Assembly (NCBI GenBank): GCA_028286825.1
Contig: JAQBQV010000002.1
Location: forward strand, 2,157 to 66,156
DNA from: Parcubacteria group bacterium
GTDB taxonomy: Bacteria; Patescibacteriota; Minisyncoccia; Phycocordibacterales; Phycocordibacteraceae
Length of the DNA stretch: 64,000 bases
Reading direction: 5' to 3'
The translations under genes and the position numbers were made by a program. Below the pieces are notes generated by a model that was given only the letters and a program-made list of their open reading frames with translations, searched no databases and was not told the DNA's origin. Positions 1 to 64,000 of the stretch are shown here, piece by piece (the first letter of the stretch is position 1; the number at the start of each line of letters is the position of its first letter).

Positions 1-1
1 T

Positions 2-400
2 AAGCCAAGACTTGATCGAGCAAGGGAAATATACAACCAAGTAAAAGAAGAAGGTTTGGTACTTGATGGTGAAGATCTGTGGCGTTTAGGTATGCTCTAT
101 CAGCACAGTGCGGAGCCTGAGGATTATCTCACTGCTATGGAAATAGCGAACATGTCATCGGCTGCAGGAAGCGAGGCTGGAGCATGGCTAACTGCAGCGG
201 CCGAAGACCGGTATCTTCTCTCGGTTGGTAAAGATCAAAAGTGGGGGACTCAGTTTGCAAAAAATGATGAGGGACAGTGGTATCAGCAACCAATGTCGAG
301 TGATGAGGAGTCAGGTATTACTGACGACATGCGGGCGACAAAAGGCATTTCACCCCGAGCCGTACAGATGGAAGAATTCCTTAAGAGGGATGATGTATAG
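2..400 (+). CDS. hypothetical protein (5' end outside window)
   Basis: The frame is open from nt 2 to TAG 398-400. Track ORF 56..400 is the same frame from an internal TTG. I recognise no motif. Confidence 0.5.
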   Translation, partial: KPRLDRAREIYNQVKEEGLVLDGEDLWRLGMLYQHSAEPEDYLTAMEIANMSSAAGSEAGAWLTAAAEDRYLLSVGKDQKWGTQFAKNDEGQWYQQPMSSDEESGITDDMRATKGISPRAVQMEEFLKRDDV

Positions 401-487
401 GTTCCCACGTCGTCCCAGTGACCAATTTCACTTAGAACTGCAAGGAGTTAGTGAAATGGAAATACTCTTGTGGTGGCGGCCAGCTCG
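400..487 (+). repeat. intergenic motif, long form (left half + 55-nt hairpin insert + right half)
   Basis: Sequence is GGTTCCCACGTCGTCCCAG / tgaccaatttcact...cttgtggtg / GCGGCCAGCTCG. Positions 409-469 match 49573-49633 at 59 of 61 nt. Confidence 0.85.
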
Positions 488-496
488 TTAGATTCC

Positions 497-505
497 TGAT
501 ATACT
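497..505 (+). promoter_or_regulatory. extended -10 promoter element, leaderless-type
   Basis: TGaTATACT, with ATG 514 lying 8 nt downstream and no SD. Confidence 0.5.
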
Positions 506-513
506 CAAGCGCG

Positions 514-1161
514 ATGACAATTAAAGACGTCTACAAAAAATTCAACATTCCGCCAAACCTCGAGACGCATATGCTCACGGTCGCGCAGGTGGTGTGCGGC
601 ATCAAAGACCACTGGAAGGGAAGTTCCATTAATTGGAATTTTATTATTGGCGCCGCACTTCTTCATGACGTGGGTAATATAGTTAAGTTTAATTTTGATG
701 CGCACCCAGAGTTCTTAGGTAAAGAGGAGGTCAATATCGAGTACTGGAGAAAAGTAAAACAGGAGGTAATTACGAAATACGGATCGGATGACCATATGGC
801 TAGTGGAAATATGTTAAAAGAAATCAATGTTTCTGCTGAGCTGCACAATTTAATTCAAAACAAATCTTTTTCAAATGCAGTTGAGGTAGCAGAAGGGAAT
901 GACTGGTACTCAAAAATACTCCTTTATGCAGATATGCGTGTGATGCCTCATGGTATAGCAACGCTCGAAGAGCGGCTTTCGGACGTGCGGAATCGTATGC
1001 CGCAATACACATCGCGACCCGACTTTGAATCTTTACTCGATGCCGCTCGAGGTATTGAAGGAGAAATAGCCGGAAATTTGGATGCTCTTATTACCTCAAT
1101 CGAGTGGGGCAAGGTTAGTGATATGGACACAGAGCTGCTGAATCGGACGTTGTCACATTAG
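514..1161 (+). CDS. HD-domain metal-dependent phosphohydrolase
   Basis: Contains the LLHDVGN His-Asp motif. ATG 514 lies 8 nt after TATACT 500-505. The track start at 451 would read through the repeat element. Confidence 0.75.
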   Translation: MTIKDVYKKFNIPPNLETHMLTVAQVVCGIKDHWKGSSINWNFIIGAALLHDVGNIVKFNFDAHPEFLGKEEVNIEYWRKVKQEVITKYGSDDHMASGNMLKEINVSAELHNLIQNKSFSNAVEVAEGNDWYSKILLYADMRVMPHGIATLEERLSDVRNRMPQYTSRPDFESLLDAARGIEGEIAGNLDALITSIEWGKVSDMDTELLNRTLSH

Positions 1162-1168
1162 TGAAAAA

Positions 1169-1199
1169 GGTTCCGACGTCGTACCAAGCGGCGAGCTCG
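1169..1199 (+). repeat. intergenic motif, short form
   Basis: Sequence is GGTTCCGACGTCGTACCAAGCGGCGAGCTCG, about 27/31 identical to the consensus. Confidence 0.8.
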
Positions 1200-1242
1200 T
1201 GAATTAAGGGAAGTTTGATATGCTGAAAGGAACAATATCAAC

Positions 1243-1986
1243 ATGGAAGACATGGTTCAATACAAAGGAGATTTGGCCGATAAATATAGTTCACAAGATC
1301 GATTGGCCCATCCACAGAATATGGTTCCGTATTCAACTTGGCTAGAAGAGCTAGGAGATATTCAGAGTCTTGAAATTCTCGATCTGGCCTGTGGAAGCGG
1401 ATACGGCTCAAGAATGTTGGCTGAAAGAGGCGCTCGTGTCACTGGCGTTGATATTGCTCCAGAAATGATAGCGAAAGCTCAAGAGATTGAAGCGCTGGAC
1501 GCACTCGGTATTACATACATCGTTTCCGACGCAAAGAAGTTGGATCTACATAAGACATTCGACATTGTTGCTCCGTCGTTTTTATTTAATTACGCGAAAG
1601 ATAAACAAGAATTAATTGAATTGATCGCGACAGCCGCAATACATTTGAATACAGGAGGAAGAATGGTTGCCTTGAACGCACCACCGAATCCAATCATCCT
1701 TCGTTTACCCAATGCAAATTCATCCACGGAATGGCTGGGTGAACCAAACAAAGAAGGATCGCTCGTGAGGATGCATTTCTATGACCTTAAAGGAGATTGG
1801 CTCTGCGATATCGATTTTAACTACTGGTCAAAAGAGACATATGAGGAATGTTTTAATTTGGCAGGCTTCACAAATATCGAGTGGGTTCCTATGCGGATGA
1901 CTGAAGAGGGGAAGCGGTTATTGCCTAACTGGCAAGACATAGAGAAAAATATTTGCAGTATCGTCGTCAAAGGAATCAAAGCATAG
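1243..1986 (+). CDS. class I SAM-dependent methyltransferase
   Basis: ILDLACGSGYGS ... VTGVDIAPEMI matches the SAM-binding motif I and post-I acidic loop. Confidence 0.85.
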   Translation: MEDMVQYKGDLADKYSSQDRLAHPQNMVPYSTWLEELGDIQSLEILDLACGSGYGSRMLAERGARVTGVDIAPEMIAKAQEIEALDALGITYIVSDAKKLDLHKTFDIVAPSFLFNYAKDKQELIELIATAAIHLNTGGRMVALNAPPNPIILRLPNANSSTEWLGEPNKEGSLVRMHFYDLKGDWLCDIDFNYWSKETYEECFNLAGFTNIEWVPMRMTEEGKRLLPNWQDIEKNICSIVVKGIKA

Positions 1987-2042
1987 ATTCAATAGCGGGC
2001 TCAACAAGCCTAAGCTGCTGTCTCACGATCTCTTCTCAAAAA

Positions 2043-2072
2043 AATCCCATGTCGTACCAGACGGCCAGCTCA
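2043..2072 (+). repeat. intergenic motif, short form
   Basis: Sequence is AATCCCATGTCGTACCAGACGGCCAGCTCA. Confidence 0.8.
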
Positions 2073-2078
2073 TAGGGG

Positions 2079-2084
2079 TATAAT
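2079..2084 (+). promoter_or_regulatory. -10 box, leaderless-type
   Basis: TATAAT, with ATG 2091 lying 6 nt downstream and no SD. Confidence 0.5.
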
Positions 2085-2090
2085 AATGAC

Positions 2091-2423
2091 ATGTTTATCA
2101 AGGCTAGGAAAATACTCATAAATGCATTTCCAGTAGCATTAATGATTATTTTAATCCCAATCGTTTTAAATGATTTTCTTCTTGCGGCACTGTATCTTGT
2201 GATCGCGATCATCTCTTTAATGACGCGGCACGAGAAAAACGATTATCTCGCATATGTATTCGGTCTGGTTGTGATCACCATCTCTGAATATTTTTTTATC
2301 CAGACGGGAGTGGAAACATTTATGCGAAATAGTCTTTTTGGAATAATGCCAGTTTGGCTGCCCCTTTTATGGGCATATGCCTTTGTTGCCATAATGAGAT
2401 CGCTCAGAGTTTTAGATCAATAA
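2091..2423 (+). CDS. small integral membrane protein
   Basis: 110 aa with three hydrophobic segments. TATAAT 2079-2084 lies 6 nt upstream of the ATG. Confidence 0.6.
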   Translation: MFIKARKILINAFPVALMIILIPIVLNDFLLAALYLVIAIISLMTRHEKNDYLAYVFGLVVITISEYFFIQTGVETFMRNSLFGIMPVWLPLLWAYAFVAIMRSLRVLDQ

Positions 2424-2424
2424 A

Positions 2425-2452
2425 GGTTCCCACGTCGTACCAGACGGCCAGC
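2425..2452 (+). repeat. intergenic motif, short form
   Basis: GGTTCCCACGTCGTACCAGACGGCCAGC, an exact consensus match, 1 nt after the stop of 2091..2423. Confidence 0.9.
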
Positions 2453-2474
2453 AAAATAAGTAATGATTAGCTAC

Positions 2475-2588
2475 TTAAGCGGTTGGCCGAAACCAATCCG
2501 TGAACCAAGAGACGTATACAAGAATGCCGAGGAAGAAAATAACAATAGCTGATGCAATGAGGGCAATCCATTTAAATAGCTGTTTCAT
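2475..2588 (-). CDS. 37-aa single-pass membrane peptide (candidate)
   Basis: Below the track cutoff. Translation is MKQLFKWIALIASAIVIFFLGILVYVSWFTDWFRPTA. GGAGGT lies 16 nt upstream. It sits alone between two motif copies. Weakly supported. Confidence 0.35.
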   Translation of the reverse strand: MKQLFKWIALIASAIVIFFLGILVYVSWFTDWFRPTA

Positions 2589-2618
2589 TCAGGGATTATC
2601 GCATACCTCCGACACAGT

Positions 2619-2649
2619 GGTTCCCACGTCGTACCAGACGTCGAGCTCG
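2619..2649 (+). repeat. intergenic motif, short form
   Basis: Sequence is GGTTCCCACGTCGTACCAGACGTCGAGCTCG, 29/31 identical to the consensus. Confidence 0.9.
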
Positions 2650-2673
2650 AGATAACAATGGTAATTCCTTGTT

Positions 2674-3273
2674 ATGAACAGTCAGAATAAGATAGGACCG
2701 CAGGATTGGTATCATGGGCGAATGAAACAACCTATCAGGCGTAAAGGGTTCACACTCATTGAGTTGCTTGTTGTTATTGCGATTATTGGAATTCTATCAG
2801 CAGTAGTCGTTGCAGCAACTTCGTCATCTCGCATAAAAAGTCGAGATGCGGCACGCGTCTCATCAATTCGACAAATACAATATGCGCTTGCTCTGTACCA
2901 TAGTACAAACGGAGCCTATCCTCCCTGTCTTTACGTCAGTGCCTGCGGAGCTTCTTCACTTGAGTCCGCATCTCCCTCGGTCATGAAATCTGTTCCAAAA
3001 GATCCCTTGAGTGGCCTGAACTATTCCTATGCTGCAGTTGGGTCAGGATCATCTTGTACCTCATATCATCTCGGTGCATCTCTTGAAGATAAGACAAATC
3101 GAGCAATGCAGGCAGGGGCCGACGCACCAGCTAGTAGTGTTTGTACAGGTAGTGCTGTGGATTTCTCAGGTCTTTCCTATGCAGCTGCGGGGCAGTTATG
3201 TAATCTTATTGCTGGAACGCCACAACCCACAGCAGCTATAAATGGGGAGACATGCTACGACGTTAAGCCCTAG
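2674..3273 (+). CDS. type IV pilin / pseudopilin-like protein (prepilin N-terminal cleavage/methylation domain)
   Basis: KG|FTLIELLVVIAIIGIL is the class III signal peptide motif. An alternative start at 2722 (MKQPIRRKG) is possible. Confidence 0.85.
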   Translation: MNSQNKIGPQDWYHGRMKQPIRRKGFTLIELLVVIAIIGILSAVVVAATSSSRIKSRDAARVSSIRQIQYALALYHSTNGAYPPCLYVSACGASSLESASPSVMKSVPKDPLSGLNYSYAAVGSGSSCTSYHLGASLEDKTNRAMQAGADAPASSVCTGSAVDFSGLSYAAAGQLCNLIAGTPQPTAAINGETCYDVKP

Positions 3274-3300
3274 ATTGCTTATTGTTACGGCTGTAAAAAA

Positions 3301-3330
3301 GTTCCCACGTCGTACCAGACGGCCAGCTCG
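3301..3330 (+). repeat. intergenic motif, short form
   Basis: GTTCCCACGTCGTACCAGACGGCCAGCTCG, an exact consensus match. Confidence 0.9.
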
Positions 3331-3335
3331 TACTA

Positions 3336-3341
3336 TATACT
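3336..3341 (+). promoter_or_regulatory. -10 box, leaderless-type
   Basis: TATACT, with ATG 3348 lying 6 nt downstream. Confidence 0.5.
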
Positions 3342-3347
3342 TAGCTC

Positions 3348-4277
3348 ATGTCTGGAAGTTCTCGACAGGAGATACGCGTTGGAGTGCTTATGTATACCTA
3401 TGATCGCGTTGATGATGCGCGAGTCAACATGGAAATAATTCGAAATGTCTGGTCGAAAGTTCCCTTGCTCAAAGATGTAGTCGTTGTACACGCGTATAAC
3501 GGTAACCAAGATTGGTGGCCAGAGGCGTATTTAGAAAATACTCTTTGTCGCACAGACAACCCAGGACATTTTAGCGGTGCAGAGCTTCTCCTCAATACAG
3601 GCATTCAAGTTTTCAAGGAAAAATATCCAGACATCACGCATGTTGTTGTTCTCGCTTCTGATACGTGGTGTGTTAAGCCTGAATATATACAAAATGTCAT
3701 TCAAGAGATGGTATCTAAAGAACTCTATCTTGCAACAAACGCGTGGGGTAGTAAGAAAGATACAAATATGTTCAAAATTGGTATGGCGCTCGATTTATTT
3801 ATTCTAGACATGGATTTTGTAAAGAAGTCTGAATTTTTTCCTTTAAACTACAAGAGCTTTGGTGACAAATACGGAGAACTTCTTATGTATCGAGGCACTT
3901 TCGCGTTTCTTGAGCGTGTGTTTGCCCTTAGGTTTAAGCAGGCACTCATGAGAATTGCTCCTATTCCAAGTGAAAATCTTATTGAGAAGGTTGCCTTAGC
4001 TCACCTCTATCATATGCGTGAACGTGAACCAGTACATTATGAGCAAAAAGCTTTTTTCAAAAAACCTATAGGGAAGAGGCACATGTATTGGCCAAAAATT
4101 GGGTTATTGACCCATCATGATCCGGTCGAGAAACGGCGCGCACTGAAGGAATATCGTCTCTCGCTAGGCGAGCACGGAAGACGTTTCCTTGAGGCAAGGG
4201 ATTTCAAGTATTTTAATCAAGGGAAAAATAAAACCACTTTTGTGAAAGGAGCCAAAACTATCGACTACAACGACTAA
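3348..4277 (+). CDS. hypothetical protein
   Basis: 309-aa ORF. TATACT 3336-3341 lies 6 nt upstream of the ATG. No motif I can name with confidence. Confidence 0.6.
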   Translation: MSGSSRQEIRVGVLMYTYDRVDDARVNMEIIRNVWSKVPLLKDVVVVHAYNGNQDWWPEAYLENTLCRTDNPGHFSGAELLLNTGIQVFKEKYPDITHVVVLASDTWCVKPEYIQNVIQEMVSKELYLATNAWGSKKDTNMFKIGMALDLFILDMDFVKKSEFFPLNYKSFGDKYGELLMYRGTFAFLERVFALRFKQALMRIAPIPSENLIEKVALAHLYHMREREPVHYEQKAFFKKPIGKRHMYWPKIGLLTHHDPVEKRRALKEYRLSLGEHGRRFLEARDFKYFNQGKNKTTFVKGAKTIDYND

Positions 4278-4282
4278 ATAAA

Positions 4283-4313
4283 GCTTCCCACGTCGTACCA
4301 GACGGCCAGCCCG
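4283..4313 (+). repeat. intergenic motif, short form
   Basis: Sequence is GCTTCCCACGTCGTACCAGACGGCCAGCCCG. Confidence 0.9.
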
Positions 4314-4334
4314 TGATACGATTTATATAACGTC

Positions 4335-4565
4335 ATGCCAAAGAAGAGACAGACATCAAAGACCTACAAGCATTACCACAAAGATGGGAGTTTGTGGGCA
4401 GAAGGGAAACTGGTAGAAGGGCAAATGGAAGGCTTTTGGAAGTGGTTTCGAAAAGATGGCACCAAAATGCGTTCAGGCTATTTCAAATCAGGAAAGCAGA
4501 GCGGCAAATGGACGACCTATGACAAAACAGGCGGAGTCGTTAAAGTTACAGACTTTGGTAAATAA
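4335..4565 (+). CDS. MORN-repeat (YwqK-like) protein
   Basis: Contains repeated G-x-W-x-x-[FY]-x-x-x-G-x units (EGFWKWFRKDGTKMRSGYFKSGKQSGKWTTYDKTG). Confidence 0.75.
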   Translation: MPKKRQTSKTYKHYHKDGSLWAEGKLVEGQMEGFWKWFRKDGTKMRSGYFKSGKQSGKWTTYDKTGGVVKVTDFGK

Positions 4566-4620
4566 GTTCTAATTTTGTACTGCAACTATTCCAGCATGGA
4601 AGCTGTTATATACTGCACAC

Positions 4621-4875
4621 ATGTTTAGCTCAAGGCAGACGGCGCTCTTAATCTTGGCTATCACTGCTGTCGTGTGTTCCCGGGTAATGTTTTCGCTCTT
4701 CAATGATCCTGAGGGTCCCAATCTACTGGTGGTCATGGGGATGGCAGCAATCCTCTATTTCCTATCTTTGGCGGCATATATATACAATCCCTTAGAAACC
4801 GGCCTCAAGAATCTTGTACTAACTATTTTCATCCAGGTACTACTAGCTACCGGTCTTTATTTCTGGTTGAGTTAA
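4621..4875 (+). CDS. small integral membrane protein
   Basis: 84 aa with three hydrophobic segments. TATACT 4609-4614 lies 6 nt upstream of the ATG. Confidence 0.6.
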   Translation: MFSSRQTALLILAITAVVCSRVMFSLFNDPEGPNLLVVMGMAAILYFLSLAAYIYNPLETGLKNLVLTIFIQVLLATGLYFWLS

Positions 4876-4876
4876 A

Positions 4877-4906
4877 GTTTCAACTTCGTACCACAATGCC
4901 AGCTCC
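4877..4906 (+). repeat. intergenic motif, degenerate short form
   Basis: Sequence is GTTTCAACTTCGTACCACAATGCCAGCTCC, 1 nt after the stop of 4621..4875. Confidence 0.6.
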
Positions 4907-5023
4907 TTAAGCCAAGGTAAGCATTTACTCATAATTTCCAGCTGTCAAGAAAGTGCCAGGTCTAAGATAACTGCTTATCCCCCTATTTACGATTGTATGA
5001 TCTGGGTCGCGTATACTAACCCC

Positions 5024-5533
5024 ATGAACACAACCAATAAGAGGATAATAATCGCAGTTATCGTAATACTACTCGTAGCTGGTGGTCTATGGTTTATGAC
5101 GACTCGGTCTTCAAACACGAGCGACACCCTTGGCACCCCAGATAATTCAGGGCAGGCAGATCAGGTAACAAAGAACGGTCAAAGCGTTACGACGAAAACA
5201 ACCACCACGACCGCTACCTCGTCGCCTGCGGATGTAACCGGGCAAATCGAAATCGGCATGAATCAAACAGGAGGAGCGTTCGGGGTAACCATCACTCCGG
5301 ATCAGGTGGTAGAAGATAGCCGCTGTCCGACGGACGTGAAGTGTATCCAGGCCGGCACGGTTCGAGTACATGTACTCTTCAATGGAGTAACGAGCCAGAC
5401 TATCGCCATCGGCGATCGAATAACGCTTGGAGGAGAGGCAGTCACTCTTCTACAGGTAAAGCCAGCTAAAGTCTCAACGGTCACCCTTAAAAATTCTGAT
5501 TATCGCTTCGTCTTCAAGATTGAGCAGCCCTAA
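5024..5533 (+). CDS. membrane-anchored/secreted hypothetical protein
   Basis: Has an N-terminal TM segment and a Thr-rich linker. TATACT 5012-5017 lies 6 nt upstream of ATG 5024, so the track start 4997 is less likely. Confidence 0.6.
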   Translation: MNTTNKRIIIAVIVILLVAGGLWFMTTRSSNTSDTLGTPDNSGQADQVTKNGQSVTTKTTTTTATSSPADVTGQIEIGMNQTGGAFGVTITPDQVVEDSRCPTDVKCIQAGTVRVHVLFNGVTSQTIAIGDRITLGGEAVTLLQVKPAKVSTVTLKNSDYRFVFKIEQP

Positions 5534-5550
5534 TCACTTTTGCTGTTGTG

Positions 5551-5650
5551 ATTACTCACGTCGTACCGTCGATTTAGAAGACAAGAGGCAGGGTCATTGT
5601 GTTTTCTAAAGTACTCCTATGACATGACTTTGAGGTAGTGGCGGCCAGCC
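5551..5650 (+). repeat. intergenic motif, split form with unrelated insert
   Basis: The left half is ATTACTCACGTCGTACCGTCGA (5551-5572) and the right half is GTAGTGGCGGCCAGCC (5635-5650). The 62-nt insert can form a TTTAGAAgACAA / TTGTgtTTTCTAAA hairpin. Confidence 0.55.
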
Positions 5651-5724
5651 AAGTGCGTAACTGAGGTGATGGCCGGCTACAGACAAGAAACAAAAGCTGA
5701 GGTGATACAATCTAGATACGTAGT

Positions 5725-8283
5725 ATGCTAGCCTTGCGTAAGTCGTGCTTATTTTTAACCGTTATCTTTGTGTGCGGTGTCTATTTTGCATTGCCTCCTG
5801 TATTGTCTGCGGCAGAGCGAGGAGCGCAATCAGACAGTATTGGTACAGGAGCAGAATATGCGCCGTCTGAAGTTCTGGTCAGGTATAAAAAGTCAGGTGT
5901 CAATTTGGAAACATTTGCGGGTAGAAACGTCGCGTCAGATATAAGCAAGCGCAAATTCCTTGCAATAGAGGAGCATTTCCAGAAAGAGAACATCTCTCTT
6001 TTGAAAATTAAGGACAGAAGGTCAGTTGAGGAGGTAGTCGCAGAGCTCAAGAACGACCCAAACGTAGAGTACGCAGAGCCAAATTATACTCGGAAGATCT
6101 CAGTGATTGGTTCTAACGATACTCACGCAGCTCTTCTTTGGGCTCTCGACAACTCAGGTCAAACGATACCCGGAAGTTTCGGCACGATCGCGGGTACTGT
6201 CGATGCGGACATTGATGCCCCCGAAGCATGGGCGATAAGCGAAGGAGGGGATGCAACTGTAGTTGTCGCCGTTATTGATATTGGTGTCTTGTACTCGCAT
6301 CCCGATCTACTCGCAAATATGTGGGATGGAACGAACTGTAAGAGTGACACAGGTGCTGCTCTAGGCGAGTGCAGTCATGGGTACGACTATCAGGACAACG
6401 ACAAAGACCCGCTGCCGTCGGGAGGAGCTTCTCACGGCACGCATGTGTCGGGAGGTATTGGAGCCGTGAAGGATAACGGGGCAGGCATTACGGGCGTTGC
6501 TCCCCATGTGAAAGTGATGGCTATGCGATTTGCGCTCAATGTTTCCTCTGAGATAAAGGCGATCGACTTTGCGATTCAAAATGGCGCGAAAATAATCAAT
6601 GCTAGCTTTGGTGGACCAGGATTTTCACAGCTCGAATACGATGCGATAGAGCGCTTCAAAGAAGCCGGAGGCATTTTCGTCGCTGCAGCAGGGAATTGTG
6701 GGGATGCGGCCACCTTTGCTGCCAATGGGTGTTCAAGTCAGAATCAAGTCCTTTACCCGGCAGGTTACGATTTGTCGAATATTATCTCTGTAGCTGCCAC
6801 TGCTCAGGACGATACGCTTGCAACGTTCTCAAATCACGATCAAACATGGGTTGATGTCGGCGCACCGGGTACGAACATCTTAAGTACTATCACCGGAAAT
6901 GCCTACGCTTACTCAAGCGGCACTTCGATGGCTGCGCCATACACGGCTGGGCTTGCAGCGTTACTATGGGGATACAACAACGATCTTTCATTTGCGGAGG
7001 TAAAAAGTCTCATCCTTGATAATGGAGATATTGAAGATTCTCTTGTCGGTGCCACAGTCTCAGGGAAAAGGATCAATGCTCAGAAATCGCTTTTTGGTGC
7101 AACTATTTTATATGCAGACTCGCTTCACGATGGAGCTGTAGAAGGAGTGGGTCCCGACCTGTACGCAGTCGGGTCTAGGGCGATTCTTCAAACAGCGATA
7201 GATGTCGCGACAGAGATCAAAAATAACAGCGAATCCTCTGACGCCGACATAACCGCAGCCGTCGTTGACTTACGTGCGGCTCTCACGACATTTCTTGCTG
7301 CGCGCAATCCGGAATTTTCAAATCTAACAGCTCTCACTCTTGCCATCAGTAGCGCGCAAGCCGTTCTGGCTTTGGCAGAAGAAGGGACAGTGCCCGGGCA
7401 CTACGCTCTCGGCTCGATAGCAACTTTGAATACTGCACTGGATTTAGCGCTCCTCATTACTGATGGAGACTCGCAAGCAACAGTAGATGCATCCGTCGTA
7501 GCACTAAATGCTGCTGTCCAGGCGTTTCAAAATGGCAGAGTTTCCCCAGTCATTACTACTTCGCTTGACACTGGCGGTTCAATAAACCCATCTGGGTCAG
7601 TCGTTGTCTCTTATGGGAGCGATCAGATGTTTACAATAACTGCTGACAGCGGGTACGCGATCAAAGAGGTTTTAATTGATGGCATATCCGTTGGCACAAA
7701 TGGCACGCAACTCTTTAGTAACGTAGTCGCTCACCATGTGATAACGGCTACTTTCGATCCGGTTACTTTTAGCAGTGTTTCCGTTGGTGGAGGTGGAGGT
7801 GGAGGAGGAGGTGGTGGTGGAGGCGGCGGTATTTCTTCGTCAGCGCCGCCAGCTCCGGTAGTAGCTCCGATTGTGAAAGCTGTCCCAATCACCCAAACTA
7901 AACCGAGTGACTGCAAGCCAGGCTTCTTGTTCAGTCCATCAACGGGACTTTCGTGTGGACCCCTGCCAGACTCATCAGATTTGCCGCGCTTCTTACTCGC
8001 ACAGGCCAGCGCTCCTCTAGAGACCGCCGCTGCGCCATTCCTATTCAACAGAAATCTCACGCTAGGAACTGTCGGAGCAGATGTGAGGCAGCTACAAATC
8101 TACCTTAATGCGCGTGGCTTCATTGTCTCAGCAGCAGGTGTTGGGTCAGTTGGGAATGAAAGTACTTATTTTGGAGCGTTAACCAAGAAGGCACTCGCCG
8201 AGTATCAAAGCGCAACTGGTATTAGCCCGGCCGCTGGCTACTTGGGACCCGTTACGAGAGCATATGTTAATACCCACCAGTAG
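5725..8283 (+). CDS. secreted subtilisin-like (S8) serine protease with poly-Gly linker and C-terminal peptidoglycan-binding domain
   Basis: Signal peptide present. Catalytic triad contexts are VAVIDIGV (Asp), HGTHVSG (His) and SGTSMAAP (Ser). The C-terminus (LTLGTVGADVRQLQIYLN...YFGALTKKALAEYQ) resembles PG_binding_1. Confidence 0.9.
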   Translation: MLALRKSCLFLTVIFVCGVYFALPPVLSAAERGAQSDSIGTGAEYAPSEVLVRYKKSGVNLETFAGRNVASDISKRKFLAIEEHFQKENISLLKIKDRRSVEEVVAELKNDPNVEYAEPNYTRKISVIGSNDTHAALLWALDNSGQTIPGSFGTIAGTVDADIDAPEAWAISEGGDATVVVAVIDIGVLYSHPDLLANMWDGTNCKSDTGAALGECSHGYDYQDNDKDPLPSGGASHGTHVSGGIGAVKDNGAGITGVAPHVKVMAMRFALNVSSEIKAIDFAIQNGAKIINASFGGPGFSQLEYDAIERFKEAGGIFVAAAGNCGDAATFAANGCSSQNQVLYPAGYDLSNIISVAATAQDDTLATFSNHDQTWVDVGAPGTNILSTITGNAYAYSSGTSMAAPYTAGLAALLWGYNNDLSFAEVKSLILDNGDIEDSLVGATVSGKRINAQKSLFGATILYADSLHDGAVEGVGPDLYAVGSRAILQTAIDVATEIKNNSESSDADITAAVVDLRAALTTFLAARNPEFSNLTALTLAISSAQAVLALAEEGTVPGHYALGSIATLNTALDLALLITDGDSQATVDASVVALNAAVQAFQNGRVSPVITTSLDTGGSINPSGSVVVSYGSDQMFTITADSGYAIKEVLIDGISVGTNGTQLFSNVVAHHVITATFDPVTFSSVSVGGGGGGGGGGGGGGGISSSAPPAPVVAPIVKAVPITQTKPSDCKPGFLFSPSTGLSCGPLPDSSDLPRFLLAQASAPLETAAAPFLFNRNLTLGTVGADVRQLQIYLNARGFIVSAAGVGSVGNESTYFGALTKKALAEYQSATGISPAAGYLGPVTRAYVNTHQ
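7786..7830 (+). repeat. GGN trinucleotide run encoding a 15-residue poly-Gly linker
   Basis: There are 15 consecutive GGT/GGA/GGC codons inside 5725..8283. Confidence 0.95.
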
Positions 8284-8323
8284 TTCATGTGTTATTTACT
8301 CGAATCACATATACTGGAATCCT

Positions 8324-8581
8324 ATGGATACCGAGGACCAGAACAAACAGAATCAGGAGGAGTTTAAGGTGGATGGGGAAGAGCTTATTCGTAAAGTGAA
8401 GGAACTGATAAAAGCGGGCAATGCCCGAAGGATTATCATTAAGAATGACGTGGGCGAATCACTCATTGAAATCCCTCTCACAATTGGCGCAGTTGGAGCT
8501 CTCATTGCTCCCGTTCTCGCTGCAGTCGGAGCGATTGCTGCCTTGATGACGAAATGCACCATTGTTGTCGTGAAGAAATAA
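8324..8581 (+). CDS. DUF4342-like small protein
   Basis: ELIRKVKELIKAGNARRIIIKNDVGESLIEIPLTIGAVGALIAPVLAAVGAIAAL matches the pattern. TATACT 8310-8315 lies 8 nt upstream of ATG 8324. Confidence 0.65.
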   Translation: MDTEDQNKQNQEEFKVDGEELIRKVKELIKAGNARRIIIKNDVGESLIEIPLTIGAVGALIAPVLAAVGAIAALMTKCTIVVVKK

Positions 8582-8618
8582 AGACGGATTCCTGATTCTT
8601 AACATGAAAGGGGGTAGT

Positions 8619-8689
8619 GGTTCCGTATTCGTGCCGGTGACCTGACTGCAATGAGTTAGCGAAATGGCAATACTCTTGTGTCGAAGCTG
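8619..8689 (+). repeat. intergenic motif, degenerate long form
   Basis: GGTTCCGTATTCGTGCCGGTGACC...GAGTTAGCGAAATGGCAATACTCTTGTG aligns with the 400-487 element, with an internal deletion. Confidence 0.6.
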
Positions 8690-8694
8690 AATAA

Positions 8695-8724
8695 CAAAAA
8701 AGACCCGCGCTTGGGTCTTTTTTG
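8695..8724. terminator. bidirectional rho-independent terminator
   Basis: Sequence is AAAAAAGACCC gcgctt GGGTCTTTTTT. Confidence 0.75.
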
Positions 8725-8749
8725 TTACGTGTCTTCTACTGTTCCTCGC

Positions 8750-9196
8750 TTAGCCTTGCGCGGTTTGTTTTGGGTCAAAGTCGACCATCCATTCAATGCC
8801 AAATTTGTCTCTAAACATTCCAAAGTATGTTCCCCAAGGACTGTCTCCAATAGGCATTTCAACGGTACCGCCCTCTGAAAGTCCGTTAAATAAGGTGTCT
8901 GCTTCTTCGCGACTGTCTGCGCTAATTGCTATCTTAGATCGGTTTTCGTTTTCACTTACTTGGCCCATGCTGTCTGGAATGTCATTGGCCATCAGTGTGT
9001 TTTGACCAATAGGCAATGCGATATGCATTATCTTATTTGCGTCGTTCTCAGCCACAGGAAATCCTGGACTTGAGAGGTCTTTGAAACGAATAATTTTTGC
9101 AAACTCTCCGCCGAAAACCGATTTATAAAACGTAAATGCTTCTTCAGCATTTCCATTAAAGTTAATGTGAGGGTTGATATGTGTCATATGGCTCAT
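8750..9196 (-). CDS. VOC (glyoxalase-fold) family protein, PhnB-like
   Basis: HINFNGNAEEAFTFYKSVFGG ... FGIEWMV matches the family. The start was chosen at MSHMTH; the track start 9256 is an N-terminal extension. Confidence 0.7.
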   Translation of the reverse strand: MSHMTHINPHINFNGNAEEAFTFYKSVFGGEFAKIIRFKDLSSPGFPVAENDANKIMHIALPIGQNTLMANDIPDSMGQVSENENRSKIAISADSREEADTLFNGLSEGGTVEMPIGDSPWGTYFGMFRDKFGIEWMVDFDPKQTAQG

Positions 9197-9298
9197 TATA
9201 TCAAACGCTAGGTACATACAGAGCAGCGGTGGCAACGGCGAACTGAATCCCGCCACAGCGGGTTTCCGTTATGAGAAATGAGATCGAAACGGGTGATC

Positions 9299-9775
9299 TT
9301 AACCGCGACGCGCTGCGTCAATAGCGTCCACATCAATTTTTTTCATTGTCATCATTGCTTCAAACGCACGTTTTGCTTCAGCGCCACCTGCTGCCATAGC
9401 ATCAGTTAGCGTGCGTGGCGTGATCTGCCAGGATATTCCCCAACGATCCGTACACCAACCGCATTGACTTTCTTTACCGCCATTCTCAACAATCGCATTC
9501 CAATACCGATCCGTTTCCTCTTGATCATCTGTTGCGATCTGAAATGAAAATGCTTGCGTGCGCTCGAATGCCGGACCGCCGTTAACGCCAACACAAGGAA
9601 TTCCACTGACAATAAACTCCACAGTTAGCACATCCCCCTCCTTACCATCTGGATAATCGCTGGGCGCATTATGCACAGCAGTAACCTTACTGTCGGGGAA
9701 AGTTGCGGCGTAAAAGCTGGCTGCGTCCTCAGCGCCTGATTCGTACATAAGGCAAACGGTATTTTTTGGTGTCAT
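9299..9775 (-). CDS. VOC family protein (PhnB / 3-demethylubiquinone-9 methyltransferase-like domain)
   Basis: Contains FYAATFPDS ... ETDRYWNAI ... QCGWCTDRWGISWQI. It is a paralog of 35386..35877. Confidence 0.75.
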   Translation of the reverse strand: MTPKNTVCLMYESGAEDAASFYAATFPDSKVTAVHNAPSDYPDGKEGDVLTVEFIVSGIPCVGVNGGPAFERTQAFSFQIATDDQEETDRYWNAIVENGGKESQCGWCTDRWGISWQITPRTLTDAMAAGGAEAKRAFEAMMTMKKIDVDAIDAARRG

Positions 9776-9972
9776 AGTTGTAAGTGATTGAATTGTTAGT
9801 ATATCTAATATTTGAATGAAGGATCTTGCGTCTAAGTTTTTTACGTAAAAGGTTGGTAGCTAGCACACTCTAGCCATGCTTTTGTCGTCTACTCAAGTAA
9901 TGGATTTGAAGTAAGGTATCGACTGCACACAGTCACGAAATAAACACATAACCTCTGGTATACTCAAAATAT

Positions 9973-10308
9973 ATGAAAAATTTCACTGTTATATATATGG
10001 CGCCGGCCGCAGCAATGGAAGAATGGATGCAAAAACCTGAAGCGGAGCGTAAGGAGGCGGAAACTAAAATGAAGACGGGGTGGGACGCATGGATGGCCGC
10101 GCACACCGATACGGTCCTCAATACCATTGCCCTCGGAAAGACTAATCGAGTGAGCGCGTCAGGTGTTGAAGCAGTTAAAAACGACATGATGCTGTCTTCG
10201 TATGTGCAAGGAGAAACGCTTGAAGCGGTTGCGGAGGTATTTAAGGATCATCCGCACTTCGGTATCCCAGGGGCCACCATTGAAGTGATGGAGACGCGTC
10301 CAATGTAG
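9973..10308 (+). CDS. hypothetical protein
   Basis: 111-aa ORF with TATACT 9957-9962 upstream. No recognised motif. Confidence 0.55.
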   Translation: MKNFTVIYMAPAAAMEEWMQKPEAERKEAETKMKTGWDAWMAAHTDTVLNTIALGKTNRVSASGVEAVKNDMMLSSYVQGETLEAVAEVFKDHPHFGIPGATIEVMETRPM

Positions 10309-10345
10309 GGCTCTGACGATCCTAGCGTAGTAGAAACATGGACAG

Positions 10346-10377
10346 AAAATCCCCCGTCTCTTAAAGAGGCTAGCTCG
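10346..10377 (+). repeat. intergenic motif, degenerate short form
   Basis: AAAATCCCCCGTCTCTTAAAGAGGCTAGCTCG has the same CGTC-N13-AGCTCG spacing as the consensus. TAGAAT follows 5 nt later. Confidence 0.5.
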
Positions 10378-10394
10378 TGGGGTAGAATAGGTGT

Positions 10395-10973
10395 ATGAAA
10401 AAAATTGTCTTAGGGATACTGATCACTCTTGCTGTTTTGATCGTGGCCTTTTACACAGTTAACGCGTATATCTACCATGAAAAGCAGGCGACTGCAGTGG
10501 CCAATTATAGAGATGGCGAATACCGCATTGAGGGATCGTCGGTAACCCTCAAGGGCGGTGTTTCTATTGTTGAAGCAGCACCTGGCTCTGCCTCGAAAGT
10601 AACTACTCGTTATTTTGGCAATGATTATATGGTTGATCTGGACGGGGACGGGCGCGAGGACCACGTCTTCTTACTCACACAAGAAACAGGCGGCAATGGA
10701 GTTTTTTATTATGTCGTCGCAGCCCTTAACACTAAGCGAGGATACATTGGTTCTGATGGATATTTTCTTGGCGATAGGATTGCTCCTCAAACGGTGGGAT
10801 CGAGCCAAAATCCCCGACACCAGAATGTCATTGTTGTGAACTATGCAGACCGTGCTGTGGGCGAACCCGTGACCGCTAAACCTTCGGTTGGGGAAAGTGT
10901 GTATCTTAAACTGGATCCGACGAGCATGCAGTGGGGAATTGTTGAGCCAAATTTTGAAGGAGAATCAAATTAG
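10395..10973 (+). CDS. membrane-anchored hypothetical protein
   Basis: N-terminal TM segment. TAGAAT 10383-10388 lies 6 nt upstream of the ATG. Confidence 0.6.
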   Translation: MKKIVLGILITLAVLIVAFYTVNAYIYHEKQATAVANYRDGEYRIEGSSVTLKGGVSIVEAAPGSASKVTTRYFGNDYMVDLDGDGREDHVFLLTQETGGNGVFYYVVAALNTKRGYIGSDGYFLGDRIAPQTVGSSQNPRHQNVIVVNYADRAVGEPVTAKPSVGESVYLKLDPTSMQWGIVEPNFEGESN

Positions 10974-11056
10974 GTGTTCAGGAAGGTTCCCAAGTTTATA
11001 TCACCCATCAATCCTGTGGTGTGTCCATGCGGTAGTGATGTCAGCTCATTGGAGAA

Positions 11057-11473
11057 TCATCGCGGATGATAACTCCTCCAAAGAGTGCGCCATGGTTGAT
11101 AAAGTAAAAAGACTATTACCCCTACGAGCGCAGAATTCGCACCAAGAAGAAAGAAGTATGCAAACCAACAGCACTCTTTCGCATAAAAATAGTAAGGGAT
11201 CTTTGTATGACAGGCGACCAGATTTGTATCGGGTGCTCCAGTTGCACGTGCAGCCTCGGCTTCTCGCATATACTCTGCAATTGTTGCATGCATAAAGGTG
11301 AAAAAAACTGCCGCTACGCCGAAATATTCAATTAACCCCTTATGAGTCGCAAGGGCAACCGTGACAAGTACAATAAGTACCAGCGCACCCTCAACGTGAT
11401 ATGTTTTACAGTTAAATAATTTTTTGATCTTTTCCACCACAACTACAGGGATATAGGAGATTTTATTTTTCAC
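11057..11473 (-). CDS. integral membrane protein
   Basis: 138 aa with several hydrophobic segments. Confidence 0.55.
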   Translation of the reverse strand: MKNKISYIPVVVVEKIKKLFNCKTYHVEGALVLIVLVTVALATHKGLIEYFGVAAVFFTFMHATIAEYMREAEAARATGAPDTNLVACHTKIPYYFYAKECCWFAYFFLLGANSALVGVIVFLLYQPWRTLWRSYHPR

Positions 11474-11522
11474 GATAAAGAGAGTATATCAAAGGACTTA
11501 ACGTCCTTTTGGCCTCTAGAAA

Positions 11523-11623
11523 GGTTCATGTCGTACCAAATCTACACCCATGTTTCAAGGCTCTCAGGAAACGGGTGAGCATTCTAAGGTGCCTAAATAA
11601 CTTATACCCCGGCTCAGCTTGCG
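11523..11623 (+). repeat. intergenic motif, split form upstream of lexA-like gene
   Basis: The left half is GGTTCATGTCGTACCAAATC (11523-11542) and the right-half-like sequence is CCGGCTCAGCTTGCG (11609-11623). The insert is unrelated. Confidence 0.45.
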
Positions 11624-11624
11624 T

Positions 11625-11648
11625 TTAGAGCAATTGCTCTAATATACT
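11625..11648 (+). promoter_or_regulatory. 18-bp perfect palindrome (candidate LexA operator) abutting -10 box of lexA-like gene
   Basis: TTAGAGCAATTGCTCTAA (11625-11642) is followed directly by TATACT (11643-11648), and the ATG is 6 nt later. Confidence 0.6.
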
Positions 11649-11654
11649 GTGGGT

Positions 11655-12218
11655 ATGACTGACGCCAAAGACAAAATCGCCAACTTCTACCGCAAGCGCC
11701 GCCGGATGCCATCGCATACCGAGGTCGCGAAGCTTCTCGGCTACAAATCTCGAGGTGCGACGGCCTATGCGATCCAGAAGCTCGTAGACGCAGGAGTTGT
11801 GTCTAAGGATAAGACCGGCAGACTTCTGCCTGGTGAGCTGCAATATGGGTTAAAAATGCTGGGCTTGGTCGAAGCTGGTTTCCCATCAGCAGCTGAAGAG
11901 GAACTCCTCGACGTCATGAACTTTGACGAATACCTCACTCCCAACAAGGAGTCGAGCTATATCTTGAAAGTGAAAGGTGACTCAATGATCGAAGCGGGTA
12001 TCCAAGAAGGGGACATGGTTATCGTCGAGCGCAGGCAAAGCTATAAGCCCGGACAAATTGTGATTGCTTCTGTTGATGGAGAGTTCACTATTAAATATCT
12101 GCGCAAAGGGCAAGGAGGTTACTTTCTTGAACCAGCTAACTCAAAATACAAACCTATTTACCCAGAACAGACGTTGAACATCGAGGCGGTAGTTACGGCA
12201 GTAGTACGCAAATACTGA
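11655..12218 (+). CDS. lexA: LexA-like repressor / S24 self-cleaving peptidase
   Basis: N-terminal winged-HTH region, an Ala-Gly site (VEAGFP), a Ser in VKGDSM and a Lys in FTIKYL. ATG 11655 lies 6 nt after TATACT 11643-11648. Confidence 0.85.
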   Translation: MTDAKDKIANFYRKRRRMPSHTEVAKLLGYKSRGATAYAIQKLVDAGVVSKDKTGRLLPGELQYGLKMLGLVEAGFPSAAEEELLDVMNFDEYLTPNKESSYILKVKGDSMIEAGIQEGDMVIVERRQSYKPGQIVIASVDGEFTIKYLRKGQGGYFLEPANSKYKPIYPEQTLNIEAVVTAVVRKY

Positions 12219-12219
12219 T

Positions 12220-13527
12220 ATGGCGTGGGGTTCCATACGTTCCTACCCGCGCGCCATCCTCCACGTAGACGGAGATTCTTTCTTTGTATCTTGTGAGGTA
12301 GCAAAAAATCCCTCCTTGAAAGGAAAGCCTGTAATCACTGGGAAGGAGCGGGGTATCGTATCCGCAGCGTCATACGAGGCGAAAGCGAGGGGCGTGAAGC
12401 GAGGTATGCGGTTATTTGAGGTGAGGCAGATTTGTCCTAACGCGGTGATACTCCCCTCAGACTACGAGACGTATAGTCTCTTCTCTGAGCGCATGTACAG
12501 AATCGTGCGCAGGTATACGCCCGCGGTAGAGGAGTACAGTATAGACGAGTGCTTCGCTGACCTTACTGGTCTGCGCGGAAAACTGCACTTGAGCTATGAG
12601 CAAATCGCACAAAGGATAAAACACGATCTTGATACTGAGCTCGGGATGACATTTTCAATCGGCGTATCAGCAACAAAGACGCTTGCAAAGATCGGCTCTA
12701 AGTGGAAGAAGCCATCAGGCCTCACTATGATTCCGTTACGAGATAAGCCAGTCTTCTTGGAGAAGACTCCTGTCGGAGCCGTGTGGGGGGTTGGTCCGAA
12801 CACAGCAGCGTTGCTTAATACATGGGGAGTACGGACTGCACTCGACTTTGCGAAAAAGCCTGAGGCTTGGGTGAAAGAGAGGGTGTCAAAACCATACTTT
12901 GAGACCTGGCAGGAGCTAAATGGAGTTGTTTCAAATGAGCTCGATGTAGACGGAAGGAAGGGATACAAATCGATTAGCAAAACAAAGACTTTCACTCCGC
13001 CATCTACGAGCCCAACATTTGTATATGCTCAGCTCTCAAAAAACATTGAGAATGCCTGCATCAAGGCTCGTCGGTGGGATTTGGTTAGTCCGGTTATTTA
13101 CTTTTATATTTTGACGCAAGACTTTCGTTACCACTCCTATGAGATTAAACTTCCATATCCAACAAACGTTCCGCAAGACATTCTGAAAGAAGTGTCAAAA
13201 TATTTCGCAACATTGTTCAAAAAAAATACGGAGTATCGAGCCACAGGAATTATTCTTGCCAAGCTCTCTGACGGTAAAACAGTCCAGCTCGACCTCTTTG
13301 GCTCAGTCCAAAAGTCCGAAGCCATTAAACGGGTGTTTGAGAGCGTCGATACGATGTCTGAAAAGTTTGGGAAGCATACTATTTTTCTTGGGTCCAGCTT
13401 TGAAGCCATGACCCATTCAGCACATCTCGGGGATCGGGGCGATGTCACCAATCGTGTCGTCAGCTTGTTTAAGGGCGAGACAAAGCGGAGACGTCTAGGA
13501 ATCCCTATGCTTGGCGAGGTCAGATAG
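12220..13527 (+). CDS. Y-family DNA polymerase (UmuC/DinB-like)
   Basis: Contains ILHVDGDSFFVSCE and YSIDECFADLTG catalytic motifs. There is a 1-nt gap after the lexA-like gene. Confidence 0.9.
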   Translation: MAWGSIRSYPRAILHVDGDSFFVSCEVAKNPSLKGKPVITGKERGIVSAASYEAKARGVKRGMRLFEVRQICPNAVILPSDYETYSLFSERMYRIVRRYTPAVEEYSIDECFADLTGLRGKLHLSYEQIAQRIKHDLDTELGMTFSIGVSATKTLAKIGSKWKKPSGLTMIPLRDKPVFLEKTPVGAVWGVGPNTAALLNTWGVRTALDFAKKPEAWVKERVSKPYFETWQELNGVVSNELDVDGRKGYKSISKTKTFTPPSTSPTFVYAQLSKNIENACIKARRWDLVSPVIYFYILTQDFRYHSYEIKLPYPTNVPQDILKEVSKYFATLFKKNTEYRATGIILAKLSDGKTVQLDLFGSVQKSEAIKRVFESVDTMSEKFGKHTIFLGSSFEAMTHSAHLGDRGDVTNRVVSLFKGETKRRRLGIPMLGEVR

Positions 13528-13592
13528 GGTAAAAAGACAAGTGACGTTATCAGGTTCACTCGGTATTCAGAGCGTAGTGGTAGAATTCCTCT

Positions 13593-13976
13593 ATGTTTAA
13601 AAATACAGAAGCGTTCAGCAGCTATTCAGTTGATTCTATCGAAGAAGCATTACGATTTTATAAAGACAAACTTGGCTTAGTAGTTGCAACGACTAAGGAA
13701 GGGTTGGAAATAACACTGGATGGACGGCGCCTGTTTCTGTATCAGAAGCCAAATCATACTCCCGCGTCATTCACCGTTCTCAATTTTGTGGTTAATGATA
13801 TTGATGCTGCTGTTAAAGAGTTGGAGACAGTAGGAGTAACACTTGAAAAATATGATATGAATGAAATGCGTGCTGATGAAAAGGGTATCTATCGAGGGTC
13901 TTCCACTGGAAATGGTCCTGATATAGCTTGGTTTACGGATCCCGCAGGGAATATTCTGTCTGTTATTCAAAAATAA
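13593..13976 (+). CDS. VOC/glyoxalase family protein
   Basis: 127 aa with a glyoxalase-like pattern (ALRFYKDKLGL ... DPAGNILSV). TAGAAT 13581-13586 lies 6 nt upstream of the ATG. Confidence 0.75.
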   Translation: MFKNTEAFSSYSVDSIEEALRFYKDKLGLVVATTKEGLEITLDGRRLFLYQKPNHTPASFTVLNFVVNDIDAAVKELETVGVTLEKYDMNEMRADEKGIYRGSSTGNGPDIAWFTDPAGNILSVIQK

Positions 13977-13984
13977 ATCTGCTC

Positions 13985-14590
13985 ATGAGAAAAATAATCA
14001 CCACAACCTTTATAACCTTAGATGGTGTGATGCAGGCTCCAGGAGGTCCCGAAGAGGACACGGCAAACGGATTTGCCTATGGTGGCTGGCAATTGTCATA
14101 TCCTTCAGGCGAGACGCTGGACTCTAAGATGAGCGAATTCATGCATGCTCCGTTTGAGCTTCTCCTGGGGAAAACGACCTATACCATCTTTGCTTCGTAC
14201 TGGCCGACTGCGACGACTGATCTCGAGGTGGCCGATCCGTTTAACAGGACAAAGAAATACGTCGTCTCACATCACTCTTTTGAGCCCGGGTGGAGTAACT
14301 CCGTCTGTATTACCGGTGACGTCGTAGCAGAGATCAAGAAACTAAAAGAAGAAGAGGGTCCAGATCTGTGGGTGTATGGGAGTGGGGACCTCATTCAGAC
14401 ATTGCTCAAATACCACCTGATCGATCGCATGCATTTGTGGACATATCCGATCACCATTGGTACCGGCAAACGGCTTTTCTCAGAGGGAACCCAAGCGGAA
14501 AACTTTAAGCTTATTGACGCTCAGATTTCGACGACGGGCGTTATCTTTGCTACCTACGAGCCAGTCGGCGACCTAACTGTTAAAGCGTGA
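13985..14590 (+). CDS. dihydrofolate reductase-like (RibD C-terminal domain) family protein
   Basis: MRKIITTTFITLDGVMQAPGGPEED ... LWVYGSGDLIQTLL matches the family. The track start 13928 overlaps the upstream gene. Confidence 0.75.
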   Translation: MRKIITTTFITLDGVMQAPGGPEEDTANGFAYGGWQLSYPSGETLDSKMSEFMHAPFELLLGKTTYTIFASYWPTATTDLEVADPFNRTKKYVVSHHSFEPGWSNSVCITGDVVAEIKKLKEEEGPDLWVYGSGDLIQTLLKYHLIDRMHLWTYPITIGTGKRLFSEGTQAENFKLIDAQISTTGVIFATYEPVGDLTVKA

Positions 14591-14618
14591 AGCGATTTAT
14601 CGTTTAACATAGAGTCTT

Positions 14619-14972
14619 ATGACGCAGCCTCGAATCTACACAATGAGCTTCGCAAGCGTTTATCCTCTATATGTCACTAAGGCGGAGAAAAAAGGACGCA
14701 CGAAAGCAGAAGTTGACGAAACCATTCGCTGGCTCACCGGTTACAGCCAGAAAGAGTTAGGAGCGCAAATTAAAAACCAAACAACCTTTGAAACGTTCTT
14801 TGCGGAAGCTCCTAAACTCAATCCGCTGCGGGCTCTGATTACGGGTGTGGTCTGTGGTGTCCGCGTAGAAGATATCACCGAGCCTACAATGAGGGAAATT
14901 CGCTATTTGGATAAATTAATCGATGAGCTCGCAAAAGGGAAAGCGATGGAGAAGATTTTGCGGAAGCAATAA
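14619..14972 (+). CDS. DUF2200-like protein
   Basis: Shows the [37 protein letters not shown] pattern. Confidence 0.7.
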
Positions 14973-14974
14973 AA

Positions 14975-14997
14975 GTCAAACGTCGTTGCCTTGGTGG
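14975..14997 (+). repeat. intergenic motif, degenerate copy
   Basis: GTCAAACGTCGTTGCCTTGGTGG lies 2 nt after the stop of 14619..14972 and retains the ACGTCGT core. TATAAT follows directly. Confidence 0.4.
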
Positions 14998-15011
14998 TAT
15001 AATGCGTACCT

Positions 15012-15365
15012 ATGGAACATAGGAAAGGAGGGTGTCACTGCGGCAAAGTGCGTTATGAGGTGGAAGTTGACCTCACTAAACCAGTCGTCGAGTGTAACTG
15101 CTCAATCTGTGGTGGCAAAGGACTGCTTTTGTCGTTTGTCCCGACAGAACAAATGACGGTTCTCTCAGGCGAGGACTCACTCACGGAGTACCGGTTTAAT
15201 ACTGAAAAAATTGTCCACCTTTTCTGCAAAGTGTGCGGTACTGAGACATTTGCCAGAGGTGAAGGTCCAGATGGAAAAGCAACCTATGCCATTAACGTTC
15301 GCACTCTCGATGAGGTGGATCTTGCTACGCTCAGTCGTATGCCCTACGACGGCAAGGCACTATAG
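15012..15365 (+). CDS. GFA (glutathione-dependent formaldehyde-activating / CENP-V) family protein
   Basis: GGCHCGKVRYEV ... CNCSICGGKG gives the zinc-binding Cys pattern. TATAAT 14998-15003 is upstream. Confidence 0.85.
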   Translation: MEHRKGGCHCGKVRYEVEVDLTKPVVECNCSICGGKGLLLSFVPTEQMTVLSGEDSLTEYRFNTEKIVHLFCKVCGTETFARGEGPDGKATYAINVRTLDEVDLATLSRMPYDGKAL

Positions 15366-15390
15366 GTTTCCCACGTCGTACTAGTGGCCC
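15365..15390 (+). repeat. intergenic motif, short form
   Basis: GGTTTCCCACGTCGTACTAGTGGCCC overlaps the last base of the stop codon of 15012..15365. Confidence 0.75.
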
Positions 15391-15393
15391 ATT

Positions 15394-15402
15394 TGTTATA
15401 GT
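15394..15402 (+). promoter_or_regulatory. extended -10 promoter element, leaderless-type
   Basis: TGtTATAGT, with ATG 15409 lying 6 nt downstream. Confidence 0.5.
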
Positions 15403-15408
15403 TACGCT

Positions 15409-15654
15409 ATGAAAAGTGTTGCTTCAGAAACACCTCACAAAATACCGACGGATTTACGAAAGGCCTTGTCTACGGCTCCTAAGGCGCAAGCAACGTGGGA
15501 AGATATCACGCCGCTGGCCCGCAATGAGTGGATTTGCTGGGTTACATCTGGCAAAAAAGCGGAAACGAGGAATATTCGTATAGAAAAGGCACTCTCGAAA
15601 CTGAAGGGCGGAATGCGTAGGCCCTGCTGTTGGGTTGGCTGCCCTCACCGCTAA
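15409..15654 (+). CDS. YdeI/OmpD-associated family protein
   Basis: Contains WEDITPLARNEWICWVTSGKKAETRNIRIEKAL. The extended -10 TGtTATAGT 15394-15402 ends 6 nt upstream of the ATG. Confidence 0.75.
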   Translation: MKSVASETPHKIPTDLRKALSTAPKAQATWEDITPLARNEWICWVTSGKKAETRNIRIEKALSKLKGGMRRPCCWVGCPHR

Positions 15655-15665
15655 AAGTTACACCG

Positions 15666-16157
15666 TTATTCATCTGTCGATGCGAACCATAGTGAGAGAA
15701 TGGCCCCGAGACCGATAGAAAGAATACCGATACCGTAGAGCGTTAAACTAACGGCAGGTGTCCAGCTGAGTATATGGAGATTGCTTAGCAAGAAATTCCA
15801 GTCGTGAATGACAGAGTCACCACCGAGTAGCGGTAGCTGCATCGTGATGGCGTCGCCAGCATAGACGGAAACGTTGATGAGATTTTGGCCTACCCACATG
15901 AGACAGAGAGCTGCTGAGAATCGTTGTTCGGTAATCCAGAAATAGAGAGCTATAGAGAGCGGTAATACTATCTGGAAACCCGATCCCATCAAAACACTAG
16001 TGAACTGTCCAAAGAAAATGAAGATAGTGTGGCCAGCTTCGTGGAAAAGCAGATTAGCGTAGTCGATGTAGTGCCAATCCATTTGCGTCGTTGCACAGTA
16101 AAAAAAATATCCGCTCATAATAAGGGCTATGATGTAGCGGCTTCGTATGGAGAACAT
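15666..16157 (-). CDS. integral membrane protein with HExxH motif (putative metalloprotease-like)
   Basis: Multi-pass hydrophobic protein with LFHEAGH near the N-terminus. Confidence 0.6.
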   Translation of the reverse strand: MFSIRSRYIIALIMSGYFFYCATTQMDWHYIDYANLLFHEAGHTIFIFFGQFTSVLMGSGFQIVLPLSIALYFWITEQRFSAALCLMWVGQNLINVSVYAGDAITMQLPLLGGDSVIHDWNFLLSNLHILSWTPAVSLTLYGIGILSIGLGAILSLWFASTDE

Positions 16158-16253
16158 AGAGAGATGGTAGCACTAAGGCAGTGAATCCTATCTGCACTTC
16201 TTGCGTAAGAAGTGCACTCCACGTTCGTCAATTCTTGTATTACACTGTCTACT

Positions 16254-16532
16254 ATGAAAACACCTTTAATCGTTCTCGCCGTGCTGGTTGTACTTGGTGC
16301 AGGGTACCTCATCTTTACGAATAACGGTTCCTCTACGGATACGCCGAATTCTGGGGCCCAGCAAGGCAAGCTCAACATTGACGCAGTCTGCGATGGAGCT
16401 CTTGCGTATATGACCTTTCCGGACGGCGCAAGTGCACAAGCTTTTGTTGCTGAGTGTAAGGAGGGGAAACACCCAGAAGTGATTGAGAAATACAAAGCTG
16501 ATAATAACCTCGGTGACGGCAAGCAAATTTAA
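16254..16532 (+). CDS. small secreted/anchored protein
   Basis: Begins MKTPLIVLAVLVVLGAGYLIF. TACACT lies 7 nt upstream of ATG 16254. Confidence 0.5.
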   Translation: MKTPLIVLAVLVVLGAGYLIFTNNGSSTDTPNSGAQQGKLNIDAVCDGALAYMTFPDGASAQAFVAECKEGKHPEVIEKYKADNNLGDGKQI

Positions 16533-17194
16533 TGGAACCTTTTATGAGTAAGTCACACATATCTCTCATCACGATTGGAGTATTGCTCTTCGTTACTGCC
16601 GGCGGATACTTCGCTTTCAATTCCGCTACCAATCACGAAAAGCAGGGCAGTGCTGATTTCGAACCGTATCGCGCTACATTATCTGGTACTCACGTTTGCT
16701 TGCCCCACAAGGATGCAAGTGCTTCTCAGACGCTCGAATGCGCAACTGGTATTCAAACCGACTCAGGGGAGTACTATGCGCTCGATTTTAACTTGATGTC
16801 GCAGAGCGCCCACTCACTTGCAATTGGTCAGCACTTCTCAGCCTCAGGTGTAGTGACTCCGATCGAGCGGCTGAACTCAGATCACTGGCAACTATATACT
16901 ATGCGGGGCATTTTCTCAGTAACAGACGAGCTTCAAGTAGAGTCGACTACTACGGTAATAACTCCTCCAGTCGCAAAGCCGGTTGAAAAACTGGGGAAGT
17001 GTTATGTTGGTGGGTGCTCGAGCCAGCTCTGCACCGATCAACCAGCGATGGTTTCGACGTGTGAATATACGGATGCCTATGCGTGTTATAAAACAGCTGT
17101 TTGTGAACGCCAAAAGAATGGCGCGTGCGGCTGGACAGACTCTGTCGAGCTACGATCTTGCCTGCAGAACTCTACGTCGAACCCTGCTGTCTAG
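16532..17194 (+). CDS. secreted Cys-rich hypothetical protein
   Basis: TAATG overlap with the upstream gene, an N-terminal TM segment and a Cys-rich C-terminus. Confidence 0.55.
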   Translation: MEPFMSKSHISLITIGVLLFVTAGGYFAFNSATNHEKQGSADFEPYRATLSGTHVCLPHKDASASQTLECATGIQTDSGEYYALDFNLMSQSAHSLAIGQHFSASGVVTPIERLNSDHWQLYTMRGIFSVTDELQVESTTTVITPPVAKPVEKLGKCYVGGCSSQLCTDQPAMVSTCEYTDAYACYKTAVCERQKNGACGWTDSVELRSCLQNSTSNPAV

Positions 17195-17248
17195 TCACAA
17201 GGTTTTTCACACCAAGTCTAATTTTGAGATCCTGATATACTGAATCAT

Positions 17249-17575
17249 ATGATATTTTCACTTATTGCCGGTTTTGTGCTCGGAGTGGGCGCGCTTGTCT
17301 TTGCGAGTCAAAATACTCAGTTTGTAGCCCTTACGTTTCTCGGCTGGCAATTTCAAAGTTCGCTCGCGCTTCTCGTTATAGTTTCGGTAGGTTTCGGTAT
17401 AGTCCTCAGTATCCTTGCGACACTTCCTACTGCTGTTTCCAACCATTTCCGCATGCGGGGTCTCCGAAAGCAGAATCAGAATCTGGTAGCAGAAGTAGAA
17501 GCACAACGACAAGCGCAAGCAGCTGCCGCGCCTGCTGAGGAGATCACGGAAAGAGAGGTTGACTTGCACCAGTAG
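17249..17575 (+). CDS. LapA-domain (DUF1049) membrane protein
   Basis: MIFSLIAGFVLGVGALVFASQNTQFVALTFLGWQF matches the domain. TATACT 17236-17241 lies 7 nt upstream of the ATG. Confidence 0.65.
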   Translation: MIFSLIAGFVLGVGALVFASQNTQFVALTFLGWQFQSSLALLVIVSVGFGIVLSILATLPTAVSNHFRMRGLRKQNQNLVAEVEAQRQAQAAAAPAEEITEREVDLHQ

Positions 17576-17654
17576 AAATTTTCAACGTCAGCGATATTAG
17601 TAGGGCATGGCGTAAGACGTGAGGTGTGTAATCGTCAGGGGCTAGACATACAGT

Positions 17655-18122
17655 ATGAACAACACACCACTCATTGTTGCCCTCGTCGCACTTGTTTTGG
17701 GAACGAGCTATGTAGTACTGCGCCCTGTCGCTCCGATAGAGACTCAGCCAACCATAGTAATTCCTGTCGCTACAAGCACGCCGTCCAAGCCTCTGCCACC
17801 GAAACCGGCACCAGAAAAAGGAGTCGTGAACGGCCAAGTACTACTAGGTCCTACGTGTCCGAATGAGAGAAACCCACCAGAGGCAAAGTGCGCGCCGCGA
17901 CCATACCAGACGACAATCGTTGTGCAATCGGTAGAATCTTCGAGAATCACAAGCGTAACAAGCGACGTTGCGGGTTATTTCAGTGTGTCGCTCGCGCCCG
18001 GGATGTATACGCTCGCGCCATCGGGTGGTTCAGTGTTCCCGAGGTGTTCAGAGACTAAGGTAGTGGTGGTGGGCGGGAAGACAGAGACAATGAATCTTCA
18101 TTGTGATTCTGGCATTCGCTAG
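17655..18122 (+). CDS. secreted protein with carboxypeptidase-regulatory-like beta-sandwich
   Basis: Signal/anchor sequence present, plus a SDVAGYFSVSLAPGMYTL segment. Confidence 0.55.
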   Translation: MNNTPLIVALVALVLGTSYVVLRPVAPIETQPTIVIPVATSTPSKPLPPKPAPEKGVVNGQVLLGPTCPNERNPPEAKCAPRPYQTTIVVQSVESSRITSVTSDVAGYFSVSLAPGMYTLAPSGGSVFPRCSETKVVVVGGKTETMNLHCDSGIR

Positions 18123-18161
18123 AACCACATTCGGTAATATCGATCGTGCTAGCATACCTTT

Positions 18162-19202
18162 ATGAATACTGATCAAACTACAGCTAGGCAGGGAAACATC
18201 TCGTGGATTACTATTGTCCTTGGGGTTATCACTATCGTTACCTTTTTTGCTGTCCCAGGATCGGCAGGACGTTACATTGTGCCCATGATGACCGGAGGAG
18301 GCATGTCTTTTGGGAGTAACGCTGGAGTTACGGGTAGTGCACCTAAAACGGGAATGGCGGTCACTGAAGTCCAAGATATGCGTTCGGGCGCGCCTTCGCC
18401 AACCTACTATCCAAACTATAATAACGAGGTGCCATCTACTGATACTCGAGAATTTCTCAAGACAAATTACAGTGCAATGATGCGTACTCGAGACGTCGTG
18501 GGGCTTACTCGTCGCGTTGAGACAACGGTGCGAGGACATGCGGGTCGTGTCGACCAAGAGTCGAGCGCCAAGGAGTATGGCTACGTCAGCTTCTCAATCC
18601 CGCAGAGTAAGTATGACGATTTCCGCACCGAGGTTGAGAGCATGGTAGGGAGCCGCTTCCTCACAGTAAATATCTCTTCGCAAAACCTGTTGCCGCAAAA
18701 GGTGAGTATCGAGGAACAGAAGGCGGACGCCGATAAGAGACTAGCGAATTTTAAGTCAACTCGAAAGAGTGCTGTGGGTGAACATACGTTTGCGGTGCAG
18801 TTGCTACAAACAAAAATTAACGCTGATCAGAAACAACTTGATTCTCTGCGCACACAACCGTCAACTCCTGAGATTGCTGTGCAGACGAGTGCTCTCTTAA
18901 ACGATCAATTTTCACTCAAGCAACAACTTGCGAACGAAAACAAGTCATATGCTGCTGAGTTAAGCCAAATGGATGTTGACATTGCTTTGATAGAAAATTG
19001 GCAGAAGACCATCCAGACCCAGGACCAGACACTTCTCGACAATGTGGCGACGGTGACAGGCACTATTTCGGTGCAATGGATCAGCCTTTGGGACATGCTT
19101 CTCCTCTACCTCCCGGGGTATTCAGTACCCGCCATCTTCGCGGTACTTACAGTCCTCTCCTTTTTACGCGATCGCCGTCGTACGACTACTAACGCTCTCT
19201 AG
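18162..19202 (+). CDS. DUF4349-like membrane-anchored protein
   Basis: N-terminal TM, a central coiled-coil region and a C-terminal TM. The family assignment is tentative. Confidence 0.6.
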   Translation: MNTDQTTARQGNISWITIVLGVITIVTFFAVPGSAGRYIVPMMTGGGMSFGSNAGVTGSAPKTGMAVTEVQDMRSGAPSPTYYPNYNNEVPSTDTREFLKTNYSAMMRTRDVVGLTRRVETTVRGHAGRVDQESSAKEYGYVSFSIPQSKYDDFRTEVESMVGSRFLTVNISSQNLLPQKVSIEEQKADADKRLANFKSTRKSAVGEHTFAVQLLQTKINADQKQLDSLRTQPSTPEIAVQTSALLNDQFSLKQQLANENKSYAAELSQMDVDIALIENWQKTIQTQDQTLLDNVATVTGTISVQWISLWDMLLLYLPGYSVPAIFAVLTVLSFLRDRRRTTTNAL

Positions 19203-19207
19203 ACAGT

Positions 19208-19244
19208 AAAGAAGAACGGCGCCAAAAGGCGCCGTTCTTCTTTT
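19208..19244. terminator. bidirectional rho-independent terminator
   Basis: GAAGAACGGCGCC aaaa GGCGCCGTTCTTC followed by TTTT. It lies between convergent genes. Confidence 0.85.
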
Positions 19245-19268
19245 ACGTACTCTCCCAATACTATGCGA

Positions 19269-19526
19269 CTATGCGTGGCTGTGTCTCTGCTGAGTCACTC
19301 GGTCGTAATCTTCTTTCGATACTTCTGTGGCGCTCCATAAACTAAGTACGAGGACAGCTATACCCATAATAGCAAGTGTCCACGAGACTCCTGATCCCAC
19401 TGTGCCGTCGGCCCCAACTACGTTTGTCCCCACAAATGCTGATATGGTAATCACGGCTCCCAGAAGCGCATTTATCCATTGTTTCCACATAGAGATGATC
19501 GAATTAGTGCTCATAATATTGACCAC
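19269..19526 (-). CDS. small membrane protein
   Basis: 85 aa with two hydrophobic segments. The terminator at 19208-19244 is downstream. Confidence 0.5.
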   Translation of the reverse strand: MVNIMSTNSIISMWKQWINALLGAVITISAFVGTNVVGADGTVGSGVSWTLAIMGIAVLVLSLWSATEVSKEDYDRVTQQRHSHA

Positions 19527-19655
19527 GGTCCACTCGATCTGGTACCGCTAGTAACAGTGTGCACTTGTACTAGTGTAGTGCTCGTGAACCCAGCAGTAAG
19601 GTTATAGAAATGTAACTTCATCAGAGACAACACCTTGTTTGGTATAGTTCTCAAT

Positions 19656-20222
19656 ATGAAAACAGCCATTATTCTCCACGGGATGCCGAGCGAGGAAGAG
19701 TACCGAACGCTCGATGGAGCTGAACCAGCTAAACAGCATTGGCTGCAGTGGCTAACCGAAGAGTTTGAAAACGCAGGTATCGAGACGCATGTCCCGACCT
19801 TTCCTGAGCCATACAAGCCTGACTATGCAAGGTGGAAAGACGTGTTTGAAAAAGTGCCCATCGCCGAAGATACCATTCTCGTGGGTCATTCTGCAGGCGC
19901 TGGTTTTATTGCGAGGTGGCTGAGCGAAAACAAAATACACGTAGGGAAGGTAGCGCTTGTCGCACCTTGGCTTGATCCCATGCCGCGAACGCTTAAAAAC
20001 GGTATGTTCGAATTCGAGCTCGACCCTGGAGTGCAGGATCGAGCTGAGTCAATCAGTATTTTCGTCTCAGCAGACGACGACAAAGACATTCACGATAGTG
20101 TTAGCTATTTGAAAACAGAGTGGCCGAAGGCCGCTATTGTTGAGTTTATGTCCAAAGGACATTTTACGCTAACAGATATGGGTACGCGCGAATTCCCCGA
20201 ACTGAGAAATGTATTTCTCTAG
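19656..20222 (+). CDS. alpha/beta hydrolase (YdeN/RBBP9-like serine hydrolase)
   Basis: Contains ILHGMPS and the nucleophile elbow VGHSAG. TATAGT 19643-19648 lies 7 nt upstream of ATG 19656. Confidence 0.75.
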   Translation: MKTAIILHGMPSEEEYRTLDGAEPAKQHWLQWLTEEFENAGIETHVPTFPEPYKPDYARWKDVFEKVPIAEDTILVGHSAGAGFIARWLSENKIHVGKVALVAPWLDPMPRTLKNGMFEFELDPGVQDRAESISIFVSADDDKDIHDSVSYLKTEWPKAAIVEFMSKGHFTLTDMGTREFPELRNVFL

Positions 20223-20319
20223 ATAATAAGCCATAAAGACATGGCACAATACACATTCTAAAGTACTTTGTACACAGGTTTCGTTTGTGTTTTCCCAGGT
20301 TATAGCCATAATTTAGCTC

Positions 20320-23300
20320 ATGGTTAAACATCCGAAGCATTATCCGCTTCTGCTAACGTTTTTGTTCGTCCCGCTCGCTTTTCTTTTTCTGCTTGTTCTG
20401 CTCAGGCTTCCTCAGCCTTCAGCAACATACGCAGCCGCGACAAAGTTTATTCCGACCTTTCTGGTTTATTACGGAGGAGGGCCAGCGCTTTCTGCCTCTG
20501 ATGCTTCGAAGCTCGCTAAATTTGATCTTATCGATATAGATCGCTATCGGTATAACCAGATCAATGGTAACACCTGGACGGCGATCAAATCACTCAATCC
20601 CGCAAGCCAGATCTACCTCTATGAGATTGGCCCTGAGACGACTAACTACGAGGACAGCTATGCGCCTGTTTCGCTCAATAATATCTCGCGTTTCGACGCT
20701 TCACGGAGTCATCCTATGGGAAGTCTTAATGGGTCACACCCAGAGCTCTTTCTTACCGATGGGGCAGGACGCCGCGTCTATAGCTCTGGCTTTTCAAACC
20801 CAGCTGCCAATCAGTATTCTTACCTCATGGATTTTGGTTCTTCAGCATATCAATCCTATTGGCTCACGGCCACAAAAAATGATGTTATCGACCAGCCATG
20901 GGCAGCTGACGGTATCTTTGCTGACAACTGTGTGACCTTCGCATCTGCCGGCGGTTATAACGCTGCGTCGTCAAAATACTCGACTGATGCTGTTTGGTCG
21001 ACGGCAATGAATGCGTTTTCAAGCGGAATCGCAGCTGGGTTACATGGGTACGGGCAAAAGTTGTGGTGTAACAAGGGCGACACGAAGTCCGCGGCTGGAA
21101 GTGCAGCGTGGCTCGCGCTTGATGCAAGCACGAATCATCCGGATGTACTCCTCGAAGAGGGAGCCTTTGCCGTCATGTGGGGTTCGGCAGTGCAGTTCTT
21201 TCCTGAAGCACTTTGGAAACAGCAGGTTGATACGATTGCTGCAACGAAGAATTCAAAAGTAGCATTGATGAGCCATACGCAGCTTTCGGAAGGGGGAAGC
21301 GGGATCGATAACTGGGGCAAGCCCGTAACCTATTGGCAAGCCCTGTGGTATTCGATGGGGTCTTTCTTGCTCGCCAAAAATGATGTACTTAACAATGCGT
21401 ACTTTATGTTCAATGGTGGAAGTGGATACGACAAAATATGGTACTACGATGAGTATGATGCCATTGATCTCGGGAAGGCACTTGGGTCATATGCGACATC
21501 AAGTGTCAGTGGCGTAACGATTTATTCGCGTGAATTTGAAAAGGGTTATGTCGTGGTGAATCCTACTGTTACTGACGTCGCGTCGTGGACAGTGCCACAG
21601 ACAAGCAAGCAGCTCACGCATGCTAATTTTCTTTCGCCGCTTAGCACAATCCCAAGTGTAACGAGCATCGCGCTACCTGGGCATACCAGCACACTTTTGA
21701 TGAAAACGACGCTAACACCACCAAGCGATACGGTGGCGCCCAGCGTACCCAGCGGACTCGTCGCCACGTCGGTACTGCCAACGCAAGTCACTCTTTCGTG
21801 GAATTCCTCAACTGATAATGTCGGTGTGATTGGGTACTATGTCTACCTTAATGACGCACCACTTGCGACGACTTCAACCACAACCATTAAACATATCGGC
21901 CTTACCCCTAATACAACCTATACCTATCGGGTGAGCGCGTATGACGCGGTCCCACTTCACTCTGACTGGACGCCTATTCCGCTCTCAATAACGACGCCCG
22001 CGATTATCGCTCCGCCTGACAGAATTCCTCCTTCTGCGCCAACCGGTCTTACGGCAACTGTAGTTTCTCCGACGCAGATCAATCTCTCGTGGAACGCGTC
22101 AACAGACAATGTCGGTGTCACATCATATCGAATCAATCGTGGTACGTCCGAACTCGCGACGGTGAGTCCATCTACGATGGTGTATCAAGACCTTGGGCTC
22201 ACACCAGTAACGACCTATGTGTATACCGTTCAAGCTCTCGATGCTGCGAACAATGTTTCATCACCCTCATCTTCGCTTACCGCCGTAACATTAGCCTTGC
22301 CTGACACCACGCCTCCTTCTGTACCAACTGGCCTTACAGGCGTAGCCGCTTCTTCAACGCAAATCACTCTTTCTTGGAACGCATCAACGGACAATGTCGG
22401 CGTGACCGGTTACTACGTATACCTCAATGACGTACCGCTCGCGACTACGACTATGAGGTCGTATTCCCATAAAGGCCTTACTCCTAACAAGACGTATGTG
22501 TACCGTGTGAGCGCGTATGACGCGGTCCCACTTCACTCTGACTGGACGCCTATTCCGCTCTCAATAACGACGCCCGCGATTATCGCTCCGCCTGACACAA
22601 CGCCTCCATCTGTGCCAACTGGTCTAATAGGCGTAGCAGCGTCTTCGACACAGGTCAATCTTTCTTGGAACGCGTCAACGGACAATGTCGGCGTGACCGG
22701 CTACAACGTTTATCTTAACGACGTTAAGCTTGTAACGACTGGGGGCACGTCATTTAGCCACAAGGGTCTTACACCGGGTACGTCATACAGTTATCGCATC
22801 AGCGCCTACGATGTTATGGGAAATACCTCAAGTTTGACAGCAACACCACTTACTATCAGTACGCCAAATCCCGTCCCGCTGGCTGCATTCAAGAGCGGAG
22901 ATAAGATACAGACCACTAGTAGTATTAAGGTTCGCGTTTCACCCTCGACATCGGCAAAAAGCGCAGGTACACAGCCTACTGTTGCGCTTGGCACTATTGT
23001 CGGTGGGCCTAGTACGCAAGATGGGTATACGTGGTGGTCAGTTAATTTCGACAGTGGAGCCGACGGGTGGGTGGTGGAGAATTATTTGGTAAAGCAAAAG
23101 TTTAAGCTAGGTGATCGACTACAGACCAATACCAGTGTGAGTGTGAAGACATCACCAGCAGGGAAAACCGCGTACGGTAATCAGGGAACGGGCATTCAGG
23201 GGACAATCATTGGCGGTCCCGTCTCACAAAGCTTGCATATTTGGTGGCAAGTCGATTTTGCTACCGCACCCGATGGTTGGGTCTCAGAGGAAGGGATTAC

Positions 23301-23469
23301 ACTACTTTCGCCGATAGCTATAACGAAACCTACCGTAGTGTCGGGTTCAACCAATCTCGCGGCAGTGGCAACAGCAACAGAAGGTTCAAACCTATTGGTA
23401 CAACTCTGGGCATTGCTGGTTGCACTAGGAAGCGCGTTGTGGTCACTCATCAGTGGTCTTTTCCGTTAA
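20320..23469 (+). CDS. large surface protein: glycoside-hydrolase-like N-terminal domain, 4 FN3 repeats, 2 SH3b-like domains, C-terminal TM anchor
   Basis: Signal peptide present. There are four about 95-aa repeats (P.GL....S.TQ..LSWN.STDNVGV.GY.VY), two D/GW..E.YL segments and a hydrophobic C-terminus. Confidence 0.85.
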   Translation: MVKHPKHYPLLLTFLFVPLAFLFLLVLLRLPQPSATYAAATKFIPTFLVYYGGGPALSASDASKLAKFDLIDIDRYRYNQINGNTWTAIKSLNPASQIYLYEIGPETTNYEDSYAPVSLNNISRFDASRSHPMGSLNGSHPELFLTDGAGRRVYSSGFSNPAANQYSYLMDFGSSAYQSYWLTATKNDVIDQPWAADGIFADNCVTFASAGGYNAASSKYSTDAVWSTAMNAFSSGIAAGLHGYGQKLWCNKGDTKSAAGSAAWLALDASTNHPDVLLEEGAFAVMWGSAVQFFPEALWKQQVDTIAATKNSKVALMSHTQLSEGGSGIDNWGKPVTYWQALWYSMGSFLLAKNDVLNNAYFMFNGGSGYDKIWYYDEYDAIDLGKALGSYATSSVSGVTIYSREFEKGYVVVNPTVTDVASWTVPQTSKQLTHANFLSPLSTIPSVTSIALPGHTSTLLMKTTLTPPSDTVAPSVPSGLVATSVLPTQVTLSWNSSTDNVGVIGYYVYLNDAPLATTSTTTIKHIGLTPNTTYTYRVSAYDAVPLHSDWTPIPLSITTPAIIAPPDRIPPSAPTGLTATVVSPTQINLSWNASTDNVGVTSYRINRGTSELATVSPSTMVYQDLGLTPVTTYVYTVQALDAANNVSSPSSSLTAVTLALPDTTPPSVPTGLTGVAASSTQITLSWNASTDNVGVTGYYVYLNDVPLATTTMRSYSHKGLTPNKTYVYRVSAYDAVPLHSDWTPIPLSITTPAIIAPPDTTPPSVPTGLIGVAASSTQVNLSWNASTDNVGVTGYNVYLNDVKLVTTGGTSFSHKGLTPGTSYSYRISAYDVMGNTSSLTATPLTISTPNPVPLAAFKSGDKIQTTSSIKVRVSPSTSAKSAGTQPTVALGTIVGGPSTQDGYTWWSVNFDSGADGWVVENYLVKQKFKLGDRLQTNTSVSVKTSPAGKTAYGNQGTGIQGTIIGGPVSQSLHIWWQVDFATAPDGWVSEEGITLLSPIAITKPTVVSGSTNLAAVATATEGSNLLVQLWALLVALGSALWSLISGLFR
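21931..22021 (+). repeat. 91-nt perfect intragenic direct repeat, copy 1
   Basis: Identical to 22507-22597. Spans the end of FN3 repeat 1 and its linker. Confidence 0.9.
22507..22597 (+). repeat. 91-nt perfect intragenic direct repeat, copy 2
   Basis: Identical to 21931-22021. Spans the end of FN3 repeat 3 and its linker. Confidence 0.9.
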
Positions 23470-23595
23470 TATCTGCTTTCTGTCCAGTAATGGGTAGAGG
23501 GGCAGGTAACGTTGAGTAATATGACCCTTAGGAATAGTCCCTTTGAAAGGTGCTGGCGTAGATAAAAGCCCTGGGCAAGCATATATACTTCTTGT

Positions 23596-24189
23596 ATGAC
23601 CGACCTCGATACCCTGCTGCGATTCGTGGAGCTTCTTCAACAGTATCGCGCCGTTGAGAGAAGAGTCTTGGTTAAGAATAGTGACCGAAGTGAGAACGAT
23701 GCCGAGCATTCATACTCGCTCGCTATGCTCGCGTGGTATATCAACTCGAGCTATAAACTCGACCTTGATAGGGAGCAGCTCTTTATGGCCGCACTCGCTC
23801 ACGATCTCGTTGAAGTCTATGCCGGAGATACGTATTTGTACTCAACTGACAAAGCCCATGTCGATAGTAAACACGAGCGGGAAGCAATGGCAGCAAAGCG
23901 GCTAGAAGATGAGTTTCCAGAATTCCCTGAGCTCCACCATGCGATCAAACGGTATGAGAAAAGGGAAGACCCTGAGAGCATCTTTATCTATGCGCTCGAT
24001 AAGATTGATCCTGTGTTAGCCATTTATACCGATGGTGGACGTACGTGGAAAAAAGACAATGTCAGTCTCGATATGCTCGTCACAATGAAAGCGCCACGAG
24101 TCGCAGTCGATAAAACTATTTCGGTGATTTTCGAGCAGTTAGTAACACGCCTCAAGGCGGAGCACGGTGATCTTTTTAATCACCATTGA
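23596..24189 (+). CDS. HD-domain protein (YfbR-like 5'-nucleotidase family)
   Basis: Contains ENDAEHSYSLAM ... ALAHDLVEVYAGD. Confidence 0.8.
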   Translation: MTDLDTLLRFVELLQQYRAVERRVLVKNSDRSENDAEHSYSLAMLAWYINSSYKLDLDREQLFMAALAHDLVEVYAGDTYLYSTDKAHVDSKHEREAMAAKRLEDEFPEFPELHHAIKRYEKREDPESIFIYALDKIDPVLAIYTDGGRTWKKDNVSLDMLVTMKAPRVAVDKTISVIFEQLVTRLKAEHGDLFNHH

Positions 24190-24197
24190 ATCTTGCA

Positions 24198-24941
24198 CTA
24201 AGGATTCACGACGATAAGCCCGAGGTCAGCGAAGTTTTGAAGCAGCGCACTACCTAGCTCGACTTTGGTTTTGATGGTATAGCTACCTTGCATTAGGGGA
24301 ATCGTGGTAAAGGAGAAGGTTTTCTCTACATTTTGTTCCAGCGTTTGACCAGTAAAGATTTCATCATCGATAAAATTACCGCCGCGCCAGAGTGAAACAG
24401 TCACCGTTGCGTCAGTAATGGTAACGCCGGTGTTAATTAAGGTAGGAGCGATTGTCGCTGTCGAGCCGTTAGGAAGATTTATCTTCGGTCTATCGATACG
24501 TACTAGAGAGATTTGCCCTGCGCTACCGACGGTGAAGCTCCTGATGTGATCGTACCAATGTATAACTCCATTCCATCCGGGGTTAAATATGCCGACAGAC
24601 AAAAAGTACGTGCCAGCTGGCAAGTCTGCCGATGAGGTAATAGTACGGGTGACTGTTTTATGAGAGGGGATTGTTACTCTGTCAGCATAGGTCTGCCCTA
24701 CCTTGTGACCGCTACTGTCGTAAATCTCAAGATCAAGCAAGGCTTTGCCGCTCGGCGATGTGCTTTCGAACATTGCGGTAAAGGTAAGCGTTTCGCCTGG
24801 CTGTACTGAATCGGCTGTTTGCGAGCTTGAGACAAGCGACAGGTCTCCTGAACTGTGTTCTCTGTCTGCAAATGCACGTGGCACATGAGTAAGTCCAAAC
24901 AGAATTACCAGGAACAGCAGTGATGCAGCTGCATTTTTCAT
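24198..24941 (-). CDS. secreted protein with Ig-like/CARDB-like modules
   Basis: Signal peptide present. It shares an about 70-aa module (L.DLEIYDSSG.KVGQ.Y...GTY...GIFNPGW) with 27477..30083. Confidence 0.65.
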   Translation of the reverse strand: MKNAAASLLFLVILFGLTHVPRAFADREHSSGDLSLVSSSQTADSVQPGETLTFTAMFESTSPSGKALLDLEIYDSSGHKVGQTYADRVTIPSHKTVTRTITSSADLPAGTYFLSVGIFNPGWNGVIHWYDHIRSFTVGSAGQISLVRIDRPKINLPNGSTATIAPTLINTGVTITDATVTVSLWRGGNFIDDEIFTGQTLEQNVEKTFSFTTIPLMQGSYTIKTKVELGSALLQNFADLGLIVVNP

Positions 24942-25037
24942 AGAGCCTAAGTATGCGCCTCAATAGGTGAAGATGAAGTGACGCAGTTGATAGAGTTGTT
25001 CAGCAGAGTTTCACCCTGCCTCTGCTATTTATGAAAG

Positions 25038-26093
25038 ATGCGCATTGCTCAAATAGCCCCCATCGTCGAACGCGTCCCGCCAAAGCGCTACGGCGGCACC
25101 GAACGCGTTGTGTGGGCTCTCACCGAAGAGCTCGTGAAGCGTGGGCATGAAGTGACTCTATTTGCCTCAGGAGATTCAAAAACTTCTGCAAAGCTTGAGT
25201 CGGTCTATCCGCGCGCGCTTCGCGAAGCGAAGCTTAAAGATATGTACGGCTTTAACTACTACACGCTTCTTAATATGGGGCTCGCATATGAAAAACAGGA
25301 CGAGTTCGATATTATTCATGATCATTTGATGCCGCACTCGCTCCCGACCGCCAACTTGGCACGGACGCCCGTAGTCGCAACGGTGCATGGCCCGTTTACT
25401 GGCGATAACCGCAAACTCTTCCAGACGCTTCGTCATGCGGGCATTGTGACCATATCAAACGCTCAGGCGTATCCAGCTCCTAATATTAACCATCTCGGTA
25501 CGGTCTACAATGGACTGCCGCTTGATCACTATCCCTTTGGGGAAACGGCTGGGGACTATCTATTGTTTGTCGGGCGTATCTCAATGGAAAAAGGTCTGCA
25601 TCACGCGATTGATGTTGCTCAGCAACTGGATAAGCGGCTCATCATTGCGGCTAAACTTGAGAATGTAGACCGCCCGTACTTCAAAGAGTATGTAGAGCCG
25701 TGGCTCTCTGATCGTATCGAATGGATTGGTGAAGTTGATGAGGAAAAGCGCAATGAGCTTATGAGTAATGCGCTTTGCTTCTTACACCCCGTTACCTGGC
25801 GCGAGCCCTTCGGCCTCACTCTTATCGAAGCGATGGCCTGTGGCTGTCCCGTCATTGGTATGAACCGCGGTTCTATACCTGAGATCATTCAAAACGGCGT
25901 TACCGGGTACGTCGTTGAGGACGTCGAAGGTATGGTCTCAGCCATCGAGGGGATTAGTACTATCTCTCGTGCCGCCTGCAGAGAACACGCGCTCACAAAC
26001 TTTAATGCCTCAAAAATGGCTGATGGATATGAAGCGGTATACGCAAAAATGATCGAAAAGAAAAAAGAAGAAGGACTAAACTCATCTGGATAG
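25038..26093 (+). CDS. glycosyltransferase family 4
   Basis: MRIAQIAP...YGGTERVV at the N-terminus and a C-terminal E-x7-E region (PFGLTLIEAMACGCPVI). Confidence 0.85.
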   Translation: MRIAQIAPIVERVPPKRYGGTERVVWALTEELVKRGHEVTLFASGDSKTSAKLESVYPRALREAKLKDMYGFNYYTLLNMGLAYEKQDEFDIIHDHLMPHSLPTANLARTPVVATVHGPFTGDNRKLFQTLRHAGIVTISNAQAYPAPNINHLGTVYNGLPLDHYPFGETAGDYLLFVGRISMEKGLHHAIDVAQQLDKRLIIAAKLENVDRPYFKEYVEPWLSDRIEWIGEVDEEKRNELMSNALCFLHPVTWREPFGLTLIEAMACGCPVIGMNRGSIPEIIQNGVTGYVVEDVEGMVSAIEGISTISRAACREHALTNFNASKMADGYEAVYAKMIEKKKEEGLNSSG

Positions 26094-26173
26094 CCTATCG
26101 TCTGGTATTTTTGGCTCAAATCGGTCAGAAATTTGCGCCATGTCCGTCAAAGATGGTACAAAGACACTAGTAT

Positions 26174-27505
26174 ATGCAGAAAAAGTTTTTATGGGACATG
26201 GGCTGGAAGAAGTTACAGGAGCTTGAGACACCGGAAGGTATTTTGGCATCTGCTCGAAATGAAGTGTTCGGCTGTATCTTTGGACGCGACTCGCTCATTA
26301 GCTCGCTCGGCCTCATGATGCTCTATGAGAATACACAAAACAGTTATTTTTTGACGCTTACTGAGAAGATTTTGCGTACGCTCAGTCGCCTGCAGGGTAG
26401 CGAGCTCGAGATCGAGAGTGGGGAAGAGCCGGGAAAGATCATTCATGAGTTCAGGCCACAAAACCATAGTCATTTGACTCAGTCTCTCGAAGAGCCTTGG
26501 TTTGTATACCCCTCAGGTGAGATGCGTAGCTACGACAGCGTCGACTCAACGCCGCTATTTCTGATGGCTGCCCACGCCTATCTCGAGGTCGGTGGGAGTT
26601 CAGAATTTATCAAGAGCATTATGCCAAATATTCGTAAGGCGCTGTATTGGCTCTTGGACGCGGCCGACAATAACAGTGATGGCTTTGTTGATTATTGGAT
26701 CCATCCAAGACGGCAGTTTGGCGGGCTTCGCGTGCAAAACTGGATGGATAGTACCGAGTCGCTCTTTTTTGAAGAGGAACTTGCAGGCGAAGCGAAACCG
26801 ACATATCCAATTGCTCCGGTTGAGGTACAGGGATACACCTGGGTGGCCTATCGTTCATGGGGTGAGTACTTGAGTAGCGCAGCATCTGCGGCAGATCGAG
26901 CGCTTGGGGCACGTCTCCTCGCTCGAGCTGAGCGCTTGAAGCAGAAGTTTAATGAATCGTTTGTACTCAAGACATCCGCACAACAGCAGTTCAGTGGTAT
27001 CGCCTTTGCTCTTGATGGGGAAGGGCGACAGCTCATCTCCCCTCGCTCAAGTATGGGCCACCTCTTATGGGCGTCACGCCAGGGCGAGAGTATTTTACAT
27101 ACTGAATATATTGAACCGCTTCGCAAACGTCTTTTGGCGCGCGATCTCTTTGTGCCGCAAGCAGGTATTCGCACACTCTCCTCAGAGTCGCGCAATTACG
27201 ATCCGGTTTCGTACCACAATGGTTCGATTTGGCCTCACGACACGGCGATGCTTGCGCTTGGGCTAGAGAATTTTGGATATCACGAAGATGCCGCTCGCGT
27301 GCGCGAGGCACTTCTTATGGCGTACACTCATTTTGAGACACCGATCGAGCTCTTCGGGTACTCCCATGGATTCCGCGAATATAAGTCAGCGTGTCGCACT
27401 CAGGCGTGGTCGACTGTTGCGCTCCTGTCAGTACTCCACAAAGAAATGGGGTGGCGGTTACTCTTGCCGCAGTGGTTTATTGAAGCTGAATCGAGTCTAC
27501 GCTAA
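26174..27505 (+). CDS. amylo-alpha-1,6-glucosidase / glycogen-debranching-like (alpha/alpha)6-barrel hydrolase
   Basis: Contains FGRDSLIS, VEVQGY and YHNGSIWPHDTAM. Confidence 0.8.
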   Translation: MQKKFLWDMGWKKLQELETPEGILASARNEVFGCIFGRDSLISSLGLMMLYENTQNSYFLTLTEKILRTLSRLQGSELEIESGEEPGKIIHEFRPQNHSHLTQSLEEPWFVYPSGEMRSYDSVDSTPLFLMAAHAYLEVGGSSEFIKSIMPNIRKALYWLLDAADNNSDGFVDYWIHPRRQFGGLRVQNWMDSTESLFFEEELAGEAKPTYPIAPVEVQGYTWVAYRSWGEYLSSAASAADRALGARLLARAERLKQKFNESFVLKTSAQQQFSGIAFALDGEGRQLISPRSSMGHLLWASRQGESILHTEYIEPLRKRLLARDLFVPQAGIRTLSSESRNYDPVSYHNGSIWPHDTAMLALGLENFGYHEDAARVREALLMAYTHFETPIELFGYSHGFREYKSACRTQAWSTVALLSVLHKEMGWRLLLPQWFIEAESSLR

Positions 27506-30083
27506 CCGATGTACTTGTCCCACCGCTTACGTCCTGCAGCACGAACCCGCCGATCTGTTTGCCCGCGGCTCCAAGATCAGCAAGAGGAATGCTCACGGTC
27601 TTCCACGAGCCGGCGACAATACCACCACTTATATAGGGTGCGAGGTTTTTAGTAGTGAGCTTATTGCCGCTATCATCAAAGAAATACACTTGGAGGTTTT
27701 GTCCGCCTGCACCAACTCCCGCGATCGCAAAGGTGAGAGCTGATTTGCTGCTTATGTCCATCGGCGTATTGCTGTGGAGGAAGAGGCCTCCCCAGGCACT
27801 CGTGTACGCCACTTTGATAGCGTTACTCCCTTGATAAACCTGCGAAGTGTCAGAGAAGTTTTGAGTAGATCCCCATGACCAGTTTTCCCACCCAGTTGCG
27901 AGAGCGTCTTGATACAGGTTGAATGTAGGTCCACTTCCAGAATTCGATGTAAACGTAGCGATTTGATCGAACCACGTATAGAGGGGGCCCCAGCCGGGTT
28001 GAAAGACGCCAATCGATACTTTATAGGTCCCGCTGGCCGGTACCGGATAGGGATACGTAAACGTCTTTGCCGTACCAGCAAGAAACGATTGGTTGTCATA
28101 CACCTGTTGCCCGACCTTTGCTCCATCCTTGTAGATTTCCAAATCAACTAACGCATTAGCGTCGCCGCCAGAGTTCGTGATTGTTGCTGAGATGGTGTCA
28201 GTCGATCCTACGGACGGGTTAGGCGTTACTGTCGTCGACTGTGCGAATGCAGGGGGAGTGCTCGAGGCAGGCGCGCGGTTAAGTACTGTGATAGCGAGCG
28301 CCTGGTCAGTCCACTCGTAGACACCGGCCCACCCCAGTTTAAACAATCCGATCTTTGTCACGTAATTACCAACGGTAGGCGGTAGCCAGGAGAGCGTGTA
28401 CGTAGCCGTACCGTCAGTGGGAATCGTTTGATTGTCGTAAACTTGTTGCGCGATTTGTTTAGCAGACGAGTCGTAAATTTCCATATCGACAATGAAGGGC
28501 GACGTATCGCCGGTATTGCGAATGGTGGTTGTAATAGTTTCTTGGTGGCCAATCACTACGGGCGAAGGAGCGATGGTAGTGCTGACGTGTCGCGGAATGG
28601 GTACACCTGATTGTACTGAGCCAACAGAAATGTGTGTGCTCGCTTGCGAGCTAAGTGATCCGGTATCTGTAACCGTTACGGTCGCGGTGTAATTGCCATT
28701 ACCGTTATACGTATGGTTGACCGACACGCCAGTTGCTCCACTACCATCGCCGAAGTCCCAGGCATAGGAAAGCGCATTACCATCAGGATCGCTTGAGTTA
28801 GCAGCTGAGAAGTTTACGGTGAGCGGCGCCGAGCCTTGTGTCGGTGCTGCTGATACGGCTGCAACGGGAGGGCGATTGGTATTCGAATAAACCAGCTTGC
28901 GCAATTGGCCGACGTTAAGTGCCATGTACCAGAGGTTGCCGTCTGGGCCGATTAAGAAGTCGACCGGACCACCGGCGCCAGTAATGAAGTCAGTGACCGA
29001 GCTCACGGTATCATTCGAATTCAGAACCATTCGTTTAATATTGTCGTTACTATAGTCTCCAAAAAAATAGTTACCCGAGTACGGGGAGGGGTACGCGCTC
29101 GGGAATGCGCCGCCCATTACCGAGCCGGTACTCGTATTGTGGTCGAAGACATAGATCGGATAGGTAGGTTGAGAAGAAGCAGTACAGTTATAGGTCGTTG
29201 TCGCAAAGCCCTCTAAGCAAGGCCAACCGAAGTTCGCTCCCTTAAAGCCAATATAAATTGACTCCCACGCTCCCCAGCCCACCGCACCGATAAACATTTT
29301 ATTATCACTCGGGCGCCAGTTGAAACGAAACATATTGCGATCGCCAAGTGCCCATACCTTAGATTGATTGTCGTTTGGATTGCCCGTGAAAAACGGGTTA
29401 TCTGATGGACCCGTACCGTCGGTATTGATACGCACGAGTTTGCCGGCAAGCCATTTCGTATCTTGTGCCCCGTACGCTTCAGGATCAACTGAGAGGTAAC
29501 CCGCGCCGTCACCCAAGGACGCATACAGTTTTCCGTCGATACCGAAGCGAATCGCGCCCATTGAGTGAGTGTTCGCATCTGAAGCGATACAGTCAGAAGT
29601 TGTTGCAAAGTTCATACACGAAGGCTTCGAGGCGTCGCCACCGACGCTTCCCAGGATGATCACTTTAGTTGCGAGCGACGCGGTGTCTCCTGTGACCGTG
29701 AGGCGAATAATACGACCCGTCTTAGCGCCGGTATAATTTTGTCCCGGCGTGTTTTCATACGTGTATGCAATATAGAGAAACCCGTTTTGACCGAAGTTTG
29801 GATCAAGCGCGATACCTTCGACACCGCGATCAGCATAGTCGTTTACGTCGGTCAGCTGTACGACTGGTGCTGGCTGTAGGACACCGTTCTTCACGAGGCG
29901 GATCGCTCCAGACTTTTGTGCGATAAAAATGCGCCCGTCAGGCGCGAAGGCAAATGCAGTTGGCAGAGTTAGTCCGCTTACTACGGTACTCACTTGGAAG
30001 CCTGCGGGTACCGTCATAGCACTCGCTACAGGTGGCAACAGAAGGAGTAACGCGAATGCACTCATCGGTATAATTATTTTCAT
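27477..30083 (-). CDS. secreted PQQ-dependent sugar dehydrogenase-like beta-propeller with PKD domain, 2 Ig-like modules and C-terminal CBM-like domain
   Basis: Signal peptide present. Contains GLTLPTAFAFAPDGRIFIAQKSGAIRLV and the PKD motif PLTVNFSAANSSDPDG..LSYAWDFGDG. Its 3' end overlaps 26174..27505 by 29 nt (convergent). Confidence 0.85.
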   Translation of the reverse strand: MKIIIPMSAFALLLLLPPVASAMTVPAGFQVSTVVSGLTLPTAFAFAPDGRIFIAQKSGAIRLVKNGVLQPAPVVQLTDVNDYADRGVEGIALDPNFGQNGFLYIAYTYENTPGQNYTGAKTGRIIRLTVTGDTASLATKVIILGSVGGDASKPSCMNFATTSDCIASDANTHSMGAIRFGIDGKLYASLGDGAGYLSVDPEAYGAQDTKWLAGKLVRINTDGTGPSDNPFFTGNPNDNQSKVWALGDRNMFRFNWRPSDNKMFIGAVGWGAWESIYIGFKGANFGWPCLEGFATTTYNCTASSQPTYPIYVFDHNTSTGSVMGGAFPSAYPSPYSGNYFFGDYSNDNIKRMVLNSNDTVSSVTDFITGAGGPVDFLIGPDGNLWYMALNVGQLRKLVYSNTNRPPVAAVSAAPTQGSAPLTVNFSAANSSDPDGNALSYAWDFGDGSGATGVSVNHTYNGNGNYTATVTVTDTGSLSSQASTHISVGSVQSGVPIPRHVSTTIAPSPVVIGHQETITTTIRNTGDTSPFIVDMEIYDSSAKQIAQQVYDNQTIPTDGTATYTLSWLPPTVGNYVTKIGLFKLGWAGVYEWTDQALAITVLNRAPASSTPPAFAQSTTVTPNPSVGSTDTISATITNSGGDANALVDLEIYKDGAKVGQQVYDNQSFLAGTAKTFTYPYPVPASGTYKVSIGVFQPGWGPLYTWFDQIATFTSNSGSGPTFNLYQDALATGWENWSWGSTQNFSDTSQVYQGSNAIKVAYTSAWGGLFLHSNTPMDISSKSALTFAIAGVGAGGQNLQVYFFDDSGNKLTTKNLAPYISGGIVAGSWKTVSIPLADLGAAGKQIGGFVLQDVSGGTSTSVSVDSIQLQ

Positions 30084-30223
30084 ACAGGTAAATCGCGCAG
30101 TATAAAGCTGCTTTAATAATCTGGTTTCGGGCCACCCCTTAACTCAACGGCTATCTTCACCCATACGCAATGAAGAAATACTGAACCGGGGTATACTAGG
30201 GGTATTACTGGTAACGGAGCTAT

Positions 30224-30784
30224 ATGAATAACAATCTGATTATTGGAGGTATTGTCGTAGTCGTAGTTCTCCTTGGAGGTGGGTACTATTTTATGCACCA
30301 GAACGGGGTTCAGTCAGTTGAGCAGACGAACGGCGTCGAAGGTTCCTCGTCAACCACGACCACAACTACTACGGTGAGCGGCGAGAAATTTAATGGTTCC
30401 TTTACAGAGCTCGCGAGCCGCACTGGCAGCTGGAAGTGTACGATTGATGCAACTGCATCGGGCACTGGCACCACTGGCACGACATACGTTTCGAGTGGGA
30501 AGGTTCGAGGTGATTTCACCACGAGTACGTCGAACAACGGGACGTTCGAGAGTCACTTAATCTCCGACGGGCAGTACTCATACACGTGGTCGTCGATGAT
30601 GCCGCAGGGTATCAAAATAAAGATGACAGCCGACCAAACTGGGATAGCAGCAAATGGTGCGACCAGCGGATCGGCGTCAAGTGCGAATTCGTCATATGCC
30701 TATAATTGCGAGCCATGGACAGCAGATGCGTCCCTCTTTGTAGCGCCAGCAAGTGTGACGTTTATGACTGTCCCTCAGCAGTAA
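30224..30784 (+). CDS. membrane-anchored/secreted hypothetical protein
   Basis: N-terminal TM segment followed by a Thr/Ser-rich region. Confidence 0.55.
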   Translation: MNNNLIIGGIVVVVVLLGGGYYFMHQNGVQSVEQTNGVEGSSSTTTTTTTVSGEKFNGSFTELASRTGSWKCTIDATASGTGTTGTTYVSSGKVRGDFTTSTSNNGTFESHLISDGQYSYTWSSMMPQGIKIKMTADQTGIAANGATSGSASSANSSYAYNCEPWTADASLFVAPASVTFMTVPQQ

Positions 30785-30810
30785 TCCGTTGTGTAAAGAG
30801 AGGAGGGAGT

Positions 30811-31035
30811 CTAGAGAAAATCTGGGCTCTCTTCTTTTTTACTATCCCAGAGTGGCTTATGCTCGCGACCCCACTTGAGCGGATCCTCTTCGTGCATCTT
30901 TTCCATCTCGGCAGTGGTTTCTGGGTGGGTAAGCATTACATGATCGGTCATGGTGCTTACCATCTCGTCCCACGTATCTGCTTGAAGCTCTTCTTCGCAC
31001 GGCCCGCCTAGTTCTCTGCAGGTCATCTTTTTCAT
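30811..31035 (-). CDS. DUF1059-like small protein
   Basis: Shows the MKKMTCRELGGPCEEELQADTWDEMV...H pattern. Confidence 0.7.
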   Translation of the reverse strand: MKKMTCRELGGPCEEELQADTWDEMVSTMTDHVMLTHPETTAEMEKMHEEDPLKWGREHKPLWDSKKEESPDFL

Positions 31036-31119
31036 GTCACCGTAATTGCTATGAGTAATAACTGTAGTATTGGGGTTACTATATGAAGCTCTTGTGAGGC
31101 CTGTGCTACGCTTACTTCT

Positions 31120-31695
31120 GTGAAAGAAACTATAGCCATCATCGCTGCCTTACTCGCCATCGTCGGCAATGTACCTTACCTCCGGGACATTTTAAAAGGG
31201 AAGACTAAGCCACACCCCTACACATGGCTCGTGTGGACGATGGTCTCGTGCATTGTGTTTTTCGGACAGCTCGCTAAAGGAGCGGGGGTGGGTGCAATTC
31301 CAACTGCGGCTTCAGAGATTTTTACCGTACTCATCTTTCTCTTTTCGCTTAAGTACGGCTTTAAGGACATCACGAAGACCGACACTTTTTTCCTCGCCAT
31401 CGCGCTTCTCGGTATTATCCCGTGGGTGCTCACTCACGATCCTACACTCTCAGTGATCATTGCGGTGACAATCGATCTTATCGCTTTTCTTCCGACGATA
31501 CGAAAGACGTGGAACTTCCCGAGTACCGAGACCCCACTCCTTTATAGTATGAACGTCTTTCGGCACATTCTCGCGCTCTTTTCGCTTGAGGCATACAACA
31601 TCGCGACCACGCTTCACTCCTTCGCAATGATCGTGACCAATTCGCTTGTCACGGGCATCATACTTCTCAAGCGGCGCACAAAAGGCAGCAAATAG
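31120..31695 (+). CDS. integral membrane protein
   Basis: 191 aa with about 6 hydrophobic segments and a GTG start. Confidence 0.6.
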   Translation: MKETIAIIAALLAIVGNVPYLRDILKGKTKPHPYTWLVWTMVSCIVFFGQLAKGAGVGAIPTAASEIFTVLIFLFSLKYGFKDITKTDTFFLAIALLGIIPWVLTHDPTLSVIIAVTIDLIAFLPTIRKTWNFPSTETPLLYSMNVFRHILALFSLEAYNIATTLHSFAMIVTNSLVTGIILLKRRTKGSK

Positions 31696-31709
31696 TGTAT
31701 ACAGGGGAT

Positions 31710-32462
31710 ATGGCAGAGAACAAAACATCATGGGGTAAGGTAGCAGACTGGTACAGCGACTACCTCGGACAAGAGGATACGTATCAGCGCAAAGTGATTC
31801 TGCCAAACCTGCTCCGTATACTTGCTCCCCAGAGAGGCGAGCGTATTCTAGACCTCGGTTGCGGCCAAGGCTTCTTTGCCGCGGAGGTGGTCAAATCTGG
31901 CGCGGCAGTTGTCGGCGCTGATATCGCTCCTGAGCTCATCAGAGAAGCAGCGGCAAACGTGAAAGACGCTACATTCTTCGAAGCACCGGCAGCTAATCTC
32001 GCGTTTGCGCATGACGCTAGTTTTGATGCAGCGTACTCGGTCCTCGCCCTTCAAAACATCGAAGATCTCGGTGCAGTCTTTATTGAACTCAAGCGCGTGC
32101 TCAAGCCAGGCGGACGCTGTATCGCCGTCGTGAATCACCCAGCGTTCCGCGTGCTCAAGCGGTCGAGCTGGGGTTGGGACGAGAAGGGCGGCGTGCAGTA
32201 TCGCCGCGTCGACGGTTATCTATCAGGAGCGACGGTACGCATTGACATGCACCCGGGAGAGCGCGAGTCACAGAAGACAATCTCGTATCACCGCTCGCTC
32301 CAAGACCTTTTTAAATCATTTACAAAAAGCGGGTTAGCCGTGACCCGTCTTGAAGAGTGGATTTCCCATAAGTCGAGTGAGACGGGTCCGCGCCAATCGG
32401 CAGAGGATGCAGCGAGAAAAGAGATACCGCTCTTTATGGCGCTCGAAATGCGGGTTCTCTAA
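31710..32462 (+). CDS. class I SAM-dependent methyltransferase
   Basis: Contains ILDLGCGQGFFAAEV ... VVGADIAPELI. ATG 31710 lies 6 nt after TATACA. The track GTG start at 31695 is also possible. Confidence 0.85.
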   Translation: MAENKTSWGKVADWYSDYLGQEDTYQRKVILPNLLRILAPQRGERILDLGCGQGFFAAEVVKSGAAVVGADIAPELIREAAANVKDATFFEAPAANLAFAHDASFDAAYSVLALQNIEDLGAVFIELKRVLKPGGRCIAVVNHPAFRVLKRSSWGWDEKGGVQYRRVDGYLSGATVRIDMHPGERESQKTISYHRSLQDLFKSFTKSGLAVTRLEEWISHKSSETGPRQSAEDAARKEIPLFMALEMRVL

Positions 32463-32465
32463 GGT

Positions 32466-33206
32466 ATGTATCTCACTGACGATGTGGCGAAGCAGAAAGT
32501 GCTTGCTGAGAAATATGGGGGAGTAGTGAGCGACGGTTATCGCGCCGATTGCGCGCGGATCGATTCTCATGAGCCTTGGGAATACATTCTCGGCTACGCT
32601 GACTTCTTAGGCTGTAAAATTGATCTCTCGTATAAGCCGATGGTCCCGCGCGATGAGACAGCCTTTTGGGTACAGCGCGTCATCGAAGAGTGGAAGGGTG
32701 CTGGAGCGATCAAAGCCATCGATCTCTACGCAGGCTCAGGGAACATCGGCGTTGCACTCTTGAAGCACTTGCCAGATGCGCTGGTCACGTTTAACGAAAT
32801 TGACGCCGCGCTCATGCCTCAGATTGCTACATCAATCACAGTGAATGGTATCGACGCTTCTAGGGCAACACTCATCGCGGGGAACAGTTTAGAAAAAATC
32901 ACGGGCACCTTTGATGTGATCTGTGCAAATCCGCCATATGTCGATCCTAGGGGCGAGGCGAACATGGATCCTGAAATGCGCTTTGAACCGCACATCGCTT
33001 TCTTCGGCTCGAAGGACGGCTTTGGCCACCACCGCGAACTTATTAGGGAAGGGAAGAAGTATTTGACCCCTCAGGGAGTTCTCTGCGTTGAGTGTGACAT
33101 GACCCAAGTTGATGAATTAAAAAAGATTCTCGAGAGCACCGATTGGAATTGGCAGTTTTGGAATGATCCGTATGGCCACGAAGGAGTGATGGTGCTCCGC
33201 CCATAG
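32466..33206 (+). CDS. HemK/PrmC-like N5-glutamine methyltransferase
   Basis: Contains DLYAGSGNIGVAL and the NPPY motif (ICANPPYV). Confidence 0.75.
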   Translation: MYLTDDVAKQKVLAEKYGGVVSDGYRADCARIDSHEPWEYILGYADFLGCKIDLSYKPMVPRDETAFWVQRVIEEWKGAGAIKAIDLYAGSGNIGVALLKHLPDALVTFNEIDAALMPQIATSITVNGIDASRATLIAGNSLEKITGTFDVICANPPYVDPRGEANMDPEMRFEPHIAFFGSKDGFGHHRELIREGKKYLTPQGVLCVECDMTQVDELKKILESTDWNWQFWNDPYGHEGVMVLRP

Positions 33207-33208
33207 TA

Positions 33209-33240
33209 AAAACAAAACTGGCGGCCTTTGGCCGCCAGTC
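33209..33240 (-). terminator. rho-independent terminator
   Basis: CTGGCGGC cttt GCCGCCAG with a T-run on the minus strand. It lies downstream of 33250..33690. Confidence 0.7.
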
Positions 33241-33249
33241 ACCTTGTTG

Positions 33250-33690
33250 CTATTGTATCGATCGCGATCTTTTTCTATTTGCTTGCAATAGGTGGAAGTA
33301 TTGTCGTTCGCTTGACGACAAGCAACGCAGCTTCGTGTACACAAACTCACGCTGTCGTCGCGCCCGCACCTCAATGACATATTCGAAAATCACGAGGAGA
33401 ATCAGCGTCCCCATAAGCCAGGTCGGTGGCCGGTAAAACCAGCCGACAACAACAATTGCTGTGCTGCCCAAGAACAGGCGACCTCTGCGTGAAGTTGCGT
33501 TTTGTTCGGTAGCGCTCATAGCGAGCTCGAGGTCTTCTATATATTGTTCTCGATTTGTGTCCGGATGGCGTATCGTTGATAAAATGTCGTGAACGATACT
33601 TCGATTGTGGTAGAGGCCTATGGCGAAATCGAACAGAAAGAACAGTGCGATCACCAAGGCCGCTTTATGGAGTGCTAGATAGCTCAACAT
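33250..33690 (-). CDS. integral membrane protein
   Basis: 146 aa with hydrophobic segments. The terminator at 33209-33240 is downstream. Confidence 0.55.
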   Translation of the reverse strand: MLSYLALHKAALVIALFFLFDFAIGLYHNRSIVHDILSTIRHPDTNREQYIEDLELAMSATEQNATSRRGRLFLGSTAIVVVGWFYRPPTWLMGTLILLVIFEYVIEVRARRQREFVYTKLRCLSSSERQYFHLLQANRKRSRSIQ

Positions 33691-33800
33691 AGGGTCTCCT
33701 CGGTTAATGTCTTCGACCTCATTAAGGTACCTGCGGAGAAAAAGGTGTCAAGTTACCGTTCACTGGCAAAACAGAGGAGAGTCGGTATAGTGAGGCTCTA

Positions 33801-35339
33801 ATGCCACCGACCGCTATCTCAGCTGAGGAACACAAGGGGATTATGGTGATTATGGGCGCCTTAATGCTCACCCTTCTCTTAGCTGCTCTCGACCAGACCA
33901 TTGTCTCAACAGCGCTCCCGCGGATCGCGAGCGACTTTAACGCGCTCAATGAGCTCTCATGGGTTGTCACATCCTATCTGCTGGCAAGCGCAGTAACGAC
34001 TCCCATCTACGGCAAATTAAGCGATCTCTACGGGCGTAAAAAGATGCTCTCCGTCGCGATCATTCTCTTTCTTATCGGTTCTGTTCTTGCGGGGGCTTCT
34101 CAAAGCATTCTGCAGCTGATCATATTTCGCGGCGTGCAAGGTCTCGGTGCCGGAGGGCTTATCACACTCGTGATCGCAGCGATCGGCGACGTGGTTGCGC
34201 CGCGGCATCGCGGTAAGTACCAGGGCTACTTCGGTGCGGTGTTTGGTATCGCGAGCGTGATTGGACCCCTCTTGGGCGGTCTCTTTACCGACACGCTTTC
34301 GTGGCGCTGGATTTTCTACATCAATATCCCGCTCGGGCTTCTCGCACTCGGGGCGATCTATTTTCGCCTTCCGGCGCATAAGTATCACCGTGAACACTCG
34401 ATCGATTACTTTGGTACAGGACTCCTCTCGACCAGTATTGTTTCGCTTCTCCTTGTGGCCGTCTGGGGCGGTTCCACCTACGCCTGGGATTCGGTAATGA
34501 TTTTCTTTCTTGGTGGGCTCTGTGTAGTGACAGGCGCACTCTTTGTCTGGTGGGAAGGAAAGTCTAAGGAGCCGCTTATCCCGCTTACTCTTTTTAAGAA
34601 CTCCGTCTTCCTCGTGTCGTCCTTGCTCGCACTTATTTCTGGTATGGCCATGTTTGCGGCAATTATCTACCTGCCTGAATACCAGCAAGTGGTGCGCGGA
34701 TATTCAGCGACAAAGTCAGGGCTACTCATGCTCCCCTTAGTGCTCGGGCTGATGCTTGCCTCGGTTAGCTCGGGGCGCATCATCTCGCGCACCGGCAAAT
34801 ACCGTGTATTTCCGATTATAGGAACCGTCCTCACTGCGTATGGTATTTGGCTCCTGAGCCATGTCGGTATAGATACCAGTCAGTGGATTATTTCTATCTG
34901 GATGTTTATCACGGGCGCGGGTATCGGCTTCTCGATCCAGGTAACCACGCTCGCGGTACAAAACGCGGTTCACCCCAGAGACATCGGAACAGCTACGTCG
35001 ACCGTCACCTTTGCGCGTAGTATCGGCAGTACGATCGGCACGGCGCTTCTTGGCGCGCTTCTGATCTCACGCTTCGGTACGCACTTACAGGAAGCACTAC
35101 CAGGTGGCGTCTCGGGCTTCGCGGCAAACAAAGGCCTCAGCCTGGCGCAGATCAGCGCTCTCCCGCCGTCGATCGCTCTCCCGGTGCTTGAGGCGTTCGC
35201 CGCTTCTTTTAGAGATGTCTTCTTCTGGTCGCTTCCATTTGTCGCGGCAGCGTTTGTGGTCGCACTCTTCCTTAAGGAAATGCCGCTTCGTTCCCATTCG
35301 CAGGAGTACGCCGAGGGAGAGGGTTTCAGTCTTGAATAG
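33801..35339 (+). CDS. MFS transporter, DHA2 (EmrB/QacA-like, 14-TM) family
   Basis: 512 aa and multi-pass. Contains LPRIASDF and [11 protein letters not shown] (MFS motif A). Confidence 0.9.
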
Positions 35340-35385
35340 ATCCTTCATCAGACGTTCGTTCTCGCGTATCGTATACTACTAGTCT

Positions 35386-35877
35386 ATGCAAAAAATTACC
35401 CCGTTCATGTGGTTCGATAAAAGCGCCGAAGAAGCGATCAATTTTTATACCTCGCTTTTTCCGGATTCAAAGATTGTAAGTATTGCGCGCTATCCTGATG
35501 GTCCGCTCGAAGGTCCCATGAAAGGTATGGAAGGGAAGGTGCTTACCGCCGTCTTTGAGCTCTTTGGACAGCGGTTTATGGCGATTGATGGGGGTCCGGC
35601 GCTTCAGCCAAGCGGCGCAGTATCTTTTTATGTCGACTGTAAAGATCAGGAAGAAGTCGATACGTATTGGAATGCGCTTGCAGAAGGAGCCGATCCGGAA
35701 AGTCAGCAATGCGGCTGGATTAAAGACAAGTACGGTTTCTCGTGGCAAATTATTCCAAAGCAGCTTCCAGAACTGTTAACGGATTCAGACAAAGAAAAGG
35801 CTGGTCGCGTGATGGCTGCTATGATGCAGATGAAAAAGATCGACGTCGCTAAGCTCGAGGAGGCCTATAACGCATAA
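35386..35877 (+). CDS. VOC family protein (PhnB-like)
   Basis: Contains FYTSLFPDS ... EVDTYWNAL ... QQCGWIKDKYGFSWQI. TATACT 35372-35377 lies 8 nt upstream of the ATG. Confidence 0.8.
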   Translation: MQKITPFMWFDKSAEEAINFYTSLFPDSKIVSIARYPDGPLEGPMKGMEGKVLTAVFELFGQRFMAIDGGPALQPSGAVSFYVDCKDQEEVDTYWNALAEGADPESQQCGWIKDKYGFSWQIIPKQLPELLTDSDKEKAGRVMAAMMQMKKIDVAKLEEAYNA

Positions 35878-35895
35878 GACAGGTATACTGAGGAG

Positions 35896-36531
35896 ATGAT
35901 GCGGGCAATCCTTTATGCGGCCGCAGCGCTTGCTGCCTTCATTATTCTGACCAACCTGCTTGTAGATGTGGGTACTCGCAGGTACATCTATACGACTGTG
36001 GCAGATGCGCCCATCGCGCAGGTTGTGTTGATCCCAGGTGCTCCTTTGACTGCAAGCGGAGAGCTTACTCCCGTGTTTGTTGATCGGGTGAATACGGCGA
36101 TCGCGCTGTATGAGAGCAAAAAAGTAAGAAAGATTCTCGTCTCGGGCGACAACGGTACCGTTGATCACAATGAAGTGAATGCAGTCCTTGTATATCTCTT
36201 GGGGAAGGGGGTGCCCGGCGAAGACATCTTTCTTGATCATGCCGGTTTCGACACCTACAGCAGCATGTACCGCGCCAAGTACATCTTCGGTGTCTCGTCG
36301 CTCATCGTCGCGTCGCAGACTTTCCACTTGCCGCGCGCCGTGTTTATTGGGCGTGAACTCGATCTTGTCACCTACGGAGTGAGTGCAGACGAAGGTTCGG
36401 TACTCATGCGCAATTATGTGCGCGAAGTTTTTGCAAACGAGAAGGCAGTGTTTGATTTGGTCGTGCATACGCAGCCGAAATATTTGGGAGAGACGATCCC
36501 GATAACGGGCGACGGGCGCAATTACCCATAA
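35896..36531 (+). CDS. SanA/YdcF (DUF218) family protein
   Basis: N-terminal TM segment, then VLIPGA ... ILVSGDNG ... E pattern. Confidence 0.8.
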   Translation: MMRAILYAAAALAAFIILTNLLVDVGTRRYIYTTVADAPIAQVVLIPGAPLTASGELTPVFVDRVNTAIALYESKKVRKILVSGDNGTVDHNEVNAVLVYLLGKGVPGEDIFLDHAGFDTYSSMYRAKYIFGVSSLIVASQTFHLPRAVFIGRELDLVTYGVSADEGSVLMRNYVREVFANEKAVFDLVVHTQPKYLGETIPITGDGRNYP

Positions 36532-36648
36532 CTCATCTTGGGTTGAGTAGGGGAGCTATACTGCTAGTGTCGGGCTGTAAGCACCGATGTGAGTAATCGT
36601 CTCATGAGGTGGGAGACGAACGTTTTCATAGACTGAGAGGAGTACACA

Positions 36649-36816
36649 ATGAATCAAGCCGAGGAGAGCAGTACCGGTAATGTGCAAAAGTCGCCAGACG
36701 AATCGACCAAAAAAGAGGCAAACTCGTCCTCGCCTGAGGCGCGTGAGTCGTGGGAGCAGTATCGGATGAGTGTCGAACAGGAGCGGGCACGGCTCTATTC
36801 AAGCCAGCTCAGCTGA
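36649..36816 (+). CDS. 55-aa acidic hypothetical protein (candidate)
   Basis: Below the track cutoff. GAGAGGAG lies 6-7 nt upstream of the ATG, and the hairpin/T-run terminator at 36837-36863 follows. Confidence 0.4.
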   Translation: MNQAEESSTGNVQKSPDESTKKEANSSSPEARESWEQYRMSVEQERARLYSSQLS

Positions 36817-36836
36817 TCGCAATCAGTAACACCACC

Positions 36837-36863
36837 AAAAGGCGGCCCCGAGCCGCCTTTTTA
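36837..36863 (+). terminator. rho-independent terminator
   Basis: Sequence is GGCGGC cccga GCCGCC TTTTT. Confidence 0.75.
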
Positions 36864-36872
36864 TTAGGTTTA

Positions 36873-36899
36873 TTGACATTTGTTTAACCCTGATATAAT
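36873..36899 (+). promoter_or_regulatory. canonical sigma-70-type promoter
   Basis: TTGACA (36873-36878), a 15-nt spacer ending in TG, then TATAAT (36894-36899). It lies about 90 nt upstream of the SD-led ORF 36993..37295. Confidence 0.6.
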
Positions 36900-36992
36900 A
36901 TCTATTTATCGACCCAAGTGGCCGATTTTGTTTTTCTAAAGGCACGTTGTCTTTAGGAGCGTCAATCCGAACCTTCAAGAGGAGATACACCA

Positions 36993-37295
36993 ATGGCTTC
37001 AAAAACGAATCAGCCTGTGCCGCTTAAGACCGCGGTTGTACTGGTCATTCACGGTGACATGCGGAAAGTACCGATCCCGGAGGGAATGAAGCCGGTGCCG
37101 GGTTTCGGCCTCGATGGTGTTACGCCGGTGCAGCCCCTCTATATGGGCACGAGTCCGGGCTATATCGACCAGGTTTTCATCGGTGACACTCACTTCAATC
37201 CTATCCTGGCCGATGCCGATAAGTTGTTCGTCGCAGCGCAGGAAGCGGCGCGCCTGAAAGGTTTTCACCTGATGGCGACCCGCATGCGAAACTGA
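36993..37295 (+). CDS. hypothetical protein
   Basis: A canonical promoter lies at 36873-36899. AAGAGGAG lies 8 nt upstream of the ATG, and the terminator is at 37338-37375. Confidence 0.55.
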   Translation: MASKTNQPVPLKTAVVLVIHGDMRKVPIPEGMKPVPGFGLDGVTPVQPLYMGTSPGYIDQVFIGDTHFNPILADADKLFVAAQEAARLKGFHLMATRMRN

Positions 37296-37337
37296 GCTTT
37301 CGCAAGGCAGCTACGACAAGGATCGCACTGAGCACTG

Positions 37338-37375
37338 CAGGCAGAACCCTCCGGGGCTCTGCCTGTATTCTTTTG
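37338..37375 (+). terminator. rho-independent terminator
   Basis: Sequence is CAGGCAGAACCC tccg GGGCTCTGCCTG tattcTTTT. Confidence 0.7.
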
Positions 37376-37390
37376 GTATACTTTTCTCAT

Positions 37391-38437
37391 ATGGCACAAT
37401 CTGACAAAATCCGTCCTTATTTTCTTATTTTACTTCTCGTTGGAGCAATCGCCCTCACGACCGCTGTCTTCTGGCCGTTTCTTAAGCCGCTCGCTCTAGC
37501 GGCGGTCTTTGCGGTTGTGCTGCAAGGTCTTTACAAGAGAATCTCTAAGCGCCTCGGTGGTTGGCCAAGCACATCAGCGCTTCTTACCGTCCTGATAAGT
37601 GTCTTTGTCATACTTCTTCCTCTGTCGCTCATCGGTGTACTGGTTGGGAATGAGGCGCACAATGTGTACACATCGCTTGATGGGGGAGGAGGGCAGACCT
37701 CGATTGCGCAGCTATTTGTGCGAGTCGACGAGTCGTTTGGCGGTACGATCCCAGGACTCGGTGAGTTCGCGCGCAACGCCTCGGTTGACGTTGACGCATA
37801 CACGAAACAGGGACTCCAGTGGGTGACCGGGAACGCGGGCGCTATCTTCTCAAGCATTTCGCACCTTTTCTTGGCTCTCTTCATCTTCTTTATCGCGCTC
37901 TATTATCTCCTTCGCGATGGCAAGCATGTCCGGAAAATGGTGATCGAGCTCTCTCCGCTCGACGATAGCGAAGATGCCGGCGTCTTCGATCGTCTCGAGC
38001 TCGCTATCAACTCAGTTATTAAAGGCAACTTAGTGATTGCGCTCGTCCAGGGAGTGCTCACTACGATCGGCTTCCTGACCTTCGGCGTGCCAAACGCAAT
38101 TCTTTGGGGGACGGTAGCGGCTATCGCGGCACTCATCCCAGGAATTGGCACCGCGCTCGTGATTGCCCCTGCCGTCGCCTTTCTCTTTATTGTGGGTTCG
38201 ACGCCGCAGGCGATCGGTCTCCTCATCTGGGGAATGCTCGCGGTTGGGCTTATCGATAACGTGCTTGGTCCAAAGCTCGTCGGGAAGGGGATGAACCTCC
38301 ATCCGCTTCTTGTGCTCTTATCGGTCTTAGGCGGGCTCATTCTCTTTGGCCCGGCCGGTATTTTCCTCGGCCCTTTATCGGTCAGCCTACTCTTCGCACT
38401 TTTATCAATTTATGTCGATGTCTCGCGCCGCGCCTAA
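37391..38437 (+). CDS. AI-2E family transporter (PerM/UPF0118)
   Basis: Multi-pass protein with the ...IPGIGTALV... and GP.LVG regions. TATACT 37377-37382 lies 8 nt upstream of ATG 37391. Confidence 0.85.
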   Translation: MAQSDKIRPYFLILLLVGAIALTTAVFWPFLKPLALAAVFAVVLQGLYKRISKRLGGWPSTSALLTVLISVFVILLPLSLIGVLVGNEAHNVYTSLDGGGGQTSIAQLFVRVDESFGGTIPGLGEFARNASVDVDAYTKQGLQWVTGNAGAIFSSISHLFLALFIFFIALYYLLRDGKHVRKMVIELSPLDDSEDAGVFDRLELAINSVIKGNLVIALVQGVLTTIGFLTFGVPNAILWGTVAAIAALIPGIGTALVIAPAVAFLFIVGSTPQAIGLLIWGMLAVGLIDNVLGPKLVGKGMNLHPLLVLLSVLGGLILFGPAGIFLGPLSVSLLFALLSIYVDVSRRA

Positions 38438-38489
38438 TAGCGATCCCTTTTATTCAAAAGCATACATACGCAGGGAGTATATAAATAAT

Positions 38490-38524
38490 CAGGGCCGTCC
38501 ATCGCTTAGCGATGGACGGCCCTG
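38490..38524. terminator. 16-bp perfect hairpin between convergent genes
   Basis: CAGGGCCGTCCATCGC tta GCGATGGACGGCCCTG. The T-tract is weak. Confidence 0.6.
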
Positions 38525-38536
38525 TCGTTCGCAGTC

Positions 38537-38953
38537 TCATTTCTGCGCTTCCGGTGGAAGGCATGCTGCACTGGTGCGATAGTCCCGTCGATTGAGTGCG
38601 ATTCGTACCACCATCTTTTTTTCATCGAGCGGAATCAAGAACACGGGCTGCAAGAACGTGTCGTCGACAGTGACCTCCACATCATCGAAGAGTGGATATG
38701 CCGGAATGGCAAGCGGCTTTCTCGCCAGAGCGTCGGTGACACTGAAGTGGATTACCTTGCCCTCTTCTTTTTCTGCGAAGGCGAAGTATCGTCCACAGAC
38801 TTTCCAGCCCGTGTCGTCAAGCGCCGTCATGAGTCGCTTCTGTATCGGTACCACAGAGAACGTCAGGTCTGCTGCTTTCACGGCTGAATCCGGCAGCGCC
38901 ATGGCGATGCCTAACAAGAGTGCCGTAACCGTACTTTTGATGCTGTGTCCCAT
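38537..38953 (-). CDS. secreted hypothetical protein (paralog of 39140..39550)
   Basis: Signal peptide MGHSIKSTVTALLLGIAMALP. Shares W.[VM]CG.[YF]FAFA....GKVI.FS with its neighbour. Start uncertain. Confidence 0.5.
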   Translation of the reverse strand: MGHSIKSTVTALLLGIAMALPDSAVKAADLTFSVVPIQKRLMTALDDTGWKVCGRYFAFAEKEEGKVIHFSVTDALARKPLAIPAYPLFDDVEVTVDDTFLQPVFLIPLDEKKMVVRIALNRRDYRTSAACLPPEAQK

Positions 38954-39139
38954 ACATACTCCCAGAGTTGGTGAATGAGGGTCCTCCTTACTAAACTCTA
39001 CCTGAAAGGAGCGATTTGTCAAACAGTATGGGAAGTTAATTTGTTTGGCGACAAAGAGAAATGCCGACAACGAACGGGTTGTCGGCATGTTCTTTTCCGC
39101 TTGTGAATCGAGAGCTGCTGGTGGGGCCGCTGCGTAGTG

Positions 39140-39550
39140 TTACCCGGCCACCTTTGCTGAGGAGCATGACCTAATCGTGAGATGGTCAACGATATTGGTT
39201 ACAAACCCGGTCACGTTGTTCTTGCTATCGAGTATGACCGAAGGCGACAAGAGATCCATATCCGCCCAGAGCCGAAGTGGAGCGAAGGACGCTGTCCGAT
39301 AGGCTGTGCGGACTCCTTCTCCGAAATATCTGTCATAGGAGAAGTAGATTACTTTACCGCTTGGTGAATCAGCAAAGGCAAAAAAGGTGCCGCACATCCG
39401 CCAATCCAGTTTCAGTGAAGACATCGATTGGTAGTCATCGCTCAATTCGATGAGTCGGATCTCAAGGTCCTTTGGCTCCACTGCAAGAGCATGAGTCGCT
39501 AGGGTCGCTGAAAAGAGCAGGGCAGTAACTTTGTGCAGCATGAGTCGCAT
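39140..39550 (-). CDS. secreted hypothetical protein (paralog of 38537..38953)
   Basis: Signal peptide MRLMLHKVTALLFSATLATHALA. AAAGGA lies 6 nt upstream of the chosen ATG. Confidence 0.55.
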   Translation of the reverse strand: MRLMLHKVTALLFSATLATHALAVEPKDLEIRLIELSDDYQSMSSLKLDWRMCGTFFAFADSPSGKVIYFSYDRYFGEGVRTAYRTASFAPLRLWADMDLLSPSVILDSKNNVTGFVTNIVDHLTIRSCSSAKVAG

Positions 39551-39678
39551 GTGCATTCCTTTCAAACGGTTGATCGGGAGTCCTGTCTGAACATTAGCTC
39601 TACGGTAGGAGGAATGAAAGCTTGTTTTCAAACGCGACTGGGGGTAGTGTTTCGGTAGGTTCAGAACAGGAGATCGCT

Positions 39679-39933
39679 ATGCGCACGAAGTATTGTGAGT
39701 GCGGACGTCATATTCGGATCCGCATCCAAAATCGGTGGGTTAGTCCTCGAGGGGACCACCCGCACTGTCGCAAGTGTTACCGATCGCACCGCGATTCGGT
39801 ACGTCAGCACCCACCAGCCCGCGAAGAGCCCCCAGCTCCTCGCGGGCTCTTCTTTTTCATAAAAAAGCCGCCCAGCCAAGGTGGCGGGCGGCGTCTCAAG
39901 ATAGGTGCGATCAGGAAGGAAGGTATCGGTTGA
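39679..39933 (+). CDS. possible small Cys-rich (zinc-ribbon-like) protein
   Basis: AGGAG lies 6 nt upstream of ATG 39679, and the CxC...CxxC pattern is present. However, the frame runs through two terminator hairpins before its stop, so its extent and reality are doubtful. Confidence 0.25.
   Translation: MRTKYCECGRHIRIRIQNRWVSPRGDHPHCRKCYRSHRDSVRQHPPAREEPPAPRGLFFFIKKPPSQGGGRRLKIGAIRKEGIG
39823..39857 (+). terminator. rho-independent terminator-like hairpin
   Basis: Sequence is GAAGAGCCC N12 GGGCTCTTC TTTTT. Confidence 0.55.
39861..39892 (-). terminator. rho-independent terminator of 39911..40486
   Basis: On the minus strand: GCCGCCC ... GGGCGGC followed by TTTTTT. Confidence 0.65.
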
Positions 39934-40486
39934 TGGAGTAGTTAAGTCCGAGGGAATTGGGGCGGACTTCGTAGCCGCCCTCGTCTCCGTAGCCGGCGAA
40001 GAGGATCGGAGTGTTCGCGGGTACGTTGCCGCAGACCCAGAGCCCGTGTTTGCGAGAGAGCGCCTCAAGCTCGTCTGCAAACGCTTTCACCTTTGCGACG
40101 GCGCTGTCAATCCAGGGCAAGTCGGGCCACAGCACTTCAGCCAGCCGCCGCGCTTTTTTGATTGAACGCTCATCGATAGGTCGCGTGGCGTACAGCTCGT
40201 GTGTCGTAACATCGCGGATGTCGTAGGGGTGCAAAAGGAAGTGCCGGGCGAACGCATCCTTTGAAAGAGGGCCCCGCGCGTCGTAAATGAGACCGTCGGG
40301 TGCCCAGACACCTGCGTGCCAGACCACGTCTCCTTTCATCAGACCCACGAGCGGCCAATCGAGCCCGTCATTTAGTGCGATCGCGAAAGCGTAGCACTCT
40401 CCTTCGAGAAAGCCGCTGCAATAGAGGTCATGCAGCATCTTCTTGTCCTGGGGGTTTTCGTCAAGTGTGTGAATGAGCGTCGGCAT
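39911..40486 (-). CDS. hypothetical protein with Cys...His...Asp pattern (papain/transglutaminase-like fold suspected)
   Basis: AGGAGA lies 5 nt upstream of the ATG. Contains GECYAFAIAL ... VWHAGVWAPDGLIYDARG, and 47478..48125 shows a similar pattern. Confidence 0.6.
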   Translation of the reverse strand: MPTLIHTLDENPQDKKMLHDLYCSGFLEGECYAFAIALNDGLDWPLVGLMKGDVVWHAGVWAPDGLIYDARGPLSKDAFARHFLLHPYDIRDVTTHELYATRPIDERSIKKARRLAEVLWPDLPWIDSAVAKVKAFADELEALSRKHGLWVCGNVPANTPILFAGYGDEGGYEVRPNSLGLNYSINRYLPS

Positions 40487-40607
40487 TCGTTTCTCCTAGG
40501 TGAGCGAGGCGGCTGACAGCCGCTTTCCAGATAGAGGAATACCACGAAATATACCTTGCGTCCACGAGCGTAACCTTAGGGCGAATGGCGCGGGTTACAA
40601 TAAACAC

Positions 40608-40919
40608 ATGAGCACCAATCCATTTGTGAATGCGCTTCTTGCGGCGGGCTATATTAGCCTCCTTGTAACGCTTATCTTTAACTCGCCCTACTTTATTAGC
40701 GACAACGAACTCGGGATGATCGCGCCCGTCATCATGCTCTCCCTCCTCGTTCTCTCCGTATCTCTCATGGGCTACCTCTTCTTCTATCAGCCAGTTATCC
40801 TCCTTATCGAGCACAAGCCGAAGGAAGCGACCGCTCTCTTCTTCCGCACCGTCGTCTCATTTGCCGTCATTACCCTCTGTATCGCCCTCGCCTGGTTCCT
40901 CCTCGGGAAGCTTCTCTAA
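40608..40919 (+). CDS. small integral membrane protein
   Basis: 103 aa with three hydrophobic segments. TACAAT lies 6 nt upstream of ATG 40608. Confidence 0.55.
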   Translation: MSTNPFVNALLAAGYISLLVTLIFNSPYFISDNELGMIAPVIMLSLLVLSVSLMGYLFFYQPVILLIEHKPKEATALFFRTVVSFAVITLCIALAWFLLGKLL

Positions 40920-40941
40920 CCCTTTTGGATTCACTGGCGGA

Positions 40942-40968
40942 CAAACGGCTCAGACGGTCTGAGCCGTT
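40942..40968. repeat. 27-nt palindromic repeat, copy 1 (left border of AT-rich island)
   Basis: CAAACGGCTCAGACGGTCTGAGCCGTT has 13-nt arms that are perfectly complementary around a central G. It is 24/27 identical to 47358-47384. Confidence 0.8.
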
Positions 40969-41207
40969 TCCAAAAAATGCTCAAGTTTTTGTTAGCCTCG
41001 ACGAGGCTTTAGAAAAACATAGTCCCGAGGAGGTGAGACTTTCCCTCGGGGAAGATTTGTGGGATGCTTTGAGGTATGTTCGAATCTTCTCGTCTCCGCC
41101 CGAAGTCCAAGTTCGAACTTTAAATTTTGATGGTTATAGTTCGTAGCGTTAGGGAGCTTTTCGGGTCAATGGCGGAGCTAGTCCTATTTTGATAAAATGA
41201 AGCTCCA

Positions 41208-43247
41208 ATGAGTAAAAACAACCACCTTGAAGCCTCTCTGAAAGCAATGGGCATTGCTCCAGAAGGCGTGCCGAAAATGGTAGAAGATGCTGAAGGAATT
41301 GTAGCCGGCGTACAGGCTATTCTTTCTGGTGAGCACAGCATGTCTGGGAAGGGGTTGATTTACGGAAGAATCCAGAGCGGAAAGACCCGAGCAATGATCG
41401 CAAGCTCGGCACTTTTGTTTGATCAGGGTACAAAGATTATTGTAATCCTGACTAGTAACATGAACGAACTTGTCAGACAGACATACGAGCGTTTCGATGC
41501 TGGTCTTACGCAGGTTTCCGTTCTCGCCAAAGAAGACGATCTTCCTGGCGCAATCATCCGCAATAAAATTGCGTTAGCAAATACAGACACAGATGCAAAA
41601 CTGATGCTTGTAATGCCAAAAGGTGCACAAGCTCTTGAGAAAACAAAAGAGTTTCTTGAGCAGGTCGATGCGAAGGATTATCCTGTCGTTATTTATGATG
41701 ACGAAGCTGATCAGGCATCATTGGATACTACTCGTGCGAAGAAAGGAAAAGGAATCGTCGCTGATCCGAGTACAATTTATAAAAACATTGAGCTTATTCG
41801 AGGTGCTGCAGGCTCACATGTTTTTATCGCTGTAACAGGTACACCCAACGCAAACCTCCTTCAAACAGAAGATGAGAGACCAGATGAGTTCGTTTTTATT
41901 CTGAAACCTGGTGACGGATATGTTGGTGGAAAGGATTACTTTGAAGCAGAAGAAATCTCCGCCAATAATTTTATGGTTGAGATACCAGCTGACGATCAGA
42001 CGATACTCGCTCAAAAAGATATGGGAGCAGGAATCCCATCGAGTTTACAAAGAGCGGTCATATCTTTCGTATTCAGAGCTACTCTAGCTAACTATAAGAA
42101 AATCATTTGCGAAGAAGGTAAGGGTTATCAGTTTCTTTGCCACCCAAGTCACAAGGTGCTTCCTCAAGGAAACGCTACTGCCTACATAAACACTATTCTC
42201 GATCAGCTCGCTTATCACCTTTCAGGTCAGGACACAGAATGCAAAGCCATTGTAGAAGAAGAGCTCACATTGGTTGTGAAAGAGCATGGTTTGGACTCAG
42301 CTGAATGGATTCCTTTGTTGAAGAAAGAGGCTTTGTCTTTGCTTCAGAGTGCCAAGGTCGTTCAAGTAAACTCTACTACTGGTAGCAAGATCGTATATTC
42401 TTCTGGACTAAATATCCTGATCGGTGGCAATTCTCTCGGGAGAGGAGTGACTATTCCTAATCTCATCACGACTTACTACACTCGTGGTGGCGGCAAGGTC
42501 TCATATGCAGATACACTCCATCAACACGCTCGCATGTTTGGTTACCGCCAAGCACTTTTGCCTTATATAAAGATTTACATAACCGAAAATCTCTATTCAC
42601 GTTTCCGAAATGTTGTACTTCAAGACGAGCGGTTGCGAGATTTCATTGAGAAACGAACAGCCGGTAGTCCTATACCGATAGTAATACCTGCAAAAGGCAT
42701 CAAGCCTACTCGAAGTAGCGTGCTGCCTGACTGCCAGCTCATAGATTCGGGACAAAAGTATCCGAACCCTATCGACGTGAAAAAACTTTCCTCTGTTCAT
42801 GGCAAGGTATTCAAGACAGCGGCGAAGCTTCTAGGGACAGAGAACTCTGATGTTGATGCTGTGAAGGAAGCAAGTGCGTCTCAAAAAGATAAAGAGATAG
42901 ATGTTGCATCGTTGAAAGAAATTATTGGCTTAATGGAGCTTGAAGAGAACGGGTCGCTTTGGAATCCAGATTCGCTAGAGGCGATTGTAAAAGCTCTGTA
43001 TGGCGACAAGATCAAGATATATCTCAATGTTCGTACTTCAGATCGTAAGGTAGCAGAGGGGGTCGTTGGAGGTTCCAGCCGATCAGGTATTCTTTACGGT
43101 GAAGAACTAACTCGAGGACTTGCTCAAAAGCAGCCTACGCTCTGGCTCCATTCTGTCAGCAGTCCTGAAGAAGGTGGTGTACGATTTGTGTACCCAACGC
43201 TAATACTACCGACAACCAAAGACGTCGTGATTATCAACAACGTCTAG
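41208..43247 (+). CDS. Z1-domain P-loop ATPase (methylase-associated putative restriction component)
   Basis: Walker A is GRIQSGKT and Walker B/DEAD-like is VIYDDEADQAS, as in Z1-domain proteins. It lies directly upstream of a C5 methyltransferase. Confidence 0.8.
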   Translation: MSKNNHLEASLKAMGIAPEGVPKMVEDAEGIVAGVQAILSGEHSMSGKGLIYGRIQSGKTRAMIASSALLFDQGTKIIVILTSNMNELVRQTYERFDAGLTQVSVLAKEDDLPGAIIRNKIALANTDTDAKLMLVMPKGAQALEKTKEFLEQVDAKDYPVVIYDDEADQASLDTTRAKKGKGIVADPSTIYKNIELIRGAAGSHVFIAVTGTPNANLLQTEDERPDEFVFILKPGDGYVGGKDYFEAEEISANNFMVEIPADDQTILAQKDMGAGIPSSLQRAVISFVFRATLANYKKIICEEGKGYQFLCHPSHKVLPQGNATAYINTILDQLAYHLSGQDTECKAIVEEELTLVVKEHGLDSAEWIPLLKKEALSLLQSAKVVQVNSTTGSKIVYSSGLNILIGGNSLGRGVTIPNLITTYYTRGGGKVSYADTLHQHARMFGYRQALLPYIKIYITENLYSRFRNVVLQDERLRDFIEKRTAGSPIPIVIPAKGIKPTRSSVLPDCQLIDSGQKYPNPIDVKKLSSVHGKVFKTAAKLLGTENSDVDAVKEASASQKDKEIDVASLKEIIGLMELEENGSLWNPDSLEAIVKALYGDKIKIYLNVRTSDRKVAEGVVGGSSRSGILYGEELTRGLAQKQPTLWLHSVSSPEEGGVRFVYPTLILPTTKDVVIINNV

Positions 43248-43287
43248 CCTCCTCGAGTTTTTTCTTGATTCTTGTTAGAATAAGGGG

Positions 43288-44367
43288 GTGAAGAAAGAAC
43301 CAAAACTTGTAGCAATTGATTTGTTCTGTGGTGTCGGAGGAATCACTCATGGATTTGTTCGTGAAAAAATCCAAGTAGTCGCAGGGATAGATAACGATCC
43401 CACATGCAAGTATTCATACGAACATAACAATAAATCTTCTTTCATTTGTGATGATATCGCAAATGTAAGTTCTGGGCGCATAAAAAAACTATATAAGGAT
43501 GCAGGCGCCGATATCAAAATACTGATCGGTTGCGCGCCTTGCCAGCCCTACTCCTCGCTAAATCCGAAAAGAGTTCAATATAAGAAAAAACACACCGCCT
43601 GGGAGCCCCTTGAGCATTTCATCAGGATCATTGAAGAGGTGAAGCCTCAAATAGTTTCTATGGAAAATGTGAAAGAGTTATCTGATGAGAAGAAATATCC
43701 TATCTTCAAAAGATTCCTTGCATGTCTCACAGAGAATGGTTATTCATACGCATATGAAGTCGTTGATACATCGACTTATGGAGTTCCACAAAAGAGAAAA
43801 CGATTAGTGTTGTTAGCTTCAAGAATGGGCGAGATAAGTCTGATATCTCCTACTCATAAAGATCCGGCAAAGATGAAGACGGTAAGAGATGCTATTGGCG
43901 ATTTGCAACCAATTCTTGATGGAGAAGTTTTTGCAAAAGATCGGTTACATCAAAGCAGTAAGTTGAGTAAGCTAAATAAATCTAGAATCAAAGCTACGCC
44001 AAAGAATGGAGGATCAGCAAAAGATTGGCCGGAGCATTTGGTCTTGGATTGTCACAAGTTGGATTCTGGGAAAACATACATGGCTACGGTGTATGGAAGA
44101 ATGCGTTGGGACGAACCTTCTCCCACAATCACTACCAACTGCCTTACTTTAGGAACTGGTCGTTTCGGCCATCCTACTCAAGACAGAGCAATTAGTTTGA
44201 GAGAGGCCGCCCTACTTCAGAGTTTCCCAAAGAACTACGATTTTATTGGTAAGGAAAAAATAAGTAAGACCATACTTTCTCGTCATATTGGAAATGCAGT
44301 TCCGGTTAGGTTGGCACAAGTAATTGCTCAAAGCATCAAGTTGCACGTTAATCAATATGCTGAATAA
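43288..44367 (+). CDS. DNA (cytosine-5)-methyltransferase
   Basis: Motif I is DLFCGVGG, IV is GCAPCQPYS, VI is SMENV, VIII is QKRKR and X is GNAVPV. GTG start. Confidence 0.9.
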   Translation: MKKEPKLVAIDLFCGVGGITHGFVREKIQVVAGIDNDPTCKYSYEHNNKSSFICDDIANVSSGRIKKLYKDAGADIKILIGCAPCQPYSSLNPKRVQYKKKHTAWEPLEHFIRIIEEVKPQIVSMENVKELSDEKKYPIFKRFLACLTENGYSYAYEVVDTSTYGVPQKRKRLVLLASRMGEISLISPTHKDPAKMKTVRDAIGDLQPILDGEVFAKDRLHQSSKLSKLNKSRIKATPKNGGSAKDWPEHLVLDCHKLDSGKTYMATVYGRMRWDEPSPTITTNCLTLGTGRFGHPTQDRAISLREAALLQSFPKNYDFIGKEKISKTILSRHIGNAVPVRLAQVIAQSIKLHVNQYAE

Positions 44368-44459
44368 TTAATAATAATTGAGTGGCAAAAAACTTAAGTG
44401 ATTTAGTTAGGTTTTTCAAAATTAGATCAGTGGATAACCCACTACATTTTTACGCTTAC

Positions 44460-44515
44460 ATGATTTAGGTTTGGACACCTCAAACCACTCTGGGTATGCT
44501 TTATACATGGCCCTC
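44460..44515 (+). repeat. imperfect direct repeat, copy 1
   Basis: ATGATTTaggTTTGGacaCCTCAAACCACTCtGG...TTATAcatGGCCC shares an exact 12-mer, CTCAAACCACTC, with 45272-45333. Confidence 0.4.
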
Positions 44516-44620
44516 AATTCCTGTATACTTTTATCAAGTCTCCCGAAGGTGAGCCGGGTTTTCGGTTCTAACATCGGGACACCACCACCGCCAGATGACC
44601 AAGTTAGAACTTATAAAAAT

Positions 44621-45130
44621 ATGACTATAATTTACATAATTATTGCGGGAGCTGTTGTATGGTGGGTATTAAAAACTCTCAGTGCTAATGCCCCGGAAAA
44701 GAGAATCGAGAAATTGGAAGAATTTGCAGAGACTATGCTGAGTTCGTATCGAACTACAAATAAAGTTTCGTATGGGCAAGATAACGATGATCCTGAAGTA
44801 TTGAGAATGAGAGACTGGTACACTCGCCTAAAAGAAAAATACAAGCACGATAAATCGCGTCTTGCTCAACTTGCAGAAGATTGGAAAGATTACACATACA
44901 GTCTGAGCAGTAAAAATATAAACAACTACTTGTCATTGGAGGCAGAAGACACTGAAAGCTCTAGTGACCATAGTGATAAAGCTCGGGGTTCGTATTTAAG
45001 AATTGAGGAAATTGAAAATCGATTTGCTGAGATGCTTGGCTCTCAATTTAGAGAGGAATTGGATGCTGAACGGAGAAAGAAGAAGCTGGAAGCAGAGGCG
45101 TTTTGGGCGACCCCAATAGAAGATAAATAA
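44621..45130 (+). CDS. membrane-anchored coiled-coil hypothetical protein
   Basis: N-terminal TM (MTIIYIIIAGAVVWWVL), then a charged helical region. The track start 44471 reads through a repeat. Confidence 0.5.
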   Translation: MTIIYIIIAGAVVWWVLKTLSANAPEKRIEKLEEFAETMLSSYRTTNKVSYGQDNDDPEVLRMRDWYTRLKEKYKHDKSRLAQLAEDWKDYTYSLSSKNINNYLSLEAEDTESSSDHSDKARGSYLRIEEIENRFAEMLGSQFREELDAERRKKKLEAEAFWATPIEDK

Positions 45131-45132
45131 AT

Positions 45133-45249
45133 ATGCGGATTAATCAGATAGAAATATACAATTTCCGCTCGATAAAAGAATTAGTGATAAATGAAGTCCT
45201 AGAAGTGGCAATAAATCCTGACGATATTCCATTAACTAAAATGGAATAA
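45133..45249 (+). pseudogene. N-terminal remnant of an SMC/RecF/OLD-type AAA ATPase
   Basis: MRINQIEIYNFRSIKEL is the characteristic N-terminal strand of ABC-type (RecF/OLD/Gabija-like) ATPases. The ORF stops after 38 aa, before any Walker A motif. Confidence 0.45.
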
Positions 45250-45271
45250 TCTACCGCACTTTGGCCTTTAT

Positions 45272-45333
45272 ATGATTTCGATTTTGGTGTCTCAAACCAC
45301 TCCGGTCATTGATTCCTTATATAGCTGGCCCCC
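45272..45333 (+). repeat. imperfect direct repeat, copy 2
   Basis: Sequence is ATGATTTcgaTTTTGGtgtCTCAAACCACTCcGG...TTATAtagctGGCCC. It lies just after the truncated ATPase remnant. Confidence 0.4.
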
Positions 45334-45371
45334 TAGAACTTTTGATGATGACAAACGAAGATTGGGCTCAT

Positions 45372-45401
45372 AAAAAGGCGACCCGGCCGGGTCGCCTTTT
45401 T
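45372..45401. terminator. bidirectional rho-independent terminator
   Basis: Sequence is AAAAA GGCGACCC ggcc GGGTCGCC TTTTT. Confidence 0.8.
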
Positions 45402-45540
45402 AAAACACAGGCTATGGATCCTCTCGCGATTTGTTGTGAGCGAGGCGTACTTTTCTAGCGCCGTTGGTGAGTGGCAGCAACACAATCTTTTCTCCCTCTC
45501 CGCAGGTTTTCTATAAGCCAGTACCTTTGCTCAATGTCCT

Positions 45541-45756
45541 CTATGCGAGCTTTGAACGAGGCGACTTGTTTATGGGTTTCAAACTCATTCCAATACCTTG
45601 AGCTTTTGCCTCTACTCCAGCCACTGGTCGTTGAAGTTTAAGGCCAATAACTCGAGTTGGCACTTTACCACCCATTGCGCGCAATTGTCCGATCTCCTTG
45701 GAAGTCCATGGTTGACCAGATTTTGCTATATATTTTGGTTTATTCATTTTCTGCAT
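45541..45756 (-). CDS. small basic hypothetical protein
   Basis: 71 aa. A 43-nt repeat copy (45823-45865) lies upstream. Confidence 0.45.
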   Translation of the reverse strand: MQKMNKPKYIAKSGQPWTSKEIGQLRAMGGKVPTRVIGLKLQRPVAGVEAKAQGIGMSLKPINKSPRSKLA

Positions 45757-45822
45757 TCTGGCTAGTAATTATCGGTTCGACCAGACCGATACATAAATGC
45801 TACTCCTGCTTACAAAAAACAC

Positions 45823-45865
45823 CCTGTGGATAGAATTACTTTGAAACGGTTGGGCAATTTTTCAA
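45823..45865 (-). repeat. 43-nt perfect direct repeat, copy 1 (upstream of 45541..45756)
   Basis: CCTGTGGATAGAATTACTTTGAAACGGTTGGGCAATTTTTCAA is identical to 46412-46454 and contains TTGAAA-N14-TTTCAA dyad symmetry. Confidence 0.9.
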
Positions 45866-45904
45866 TAAAAGCCGCGCTGATTAGTGAGGGAGTTTTTCAT
45901 TATT

Positions 45905-45935
45905 TAAAAAACCCGGCGCTAGCGCCGGGTTTTTG
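45905..45935. terminator. bidirectional rho-independent terminator
   Basis: AAAAAACCCGGCGCTAGCGCCGGGTTTTTG. It overlaps the stop codon of 45919..46326. Confidence 0.8.
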
Positions 45936-46326
45936 TTTTAGTCACAATAGCTTCACATTGCTTAATAGCCTTATCGAGCATAGAGTGAGTCGCTTTGAAT
46001 CCTTCTTCGTTATTCATTCGCATTACCGCACGGATTTTCTCTTCGCCAGACTGGAAAGATCCGAGTGAGTCACCCAGATTGTACATGGCGATTTTATACC
46101 CGTGCGATTCTGGGGAAGCATTATTATCGATACCAAGAGCAACGAGCCCCTCAATGACCGCGCCTCCGATGCAGCGTCGAGCCACCTTCGGAATTGCAGA
46201 CACTGAAGCTTCAAGAGGTCTGCCATTTTTGTCTGCGAAGTGGCTTCCCGTAGTGAACTTCTCCTCTGTATCCAGAATGTACATCTTGATCAGTTTTAAG
46301 AGCCGTAAAGTTACTTCGACCTTCAT
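45919..46326 (-). CDS. hypothetical protein
   Basis: GGAGG lies 5 nt upstream of the ATG. Its stop is embedded in the palindromic terminator at 45905-45935. A 43-nt repeat copy lies upstream. Confidence 0.55.
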   Translation of the reverse strand: MKVEVTLRLLKLIKMYILDTEEKFTTGSHFADKNGRPLEASVSAIPKVARRCIGGAVIEGLVALGIDNNASPESHGYKIAMYNLGDSLGSFQSGEEKIRAVMRMNNEEGFKATHSMLDKAIKQCEAIVTKTKTRR

Positions 46327-46411
46327 TGGAACCTCCTGTGGGTGAAAGATCTTGCGAGCCTTGCTTTGCAGCTCCAGCTCTATTCAGGATACGTCTAACA
46401 GGGGTAAACGT

Positions 46412-46454
46412 CCTGTGGATAGAATTACTTTGAAACGGTTGGGCAATTTTTCAA
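46412..46454 (-). repeat. 43-nt perfect direct repeat, copy 2 (upstream of 45919..46326)
   Basis: Identical to 45823-45865. Each copy lies 5' of a minus-strand small gene. Confidence 0.9.
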
Positions 46455-46468
46455 CTTAAGCGGTGGGC

Positions 46469-47134
46469 TTATTCTGTAATGGTATTGAGGTAAGTCTCAT
46501 CTTCGGGTTTGATCATAGTAGCGAGAATGCTGCCATTAATTAGCGCCAAGTTATTTCGCCCTTTTGCCCATTCTTTTGCAGCAGGAGTAAAGTCACTTGA
46601 AGTTACAATAATCCCCTTAACACCTCTATGGTGATCGTAACTTCCGTAAAGATTACGCACCTCTGGCTCAGATACATTGTTGCCGATCTTATAGTGCTTC
46701 ACTTGGACCATGGTTATCTGCGCTGATTTTTCCAGAACAATGTCTATGCCGTGGTCGCCAGTTTGCCCTGTATGTTTGTATTGATAACCCTTTTTGGAAT
46801 ATAAATATGCTACGAATTCTTCGAACTGACGATGGGTGAGGTCAAAAATTTGATTAAAATCCTGAATGTCTCCGTATTTCCAAGCCATTAGTTTTATGCC
46901 TTTTGCATGTTTAAATCGGTGTTTAAATAAATTCCACGCGAGGGCCAGGGTAGCGAGAAATGCGAAACCGACCAGGGCATTCCAGAGAAGTGTCGCAGTT
47001 GTTCCCCCTATGTTCTGGATAAACACATATAGGGCGATAACCACAATTCCTGCTAGAGCGAACATAAAAAGGCGGTTCTCAAAATGAGTCCACTTCCTTG
47101 TATGGCGGCGTCCATGGCGCTTGTATCGAGGCAT
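46469..47134 (-). CDS. membrane-anchored restriction endonuclease-like protein (Mrr_cat domain)
   Basis: Two N-terminal TM segments, then FEEFVAYLY...GDHGIDIV...VQVKHY...GIIVTSSDFT, which is the Mrr catalytic core pattern (D...(D/E)xK). Confidence 0.8.
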   Translation of the reverse strand: MPRYKRHGRRHTRKWTHFENRLFMFALAGIVVIALYVFIQNIGGTTATLLWNALVGFAFLATLALAWNLFKHRFKHAKGIKLMAWKYGDIQDFNQIFDLTHRQFEEFVAYLYSKKGYQYKHTGQTGDHGIDIVLEKSAQITMVQVKHYKIGNNVSEPEVRNLYGSYDHHRGVKGIIVTSSDFTPAAKEWAKGRNNLALINGSILATMIKPEDETYLNTITE

Positions 47135-47357
47135 ATAGTTTAGTGCAGTAAGACAAGTGCGTTATACAACATATTTCAGTTTTCAGCCAATTCAAATCGC
47201 AGTGTTAATGCGGTGATTTCAAAGAAGGGTGGGGGCTTCGAATTGTTCAATAGTGTGCTTATCCCACGAAAATTTGCGCTCGAAGTGGCAGGGCGCATTG
47301 AACAACTGGGCGAAGCCGGCAAAACAGTCTCCTACAAAGTGAAGTAATAAGCCGCTC

Positions 47358-47384
47358 CAAACAGCTCAGACCGACTGAGCCGTT
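47358..47384. repeat. 27-nt palindromic repeat, copy 2 (right border of AT-rich island)
   Basis: Sequence is CAAACAGCTCAGACCGACTGAGCCGTT. Confidence 0.8.
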
Positions 47385-47420
47385 CTGTACTGTCGCCTGT
47401 CTGCTAAAATCGTTCATTAG

Positions 47421-47450
47421 AAAAAAATAGGCCCCGCATACTGCGGGGCC
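47421..47450 (-). terminator. rho-independent terminator of 47478..48125
   Basis: On the minus strand: GGCCCCGC agtat GCGGGGCC followed by a T-rich tract (tATTTTTTT). Confidence 0.85.
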
Positions 47451-47477
47451 TCGAATGTACAACTTCTTTCGCCACTA

Positions 47478-48125
47478 CTATGCGGCGATTTCCGCCAATG
47501 CGACTTCCGCCATGCGCGCGAAGTACCTGTGGTCGACTTTCTCTCCGAAGACACGCCGGCATTTTCCATAGATGAGTGGGAACCAGCTCCAGTAGAGAAA
47601 CATCGCCTCGAAAGGGTGCTGATTGGGAGCCTTGCTAACAACGTGCGCCGCATAGGGGTCCAATCGAATACCGTGGTATCGGCAAAAGATGCTATTGGCG
47701 CCGTACGTTGAGTCATGCACGAATCCTTGTGCATCGACATTCCATACGTGCCACGCCCCCTCGTTGTTGAAACACGCATATCCGCTCCACAGCTCCATCC
47801 CAGTATCGAGCGCGTCGAGGATGGCATTTCCCCAGCATTGACCCGCACCATTCTTCGCTTTTCCGTTGTACGTATGGCCATAGGGTCGGATTCGGGTACG
47901 ACATTCCTGGCCGTGTTGGAGGAGGATCACCGCTGCAGCCGGGTGAGCCATTTCGAGTATCGATTGTCGGACGTCGATCTGTTGCAGAAGAACATCTCGA
48001 TTATGTCGCCAGATCTGCTCGGCGTTCTTTTCGTGCTTCGCGACGTTACCCGCGCTGCCGTTTAAGATCGCACTCAGCATTGCCTCAGTTGTGCGGTATG
48101 GAAACAGCCCTTTCAGATCGCGCAT
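47478..48125 (-). CDS. hypothetical protein with Cys...His...Asp pattern (paralog-like to 39911..40486)
   Basis: AAGGGG lies 5 nt upstream of the ATG. Contains GQCWGNAILDAL ... AWHVWNVDAQGFVHDS. The terminator at 47421-47450 is downstream. Confidence 0.6.
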   Translation of the reverse strand: MRDLKGLFPYRTTEAMLSAILNGSAGNVAKHEKNAEQIWRHNRDVLLQQIDVRQSILEMAHPAAAVILLQHGQECRTRIRPYGHTYNGKAKNGAGQCWGNAILDALDTGMELWSGYACFNNEGAWHVWNVDAQGFVHDSTYGANSIFCRYHGIRLDPYAAHVVSKAPNQHPFEAMFLYWSWFPLIYGKCRRVFGEKVDHRYFARMAEVALAEIAA

Positions 48126-48322
48126 GCCAGCCCCTTTATCGGTGAGAGTCTGATGGAGTTTTAACCTTAAATTCTACTCAAGTCAATGGACGACGATGGT
48201 CTTCCTTTCTAGTGCGGCCGCACCGCATTTCAGGCAGCGTGTACTCCTCGCGGTTACGCTGTTTACTTTTTTATATTTTGCCGTAGTGTCTCAGGTGGAC
48301 CTAACCCTGAAAGGAGTCCAGA

Positions 48323-48751
48323 ATGAATACGCATCTCCACCCGATCTCGGGTGTTCGCACAAATGGCATTCGGCTCGGCGCTGGCGCAAGACTGGAGGCT
48401 GGTGATCACTATGACTCAGCGAGCGGCACATGGGAGCGATGCCCGATCCCTGGTGCAAAGCTCGAACCGGGCTGCCGGGTTGTGTGGATCCGTTCCACGG
48501 AATTGTCGCCCGAAGGCAACGTCTTATTGACCTATCTTCGTGTGTACGGCTTCTATCTGACGCTCTCGCACCACTGGAAAGTCATCCCGTCGGCCAAGTG
48601 GAAAGATGACCCGCGGATGGACTGGAAAGTGCTGCACCCTGGCGCCGCTCAGGATCTGATCGATCTCGGCTTCGTGTGTGAACGCAGCGACAGTGGCATC
48701 TATGAGCTCACCGACGCCGGCCGCGACTACGGCATGCATTTTAAGCACTGA
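48323..48751 (+). CDS. hypothetical protein
   Basis: GAAAGGAG lies 6 nt upstream of the ATG. The terminator at 48763-48796 is downstream. Confidence 0.55.
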   Translation: MNTHLHPISGVRTNGIRLGAGARLEAGDHYDSASGTWERCPIPGAKLEPGCRVVWIRSTELSPEGNVLLTYLRVYGFYLTLSHHWKVIPSAKWKDDPRMDWKVLHPGAAQDLIDLGFVCERSDSGIYELTDAGRDYGMHFKH

Positions 48752-48762
48752 AGCCGAGCGCG

Positions 48763-48796
48763 AGCGGTTACCCCTCAGGTGACCGCTCCTTTTTTG
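48763..48796 (+). terminator. rho-independent terminator
   Basis: Sequence is GAGCGGTtACC cctca GGTgACCGCTC cTTTTTT. Confidence 0.8.
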
Positions 48797-48880
48797 TAAC
48801 AGCAAAATTGACTTTATATAGAAAAAAGTTATTATCACAAGCACGGTGGTATCGCCACTTAACCGTGAGGGAGAAACGAG

Positions 48881-49450
48881 ATGTTCTTTTTAAAAGAATG
48901 TGCCGACCGTTTTCCGTTGTATTGGTCCGATTGGGGGCCAAAGCTCGAGATGGATAGATTGGCGAGCTTCGTTACGATTTTGTTCTGCGCGGATTTCCTC
49001 CTGCTGGCATTTATTCAGACAGGTCCGGGGTTCGGTGGGCATGTAGTCGACGTATTGTCGGTGATCCTACTCGCGTGCGCGTTCTGCATCACCTTCGCGT
49101 TTGATGAACTACTGCACAAGCTTTCAGGAGGTCAGATAGACGATCGATCGCCCCTGCTTCTGGTTCTCTCAAGTAGTACGTATCGAGTGACCCAGACACT
49201 ACTGTTCTTCACTGTCATCATCTATAGCGCCTTCTTGCCGAACGGGCTTGGCGATGTGGCCATCTTGATGCGCGTCTCCGCTATTTTTTCAGTAATGGTT
49301 GGATTTCTGCTGATGATTTTCTATGCAGTGCCGAAATTCACCCTTCGTTGGGAAACGAAGCTGCGGGAATATCCGCCCAGAGGCTATATGGACGATGGCA
49401 TATACCGTTTACACACGCCGCCCAAGCCGAGGCTCGTTTCAAGTCGTTAG
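48881..49450 (+). CDS. integral membrane protein
   Basis: GAGGGAG lies upstream. 189 aa with about 4 hydrophobic segments. Confidence 0.55.
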   Translation: MFFLKECADRFPLYWSDWGPKLEMDRLASFVTILFCADFLLLAFIQTGPGFGGHVVDVLSVILLACAFCITFAFDELLHKLSGGQIDDRSPLLLVLSSSTYRVTQTLLFFTVIIYSAFLPNGLGDVAILMRVSAIFSVMVGFLLMIFYAVPKFTLRWETKLREYPPRGYMDDGIYRLHTPPKPRLVSSR

Positions 49451-49563
49451 GTCGCGCAACATACGATGGGCTCTGGAGGGTATCTCCAGAGCCTGTAGTT
49501 TTAAATAAAGTTCACCACAGGAGTACTTCTATTTTTATAGTTGCTGCCACTCCTTAAAAATTA

Positions 49564-49649
49564 GTCGCCCATGTCGTCCCAGTGACCAATTTCACTTACG
49601 ACTGCAAGGAGTTAGTGAAATGGAAATACTCTTTGTGATGACGGGCAGC
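49564..49649 (+). repeat. intergenic motif, long form (same hairpin insert as 400-487)
   Basis: Sequence is GTCGCCCATGTCGTCCCAGtgaccaatttcacttacgactgcaaggagttagtgaaatggaaatactctt...GACGGGCAGC. Confidence 0.85.
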
Positions 49650-49727
49650 AAGTTTGACATCATATAAATTAGAATGTAATTTCCATCTGGGCACTCCTTC
49701 AATCCACCCTAAGTAAAGGAGATCATT

Positions 49728-50330
49728 ATGGACGAGGATAAGACGGTCAATATTCAGGATATTTTGATGGGTCGTCGTACGGTTGCTCTCGTGGGTGAGA
49801 TCAATCACAAGTCGACAGATGAAGTCGCGCAAAGGTTGTTACGTCTGCAGGACGAGTCGCAGGAGCGGATCAATCTTGTCATTGACAGTGGTGGGGGCGA
49901 GAACCGTGCCGCGCTGCATCTCTGCGATCTACTTGGAACAGTGATGACTGCGCCGGTACGCGGAATCGCATTCGGGAGCTGTATGTCGGCGGCGACGTTC
50001 ATTCTCCTTCATTGCAGCGAGCGAGTTTCTACGCCCTATACCGAGTTCTTGATCCATTCGGGAAGGACGAGTGGCATTTCGATCACGGTCAATGACAAGA
50101 CGGCCGACGAATTGCAGCTGTTGGCCGACGAGAGTAAAGCTAATAGGGAAGAGATGGTCCGGCTCTACATGGCGAAGTTGAAGCTCCCGCGAAAACGCGT
50201 CGACCAACTGGTCACTCAAGGCGACCAGCGCTTCAATCGCACACTGAATGCCGTACAAGCGCTCGAAATCGGGCTCATCCAGAAGATCATTACCGAGAAT
50301 CTCGGCATCTTCCCGAAGCCGCCCGCCTGA
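49728..50330 (+). CDS. ClpP-family (S14) serine peptidase-like protein
   Basis: Contains NLVIDSGGGENRAAL...D and GSCMSAATFILL ... FLIHSG, aligning with the ClpP INSPGG / AASMG / IHQP regions. AAGGAG lies 6 nt upstream of the ATG. Confidence 0.7.
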   Translation: MDEDKTVNIQDILMGRRTVALVGEINHKSTDEVAQRLLRLQDESQERINLVIDSGGGENRAALHLCDLLGTVMTAPVRGIAFGSCMSAATFILLHCSERVSTPYTEFLIHSGRTSGISITVNDKTADELQLLADESKANREEMVRLYMAKLKLPRKRVDQLVTQGDQRFNRTLNAVQALEIGLIQKIITENLGIFPKPPA

Positions 50331-50335
50331 TCATT

Positions 50336-50372
50336 AAGCCCCTGAGATAACCTCAAAGGGGCTGGCTTTTTT
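50336..50372 (+). terminator. rho-independent terminator
   Basis: Sequence is AGCCCCT N13 AGGGGCT ggcTTTTTT. Confidence 0.7.
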
Positions 50373-50379
50373 GTAAATA

Positions 50380-50409
50380 GATTCCCACGCCGTACCCACG
50401 GCCAACGCG
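50380..50409 (+). repeat. intergenic motif, short form
   Basis: GATTCCCACGCCGTACCCACGGCCAACGCG lies after the terminator of the ClpP-like gene. Confidence 0.65.
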
Positions 50410-50452
50410 TAAGATTTGATACACTAGAAATACTTACTACTAAAAATAACCT

Positions 50453-50815
50453 ATGGCTAAATATATTGATGGGTTTGTGCTCCCGGTACAAAAGAAGAAT
50501 ATGGATGCGTATCGCAAAATGGCGGTGAAGGGTGGGAAGCTGTGGAAGAAATATGGTGCGCTCGAGTATTTTGAATGCGTGGGCGACGACCTTAAGCCAA
50601 AGTGGCTACCAATCACATTCCCGTCATTGGTCAAAACGAAGCCATCAGAGACTGTCGTGTTCTCATTTATCGTCTTTAAATCAAAGAAGCATCGTGACTC
50701 GGTCAATAAGAAGGTAATGAGCGACCCATCGATGAACGAATTTAAGGATACAGCGATGCCGTTTGATATGCAGCGCATGACCTACGGCGGTTTTAAAGTG
50801 CTCGTCGAGGCCTAG
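50453..50815 (+). CDS. DUF1428-like protein
   Basis: Shows the MAKYIDGFVLPVQKKNMDAYRKMA...KLWKKYGALEYFECVGDDL pattern. Confidence 0.75.
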   Translation: MAKYIDGFVLPVQKKNMDAYRKMAVKGGKLWKKYGALEYFECVGDDLKPKWLPITFPSLVKTKPSETVVFSFIVFKSKKHRDSVNKKVMSDPSMNEFKDTAMPFDMQRMTYGGFKVLVEA

Positions 50816-50845
50816 TACATTTGTGAACTTCGATAATGTGATGCT

Positions 50846-51430
50846 GTGGTAACGAACAAGATGCAAAAGCAGATTGCGCTGCAGAATAACAGTATGGAGT
50901 ACACGCTCAAGGTGAGCGATAGGGCGCGAAGTATGCGCCTATCGATTCGGTACGACGGCGCGGTAACTGTGACGGCGCCGAGGTGGGTGAGTGAGGGGAG
51001 AGTAGAAGCGTTTGTGACAGAGAAGTCGAATTGGCTTCTCACCAAGCTCGAATACTTTAAGCAGTTTACGGGCGGGGTATTTATAAAAAGCGGGAAGCGA
51101 GAATACGCGAAATATAAAGAAGCAGCGCGAGCTTTGTGCGAGCGCCGCGTAAGGGAGCTGAATGCATCTTACGGGTATACCTATAATAGGATCGCCATTA
51201 AGAACCATAGAAGCCGGTGGGGCAGCTGCTCAAGGAAGGGTAATCTCAACTTTAACTACAAGATCGCGCTCCTGCCGCCTCACCTCGCCGACTACGTGAT
51301 CACTCACGAGCTCTGCCACTTGGGCGAGTTCAATCACTCCAGAGAGTTTTGGACTCTCGTCGCTAAGACGCTTCCAAACCACACTGAACTGCGTCACGAG
51401 CTCAAAACAAACCGTCTGAGCCTCCATTAA
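50846..51430 (+). CDS. M48-family metallopeptidase (YgjP/DUF45-like)
   Basis: SRWGSCSRKGNLNFNYKIALLP...DYVITHELCHLGEFNHSREFW contains the HExxH motif. GTG start lies 6 nt after TAATGT. Confidence 0.85.
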   Translation: MVTNKMQKQIALQNNSMEYTLKVSDRARSMRLSIRYDGAVTVTAPRWVSEGRVEAFVTEKSNWLLTKLEYFKQFTGGVFIKSGKREYAKYKEAARALCERRVRELNASYGYTYNRIAIKNHRSRWGSCSRKGNLNFNYKIALLPPHLADYVITHELCHLGEFNHSREFWTLVAKTLPNHTELRHELKTNRLSLH

Positions 51431-51466
51431 TCGCACAATCATAGAGCAAGTGGTAGACTCAACAAT

Positions 51467-51931
51467 ATGAATCCACGAAAATTCTTTATAGGGCGAGCAA
51501 TTGGTCTACTGGCGTTACTCATCGTTGTCGGTGGAGCAGTGATTGCTTACAGCCTACAAAAAGAAAAAACAACTTCGCTTGTTAATAATTTCTGCTTTGC
51601 AAGTGTTGTGCCTGCAGCTGTAGGTACGAGCACACTCTCGATACAAGCCACACTGTATTCAAATCATTCGGTTGGAGGCAGGCTTGACTTGCGGCCGTCT
51701 GAGAAAGACTCATTACTAGGAACGTTCATTGGTACGTGGAAGGAGAGTTCTGGCAACAACGTCTTGGAGGTTGTTCATGCATACACTGGCGAGGGAGTTA
51801 CCGCTACCACGTCAAGAACGATTCTGTTAGCGGATGGGTATGCGCAGATTGACTGGGACGGAAACGGTCCTGCGCCTTACAGTCCGGAGCATGTTCCGAG
51901 CGTATATTGTCCTAGTGCAGACGAGGAGTAA
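51467..51931 (+). CDS. membrane-anchored hypothetical protein
   Basis: N-terminal TM segment. TAGACT 51454-51459 lies 7 nt upstream of the ATG. The terminator at 51969-52006 is downstream. Confidence 0.55.
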   Translation: MNPRKFFIGRAIGLLALLIVVGGAVIAYSLQKEKTTSLVNNFCFASVVPAAVGTSTLSIQATLYSNHSVGGRLDLRPSEKDSLLGTFIGTWKESSGNNVLEVVHAYTGEGVTATTSRTILLADGYAQIDWDGNGPAPYSPEHVPSVYCPSADEE

Positions 51932-51968
51932 CCGGAGTACGCTGTTTCGTTATTAACGTGGAGAGCAG

Positions 51969-52006
51969 AAAACACTCAAACGGCCGTATGGCCGTTTGAG
52001 TGTTTT
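51969..52006 (+). terminator. rho-independent terminator
   Basis: AAAACACTCAAACGGCC gtat GGCCGTTTGAGTGTTTT, a 17-bp stem. Confidence 0.85.
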
Positions 52007-52060
52007 TAGGTCGAACTTGGCGCACTTTTCCACGGCAGACAATTTGTTATAATTTATAAC

Positions 52061-52633
52061 ATGAACAAATCAACGATGATCGCGAGCGGTGTATTAGCTA
52101 TCCTTCTAGTCGCTGGGTTCTGGTATATCGATCAAGGCGAAAAGAAGCCAGCGGCCGCAACTTCTACGGCGCCCGCGCTTGTCGACTATACTGACGCCGA
52201 GTACGGTCTCGCCTTTGCCTATCCGGAAAGCTATTTGCTCACACAAGAAGACGATGCAAGTGCATCACAATGGGCGCTGCACTATATTTCACTTATGCGT
52301 AAAGTAGACTTGCCGCCGCCAGTAAACGGCGAGGGCCCTCCTTCTATTAGTGTTGCGTTTTTCACGAACAAGCTCGACAAAAAGACGCTGGTGCAATGGC
52401 TCAAGACTGACACGTTGCATTCGAACTTCAATACATCAAATGGCACCTATGCCTCAACCACCGTTGATGGACGAGAGGCCATTACCTACAAATGGTCGGG
52501 GCTCTACGAGGGTGTCACGACAGCCTTTCTCTATAAGGACACGGTAGTGAGCGTCACGGTTGAATACTTAACGCCGGGCGATGAGATCGTCGATGCATAC
52601 AAAAAAGTCCTCGATTCGGTGCAACTCCCATAA
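52061..52633 (+). CDS. membrane-anchored hypothetical protein
   Basis: N-terminal TM segment. The extended -10 TGtTATAAT 52045-52053 ends 7 nt upstream of the ATG. Confidence 0.55.
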   Translation: MNKSTMIASGVLAILLVAGFWYIDQGEKKPAAATSTAPALVDYTDAEYGLAFAYPESYLLTQEDDASASQWALHYISLMRKVDLPPPVNGEGPPSISVAFFTNKLDKKTLVQWLKTDTLHSNFNTSNGTYASTTVDGREAITYKWSGLYEGVTTAFLYKDTVVSVTVEYLTPGDEIVDAYKKVLDSVQLP

Positions 52634-52661
52634 GCCTGGCTCAGGACTTTTTATAGAAAAT

Positions 52662-52700
52662 AAAACAAACGCGCCGTCACAGTGTGACGGCGCAAAATCG
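52662..52700 (-). terminator. rho-independent terminator of 52716..53795
   Basis: GCGCCGTCAC agt GTGACGGCGC with a T-rich tract on the minus strand. Confidence 0.7.
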
Positions 52701-52715
52701 TTACTCATATCGGTC

Positions 52716-53795
52716 TCACTTTACTGCGGTAAGCCGAGTGCGAAACGTTTCAGGCAGATGTTCGGAGGCAATAAGATTACCCTCAGCAACAACTGTTGCT
52801 CGGCGCAAGACAGATCTAAGTTCGCGCACGTTACCTCTCCATTCGTGCCGTACCAAGGATGTCGCCGTATTGTTTTCTATGACGTACGATCGTTTGTTAA
52901 TTTGCTGAAGCAAATAATGCGTAAGCGGAATGATCTCAGCAGATCGTTCGCGAAGGGGAGAAATGTGAATGCTGAGGTCGGCGAGCCGATACAGCAAGTC
53001 TTCGCGAAAATTGGATGACTTAAGTTGGGCAAATGGCGTTTTAGTCAGCGCAATAACTCGTACGTCGACAGTTCGCGTAGTAGTCGAGCCTACAGGACGC
53101 ACCTCGCCGTCGTTCAGGGTTCGAAGTAAATTTACCTGAGCAGCATGCGGGAGTTCTTCAAGTTCGTCGAAAACGATCGTACCCCCGTCTGCTTTGATAA
53201 ATAGTCCATCCTCCGCTTGCACCGAGCCAGTAAAGGATCCTTTTTTGTGGCCGAAGAGTTCACTGTTGGCAAGATCTCCATTCAGACTCGCACAATTGAT
53301 GATTATGAGCGGTTTGCCCTTTCGGGGGCCGAGCTGGTGTAGAGCCTTCACAACTAGTTCTTTGCCAGTGCCGGTCTCACCGAAGATACAGATTGGATAT
53401 TCCGTAGCTGCGAACTGCCGAATCTGTTTCGCTAAGGATTCGGTCACTTCACCGCATATGGCGAACCCGGGGATTAGTTCCAGGGCCGTTTCGAAAGCAG
53501 TAGGCGAAATGCTCGTTGTGTTGTTTCCCATACCGCGGTTCTGAGTGGCCCAGTTGACGGGTTGCGCGGAAGACGATTTTTCTGGTTTGCCAAGGATCTT
53601 TGCGATCCGTCGACTCGGTCGTACCGGATGATTCGCGACAAAAATTGCCGTTGTAAACGCTTCGTCTCTGTCGTACGTAGTGCGCTTGAGTCTGTTATAG
53701 GTCGCACTGCAACCAATACAAAGGTTTGTTGGTCCGAAAGCAGGGTGTTCTTCACACCGCGTGCATGCCGGGACGGATATAGATTTTTCAGTCAT
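52716..53795 (-). CDS. sigma-54-interaction-domain AAA+ ATPase with N-terminal Cys4 segment, no C-terminal HTH
   Basis: Walker A is GETGTGKE. Also contains ELFGHKKGSFTGS (a GAFTGA-loop variant), GGTIVFDELEEL and NVRELRSV. The N-terminus has CTRC...CIGC. The protein ends about 25 aa after the sensor II region. Confidence 0.85.
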   Translation of the reverse strand: MTEKSISVPACTRCEEHPAFGPTNLCIGCSATYNRLKRTTYDRDEAFTTAIFVANHPVRPSRRIAKILGKPEKSSSAQPVNWATQNRGMGNNTTSISPTAFETALELIPGFAICGEVTESLAKQIRQFAATEYPICIFGETGTGKELVVKALHQLGPRKGKPLIIINCASLNGDLANSELFGHKKGSFTGSVQAEDGLFIKADGGTIVFDELEELPHAAQVNLLRTLNDGEVRPVGSTTTRTVDVRVIALTKTPFAQLKSSNFREDLLYRLADLSIHISPLRERSAEIIPLTHYLLQQINKRSYVIENNTATSLVRHEWRGNVRELRSVLRRATVVAEGNLIASEHLPETFRTRLTAVK

Positions 53796-53966
53796 TCTTT
53801 CTCCTTTCGATGAAGTTGCAATGAATCGTACTGGTCAATCCAAGCCGAACAGTATATGAATTGATGTGTTGTGGCAATGTTCCTTACCGCGCTAGTTAAG
53901 AAGACCTAGACTCTACTTATAGAGGTATGGACGCGGGTTTTAAGGGGCGTGATAGACTGAAGTTCT

Positions 53967-54863
53967 ATGAAAGGAATAATTGCACTTATCGCTATTGTCG
54001 CACTCGGTTTTGGAGCTTACTACTTTACTCATACCTCACCTCAGACAAGCGCAACGACGGGCACGACGGCTTCTACGACACAGCAAGCAGGCAGTCAGGC
54101 GACTACGACGGAGGTCAAAACAGAGACAGTTATCGGTACCTCGGTACAGGGTCGGCCCATTACTGCCTACCACTATGGTACTGGCGACAAAGAAGTTGTA
54201 TTTATCGGAGATATCCACGGAGGATACACTTGGAACACAGCGCTTTTGGGGTATAAGACAGTCGAGTATTTTAAGAATAATCCAACCGCGATTCCAAAAA
54301 ATGTAAAAGTAACGGTTATTCCCGTCTTGAATCCAGACGGACTGAACAAAGTCGTCGGCACCACCACCGCAAACTTCTCTCAAGCCGATGTGGCTTCTGG
54401 CCAGGCTGCCCAGATTGCGGGTCGCTTTAACGGAAATACGGTAGACCTCAATCGCAACTTTGATTGTTTGTGGCAGGCCAAGGCAACCTGGCAAGGTAGA
54501 ACAGTCAGCGGCGGAACAGGCGCGTTTTCTGAACCAGAAAGTCAGGCAATAAAAAGTTACATTGAAACTCAAAAACCAATAGCGGTCGTAGCGTGGTACG
54601 CCTCTGCTGGCGGCGTCTATACCTCAAGCTGTGGTAGCGCGACATCGCCTGAGACACTCGCACTCACCAACCTTTACGCGAAGGCTGCTGGGTATACATC
54701 GAACACCACCTACACCGCCGATCCACTACCGGGCGATATGACTAACTGGCTCGCGAAGATAGGTATCCCTGCGATCAGCGTGATGCTTAAGACGCACACG
54801 GATATGGAATGGGGTGCCAACCAGGCAGGTATCGACGCCGTCTTAGCGCGCTACGCAAAGTAA
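53967..54863 (+). CDS. M14-family zinc carboxypeptidase-like protein
   Basis: Anchor/signal sequence present. Contains IHGGYTWNT, NPDG, VDLNRNF and SEPE. The extended -10 TGaTAGACT ends 8 nt upstream of the ATG. Confidence 0.85.
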   Translation: MKGIIALIAIVALGFGAYYFTHTSPQTSATTGTTASTTQQAGSQATTTEVKTETVIGTSVQGRPITAYHYGTGDKEVVFIGDIHGGYTWNTALLGYKTVEYFKNNPTAIPKNVKVTVIPVLNPDGLNKVVGTTTANFSQADVASGQAAQIAGRFNGNTVDLNRNFDCLWQAKATWQGRTVSGGTGAFSEPESQAIKSYIETQKPIAVVAWYASAGGVYTSSCGSATSPETLALTNLYAKAAGYTSNTTYTADPLPGDMTNWLAKIGIPAISVMLKTHTDMEWGANQAGIDAVLARYAK

Positions 54864-54870
54864 ATCAGTA

Positions 54871-55749
54871 ATGAGTTCGACTGCTAAAAAGTGGAGTATT
54901 GCGGCAGTTGGTATTGCGGTAGTGCTTGGCGGAGCTCTGACGATTTTTTGGCCTCACCAGATCGAACAGCCTGCCCCCGTCGTGGTCCAGCCAGCAATTC
55001 CTGACTATCCTATTCACAGCGTCATCGGGTTTTCAGTCGAGCATCGTACGATTGACTCTTACACCTATGGCACAGGGCCGACCCGTATCGCTTTTATCGG
55101 TGGTATTCATGGCGGGCTCGAGTGGAACAGCGTGATCCTTTCGTACCAACTGATGGATTATTTGAAGGCGCATCCAGAAACGGTCCCTGCGTCGCTTTCA
55201 GTCACGGTGATCCCCGACGTTAACCCCGACGGCGTACACAAGGCTCTCGGTACTGAAGGCCGCTTCGCCGTTAAGGATGTACCCGCTGGAGCGCTCGACG
55301 CGGGTCGCTTCAACGCCCATGGTGTGGACCTCAATCGTAATTTCAACTGCCGCTGGGTGGCGACGAGCACCTGGAAAGGGGAGACGCATAGCGCCGGCAC
55401 AGCAGCCTTTTCTGAGCCCGAGGCACAAGCCATACGTAATTTCGTCGCGACAAGTAGTCCAAAAGCCGTGATCTTCTTCCATAGTCAGGCGGGTGCGGTC
55501 TACGCTTCTGAGTGCGGGAAGGGAGTACTCCCTCAGACGATCGATATTATGAATACGTATGCGCGCGCCGCCGGGTATCTCGCAATTAAAACCTTTGATG
55601 CGTACCCGACTCCCGGAGACTCAGAAGGGTGGCTTGCGTCCATTGGTATCCCAGCGATTACGGTAGAGCTCACAACGCACGACGTAGTGGAGTGGGAGAA
55701 GAATCTCGCAGGCGTCAAAGCAGTTATTCAATACTATAAATTAAGATAG
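54871..55749 (+). CDS. M14-family zinc carboxypeptidase-like protein (tandem paralog)
   Basis: Contains IHGGLEWNS, NPDG, VDLNRNF and SEPE. Confidence 0.85.
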   Translation: MSSTAKKWSIAAVGIAVVLGGALTIFWPHQIEQPAPVVVQPAIPDYPIHSVIGFSVEHRTIDSYTYGTGPTRIAFIGGIHGGLEWNSVILSYQLMDYLKAHPETVPASLSVTVIPDVNPDGVHKALGTEGRFAVKDVPAGALDAGRFNAHGVDLNRNFNCRWVATSTWKGETHSAGTAAFSEPEAQAIRNFVATSSPKAVIFFHSQAGAVYASECGKGVLPQTIDIMNTYARAAGYLAIKTFDAYPTPGDSEGWLASIGIPAITVELTTHDVVEWEKNLAGVKAVIQYYKLR

Positions 55750-55776
55750 GTCTTTTTTTGTTGATAGAATTCGGGT

Positions 55777-56376
55777 ATGAAAAAATACTTCCCACACTTT
55801 CTACTCGCTGCTTACATCATCGAGTTTATTATTGCGGGTTTGCACCCGTTCGATCGTACTACCTGGTACGCTGAGAATGGTCCAATCGTACTTGTGGTCG
55901 CGGTCGTGGTAATTCTCTACATCAAAAACGTGCGCTTCTCGAACACGGCATATGCACTTATGTTCGTACTCCCGTTTATGCACACAATCGGTGGACACTA
56001 CACCTTTGAGCGAGTGCCCTTTGAGTGGTTCGACTCGTTTTTCGGTTTCGAACGCAACATGTTTGATCGCGTTGCACACATGACAGTCGGTTTCTACGCG
56101 GTCCCGCTTATGGAGTACCTCGAGAGTCGCCGTTTAGTAACGAAGCGTTGGGTCGCCGTAACGTACTCGATCTTTGCCATCGCGTTTGTAGCCGTTGCCT
56201 ATGAATGGATCGAGTGGTGGTTTGCCGTCACTAATGGCGGGAGCGCGGGCGCAGCATTCCTGGGTTCTCAAGGCGACATTTGGGACGCCCAGAAGGACAT
56301 GCTCATGGACGTGCTCGGCGCAGTGGTGTCGGTAACCGGATATTGCGCAGCTTTGCTTTTCAAATCGAAAGTATAA
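55777..56376 (+). CDS. DUF2238 (YjdF-like) membrane protein
   Basis: Multi-pass protein with HPFDRTTWYAENGP near the N-terminus. TGaTAGAAT ends 6 nt upstream of the ATG. Confidence 0.7.
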   Translation: MKKYFPHFLLAAYIIEFIIAGLHPFDRTTWYAENGPIVLVVAVVVILYIKNVRFSNTAYALMFVLPFMHTIGGHYTFERVPFEWFDSFFGFERNMFDRVAHMTVGFYAVPLMEYLESRRLVTKRWVAVTYSIFAIAFVAVAYEWIEWWFAVTNGGSAGAAFLGSQGDIWDAQKDMLMDVLGAVVSVTGYCAALLFKSKV

Positions 56377-56386
56377 AATAGGTTTG

Positions 56387-57016
56387 ATGAGTCGATCAGT
56401 TCAAGGGGCTACCGTAGTCGCGGCAATTCTGATTTTCGTGGGTGTTTGGTATTTTGCATTTCGTACAACCAGCCCTGGCTCTGTGGCGAACTATCCATCA
56501 AGCGGGACCGACATTATCGCTTTCGGCGATAGTCTTGTCGCTGGTAATGGCTCCACTCATGGGAACGACTTCGTCTCAGTGCTTTCGAAAAAGACTGGAC
56601 AGACGATTGTTAACCTTGGGGTCCCGGGCGACACCACGGCCGCGGGGCTGGCACGACTACATGAGCTCGATCAATACCACCCAAAGGTCGTGCTCCTTCT
56701 TTTGGGAGGTAACGACCACTTGCGCAATGTCCCCACTGCGACCACATTTGCTAACCTAAGCACGATTATTGAGAACATTGAGTCGAGAGGTGCGATCGTG
56801 CTCTTGCTCGGCGTGAAAGGGAGTCTCTTTGGTGACCAGTTTGCGCCAGAATTCGAAAGACTCCATACGAAGTACAACACGGCCTTTGTCTCAAATGTTC
56901 TCGAAGGACTTTTTGGAAAAGAGAAATATATGTCAGACGAAGTGCACCCTAATGATCTGGGGTATACAGTCATTGCCGATCGTGTGTATCCAGTCCTTGT
57001 GCCGCTTTTGAACTAG
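56387..57016 (+). CDS. SGNH/GDSL hydrolase (arylesterase-like)
   Basis: Block I is IIAFGDSLVAG, block III is GGNDHL and block V is DEVHPN. ATG 56387 lies 7 nt after TAAAAT. Confidence 0.85.
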   Translation: MSRSVQGATVVAAILIFVGVWYFAFRTTSPGSVANYPSSGTDIIAFGDSLVAGNGSTHGNDFVSVLSKKTGQTIVNLGVPGDTTAAGLARLHELDQYHPKVVLLLLGGNDHLRNVPTATTFANLSTIIENIESRGAIVLLLGVKGSLFGDQFAPEFERLHTKYNTAFVSNVLEGLFGKEKYMSDEVHPNDLGYTVIADRVYPVLVPLLN

Positions 57017-57051
57017 CGCAATCAACACGCACACATTGCGGCGGGGCAGAG

Positions 57052-58833
57052 GTGTGGGAGAATAAGCTCATCCCTATGACTGAACTTGTACTGATCGTCT
57101 TATTTATCGCACTGCTTATTTCTAATCGTTCGCTCTCCGGTCGTTTAGCCGCTCTCGAAGGTAGATTTAAAAACGGCATTCAACCACAGGTAGCTACTCA
57201 GTCCGCTCCTAATGCTGTTTCCTATAGCGCCGCTAGTGCTGTGTCGGTGGTCGCTCCAAGCGTCGTCCCGGTCACCGTTTCTTCTGGCCCCGATGCGTCA
57301 ACGCGCTTTGGCGAGTGGCTGAAGGAGGATTGGCTTATGAAAGTGGGAGCGCTACTCTTCATTATTGGCTGCGGATGGTTCGTTTCCTACGCGTTTGCCA
57401 ATAACTGGATCGGTCCTGTTGGCCGCATTACGCTTGGGGTCGTCGCTGGCGTTCTCGTGATGCTCTTCGGCTTCTGGCGCATGCTCAAGTATGCCTCACA
57501 AGGCGCCGTCTTCCTCGCGCTTGGCGCTGGAATGACCATGCTTTCGATCTTTGCGGGCCGTACTATATATGGATTCTTCACTCCAGCAGCAGCCGTCGGG
57601 TTCGACTTCCTCATCGCTTCGTTTGTCTCTTTTGCAGCGTATCGGTTCAACTTAAAGTCGCTCGCGGTCATCGGTCAGATCCTCGCCTTTGTCGCACCCT
57701 TACTTGCGGTGGGGCAGACCAACTCGGTCTTCCTCTTCAGTTACTTACTGGCGATCACGCTCGCAACGCTCATTTGGGCAGGGCTCAGCGGTTGGCGCGA
57801 CCTTATCGTCGCAAGTCTCGTCTTCGTGACGTTGTACAGCTTGCCGTACCTCTTCGCTGCCCACGGCAGCTCCGGAATCTACAGCGTTGACGCGCCGATA
57901 GTTCTCAATTTCGCCTATATTTTCGCGATGGTCTATTTATTGACCGGTATGTACGCCGTCGTGAAGCGGGGAGTGGTCACGGCTCAAAACGAGCTCTTGC
58001 TGGCAGTACTTAACGGCGCTTTCCTCTTTTTGTGGATCCTCATGGTTTCGCCTAAAGAACTGCATACGTTGCTCTACAGTGCCTGGGCAATTGTCTTTGC
58101 TGTGGGTTCATTTATTGCCTTCCGTGCGAGTGAGAAGCCAGACCCGTTCTATGCGTATGGCTCAGTAGCGATCGCCTTTGTCGCCGCAGCAACCGCAGCT
58201 CAGCTCTCAGGCGCAACACTTGCCATCGCGTACACGATTGAGGCTCTACTTTTGGTAGTTGCGATATTAACGCTTACAAAGAAAGTGGGGAGTGCAGCGT
58301 CGTCGCTCCTCTTCTTCATCGTACCGATCGCTCTCTCTTTTGACAGTATGCGCGTCTACGGTTATTCGCAGGCTGTCTTTAGTCGAGAATTCTTTGTGCT
58401 GTTTATCCTTGCAGGTGCACTGATTATCGCTGGGCGACTGATCGGAAATGCAGAGCGTGAGAGTGGTGCGACCACAACGGGCCACCTCTGGCCGACTGCG
58501 GTAATCCTCGGTACGGTCTATATCTGGTACATCATCTGGAGCGCTGTACATATCGTGCTTCCTCACTCTGCTGATATGGCGACTTTCGTGACTCTCACGA
58601 TTTATACGATCGCTGGGCTCGTCGCCTACTTCAACGGACTCTTTACGAGCGACACGGCTCGCAGGGTCTACGGCATGGGTCTGTTGATCTTCGTCGTTGC
58701 GCGACTTCTTTTTGTTGATGTGTGGACGATGGAGCTCGCCGGTAAAGTGATTACCTTCTTCGCGATCGGCATTCTCCTTATGAGCACAGCATTCCTCACA
58801 AAAAAGAAGGCGGCACCAGCAGTTGGTGTCTAA
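57052..58833 (+). CDS. DUF2339-like polytopic membrane protein
   Basis: 593 aa with more than 12 hydrophobic segments after a short N-terminal helix. GTG start; ATG 57076 is an alternative. Confidence 0.7.
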   Translation: MWENKLIPMTELVLIVLFIALLISNRSLSGRLAALEGRFKNGIQPQVATQSAPNAVSYSAASAVSVVAPSVVPVTVSSGPDASTRFGEWLKEDWLMKVGALLFIIGCGWFVSYAFANNWIGPVGRITLGVVAGVLVMLFGFWRMLKYASQGAVFLALGAGMTMLSIFAGRTIYGFFTPAAAVGFDFLIASFVSFAAYRFNLKSLAVIGQILAFVAPLLAVGQTNSVFLFSYLLAITLATLIWAGLSGWRDLIVASLVFVTLYSLPYLFAAHGSSGIYSVDAPIVLNFAYIFAMVYLLTGMYAVVKRGVVTAQNELLLAVLNGAFLFLWILMVSPKELHTLLYSAWAIVFAVGSFIAFRASEKPDPFYAYGSVAIAFVAAATAAQLSGATLAIAYTIEALLLVVAILTLTKKVGSAASSLLFFIVPIALSFDSMRVYGYSQAVFSREFFVLFILAGALIIAGRLIGNAERESGATTTGHLWPTAVILGTVYIWYIIWSAVHIVLPHSADMATFVTLTIYTIAGLVAYFNGLFTSDTARRVYGMGLLIFVVARLLFVDVWTMELAGKVITFFAIGILLMSTAFLTKKKAAPAVGV

Positions 58834-58838
58834 CTCGT

Positions 58839-60026
58839 ATGAAATTATTTACATTTGCCGCCCTCGTAGCGCTTTTCGCGTTACCTGTAACTTCGCTCGC
58901 TGCTACACCAACACCGACTCCTCAGTCGGCGTTTGTAGCCGCATCCGCAACGCAAAAAGACACCGTGACTAACGCCTTTCATTATTTTGAACAGGTGACG
59001 CCTCAGATCTCCGTGCCGACCGTGATTGAAGTTCCGCTCAATCTGACGCTCGTTTCGTTTCCAATTCTTGCGGTCTACAACGTAACGACGAGCCAATTTG
59101 AGCCGTATCTGATCAAGGAGTCGGTCGTGTCTGGCGCAGGTCCGATTCGTATCGACGCAAACGGTTCGGTGGGGAGCACGTATGCGATTAACGATAATAA
59201 CTACCAAACGTATCTGGAATTTCCGCTTCACGAAGGAAGGAATCATGCAGAACTCACGCTGATCTTTACTAAGCCAGTGGTTGCATCCTCGCTTTCATTT
59301 GCACTCGACGCAAACGTTGCACTGCCACAAACGATCTCGGTCACTGCGGAAACGGCCCAAGGTCTCTATACGGCTCTAGCGCCAACACGGCTCTCACAAA
59401 TGGGCGCTTCGTTCCCACAAACGACTGCGCTCATTTGGCATATCGCGTTTGAGTACGCGCAGCCACTACGCTTTACCGAGCTCAAGCTTAATCAGTCTTC
59501 GATAGAGCAAACCACGTCGCGTGCCGCACGATTTTTAGCACAACCGGGCCAGAGCTATCAACTCTACTTTGCGGCTGATCGCTTTGTACAAACGACTACT
59601 AAAGAAGCGGGCGATCTTTCCTCCGACAAAGGCGTAAGCATATACCGAGGGCAAGAGATCGCTAATCCTTCCTATACACCTGCCGATGCTGATACTGATG
59701 GAATCCCCGACCTCAGCGACAACTGCGTTACTGCTGCCAATGCTGATCAGAAAGATTCTGATAGTAACGGCCGAGGAGATGCGTGTGAAGACTTCGATCG
59801 CGACAGCATCATTGCCGCACACGATAACTGCGCCGATATGCCAAACCAATCACAGGTAGACACGGATGCTGATGGCATAGGAGATGTCTGCGATAGCTTC
59901 GACAATCGAGTCACCGAGCGTTTGCCATGGTTACCGTGGGCTGGGGTAGGAGTGGCGGCGCTCGTACTCCTCGGTCTCTTTGCTCTTGTGCTGAAGTACC
60001 AACAGAAGCCAAACGAGGCAGCCTAA
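58839..60026 (+). CDS. secreted protein with thrombospondin type-3 (Ca-binding) repeats and C-terminal TM anchor
   Basis: Signal peptide present. D-x-D-x-D-G-x-x-D-x-x-D-N-C repeats (DADTDGIPDLSDNC, DSDSNGRGDACED, DTDADGIGDVCD). Confidence 0.75.
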   Translation: MKLFTFAALVALFALPVTSLAATPTPTPQSAFVAASATQKDTVTNAFHYFEQVTPQISVPTVIEVPLNLTLVSFPILAVYNVTTSQFEPYLIKESVVSGAGPIRIDANGSVGSTYAINDNNYQTYLEFPLHEGRNHAELTLIFTKPVVASSLSFALDANVALPQTISVTAETAQGLYTALAPTRLSQMGASFPQTTALIWHIAFEYAQPLRFTELKLNQSSIEQTTSRAARFLAQPGQSYQLYFAADRFVQTTTKEAGDLSSDKGVSIYRGQEIANPSYTPADADTDGIPDLSDNCVTAANADQKDSDSNGRGDACEDFDRDSIIAAHDNCADMPNQSQVDTDADGIGDVCDSFDNRVTERLPWLPWAGVGVAALVLLGLFALVLKYQQKPNEAA

Positions 60027-60053
60027 TTAGGCGTGGGTGTATACTGTGTATAT

Positions 60054-60965
60054 ATGAAAATGCCCATTAAAGTTATTGGTCTTATTGTTGCGGTAGTCGT
60101 CATTGCGCTTGTGGTACTGAAAGGTCAGTCTGCACCAACTATGAGCCAAACCGCTGAGCCTATTGCAAGCGTTCTTTATTCCTGTAATGCCGGCAAAGGA
60201 CTTGCCGTGCAGTTCTTTAAGGGAGCTGACAAGCCAGCGGCGAGTGCAGACCAGCCACCAACTCCGGGTGGTACGGCAAAGGTTTCGCTCTCAGACGGCA
60301 GAGAGTTCAATCTTACACAGACCATCTCGGCTGACGGCGGTCGGTACACGAACAGTGACGAGTCGTTCGTTTTCTGGGGCAAGGGTAACACTGCTCTTGT
60401 TTTAGAAAATAATACTGAGAAGACCTACATCGGTTGTATTCTTGTAGCTCCTGCAGCTGCTAATTTTACTGAGATTTATTCAAATAGCGGAGACGGCTTT
60501 TCGATTCGTACGCCAAAGGGCTACACGATTGATGCTGCATACCAGTACCAGTTCGGGGAAAAGAAGACGATTGCAGGTGTTAAATTCACGGTCCCCTCGG
60601 CAGTGGCAGCAGGCACAAACCTGGGTAGCAACTCTTATATAAGCGTCGAGTCCATCCCGCAAGCAAAAGACTGCAGCGCAACTGCGTTTCTTCCAAGCGC
60701 CGCCTCAAAGGGGAGTTCGGTGTATAGCTTACCTGATGGCAATTTCACCTACTCAGTCGCCACTTCTTCGGGCGCAGGTGCTGGCAACCGCTACGACGAG
60801 CTCGTCTTTGCGATTCCGGGTACGAACCCGTGTATTGCTGTCCGCTATTGGGTCCACTACTCTGTCTTTGAAAATTATCCTGCAGGCACGGTCAAACGGT
60901 TCGACGAAGTGGCGCTCTTGAATGAGTTCGATACGATCCGCCGGTCACTGGTTATTGCTCAATAA
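60054..60965 (+). CDS. membrane-anchored protein with MliC-like N-terminal domain
   Basis: YSCNAGKGLAVQFF ... SADGGRYTN.DESFVFWGKGNTA resembles the MliC lysozyme-inhibitor fold. TATACT 60040-60045 lies 8 nt upstream of the ATG. Confidence 0.6.
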   Translation: MKMPIKVIGLIVAVVVIALVVLKGQSAPTMSQTAEPIASVLYSCNAGKGLAVQFFKGADKPAASADQPPTPGGTAKVSLSDGREFNLTQTISADGGRYTNSDESFVFWGKGNTALVLENNTEKTYIGCILVAPAAANFTEIYSNSGDGFSIRTPKGYTIDAAYQYQFGEKKTIAGVKFTVPSAVAAGTNLGSNSYISVESIPQAKDCSATAFLPSAASKGSSVYSLPDGNFTYSVATSSGAGAGNRYDELVFAIPGTNPCIAVRYWVHYSVFENYPAGTVKRFDEVALLNEFDTIRRSLVIAQ

Positions 60966-60966
60966 C

Positions 60967-61515
60967 ATGCGGGGAGTGGCTGTGTTCGGGGGAGGATGTT
61001 TCTGGTGTACGGAGGCTGTATTTAAAATGCTGAAGGGCGTGGTGACCGTATTACCCGGTTACGCTGGCGGCACAACGCCGAACCCGACCTACGAAGCGGT
61101 GTGTAGCGGGCGCACGGGTCACGCTGAGGTGATCCGTATTGAGTACGACCCTGCACAGATCACCTTCAAAACACTGATGACCGTTTTCTTCGCTACCCAC
61201 GACCCAACCACGCTAAATCGCCAAGGGAACGACGTCGGTACGCAGTACCGTTCAACGATTCTTTACACCACTCCGGCGCAGAAAGAAGAGGCCGAAGCGT
61301 TTATTACTGAGATCGACGAATCAACAAGTGCGGGCAACCCGGTCGTAACAACGATCGAGCCCCTTACGGAATTTTATGAAGCGGAGAGTTATCATCAAGA
61401 CTACTTCGAGCGGAACCCTGAAAATGCGTACTGCAACCTGATCATTAGCCCAAAGGTAGAGAAGGTACAGCAGAAGTTCGCTGAGTTATTAGCTCATACA
61501 AACAATCATGCTTAA
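60967..61515 (+). CDS. msrA: peptide-methionine (S)-S-oxide reductase
   Basis: GGGCFWC active-site motif, plus GHAEVIRIEYDP and YHQDYF. Confidence 0.9.
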   Translation: MRGVAVFGGGCFWCTEAVFKMLKGVVTVLPGYAGGTTPNPTYEAVCSGRTGHAEVIRIEYDPAQITFKTLMTVFFATHDPTTLNRQGNDVGTQYRSTILYTTPAQKEEAEAFITEIDESTSAGNPVVTTIEPLTEFYEAESYHQDYFERNPENAYCNLIISPKVEKVQQKFAELLAHTNNHA

Positions 61516-61885
61516 AGATGAGGAACTGAGTCCCGAGCTACGACATGTTGCACGTGAAGGCGGCACTGAAGCGCCCTTTACGGGCAAATACGTCGACAGC
61601 CACGACGAGGGTGTGTATCGCTGCGCGATCTGCAGCACCCAACTTTTTTCCTCTGATCAGAAGTTTGACTCAGGAAGCGGCTGGCCAAGCTTCACGAATC
61701 CGGCAAACCTTAACCAAGTCGAACTGAAGACGGACGATAGTCTCGGAATGACTCGCACTGAAGTAGTCTGCAGGACCTGTGGCGCTCATTTGGGTCATGT
61801 GTTTGATGACGGGCCGCCTGAGGCAGGAGGGAAGCGCTATTGCATCAACTCGGTTTGCCTCGAGTTAGATACTACGGGGTCGTAG
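61508..61885 (+). CDS. msrB: peptide-methionine (R)-S-oxide reductase
   Basis: CxxC ... CxxC zinc site (CAIC, CRTC), GWPSF and HLGHVFDDGP. Overlaps msrA by 8 nt. Confidence 0.9.
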   Translation: MLKDEELSPELRHVAREGGTEAPFTGKYVDSHDEGVYRCAICSTQLFSSDQKFDSGSGWPSFTNPANLNQVELKTDDSLGMTRTEVVCRTCGAHLGHVFDDGPPEAGGKRYCINSVCLELDTTGS

Positions 61886-61967
61886 GTCATTTTTGACAGT
61901 TCACATCTCCATTTTGTAGCGCTTGTGCGTGGTACACTTTTACTGTTAACGACTTAACCACAAACTC

Positions 61968-62237
61968 ATGACCGAAAACGAACAGTACACGCAGCTCATT
62001 AGCGAGATCATCAAGAAACAGTCTCTCATCCTTGGTCCTGAAATCGCTATTCTAAAGGCACGCAGTGTCTCGGGCCTCATGGTCGACAACGACGGTAAGG
62101 TCACAGGCGTCGGTGATAATCCGAAGGAGACTCTCCAGAGCCTTGTCGATCAGTACGTCGAGCTCTCCGGTCTTATTGTTAAGAATGCTCTTGGCTCAAT
62201 CTTCGCCAAATATCCTGACCTCAACATAAGCAAATAA
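61968..62237 (+). CDS. hypothetical protein
   Basis: 89-aa ORF, 2 nt upstream of the next gene. Confidence 0.5.
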   Translation: MTENEQYTQLISEIIKKQSLILGPEIAILKARSVSGLMVDNDGKVTGVGDNPKETLQSLVDQYVELSGLIVKNALGSIFAKYPDLNISK

Positions 62238-62239
62238 TT

Positions 62240-62974
62240 ATGACTATAGACACACTTATTACGATCGGCTACTACGTCTCATCAATCGGTTTCCTCATCG
62301 CGACAATCGTTACCTTTGAGGCTGCTCGCAAAGCCAGTCAGTCAGGACTTAAGACGGTCCTCAATTATCTTTTTATCGGTACCGCCACTTTCTTCGTCAT
62401 CACCGTATTCCAGAAAATGGTAGCTGCTGGGGTGTATAGCATATCTGACGAGTCGCCGGATATTTGGTGGCACATCATGTTCTACCTAGCGATGTTTTCG
62501 TTTTACTTTGGCTTCAAAGCCCTTGCGCGCTTAGGAAGTGCGGACACAGACGCTACCGCTGTTTCAGCAAGCTCAGGTAAAACGTGGGGGATTATCACCG
62601 CGGTCCTCTTGGTCCTCATCTTCATTGTTCCAAACATGGCAGACGGACTCATACAGAGCTACAACGCTTCCAAATTGGCTGAACTCGGTGCACACCACTT
62701 CCTCGCCTTTGCGCTCGCGGGCGTCGTTGGGGCGTATCTCTTTAGTGCGAAGCTCTTCCTTGGTCAGGTGGGCAAGGCTATAGCTAACCCAATGATCATT
62801 GCGATATGGGCGCTCGCGGCACAGCACTTCTGGGAATTGCTCGTTGAGAGCTGGAAGGTTATTGAAGTGACGGGTGAAGTGGGCGAAGGCGTCGAAAAGA
62901 TCTTCCTTACTATTGCCGCTGTTTGCATCACATTTGCAGCGCTTCGACTTAAGTCACTCGCGAAGGCAGCATAA
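62240..62974 (+). CDS. integral membrane protein
   Basis: 244 aa with about 7 hydrophobic segments. Confidence 0.6.
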   Translation: MTIDTLITIGYYVSSIGFLIATIVTFEAARKASQSGLKTVLNYLFIGTATFFVITVFQKMVAAGVYSISDESPDIWWHIMFYLAMFSFYFGFKALARLGSADTDATAVSASSGKTWGIITAVLLVLIFIVPNMADGLIQSYNASKLAELGAHHFLAFALAGVVGAYLFSAKLFLGQVGKAIANPMIIAIWALAAQHFWELLVESWKVIEVTGEVGEGVEKIFLTIAAVCITFAALRLKSLAKAA

Positions 62975-62992
62975 CAGGGTAGTGCTCTACTC

Positions 62993-64000
62993 ATGATAAC
63001 TATTGCGTCTATAGTTATCGCTCTCGCCGCAGTTGCGGTGAGTGTGTATCTCATTTTGAAAAATCAAAAGGCTAAAGAGGTGCTCGAGAAGCGGGAGAAG
63101 GACGTGAGCCGTCGTATGTACGAACTCGCGATCTTGAAGGAATTGGGTGATCGGATCGGCTACTCGCTCGATGTGCAGCAGATCATCGATATCATCACCA
63201 ATTCGCTTCATCAGTTTATTGAGTACTCGGCGGTCTCCTATATGATCCTCGAGCCTGAGAAGGTGATCTTCAAGATGCATCTCGAACGCTCGGTGCATAG
63301 GCAATTTGTAAACGACGTTCGCGACCGGATGCTCGGCTCCCTGGGAGCTCTGCTTGATCGGGAGTTCAACAAAAAAGACGTTGAAGAAGTCCTCTCGGGA
63401 GCCATCATTATTGAGGAACTCGAGGAGCCGGTGCGCTCCTTCTTCAATATTCCACTGGTGATCGACGAGAAAGTGGTCGGGGTGCTTACCGTCGCTGATA
63501 CTAAGGAGGGTCTCTACAAAGAAGAGGAAATGACGATTCTCTACAAAATTATTCAGCAGGCTTCAAAGGCAGTGACGAGTCTTCAGGGCGTGGTGAAAAC
63601 TGAACAAGCGAAGGTGAATGCCATGGTGGAGAGTATGGAGGACGGGGTCGTGATGACCGACGCTGACTATCGTATTCTCGTTATCAACCCAGCTGCAAAG
63701 CGCGTGATCGGTCAGGAGGGTAAACAGGAGGTGACGATCTTCGACTTCATAGACAACTTAGGAGGGAAGATGGACATACGTGGCCGTCTTGAGGAGAGCG
63801 TAAAGCTCAAGAAGACGTACATGTCTGAGCGCTTTGAGGTCCACAATAAGTTTTATCAGGCTTTTGTCTTCCCCGTAAAAACGATGTCGAACTTAAGCGA
63901 AGGCGAAGTACTAGGTGGTGTGGTGATCTTCCATGATGTGACGCATGAGGTCGAGCTTGAACGAGTGCGCGACGATTTCACCTCGATGATCGTGCACGAG
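62993..64000 (+). CDS. sensor histidine kinase (TM + GAF-like + PAS-like + HisKA start), 3' end outside window
   Basis: Not in the track because it has no stop in the window. The frame is open from ATG 62993 to nt 64000. It has an N-terminal TM segment, a PAS-like region (MVESMEDGVVMTDADYRILVINPAA) and ends in the H-box start FTSMIVHE. Confidence 0.8.
   Translation, partial: MITIASIVIALAAVAVSVYLILKNQKAKEVLEKREKDVSRRMYELAILKELGDRIGYSLDVQQIIDIITNSLHQFIEYSAVSYMILEPEKVIFKMHLERSVHRQFVNDVRDRMLGSLGALLDREFNKKDVEEVLSGAIIIEELEEPVRSFFNIPLVIDEKVVGVLTVADTKEGLYKEEEMTILYKIIQQASKAVTSLQGVVKTEQAKVNAMVESMEDGVVMTDADYRILVINPAAKRVIGQEGKQEVTIFDFIDNLGGKMDIRGRLEESVKLKKTYMSERFEVHNKFYQAFVFPVKTMSNLSEGEVLGGVVIFHDVTHEVELERVRDDFTSMIVHE

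Follow-up and report, generated by a model that had tools for sequence, protein, structure and literature searches.

Are the two copies of a 27-nt palindrome that bracket a set of defence genes in a Parcubacteria group bacterium the sites at which these genes were inserted, or were the palindromes there beforehand? The window, that is the whole stretch of DNA analysed, is 64 kb of a Parcubacteria-group MAG contig. The first-pass annotation had described an AT-rich defence segment bracketed by two 27-nt palindromes, which it proposed as att sites. The description was confirmed: the palindromes agree at 24/27 positions, and the island (40970-47278) has a GC content of 0.427, compared with 0.525 to its left and 0.511 to its right, being the lowest-GC 6.3-kb stretch in the window (minimum 0.428 at 41001; 5th percentile 0.449). 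The sample counts given with the claim, 22/60 and 35/60 G+C, were exact on recount. The right-hand GC step lies at about 47250-47300 and does not coincide with palindrome copy 2. Further AT-rich stretches of the window were observed at 1-5000 and 13000-14000.

The empty site that had been suggested as a check was found in the related locus L024, where the orthologue of the left-flanking membrane gene is followed by one palindrome, a terminator and then the orthologue of 47478-48125. Since a single palindrome separates the flanking-gene orthologues in L024, the segment counts as inserted in comparison with that locus. We consider it fairly likely that at least three pieces, each acquired horizontally, have accumulated as a mosaic between about 40970 and about 47280, where the chromosome is variable, and that the palindromes are older, resident dispersed elements and not products of the insertion. 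On the whole, this is a defence island of an ordinary, composite kind at a variable locus, and the palindrome family that came to light with it is of greater interest.

Composition of the island

Profile matches bore out the DEAD-Z1 ATPase, the C5 methyltransferase and the Mrr-type nuclease reported for the segment. The first piece (41070-44610) would be a two-gene cassette, Z1 helicase and C5 methyltransferase, with tRNA-Ser-derived direct repeats at both ends. Repeat L (41070-41118, plus strand) is att-like and consists of a degenerate 3' end of tRNA-Ser(GCT), from T-arm to acceptor end, and a 17-nt element end, GAAGTCCAAGTTCGAAC; it aligns to the tRNA-Ser of L050 (9805-9896) and the sequence following it, and no 5' half of a tRNA was detectable there. 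The likewise att-like repeat R (44563-44610, plus strand), at the junction with the second piece, is a second degenerate copy of the tRNA-Ser 3' end with GATGACCAAGTTAGAAC. Within the window, repeats of this derivation occur at these two sites and nowhere else. In L050 an intact tRNA-Ser(GCT) lies directly upstream of the Z1 gene, and a perfect repeat of its last 23 nt lies 3.6 kb downstream. The repeats in the window are probably what is left of an insertion by an integrase into a tRNA-Ser gene, an arrangement that is still intact in another genome.

The first gene of the cassette (41208-43247, plus strand; database name JWN18_96) encodes a DEAD-Z1-C helicase-like ATPase with an N-terminal SF2 ATPase (Pfam Z1, E = 9.5e-34; PADLOC Helicase_II, E = 3.7e-70). 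The AlphaFold model of the protein has a pLDDT of 80.5, and in the PDB its fold is closest to SF2 motors such as HsdR of EcoR124I. Beyond residue 447 there is no invariant acidic, His or Lys residue, so the protein is without a recognisable nuclease site. The second gene (43288-44367, plus strand) encodes a C5 cytosine DNA methyltransferase (PF00145, E = 3e-61; TIGR00675); in L050-L056 the two genes always occur as a pair. Together the two (Z1-Dcm) probably work as an ATP-dependent restriction-modification module. The conserved tail that follows (44368-44562) is shared with L050 and in part nearly identical; a 50-aa ORF in it (44422-44574, minus strand) had no Pfam, NCBIfam or PHROG match. The cassette was found in four different contexts. 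Window 41078-44591 is 88.3% identical in nucleotides to L050 and window 41187-44367 is 90.6% identical to L056, with which the S24/IMS core genes are only 68-71% identical. This difference between an 88-91% Z1-Dcm core and 68-71% core genes, together with the low GC content, supports the earlier claim that the segment is foreign and inserted.

The second piece (44611 to about 45400) would be debris: a TM/coiled-coil gene, the stump of an OLD-type ATPase gene and a copy of the first piece's tail. The TM and coiled-coil protein (44621-45130, plus strand; the listed ORF starts at TTG 44471) begins at an ATG just past repeat R and had no family match in profile searches. The following 38-aa N-terminal stump of an OLD/ABC-type ATPase (45133-45249, plus strand), annotated before as RecF/OLD-type, does match the start of AriA/GajA-type ATPases (residues 1-20 of AriA, GajA and HEC-01A), though weakly (E = 0.003-0.01) and over the first 20 or so residues only. 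The diverged copy of the tail (45246-45305, from 44434-44493) is 60 nt long, with 70% identity.

The third piece (about 45400-47135, minus strand) would comprise a membrane-anchored Mrr-type nuclease and two small genes, each preceded by a copy of a duplicated 43-nt element. A perfect 32-nt palindrome, TAAAAAGGCGACCCGGCCGGGTCGCCTTTTTA (45371-45402), resembles a bidirectional terminator. The duplication of the 43-nt element is exact, as had been noted, with copy a (45823-45865) upstream of a 71-aa gene (45541-45756, minus strand; weak match to the phage transcriptional-regulator family phrog_323, E = 1e-4) and copy b (46412-46454) upstream of a 135-aa gene without family match (45919-46326, minus strand). 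The Mrr_cat nuclease (46469-47134, minus strand; PF04471, E = 9e-30; PADLOC mREase_IV and PDC-S02) has two N-terminal hydrophobic helices.

The palindrome copies and their neighbours

Copy 1 (about 40942-40968), CAAACGGCTCAGACGGTCTGAGCCGTT, is a perfect 13+1+13 palindrome, AAACGGCTCAGAC-G-GTCTGAGCCGTTT, with a DNA fold of -13.5 kcal/mol (z = -5.7). Copy 2 (about 47358-47384), CAAACAGCTCAGACCGACTGAGCCGTT or AAACAGCTCAGAC-C-GACTGAGCCGTTC, is degenerate and folds more weakly (-6.5 to -8.8 kcal/mol). Their centres differ (ACGGT vs ACCGA), the central bases being opposite. A degenerate pattern detected only these two copies in 64 kb and none in 100 shuffles. It was confirmed that neither copy has a T-run; the canonical terminator is the intrinsic terminator of the right-flank gene (47429-47451, minus strand; a 10-bp stem with 8 GC pairs, then a T-run), and L024 has an equivalent hairpin at the same place.

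Both flanking genes are core genes. The left one encodes a small membrane protein (40500-40919, probable ATG at 40608, plus strand) with orthologues of 47-52% amino acid identity in L024, L011 and L039. Copy 1 appears to be a resident element of its 3' flank: the L024 orthologue likewise has a palindrome, 8 nt after its stop codon, and copy 1 shares position and central base G with this single L024 copy. The right one encodes a 215-aa Cys/His/Asp protein (47478-48125, minus strand; MDB5244233.1, Parcubacteria group bacterium JWN18_103) with orthologues in L024 (49%) and L042 (51%). The placing of paralogues just outside each repeat was accurate only in part, the left one (39911-40486) being separated from copy 1 by the membrane-protein gene (40500/40608-40919). 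A paralogue array as the insertion target was not upheld: the similarity is marginal (15/47 identities, pairwise E = 0.004) and a left paralogue is missing from L024.

Next to copy 2 lies a gene remnant (47279-47347, plus strand), the last 22 codons of a TM and winged-helix (wHTH, DeoR-like) gene. By tblastn it is 64-77% identical to the C-terminal ends encoded by the full-length genes of L011, L005, L037 and L028, and 99 nt at this place are 81% identical to L037; the full-length L011 protein matches HTH_DeoR and HTH_24. A palindrome is found 3' of the wHTH gene in L005, L011, L028, L037 and the window, and the spacer from stop codon to palindrome, TAAGCC(A/G)(T/C)TCC, is conserved only in L005, L037 and the window. 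Judged from this context, copy 2 goes with what is left of the 3' end of the wHTH gene. The interval from TspO to wHTH is empty in L028; it is occupied in L011 by PemK, HATPase_c_3, Vsr, Dcm and further genes and in L049, a locus without palindromes, by M78/DUF4411, MazG and an SLFN-type helicase; the region appears to vary independently of the palindrome.

The two copies belong to a dispersed family with the consensus (CC)GAACGGCTCAGAC-S-GTCTGAGCCGTTC(GG), conserved in a Parcubacteria subclade, of which we found no published description. The pattern was found in 9 genome loci and 31 metagenome loci, giving 33 distinct sites (window included) with unrelated flanks; its requirement of 19 exact bases favours perfect copies in this sample. 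One 199-kb contig has five copies and one 153-kb contig has four plus a degenerate one, a density of about 1 per 30-40 kb. No copy was found in the viral contigs searched.

Origin of the island and role of the palindromes

In the mosaic explanation, foreign DNA would have been placed between two resident palindromes, the membrane-gene copy and the wHTH-gene copy; it requires that both copies predate the island. Several observations count against it. The window has no intact tRNA-Ser and no integrase by which the tRNA-associated cassette might have reached this non-tRNA locus, two random gaps out of about 65 would fall exactly at the two borders of the lowest-GC segment with a chance of about 5e-4 (a rough post hoc estimate), and a single palindrome in L024 for two in the window is also the expected outcome of recombination at the palindrome. 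The order of events is not readable from L024, because its protein identity is only about 50%. The rival in which the palindromes are crossover sites is rather unlikely: a circular or excised segment (island, wHTH remnant and one palindrome) would have entered the chromosome at the palindrome resident behind the membrane gene, through a site-specific crossover made by a recombinase encoded elsewhere or through short-homology recombination over 27-31 bp. Each end would be left with one copy, and the single L024 copy would result from the reverse reaction. The palindromes would then work like the borders of pdif or attC-type modules. This rival would explain the single palindrome of L024 at the very place that in the window is taken up by a palindrome, 6.4 kb and a palindrome, and it agrees with the bracketing by two copies of the L005 wHTH gene (561 bp apart), of the L024 right-flank gene and of another Dcm-based restriction-modification cluster in L011, and with the breaks in synteny among relatives at palindromes. 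However, the Z1-Dcm cassette has its own tRNA-derived repeats and moves without palindromes (none in L050-L056, where it occurs), accessory genes fill the variable region in the palindrome-free L049 too, and low-GC genes adjoin palindrome-bearing gaps no more often than other gaps (p = 0.32). Moreover, no recombinase is encoded in the window, the copies differ at the centre, where a conserved crossover core should be identical, and the 13-1-13 layout lacks an asymmetric spacer such as dif or att sites have. What stands of the att proposal is that the segment is inserted relative to L024; the att role itself is not supported, since, as in the refuting condition set with the claim, the repeat is dispersed (33 sites) without a general link to composition boundaries, and the Z1-Dcm module moves without it.

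The palindrome is most likely a site that a dimeric DNA-binding protein recognises beside promoters. At the loci examined, -10-like boxes lie 13-28 nt from it, and in variant copies one arm is changed without a compensating change in the other. It is found upstream of grpE-dnaK-dnaJ in three genomes (L017/L040, L020, L023) and of groES in a fourth (L007), where, by our estimate, about 0.07 such matches would be expected if 33 gaps were drawn at random from genomes with about 1000 gaps each. The two copies of the window fit a protein-binding site less well, at 238 and 224 nt from the nearest gene starts facing them. A REP-like hairpin repeat, spread or homogenised by a trans-acting enzyme or kept as a transcript-end or stability hairpin, with no specific regulatory role and the island merely lying between copies, is less likely than a protein-binding site, yet a plausible second choice. 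The near-perfect conservation over 27-31 nt in contigs of GC 0.39-0.55 and across genera, the few degenerate copies and the lack of any copy in related genomes (none in about 150 kb of L042-L056) are more of the REP type than of a typical regulon. All 33 sites also appear intergenic, 11 of them 3-41 nt past a stop codon, and orthologous gaps occur with and without the palindrome (TspO-wHTH in L005 vs L028; wHTH-DUF218 in L005 vs L047). Against a REP-like element, besides the chaperone genes, 4/16 palindrome-bearing gaps under strict gene calls are divergent promoter regions, where no transcript ends (2 are convergent; about 7 of about 25 are divergent in a looser census), the positions 3' of the membrane and wHTH genes are conserved between genomes whose proteins are about 50-65% identical, the density is low compared with classical REPs, and no Y1 transposase was seen in the loci.

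The Z1 protein of the window is of the H/N-subunit type of CglI-like restriction systems; characterised relatives have a separate nuclease subunit, whereas the Z1-Dcm pair of the window is without one. CglI, a characterised Z1 system, is described as stress-sensitive (PMC4267653). With the palindrome at chaperone promoters in other loci, and each copy upstream of an inward-facing outer gene, this would fit operators that place the Z1-Dcm operon and Mrr in the chaperone stress regulon, coupling restriction to stress. We regard this as very improbable: the distances to the facing gene starts, 238 nt (copy 1, Z1) and 224 nt (copy 2, Mrr), are far longer than at the other sites examined, a consensus scan listed no sigma-70-like promoter immediately beside either copy, copy 2 is degenerate and goes with the wHTH remnant, and the same cassette functions elsewhere without palindromes. 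As a putative protein-binding site, the palindrome is similar to CIRCE (9-N9-9) in layout and in its position upstream of groES and grpE-dnaK-dnaJ, and differs from it in sequence.

Gene content and setting of the AT-rich island

The island (about 40970-47280) is an ordinary composite defence island, lodged in a variable chromosomal region of a member of the Parcubacteria. Its GC content is 0.427, compared with 0.525 to the left and 0.511 to the right, which confirms the AT-richness noted in the first-pass annotation; no 6.3-kb stretch of the window has a lower GC content, and further AT-rich stretches are present elsewhere. The domains that had been proposed from the sequence were also recovered: a Z1 domain with an N-terminal SF2 ATPase (DEAD-Z1-C gene, 41208..43247), a C5 methyltransferase (43288..44367), an Mrr_cat domain and an ATPase stump; likewise, the 43-nt duplication preceding two small minus-strand genes is exact, and a canonical terminator is found at 47429-47451. 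The flanking genes encode chromosomal functions (MFS transporter, AI-2E transporter, DUF218, ClpP-like protease, sigma-54 activator, M14 peptidases), and a megablast search with 38000-50000 found nothing similar among plasmids, phages or E. coli genomes. The Z1 protein and the right-flank Cys/His/Asp protein (47478..48125, minus strand) are recorded as JWN18_96 and JWN18_103 of a Parcubacteria group bacterium MAG, where their contig measures 131 kb; an exact look-up of the proposed left paralogue of the latter (39911-40486) retrieved no record. This pair of paralogues, placed just outside the repeats by the first-pass annotation, stands only in part: at the left, a membrane gene (40500/40608-40919) separates the paralogue from the repeat, and the paralogy itself is weak (15 identities out of 47, pairwise E of 0.004).

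Beyond the Z1-methyltransferase (Z1-Dcm) cassette, downstream of the second of two tRNA-derived repeats, the island contains debris, namely a TM/coiled-coil gene with a probable start at 44621, the 38-codon ATPase stump, which matches the first ~20 residues of AriA/GajA-type ATPases, and a 60-nt copy of the cassette tail. The debris is followed by a minus-strand block made of the two small genes and the Mrr gene. A perfect 32-nt palindrome with A/T runs on both sides (45371-45402, TAAAAAGGCGACCCGGCCGGGTCGCCTTTTTA) resembles a bidirectional terminator and separates module 2 from the minus-strand block. As in type IV Mrr enzymes, the Mrr protein carries its catalytic domain at the C-terminus (Mrr_cat, PF04471, E = 9e-30), and it matches mREase_IV in PADLOC; in contrast with these enzymes, its N-terminal half consists of two hydrophobic helices and not of a winged-helix Mrr_N domain, which binds modified DNA (residues 1-95 gave no domain match), and in PADLOC the protein is nearer to the PDC-S02 candidates.

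The island itself is routine, restriction-modification and nuclease genes piling up in a variable region. Its surroundings were compared with loci fetched from genomes and metagenomes through palindrome matches or, for L042-L056, through protein homologues. In this group, defence genes have landed recurrently in the interval between the membrane (or TspO) gene and a gene encoding a TM + winged-helix protein (wHTH). L028 has nothing in this interval and L005 a palindrome alone; in L011 it is filled with MscL, exonuclease, PemK, HATPase_c_3, Vsr, Dcm and more. In the palindrome-free relative L049 it holds M78/DUF4411, MazG and an SLFN-type helicase; the variable region therefore needs no palindrome.

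Several details of these loci were recorded. In L011, a methylase-centred cluster (8454-13503) located between two palindromes (7256 and 14514), upstream of a full-length wHTH gene, comprises a PemK toxin, a MORC-like HATPase_c_3 protein, Vsr, a 461-aa Dcm and a 254-aa ORF with no match. The L049 interval, from TspO to exonuclease-wHTH (4095-10324), contains Peptidase_M78/DUF4411, MazG and an SLFN-g3 helicase fused to an S24 peptidase. In L037 (211-1519), the wHTH-palindrome unit is followed by a DUF3800 gene, then by an exonuclease gene, the GC content of the DUF3800 DNA being 0.45 versus 0.59 in the 211 nt present at the left. A second variable spot lies beside a palindrome, between rpsI (S9) and the palindrome-grpE promoter: it is empty in L020 (1037-1600), and holds AT-rich, toxin-antitoxin-like genes that are not the same in L017 (12402-14470, DUF4258/DUF2283 plus a membrane protein) and in L023 (107-1660, HEPN plus partner).

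The Z1-Dcm cassette and its tRNA-Ser repeats

A two-gene Z1-helicase/Dcm cassette, nuclease-less in appearance, circulates among Parcubacteria with 88-91% nucleotide identity, versus about 70% for core genes. The closest homologues of the Z1 protein (96, 87, 78 and 60% amino acid identity) all adjoin a Dcm gene, in four different contexts. Window positions 41078-44591 are 88.3% identical to L050 at the nucleotide level, and positions 41187-44367, which are just the two genes, are 90.6% identical to L056; the S24/IMS core genes of the window and L056 share merely 68-71% nucleotide identity. These S24 peptidase and Y-family polymerase genes (a UmuD/UmuC-like pair) are adjacent in the window (11649-13527); in L056 (7138-9514) a PemK toxin gene lies between them, and Z1-Dcm is found ~490 nt downstream. 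The tail of the cassette (window 44422-44574, minus strand; L050:13190-13370) looks non-coding and is in places more conserved than the genes; in the window it contains a 50-aa ORF without family match, and the diverged 60-nt copy of it lies at 45246-45305.

In L050, a copy of the cassette still sits at a tRNA-Ser att site, with no integrase beside it. It begins directly behind an intact tRNA-Ser(GCT), whose final 23 nt are repeated perfectly 3.6 kb downstream; judged from the sequence, this repeat is a classic tRNA-att signature, as in islands targeted to tRNA genes by tyrosine-type integrases. In the window, a degenerate tRNA-Ser 3' end plus 17 nt was found at 41070-41118, with a second copy at 44563-44610; they are the sole such tRNA-derived sites in the window, and no more att-like copies were detected near the right end of the island. 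The two repeats flank the cassette, and the second is followed, as in head-to-tail arrays, by a repeat of the first 17 nt of the element, then by different genes; head-to-tail accretion would leave such an order. The true att-like repeats are the tRNA-Ser-derived ones around Z1-Dcm. The arrangement differs from tRNA-targeted islands in lacking an integrase, both in the window and within 10 kb in L050, and in that the array is now at a non-tRNA locus, with neither an intact tRNA nor a 5' half: ARAGORN detected no tRNA in the window, Rfam searches (gathering thresholds for the whole window; E <= 10 for 40400-47600) gave nothing meaningful and no tRNA fragment, and the alignment for a decayed tRNA 5' half between the left palindrome and the att-like repeat scored below the shuffle mean.

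CglI and NgoAVII are ATP-dependent restriction-modification systems of three genes, M + R + H/N, whose PLD-B3 nuclease is a subunit of its own, driven by the DEAD-Z1-C subunit (Zaremba et al. 2014, PMC4267653; Toliusis et al. 2018, PMC5861437). The cassette resembles them by the presence of a C5 methyltransferase gene beside a DEAD-Z1-C helicase-like ATPase gene, and differs from them in that a separate R subunit (PLD nuclease + B3) was found in none of the seven cassette contexts (window and L050-L056), in which the pair has no conserved third partner gene. In an alignment of 27 sequences, Walker B (DDEAD) and the motif V/VI residues (motif VI QxxR) are invariant; no Asp, Glu, His or Lys is invariant past residue 447, and no nuclease motif could be recognized in the Z1 protein. 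The fold of its AlphaFold model (pLDDT 80.5) matched solely HsdR, which was the closest, and other SF2 motors, in a search with the whole model that returned the helicase core alone and did not separately resolve the C-terminal domain. Searching with the Z1 sequence matched no PDB chain, and hence did not match the C-terminal domain of H.CglI. From sequence and model, we conclude that the pair is a putative two-gene CglI-type variant, whose predicted function would involve a nuclease either unrecognized or supplied elsewhere.

The palindromes at the edges of the island

The two palindromes reported at the edges of the island are indeed present (copy 1, 40942-40968; copy 2, 47358-47384), and are identical at 24 of 27 positions; a degenerate pattern run over the 64 kb retrieved just these two copies, with zero matches in 100 shuffles. 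Copy 1 is a perfect palindrome (13 + 1 + 13), and copy 2 carries uncompensated changes that leave it with much weaker folding. A scan of 185,579 species genomes with the pattern ACNGCTCAGACNGNCTGAGCNGT, which skews the sample toward perfect copies, identified four loci that belong to a single Patescibacteria MAG (P6-10) and a fifth from a Kaiserbacteria MAG. Four further matches in unrelated phyla, on Deltaproteobacteria, Pleurocapsa, Lachnospiraceae and Gluconobacter contigs (L003, L006, L008 and L010), were discarded as chance or unrelated, several positions being different. The same pattern retrieved 31 loci from JGI metagenomes, with 5 copies on a 199-kb contig and 4 copies plus a degenerate one on a 153-kb contig; a relaxed search within the loci added two degenerate copies. 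After collapsing identical flanks, the loci and the window contain 33 distinct sites, with the consensus GAACGGCTCAGAC-S-GTCTGAGCCGTTC, often extended to CC...GG, in unrelated flanks and on contigs with GC contents from 0.39 to 0.55. No copy was found in the viral contigs scanned with the pattern, nor in the loci L042-L056, ~150 kb of related Parcubacteria DNA retrieved by protein homology; therefore, the family is confined to a subclade, and a phage att or operator origin was dropped because of the palindrome-free viral contigs. The density is about 1 palindrome per 30-40 kb, so that two copies are the number expected in a 64-kb window. Full-text literature searches for the palindrome sequence, or for CIRCE/HrcA in Parcubacteria, returned nothing relevant, and we found no earlier description of the family in the literature searched.

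The first-pass annotation had considered the two copies as a possible site-specific att pair. By its own account this reading would fail for a common dispersed repeat that has no link to base composition, which is what was observed: there are 33 sites, and low-GC gene neighbours are not enriched at the palindrome gaps (16 gaps, compared with 209 other gaps, p = 0.32). Nor do the two copies share an identical crossover core, since their centres are ACGGT (copy 1) and ACCGA (copy 2). At the right junction, the GC step and the start of L037 homology lie ~70-110 nt to the left of copy 2. No integrase or recombinase ORF or domain was detected between 38500 and 50000, and no palindrome is present in the loci that carry Z1-Dcm homologues. 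An integrase-less segment between two ~27- to 28-bp palindromic sites that also occur elsewhere in the genome recalls pdif modules and IMEX elements, integrase-less cassettes delimited by Xer sites; the present palindromes differ in their 13-1-13 structure, which has no 6- to 8-bp asymmetric central region, in their location at housekeeping promoters, and in that the cassette moves independently of them.

The two copies in the window are resident elements, and each goes with the core gene upstream of it. Copy 1 sits 23 nt after the membrane gene, and the orthologue of this gene in L024 (50% identity) is followed 8 nt later by a palindrome with the central base of copy 1. Copy 2 is preceded by a 44-codon ORF, the final 22 codons of which (47279..47347) are the C-terminus of the wHTH family (matches to HTH_DeoR and HTH_24), 64-77% identical to the full-length genes of L011, L005, L037 and L028. 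In all four loci the wHTH gene is followed by a palindrome; the spacer TAAGCC(A/G)(T/C)TCC is common to L005, L037 and the window, and altogether 99 nt are 81% identical to L037. The right-hand GC step (~47250-47300) coincides with the start of the wHTH remnant and not with copy 2, so that the AT-rich DNA ends, on its right, within a truncated wHTH gene. The evidence favours the view that the palindromes bracketing the island are bystanders that belong to a dispersed family.

An empty site, with a single palindrome between the flanking genes, had been predicted in relatives. L024 has the expected arrangement (membrane gene, palindrome, terminator, right-flank orthologue with 49% identity, second palindrome), so that 40970-47385 is extra DNA relative to it; the protein identity of ~50% is too low for this locus to separate two possible histories. 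The island, the wHTH remnant and a palindrome may have been inserted beside a resident palindrome. Otherwise, the ancestral order may have been membrane gene, palindrome, wHTH, palindrome (compare L005: TspO, palindrome, wHTH, palindrome, DUF218), in which case the island would have been inserted into wHTH in one line and wHTH lost in the other. L042, the only other locus with a right-flank homologue, was of no use as an empty site, as its context is different and without palindrome. Single genes bracketed by two palindromes were also observed: wHTH in L005 (5627-6214, copies 561 bp apart) and the right-flank Cys/His/Asp gene in L024 (1578-2472, 868 bp apart).

Possible roles of the palindrome family

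The palindrome family, a near-invariant 27-bp inverted repeat present across genera of an uncultivated, small-genome lineage, is a more interesting by-product of this analysis than the island. A terminator role was rejected: the palindromes have no T-run, some lie in divergent gaps, and separate canonical terminators are found beside the L017 copy and window copy 2. Strict gene calling put 4 of the 16 palindrome gaps in the divergent class and 2 in the convergent class; a looser census gave about 7 divergent among about 25 sites. The palindrome is directly upstream of groES in L007 and of grpE-dnaK-dnaJ in three genomes (L017/L040, L020 and L023; GrpE confirmed by Pfam), as well as of gatC, infC, proS, mscL and others. 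By our own estimate, which assumes ~1000 gaps per genome, 33 random gaps would give ~0.07 matches to the two chaperone operons, compared with 4 observed. The distance from the palindrome to a -10-like box is 13-28 nt, and several boxes are 5-7 nt ahead of the start codon; such TATAAT-like boxes precede grpE (L017:12363-12402), a NUDIX gene (L024:2472-2502) and gatC (L033:8224-8251), which suggests that some transcripts in these Parcubacteria may be leaderless. Variant palindromes have changes in a single arm, uncompensated in the other. Two neighbours of palindromes were also noted: a reverse-transcriptase gene (L041:2632-3883, RVT_1, E = 7e-16), which ends 52 nt before the palindrome preceding proS, and, in MAG P6-10, a gene (L002:1925-2326) that starts 54 nt from a palindrome in a divergent gap and is homologous to two adjacent secreted-looking paralogues of the window (38537-39088 and 39140-39631, minus strand).

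Because of the placement at chaperone promoters, the CIRCE-like layout and the uncompensated single-arm variants, we tentatively favour, at slightly less than even probability, a putative protein-binding site adjoining promoters. If it is an operator, it would be one of the earliest-defined cis-regulatory elements of candidate-phyla-radiation bacteria and would give a handle on their stress response. A REP-like element is a serious alternative, which we regard as a real possibility; in its favour are a sequence almost identical from genus to genus, the small number of degenerate copies, the restriction to one lineage and the existence of orthologous gaps both with and without the palindrome. 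REP elements are high-copy, dispersed, extragenic imperfect palindromes, usually accompanied by a RAYT transposase. Like REPs and BIMEs, the palindromes are short, intergenic, dispersed and hairpin-forming, homogeneous within the lineage and missing from related lineages. They differ in being perfect, in their low density without BIME-like clustering into arrays, in that no RAYT was noticed in 467 kb of loci plus window (read without HMM scan), and in that diverged genomes carry them at orthologous positions and, recurrently, at the promoters of chaperone genes. If the palindrome is a REP-type repeat, such elements would persist even in genomes of ~1 Mb.

Recombination at the palindromes, a weaker form of the att idea, is not favoured; the single copy in L024 versus two in the window is in keeping with it. 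It also enters a broader and, in our opinion, improbable reading, in which the 27- to 31-bp palindrome would be a lineage-specific stress-regulon operator replacing CIRCE in a Parcubacteria subclade and also a crossover point for gene cassettes, because ~30 bp of perfect identity is available at some 10-25 places per small genome. The wHTH gene and defence islands would then be gained, lost and shuffled at palindromes, and the window, with two copies around 6.4 kb, and L024, with one, would be the two products of an exchange.

The putative protein-binding site that we favour can be compared with CIRCE, the consensus of which is TTAGCACTC-N9-GAGTGCTAA. No canonical CIRCE was found in 467 kb (window and loci), and no hrcA candidate in the 64-kb window. 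Like the CIRCE/HrcA system, the family consists of a highly conserved 27-bp inverted repeat with 9-N9-9 geometry, located upstream of groES and of grpE-dnaK-dnaJ. It differs in its half-site, GAACGGCTC, which agrees with TTAGCACTC at 4 of 9 positions, in its 'spacer', which is itself palindromic and conserved, and in the number of its sites, which are far more than a chaperone regulon needs and lie beside unrelated genes.
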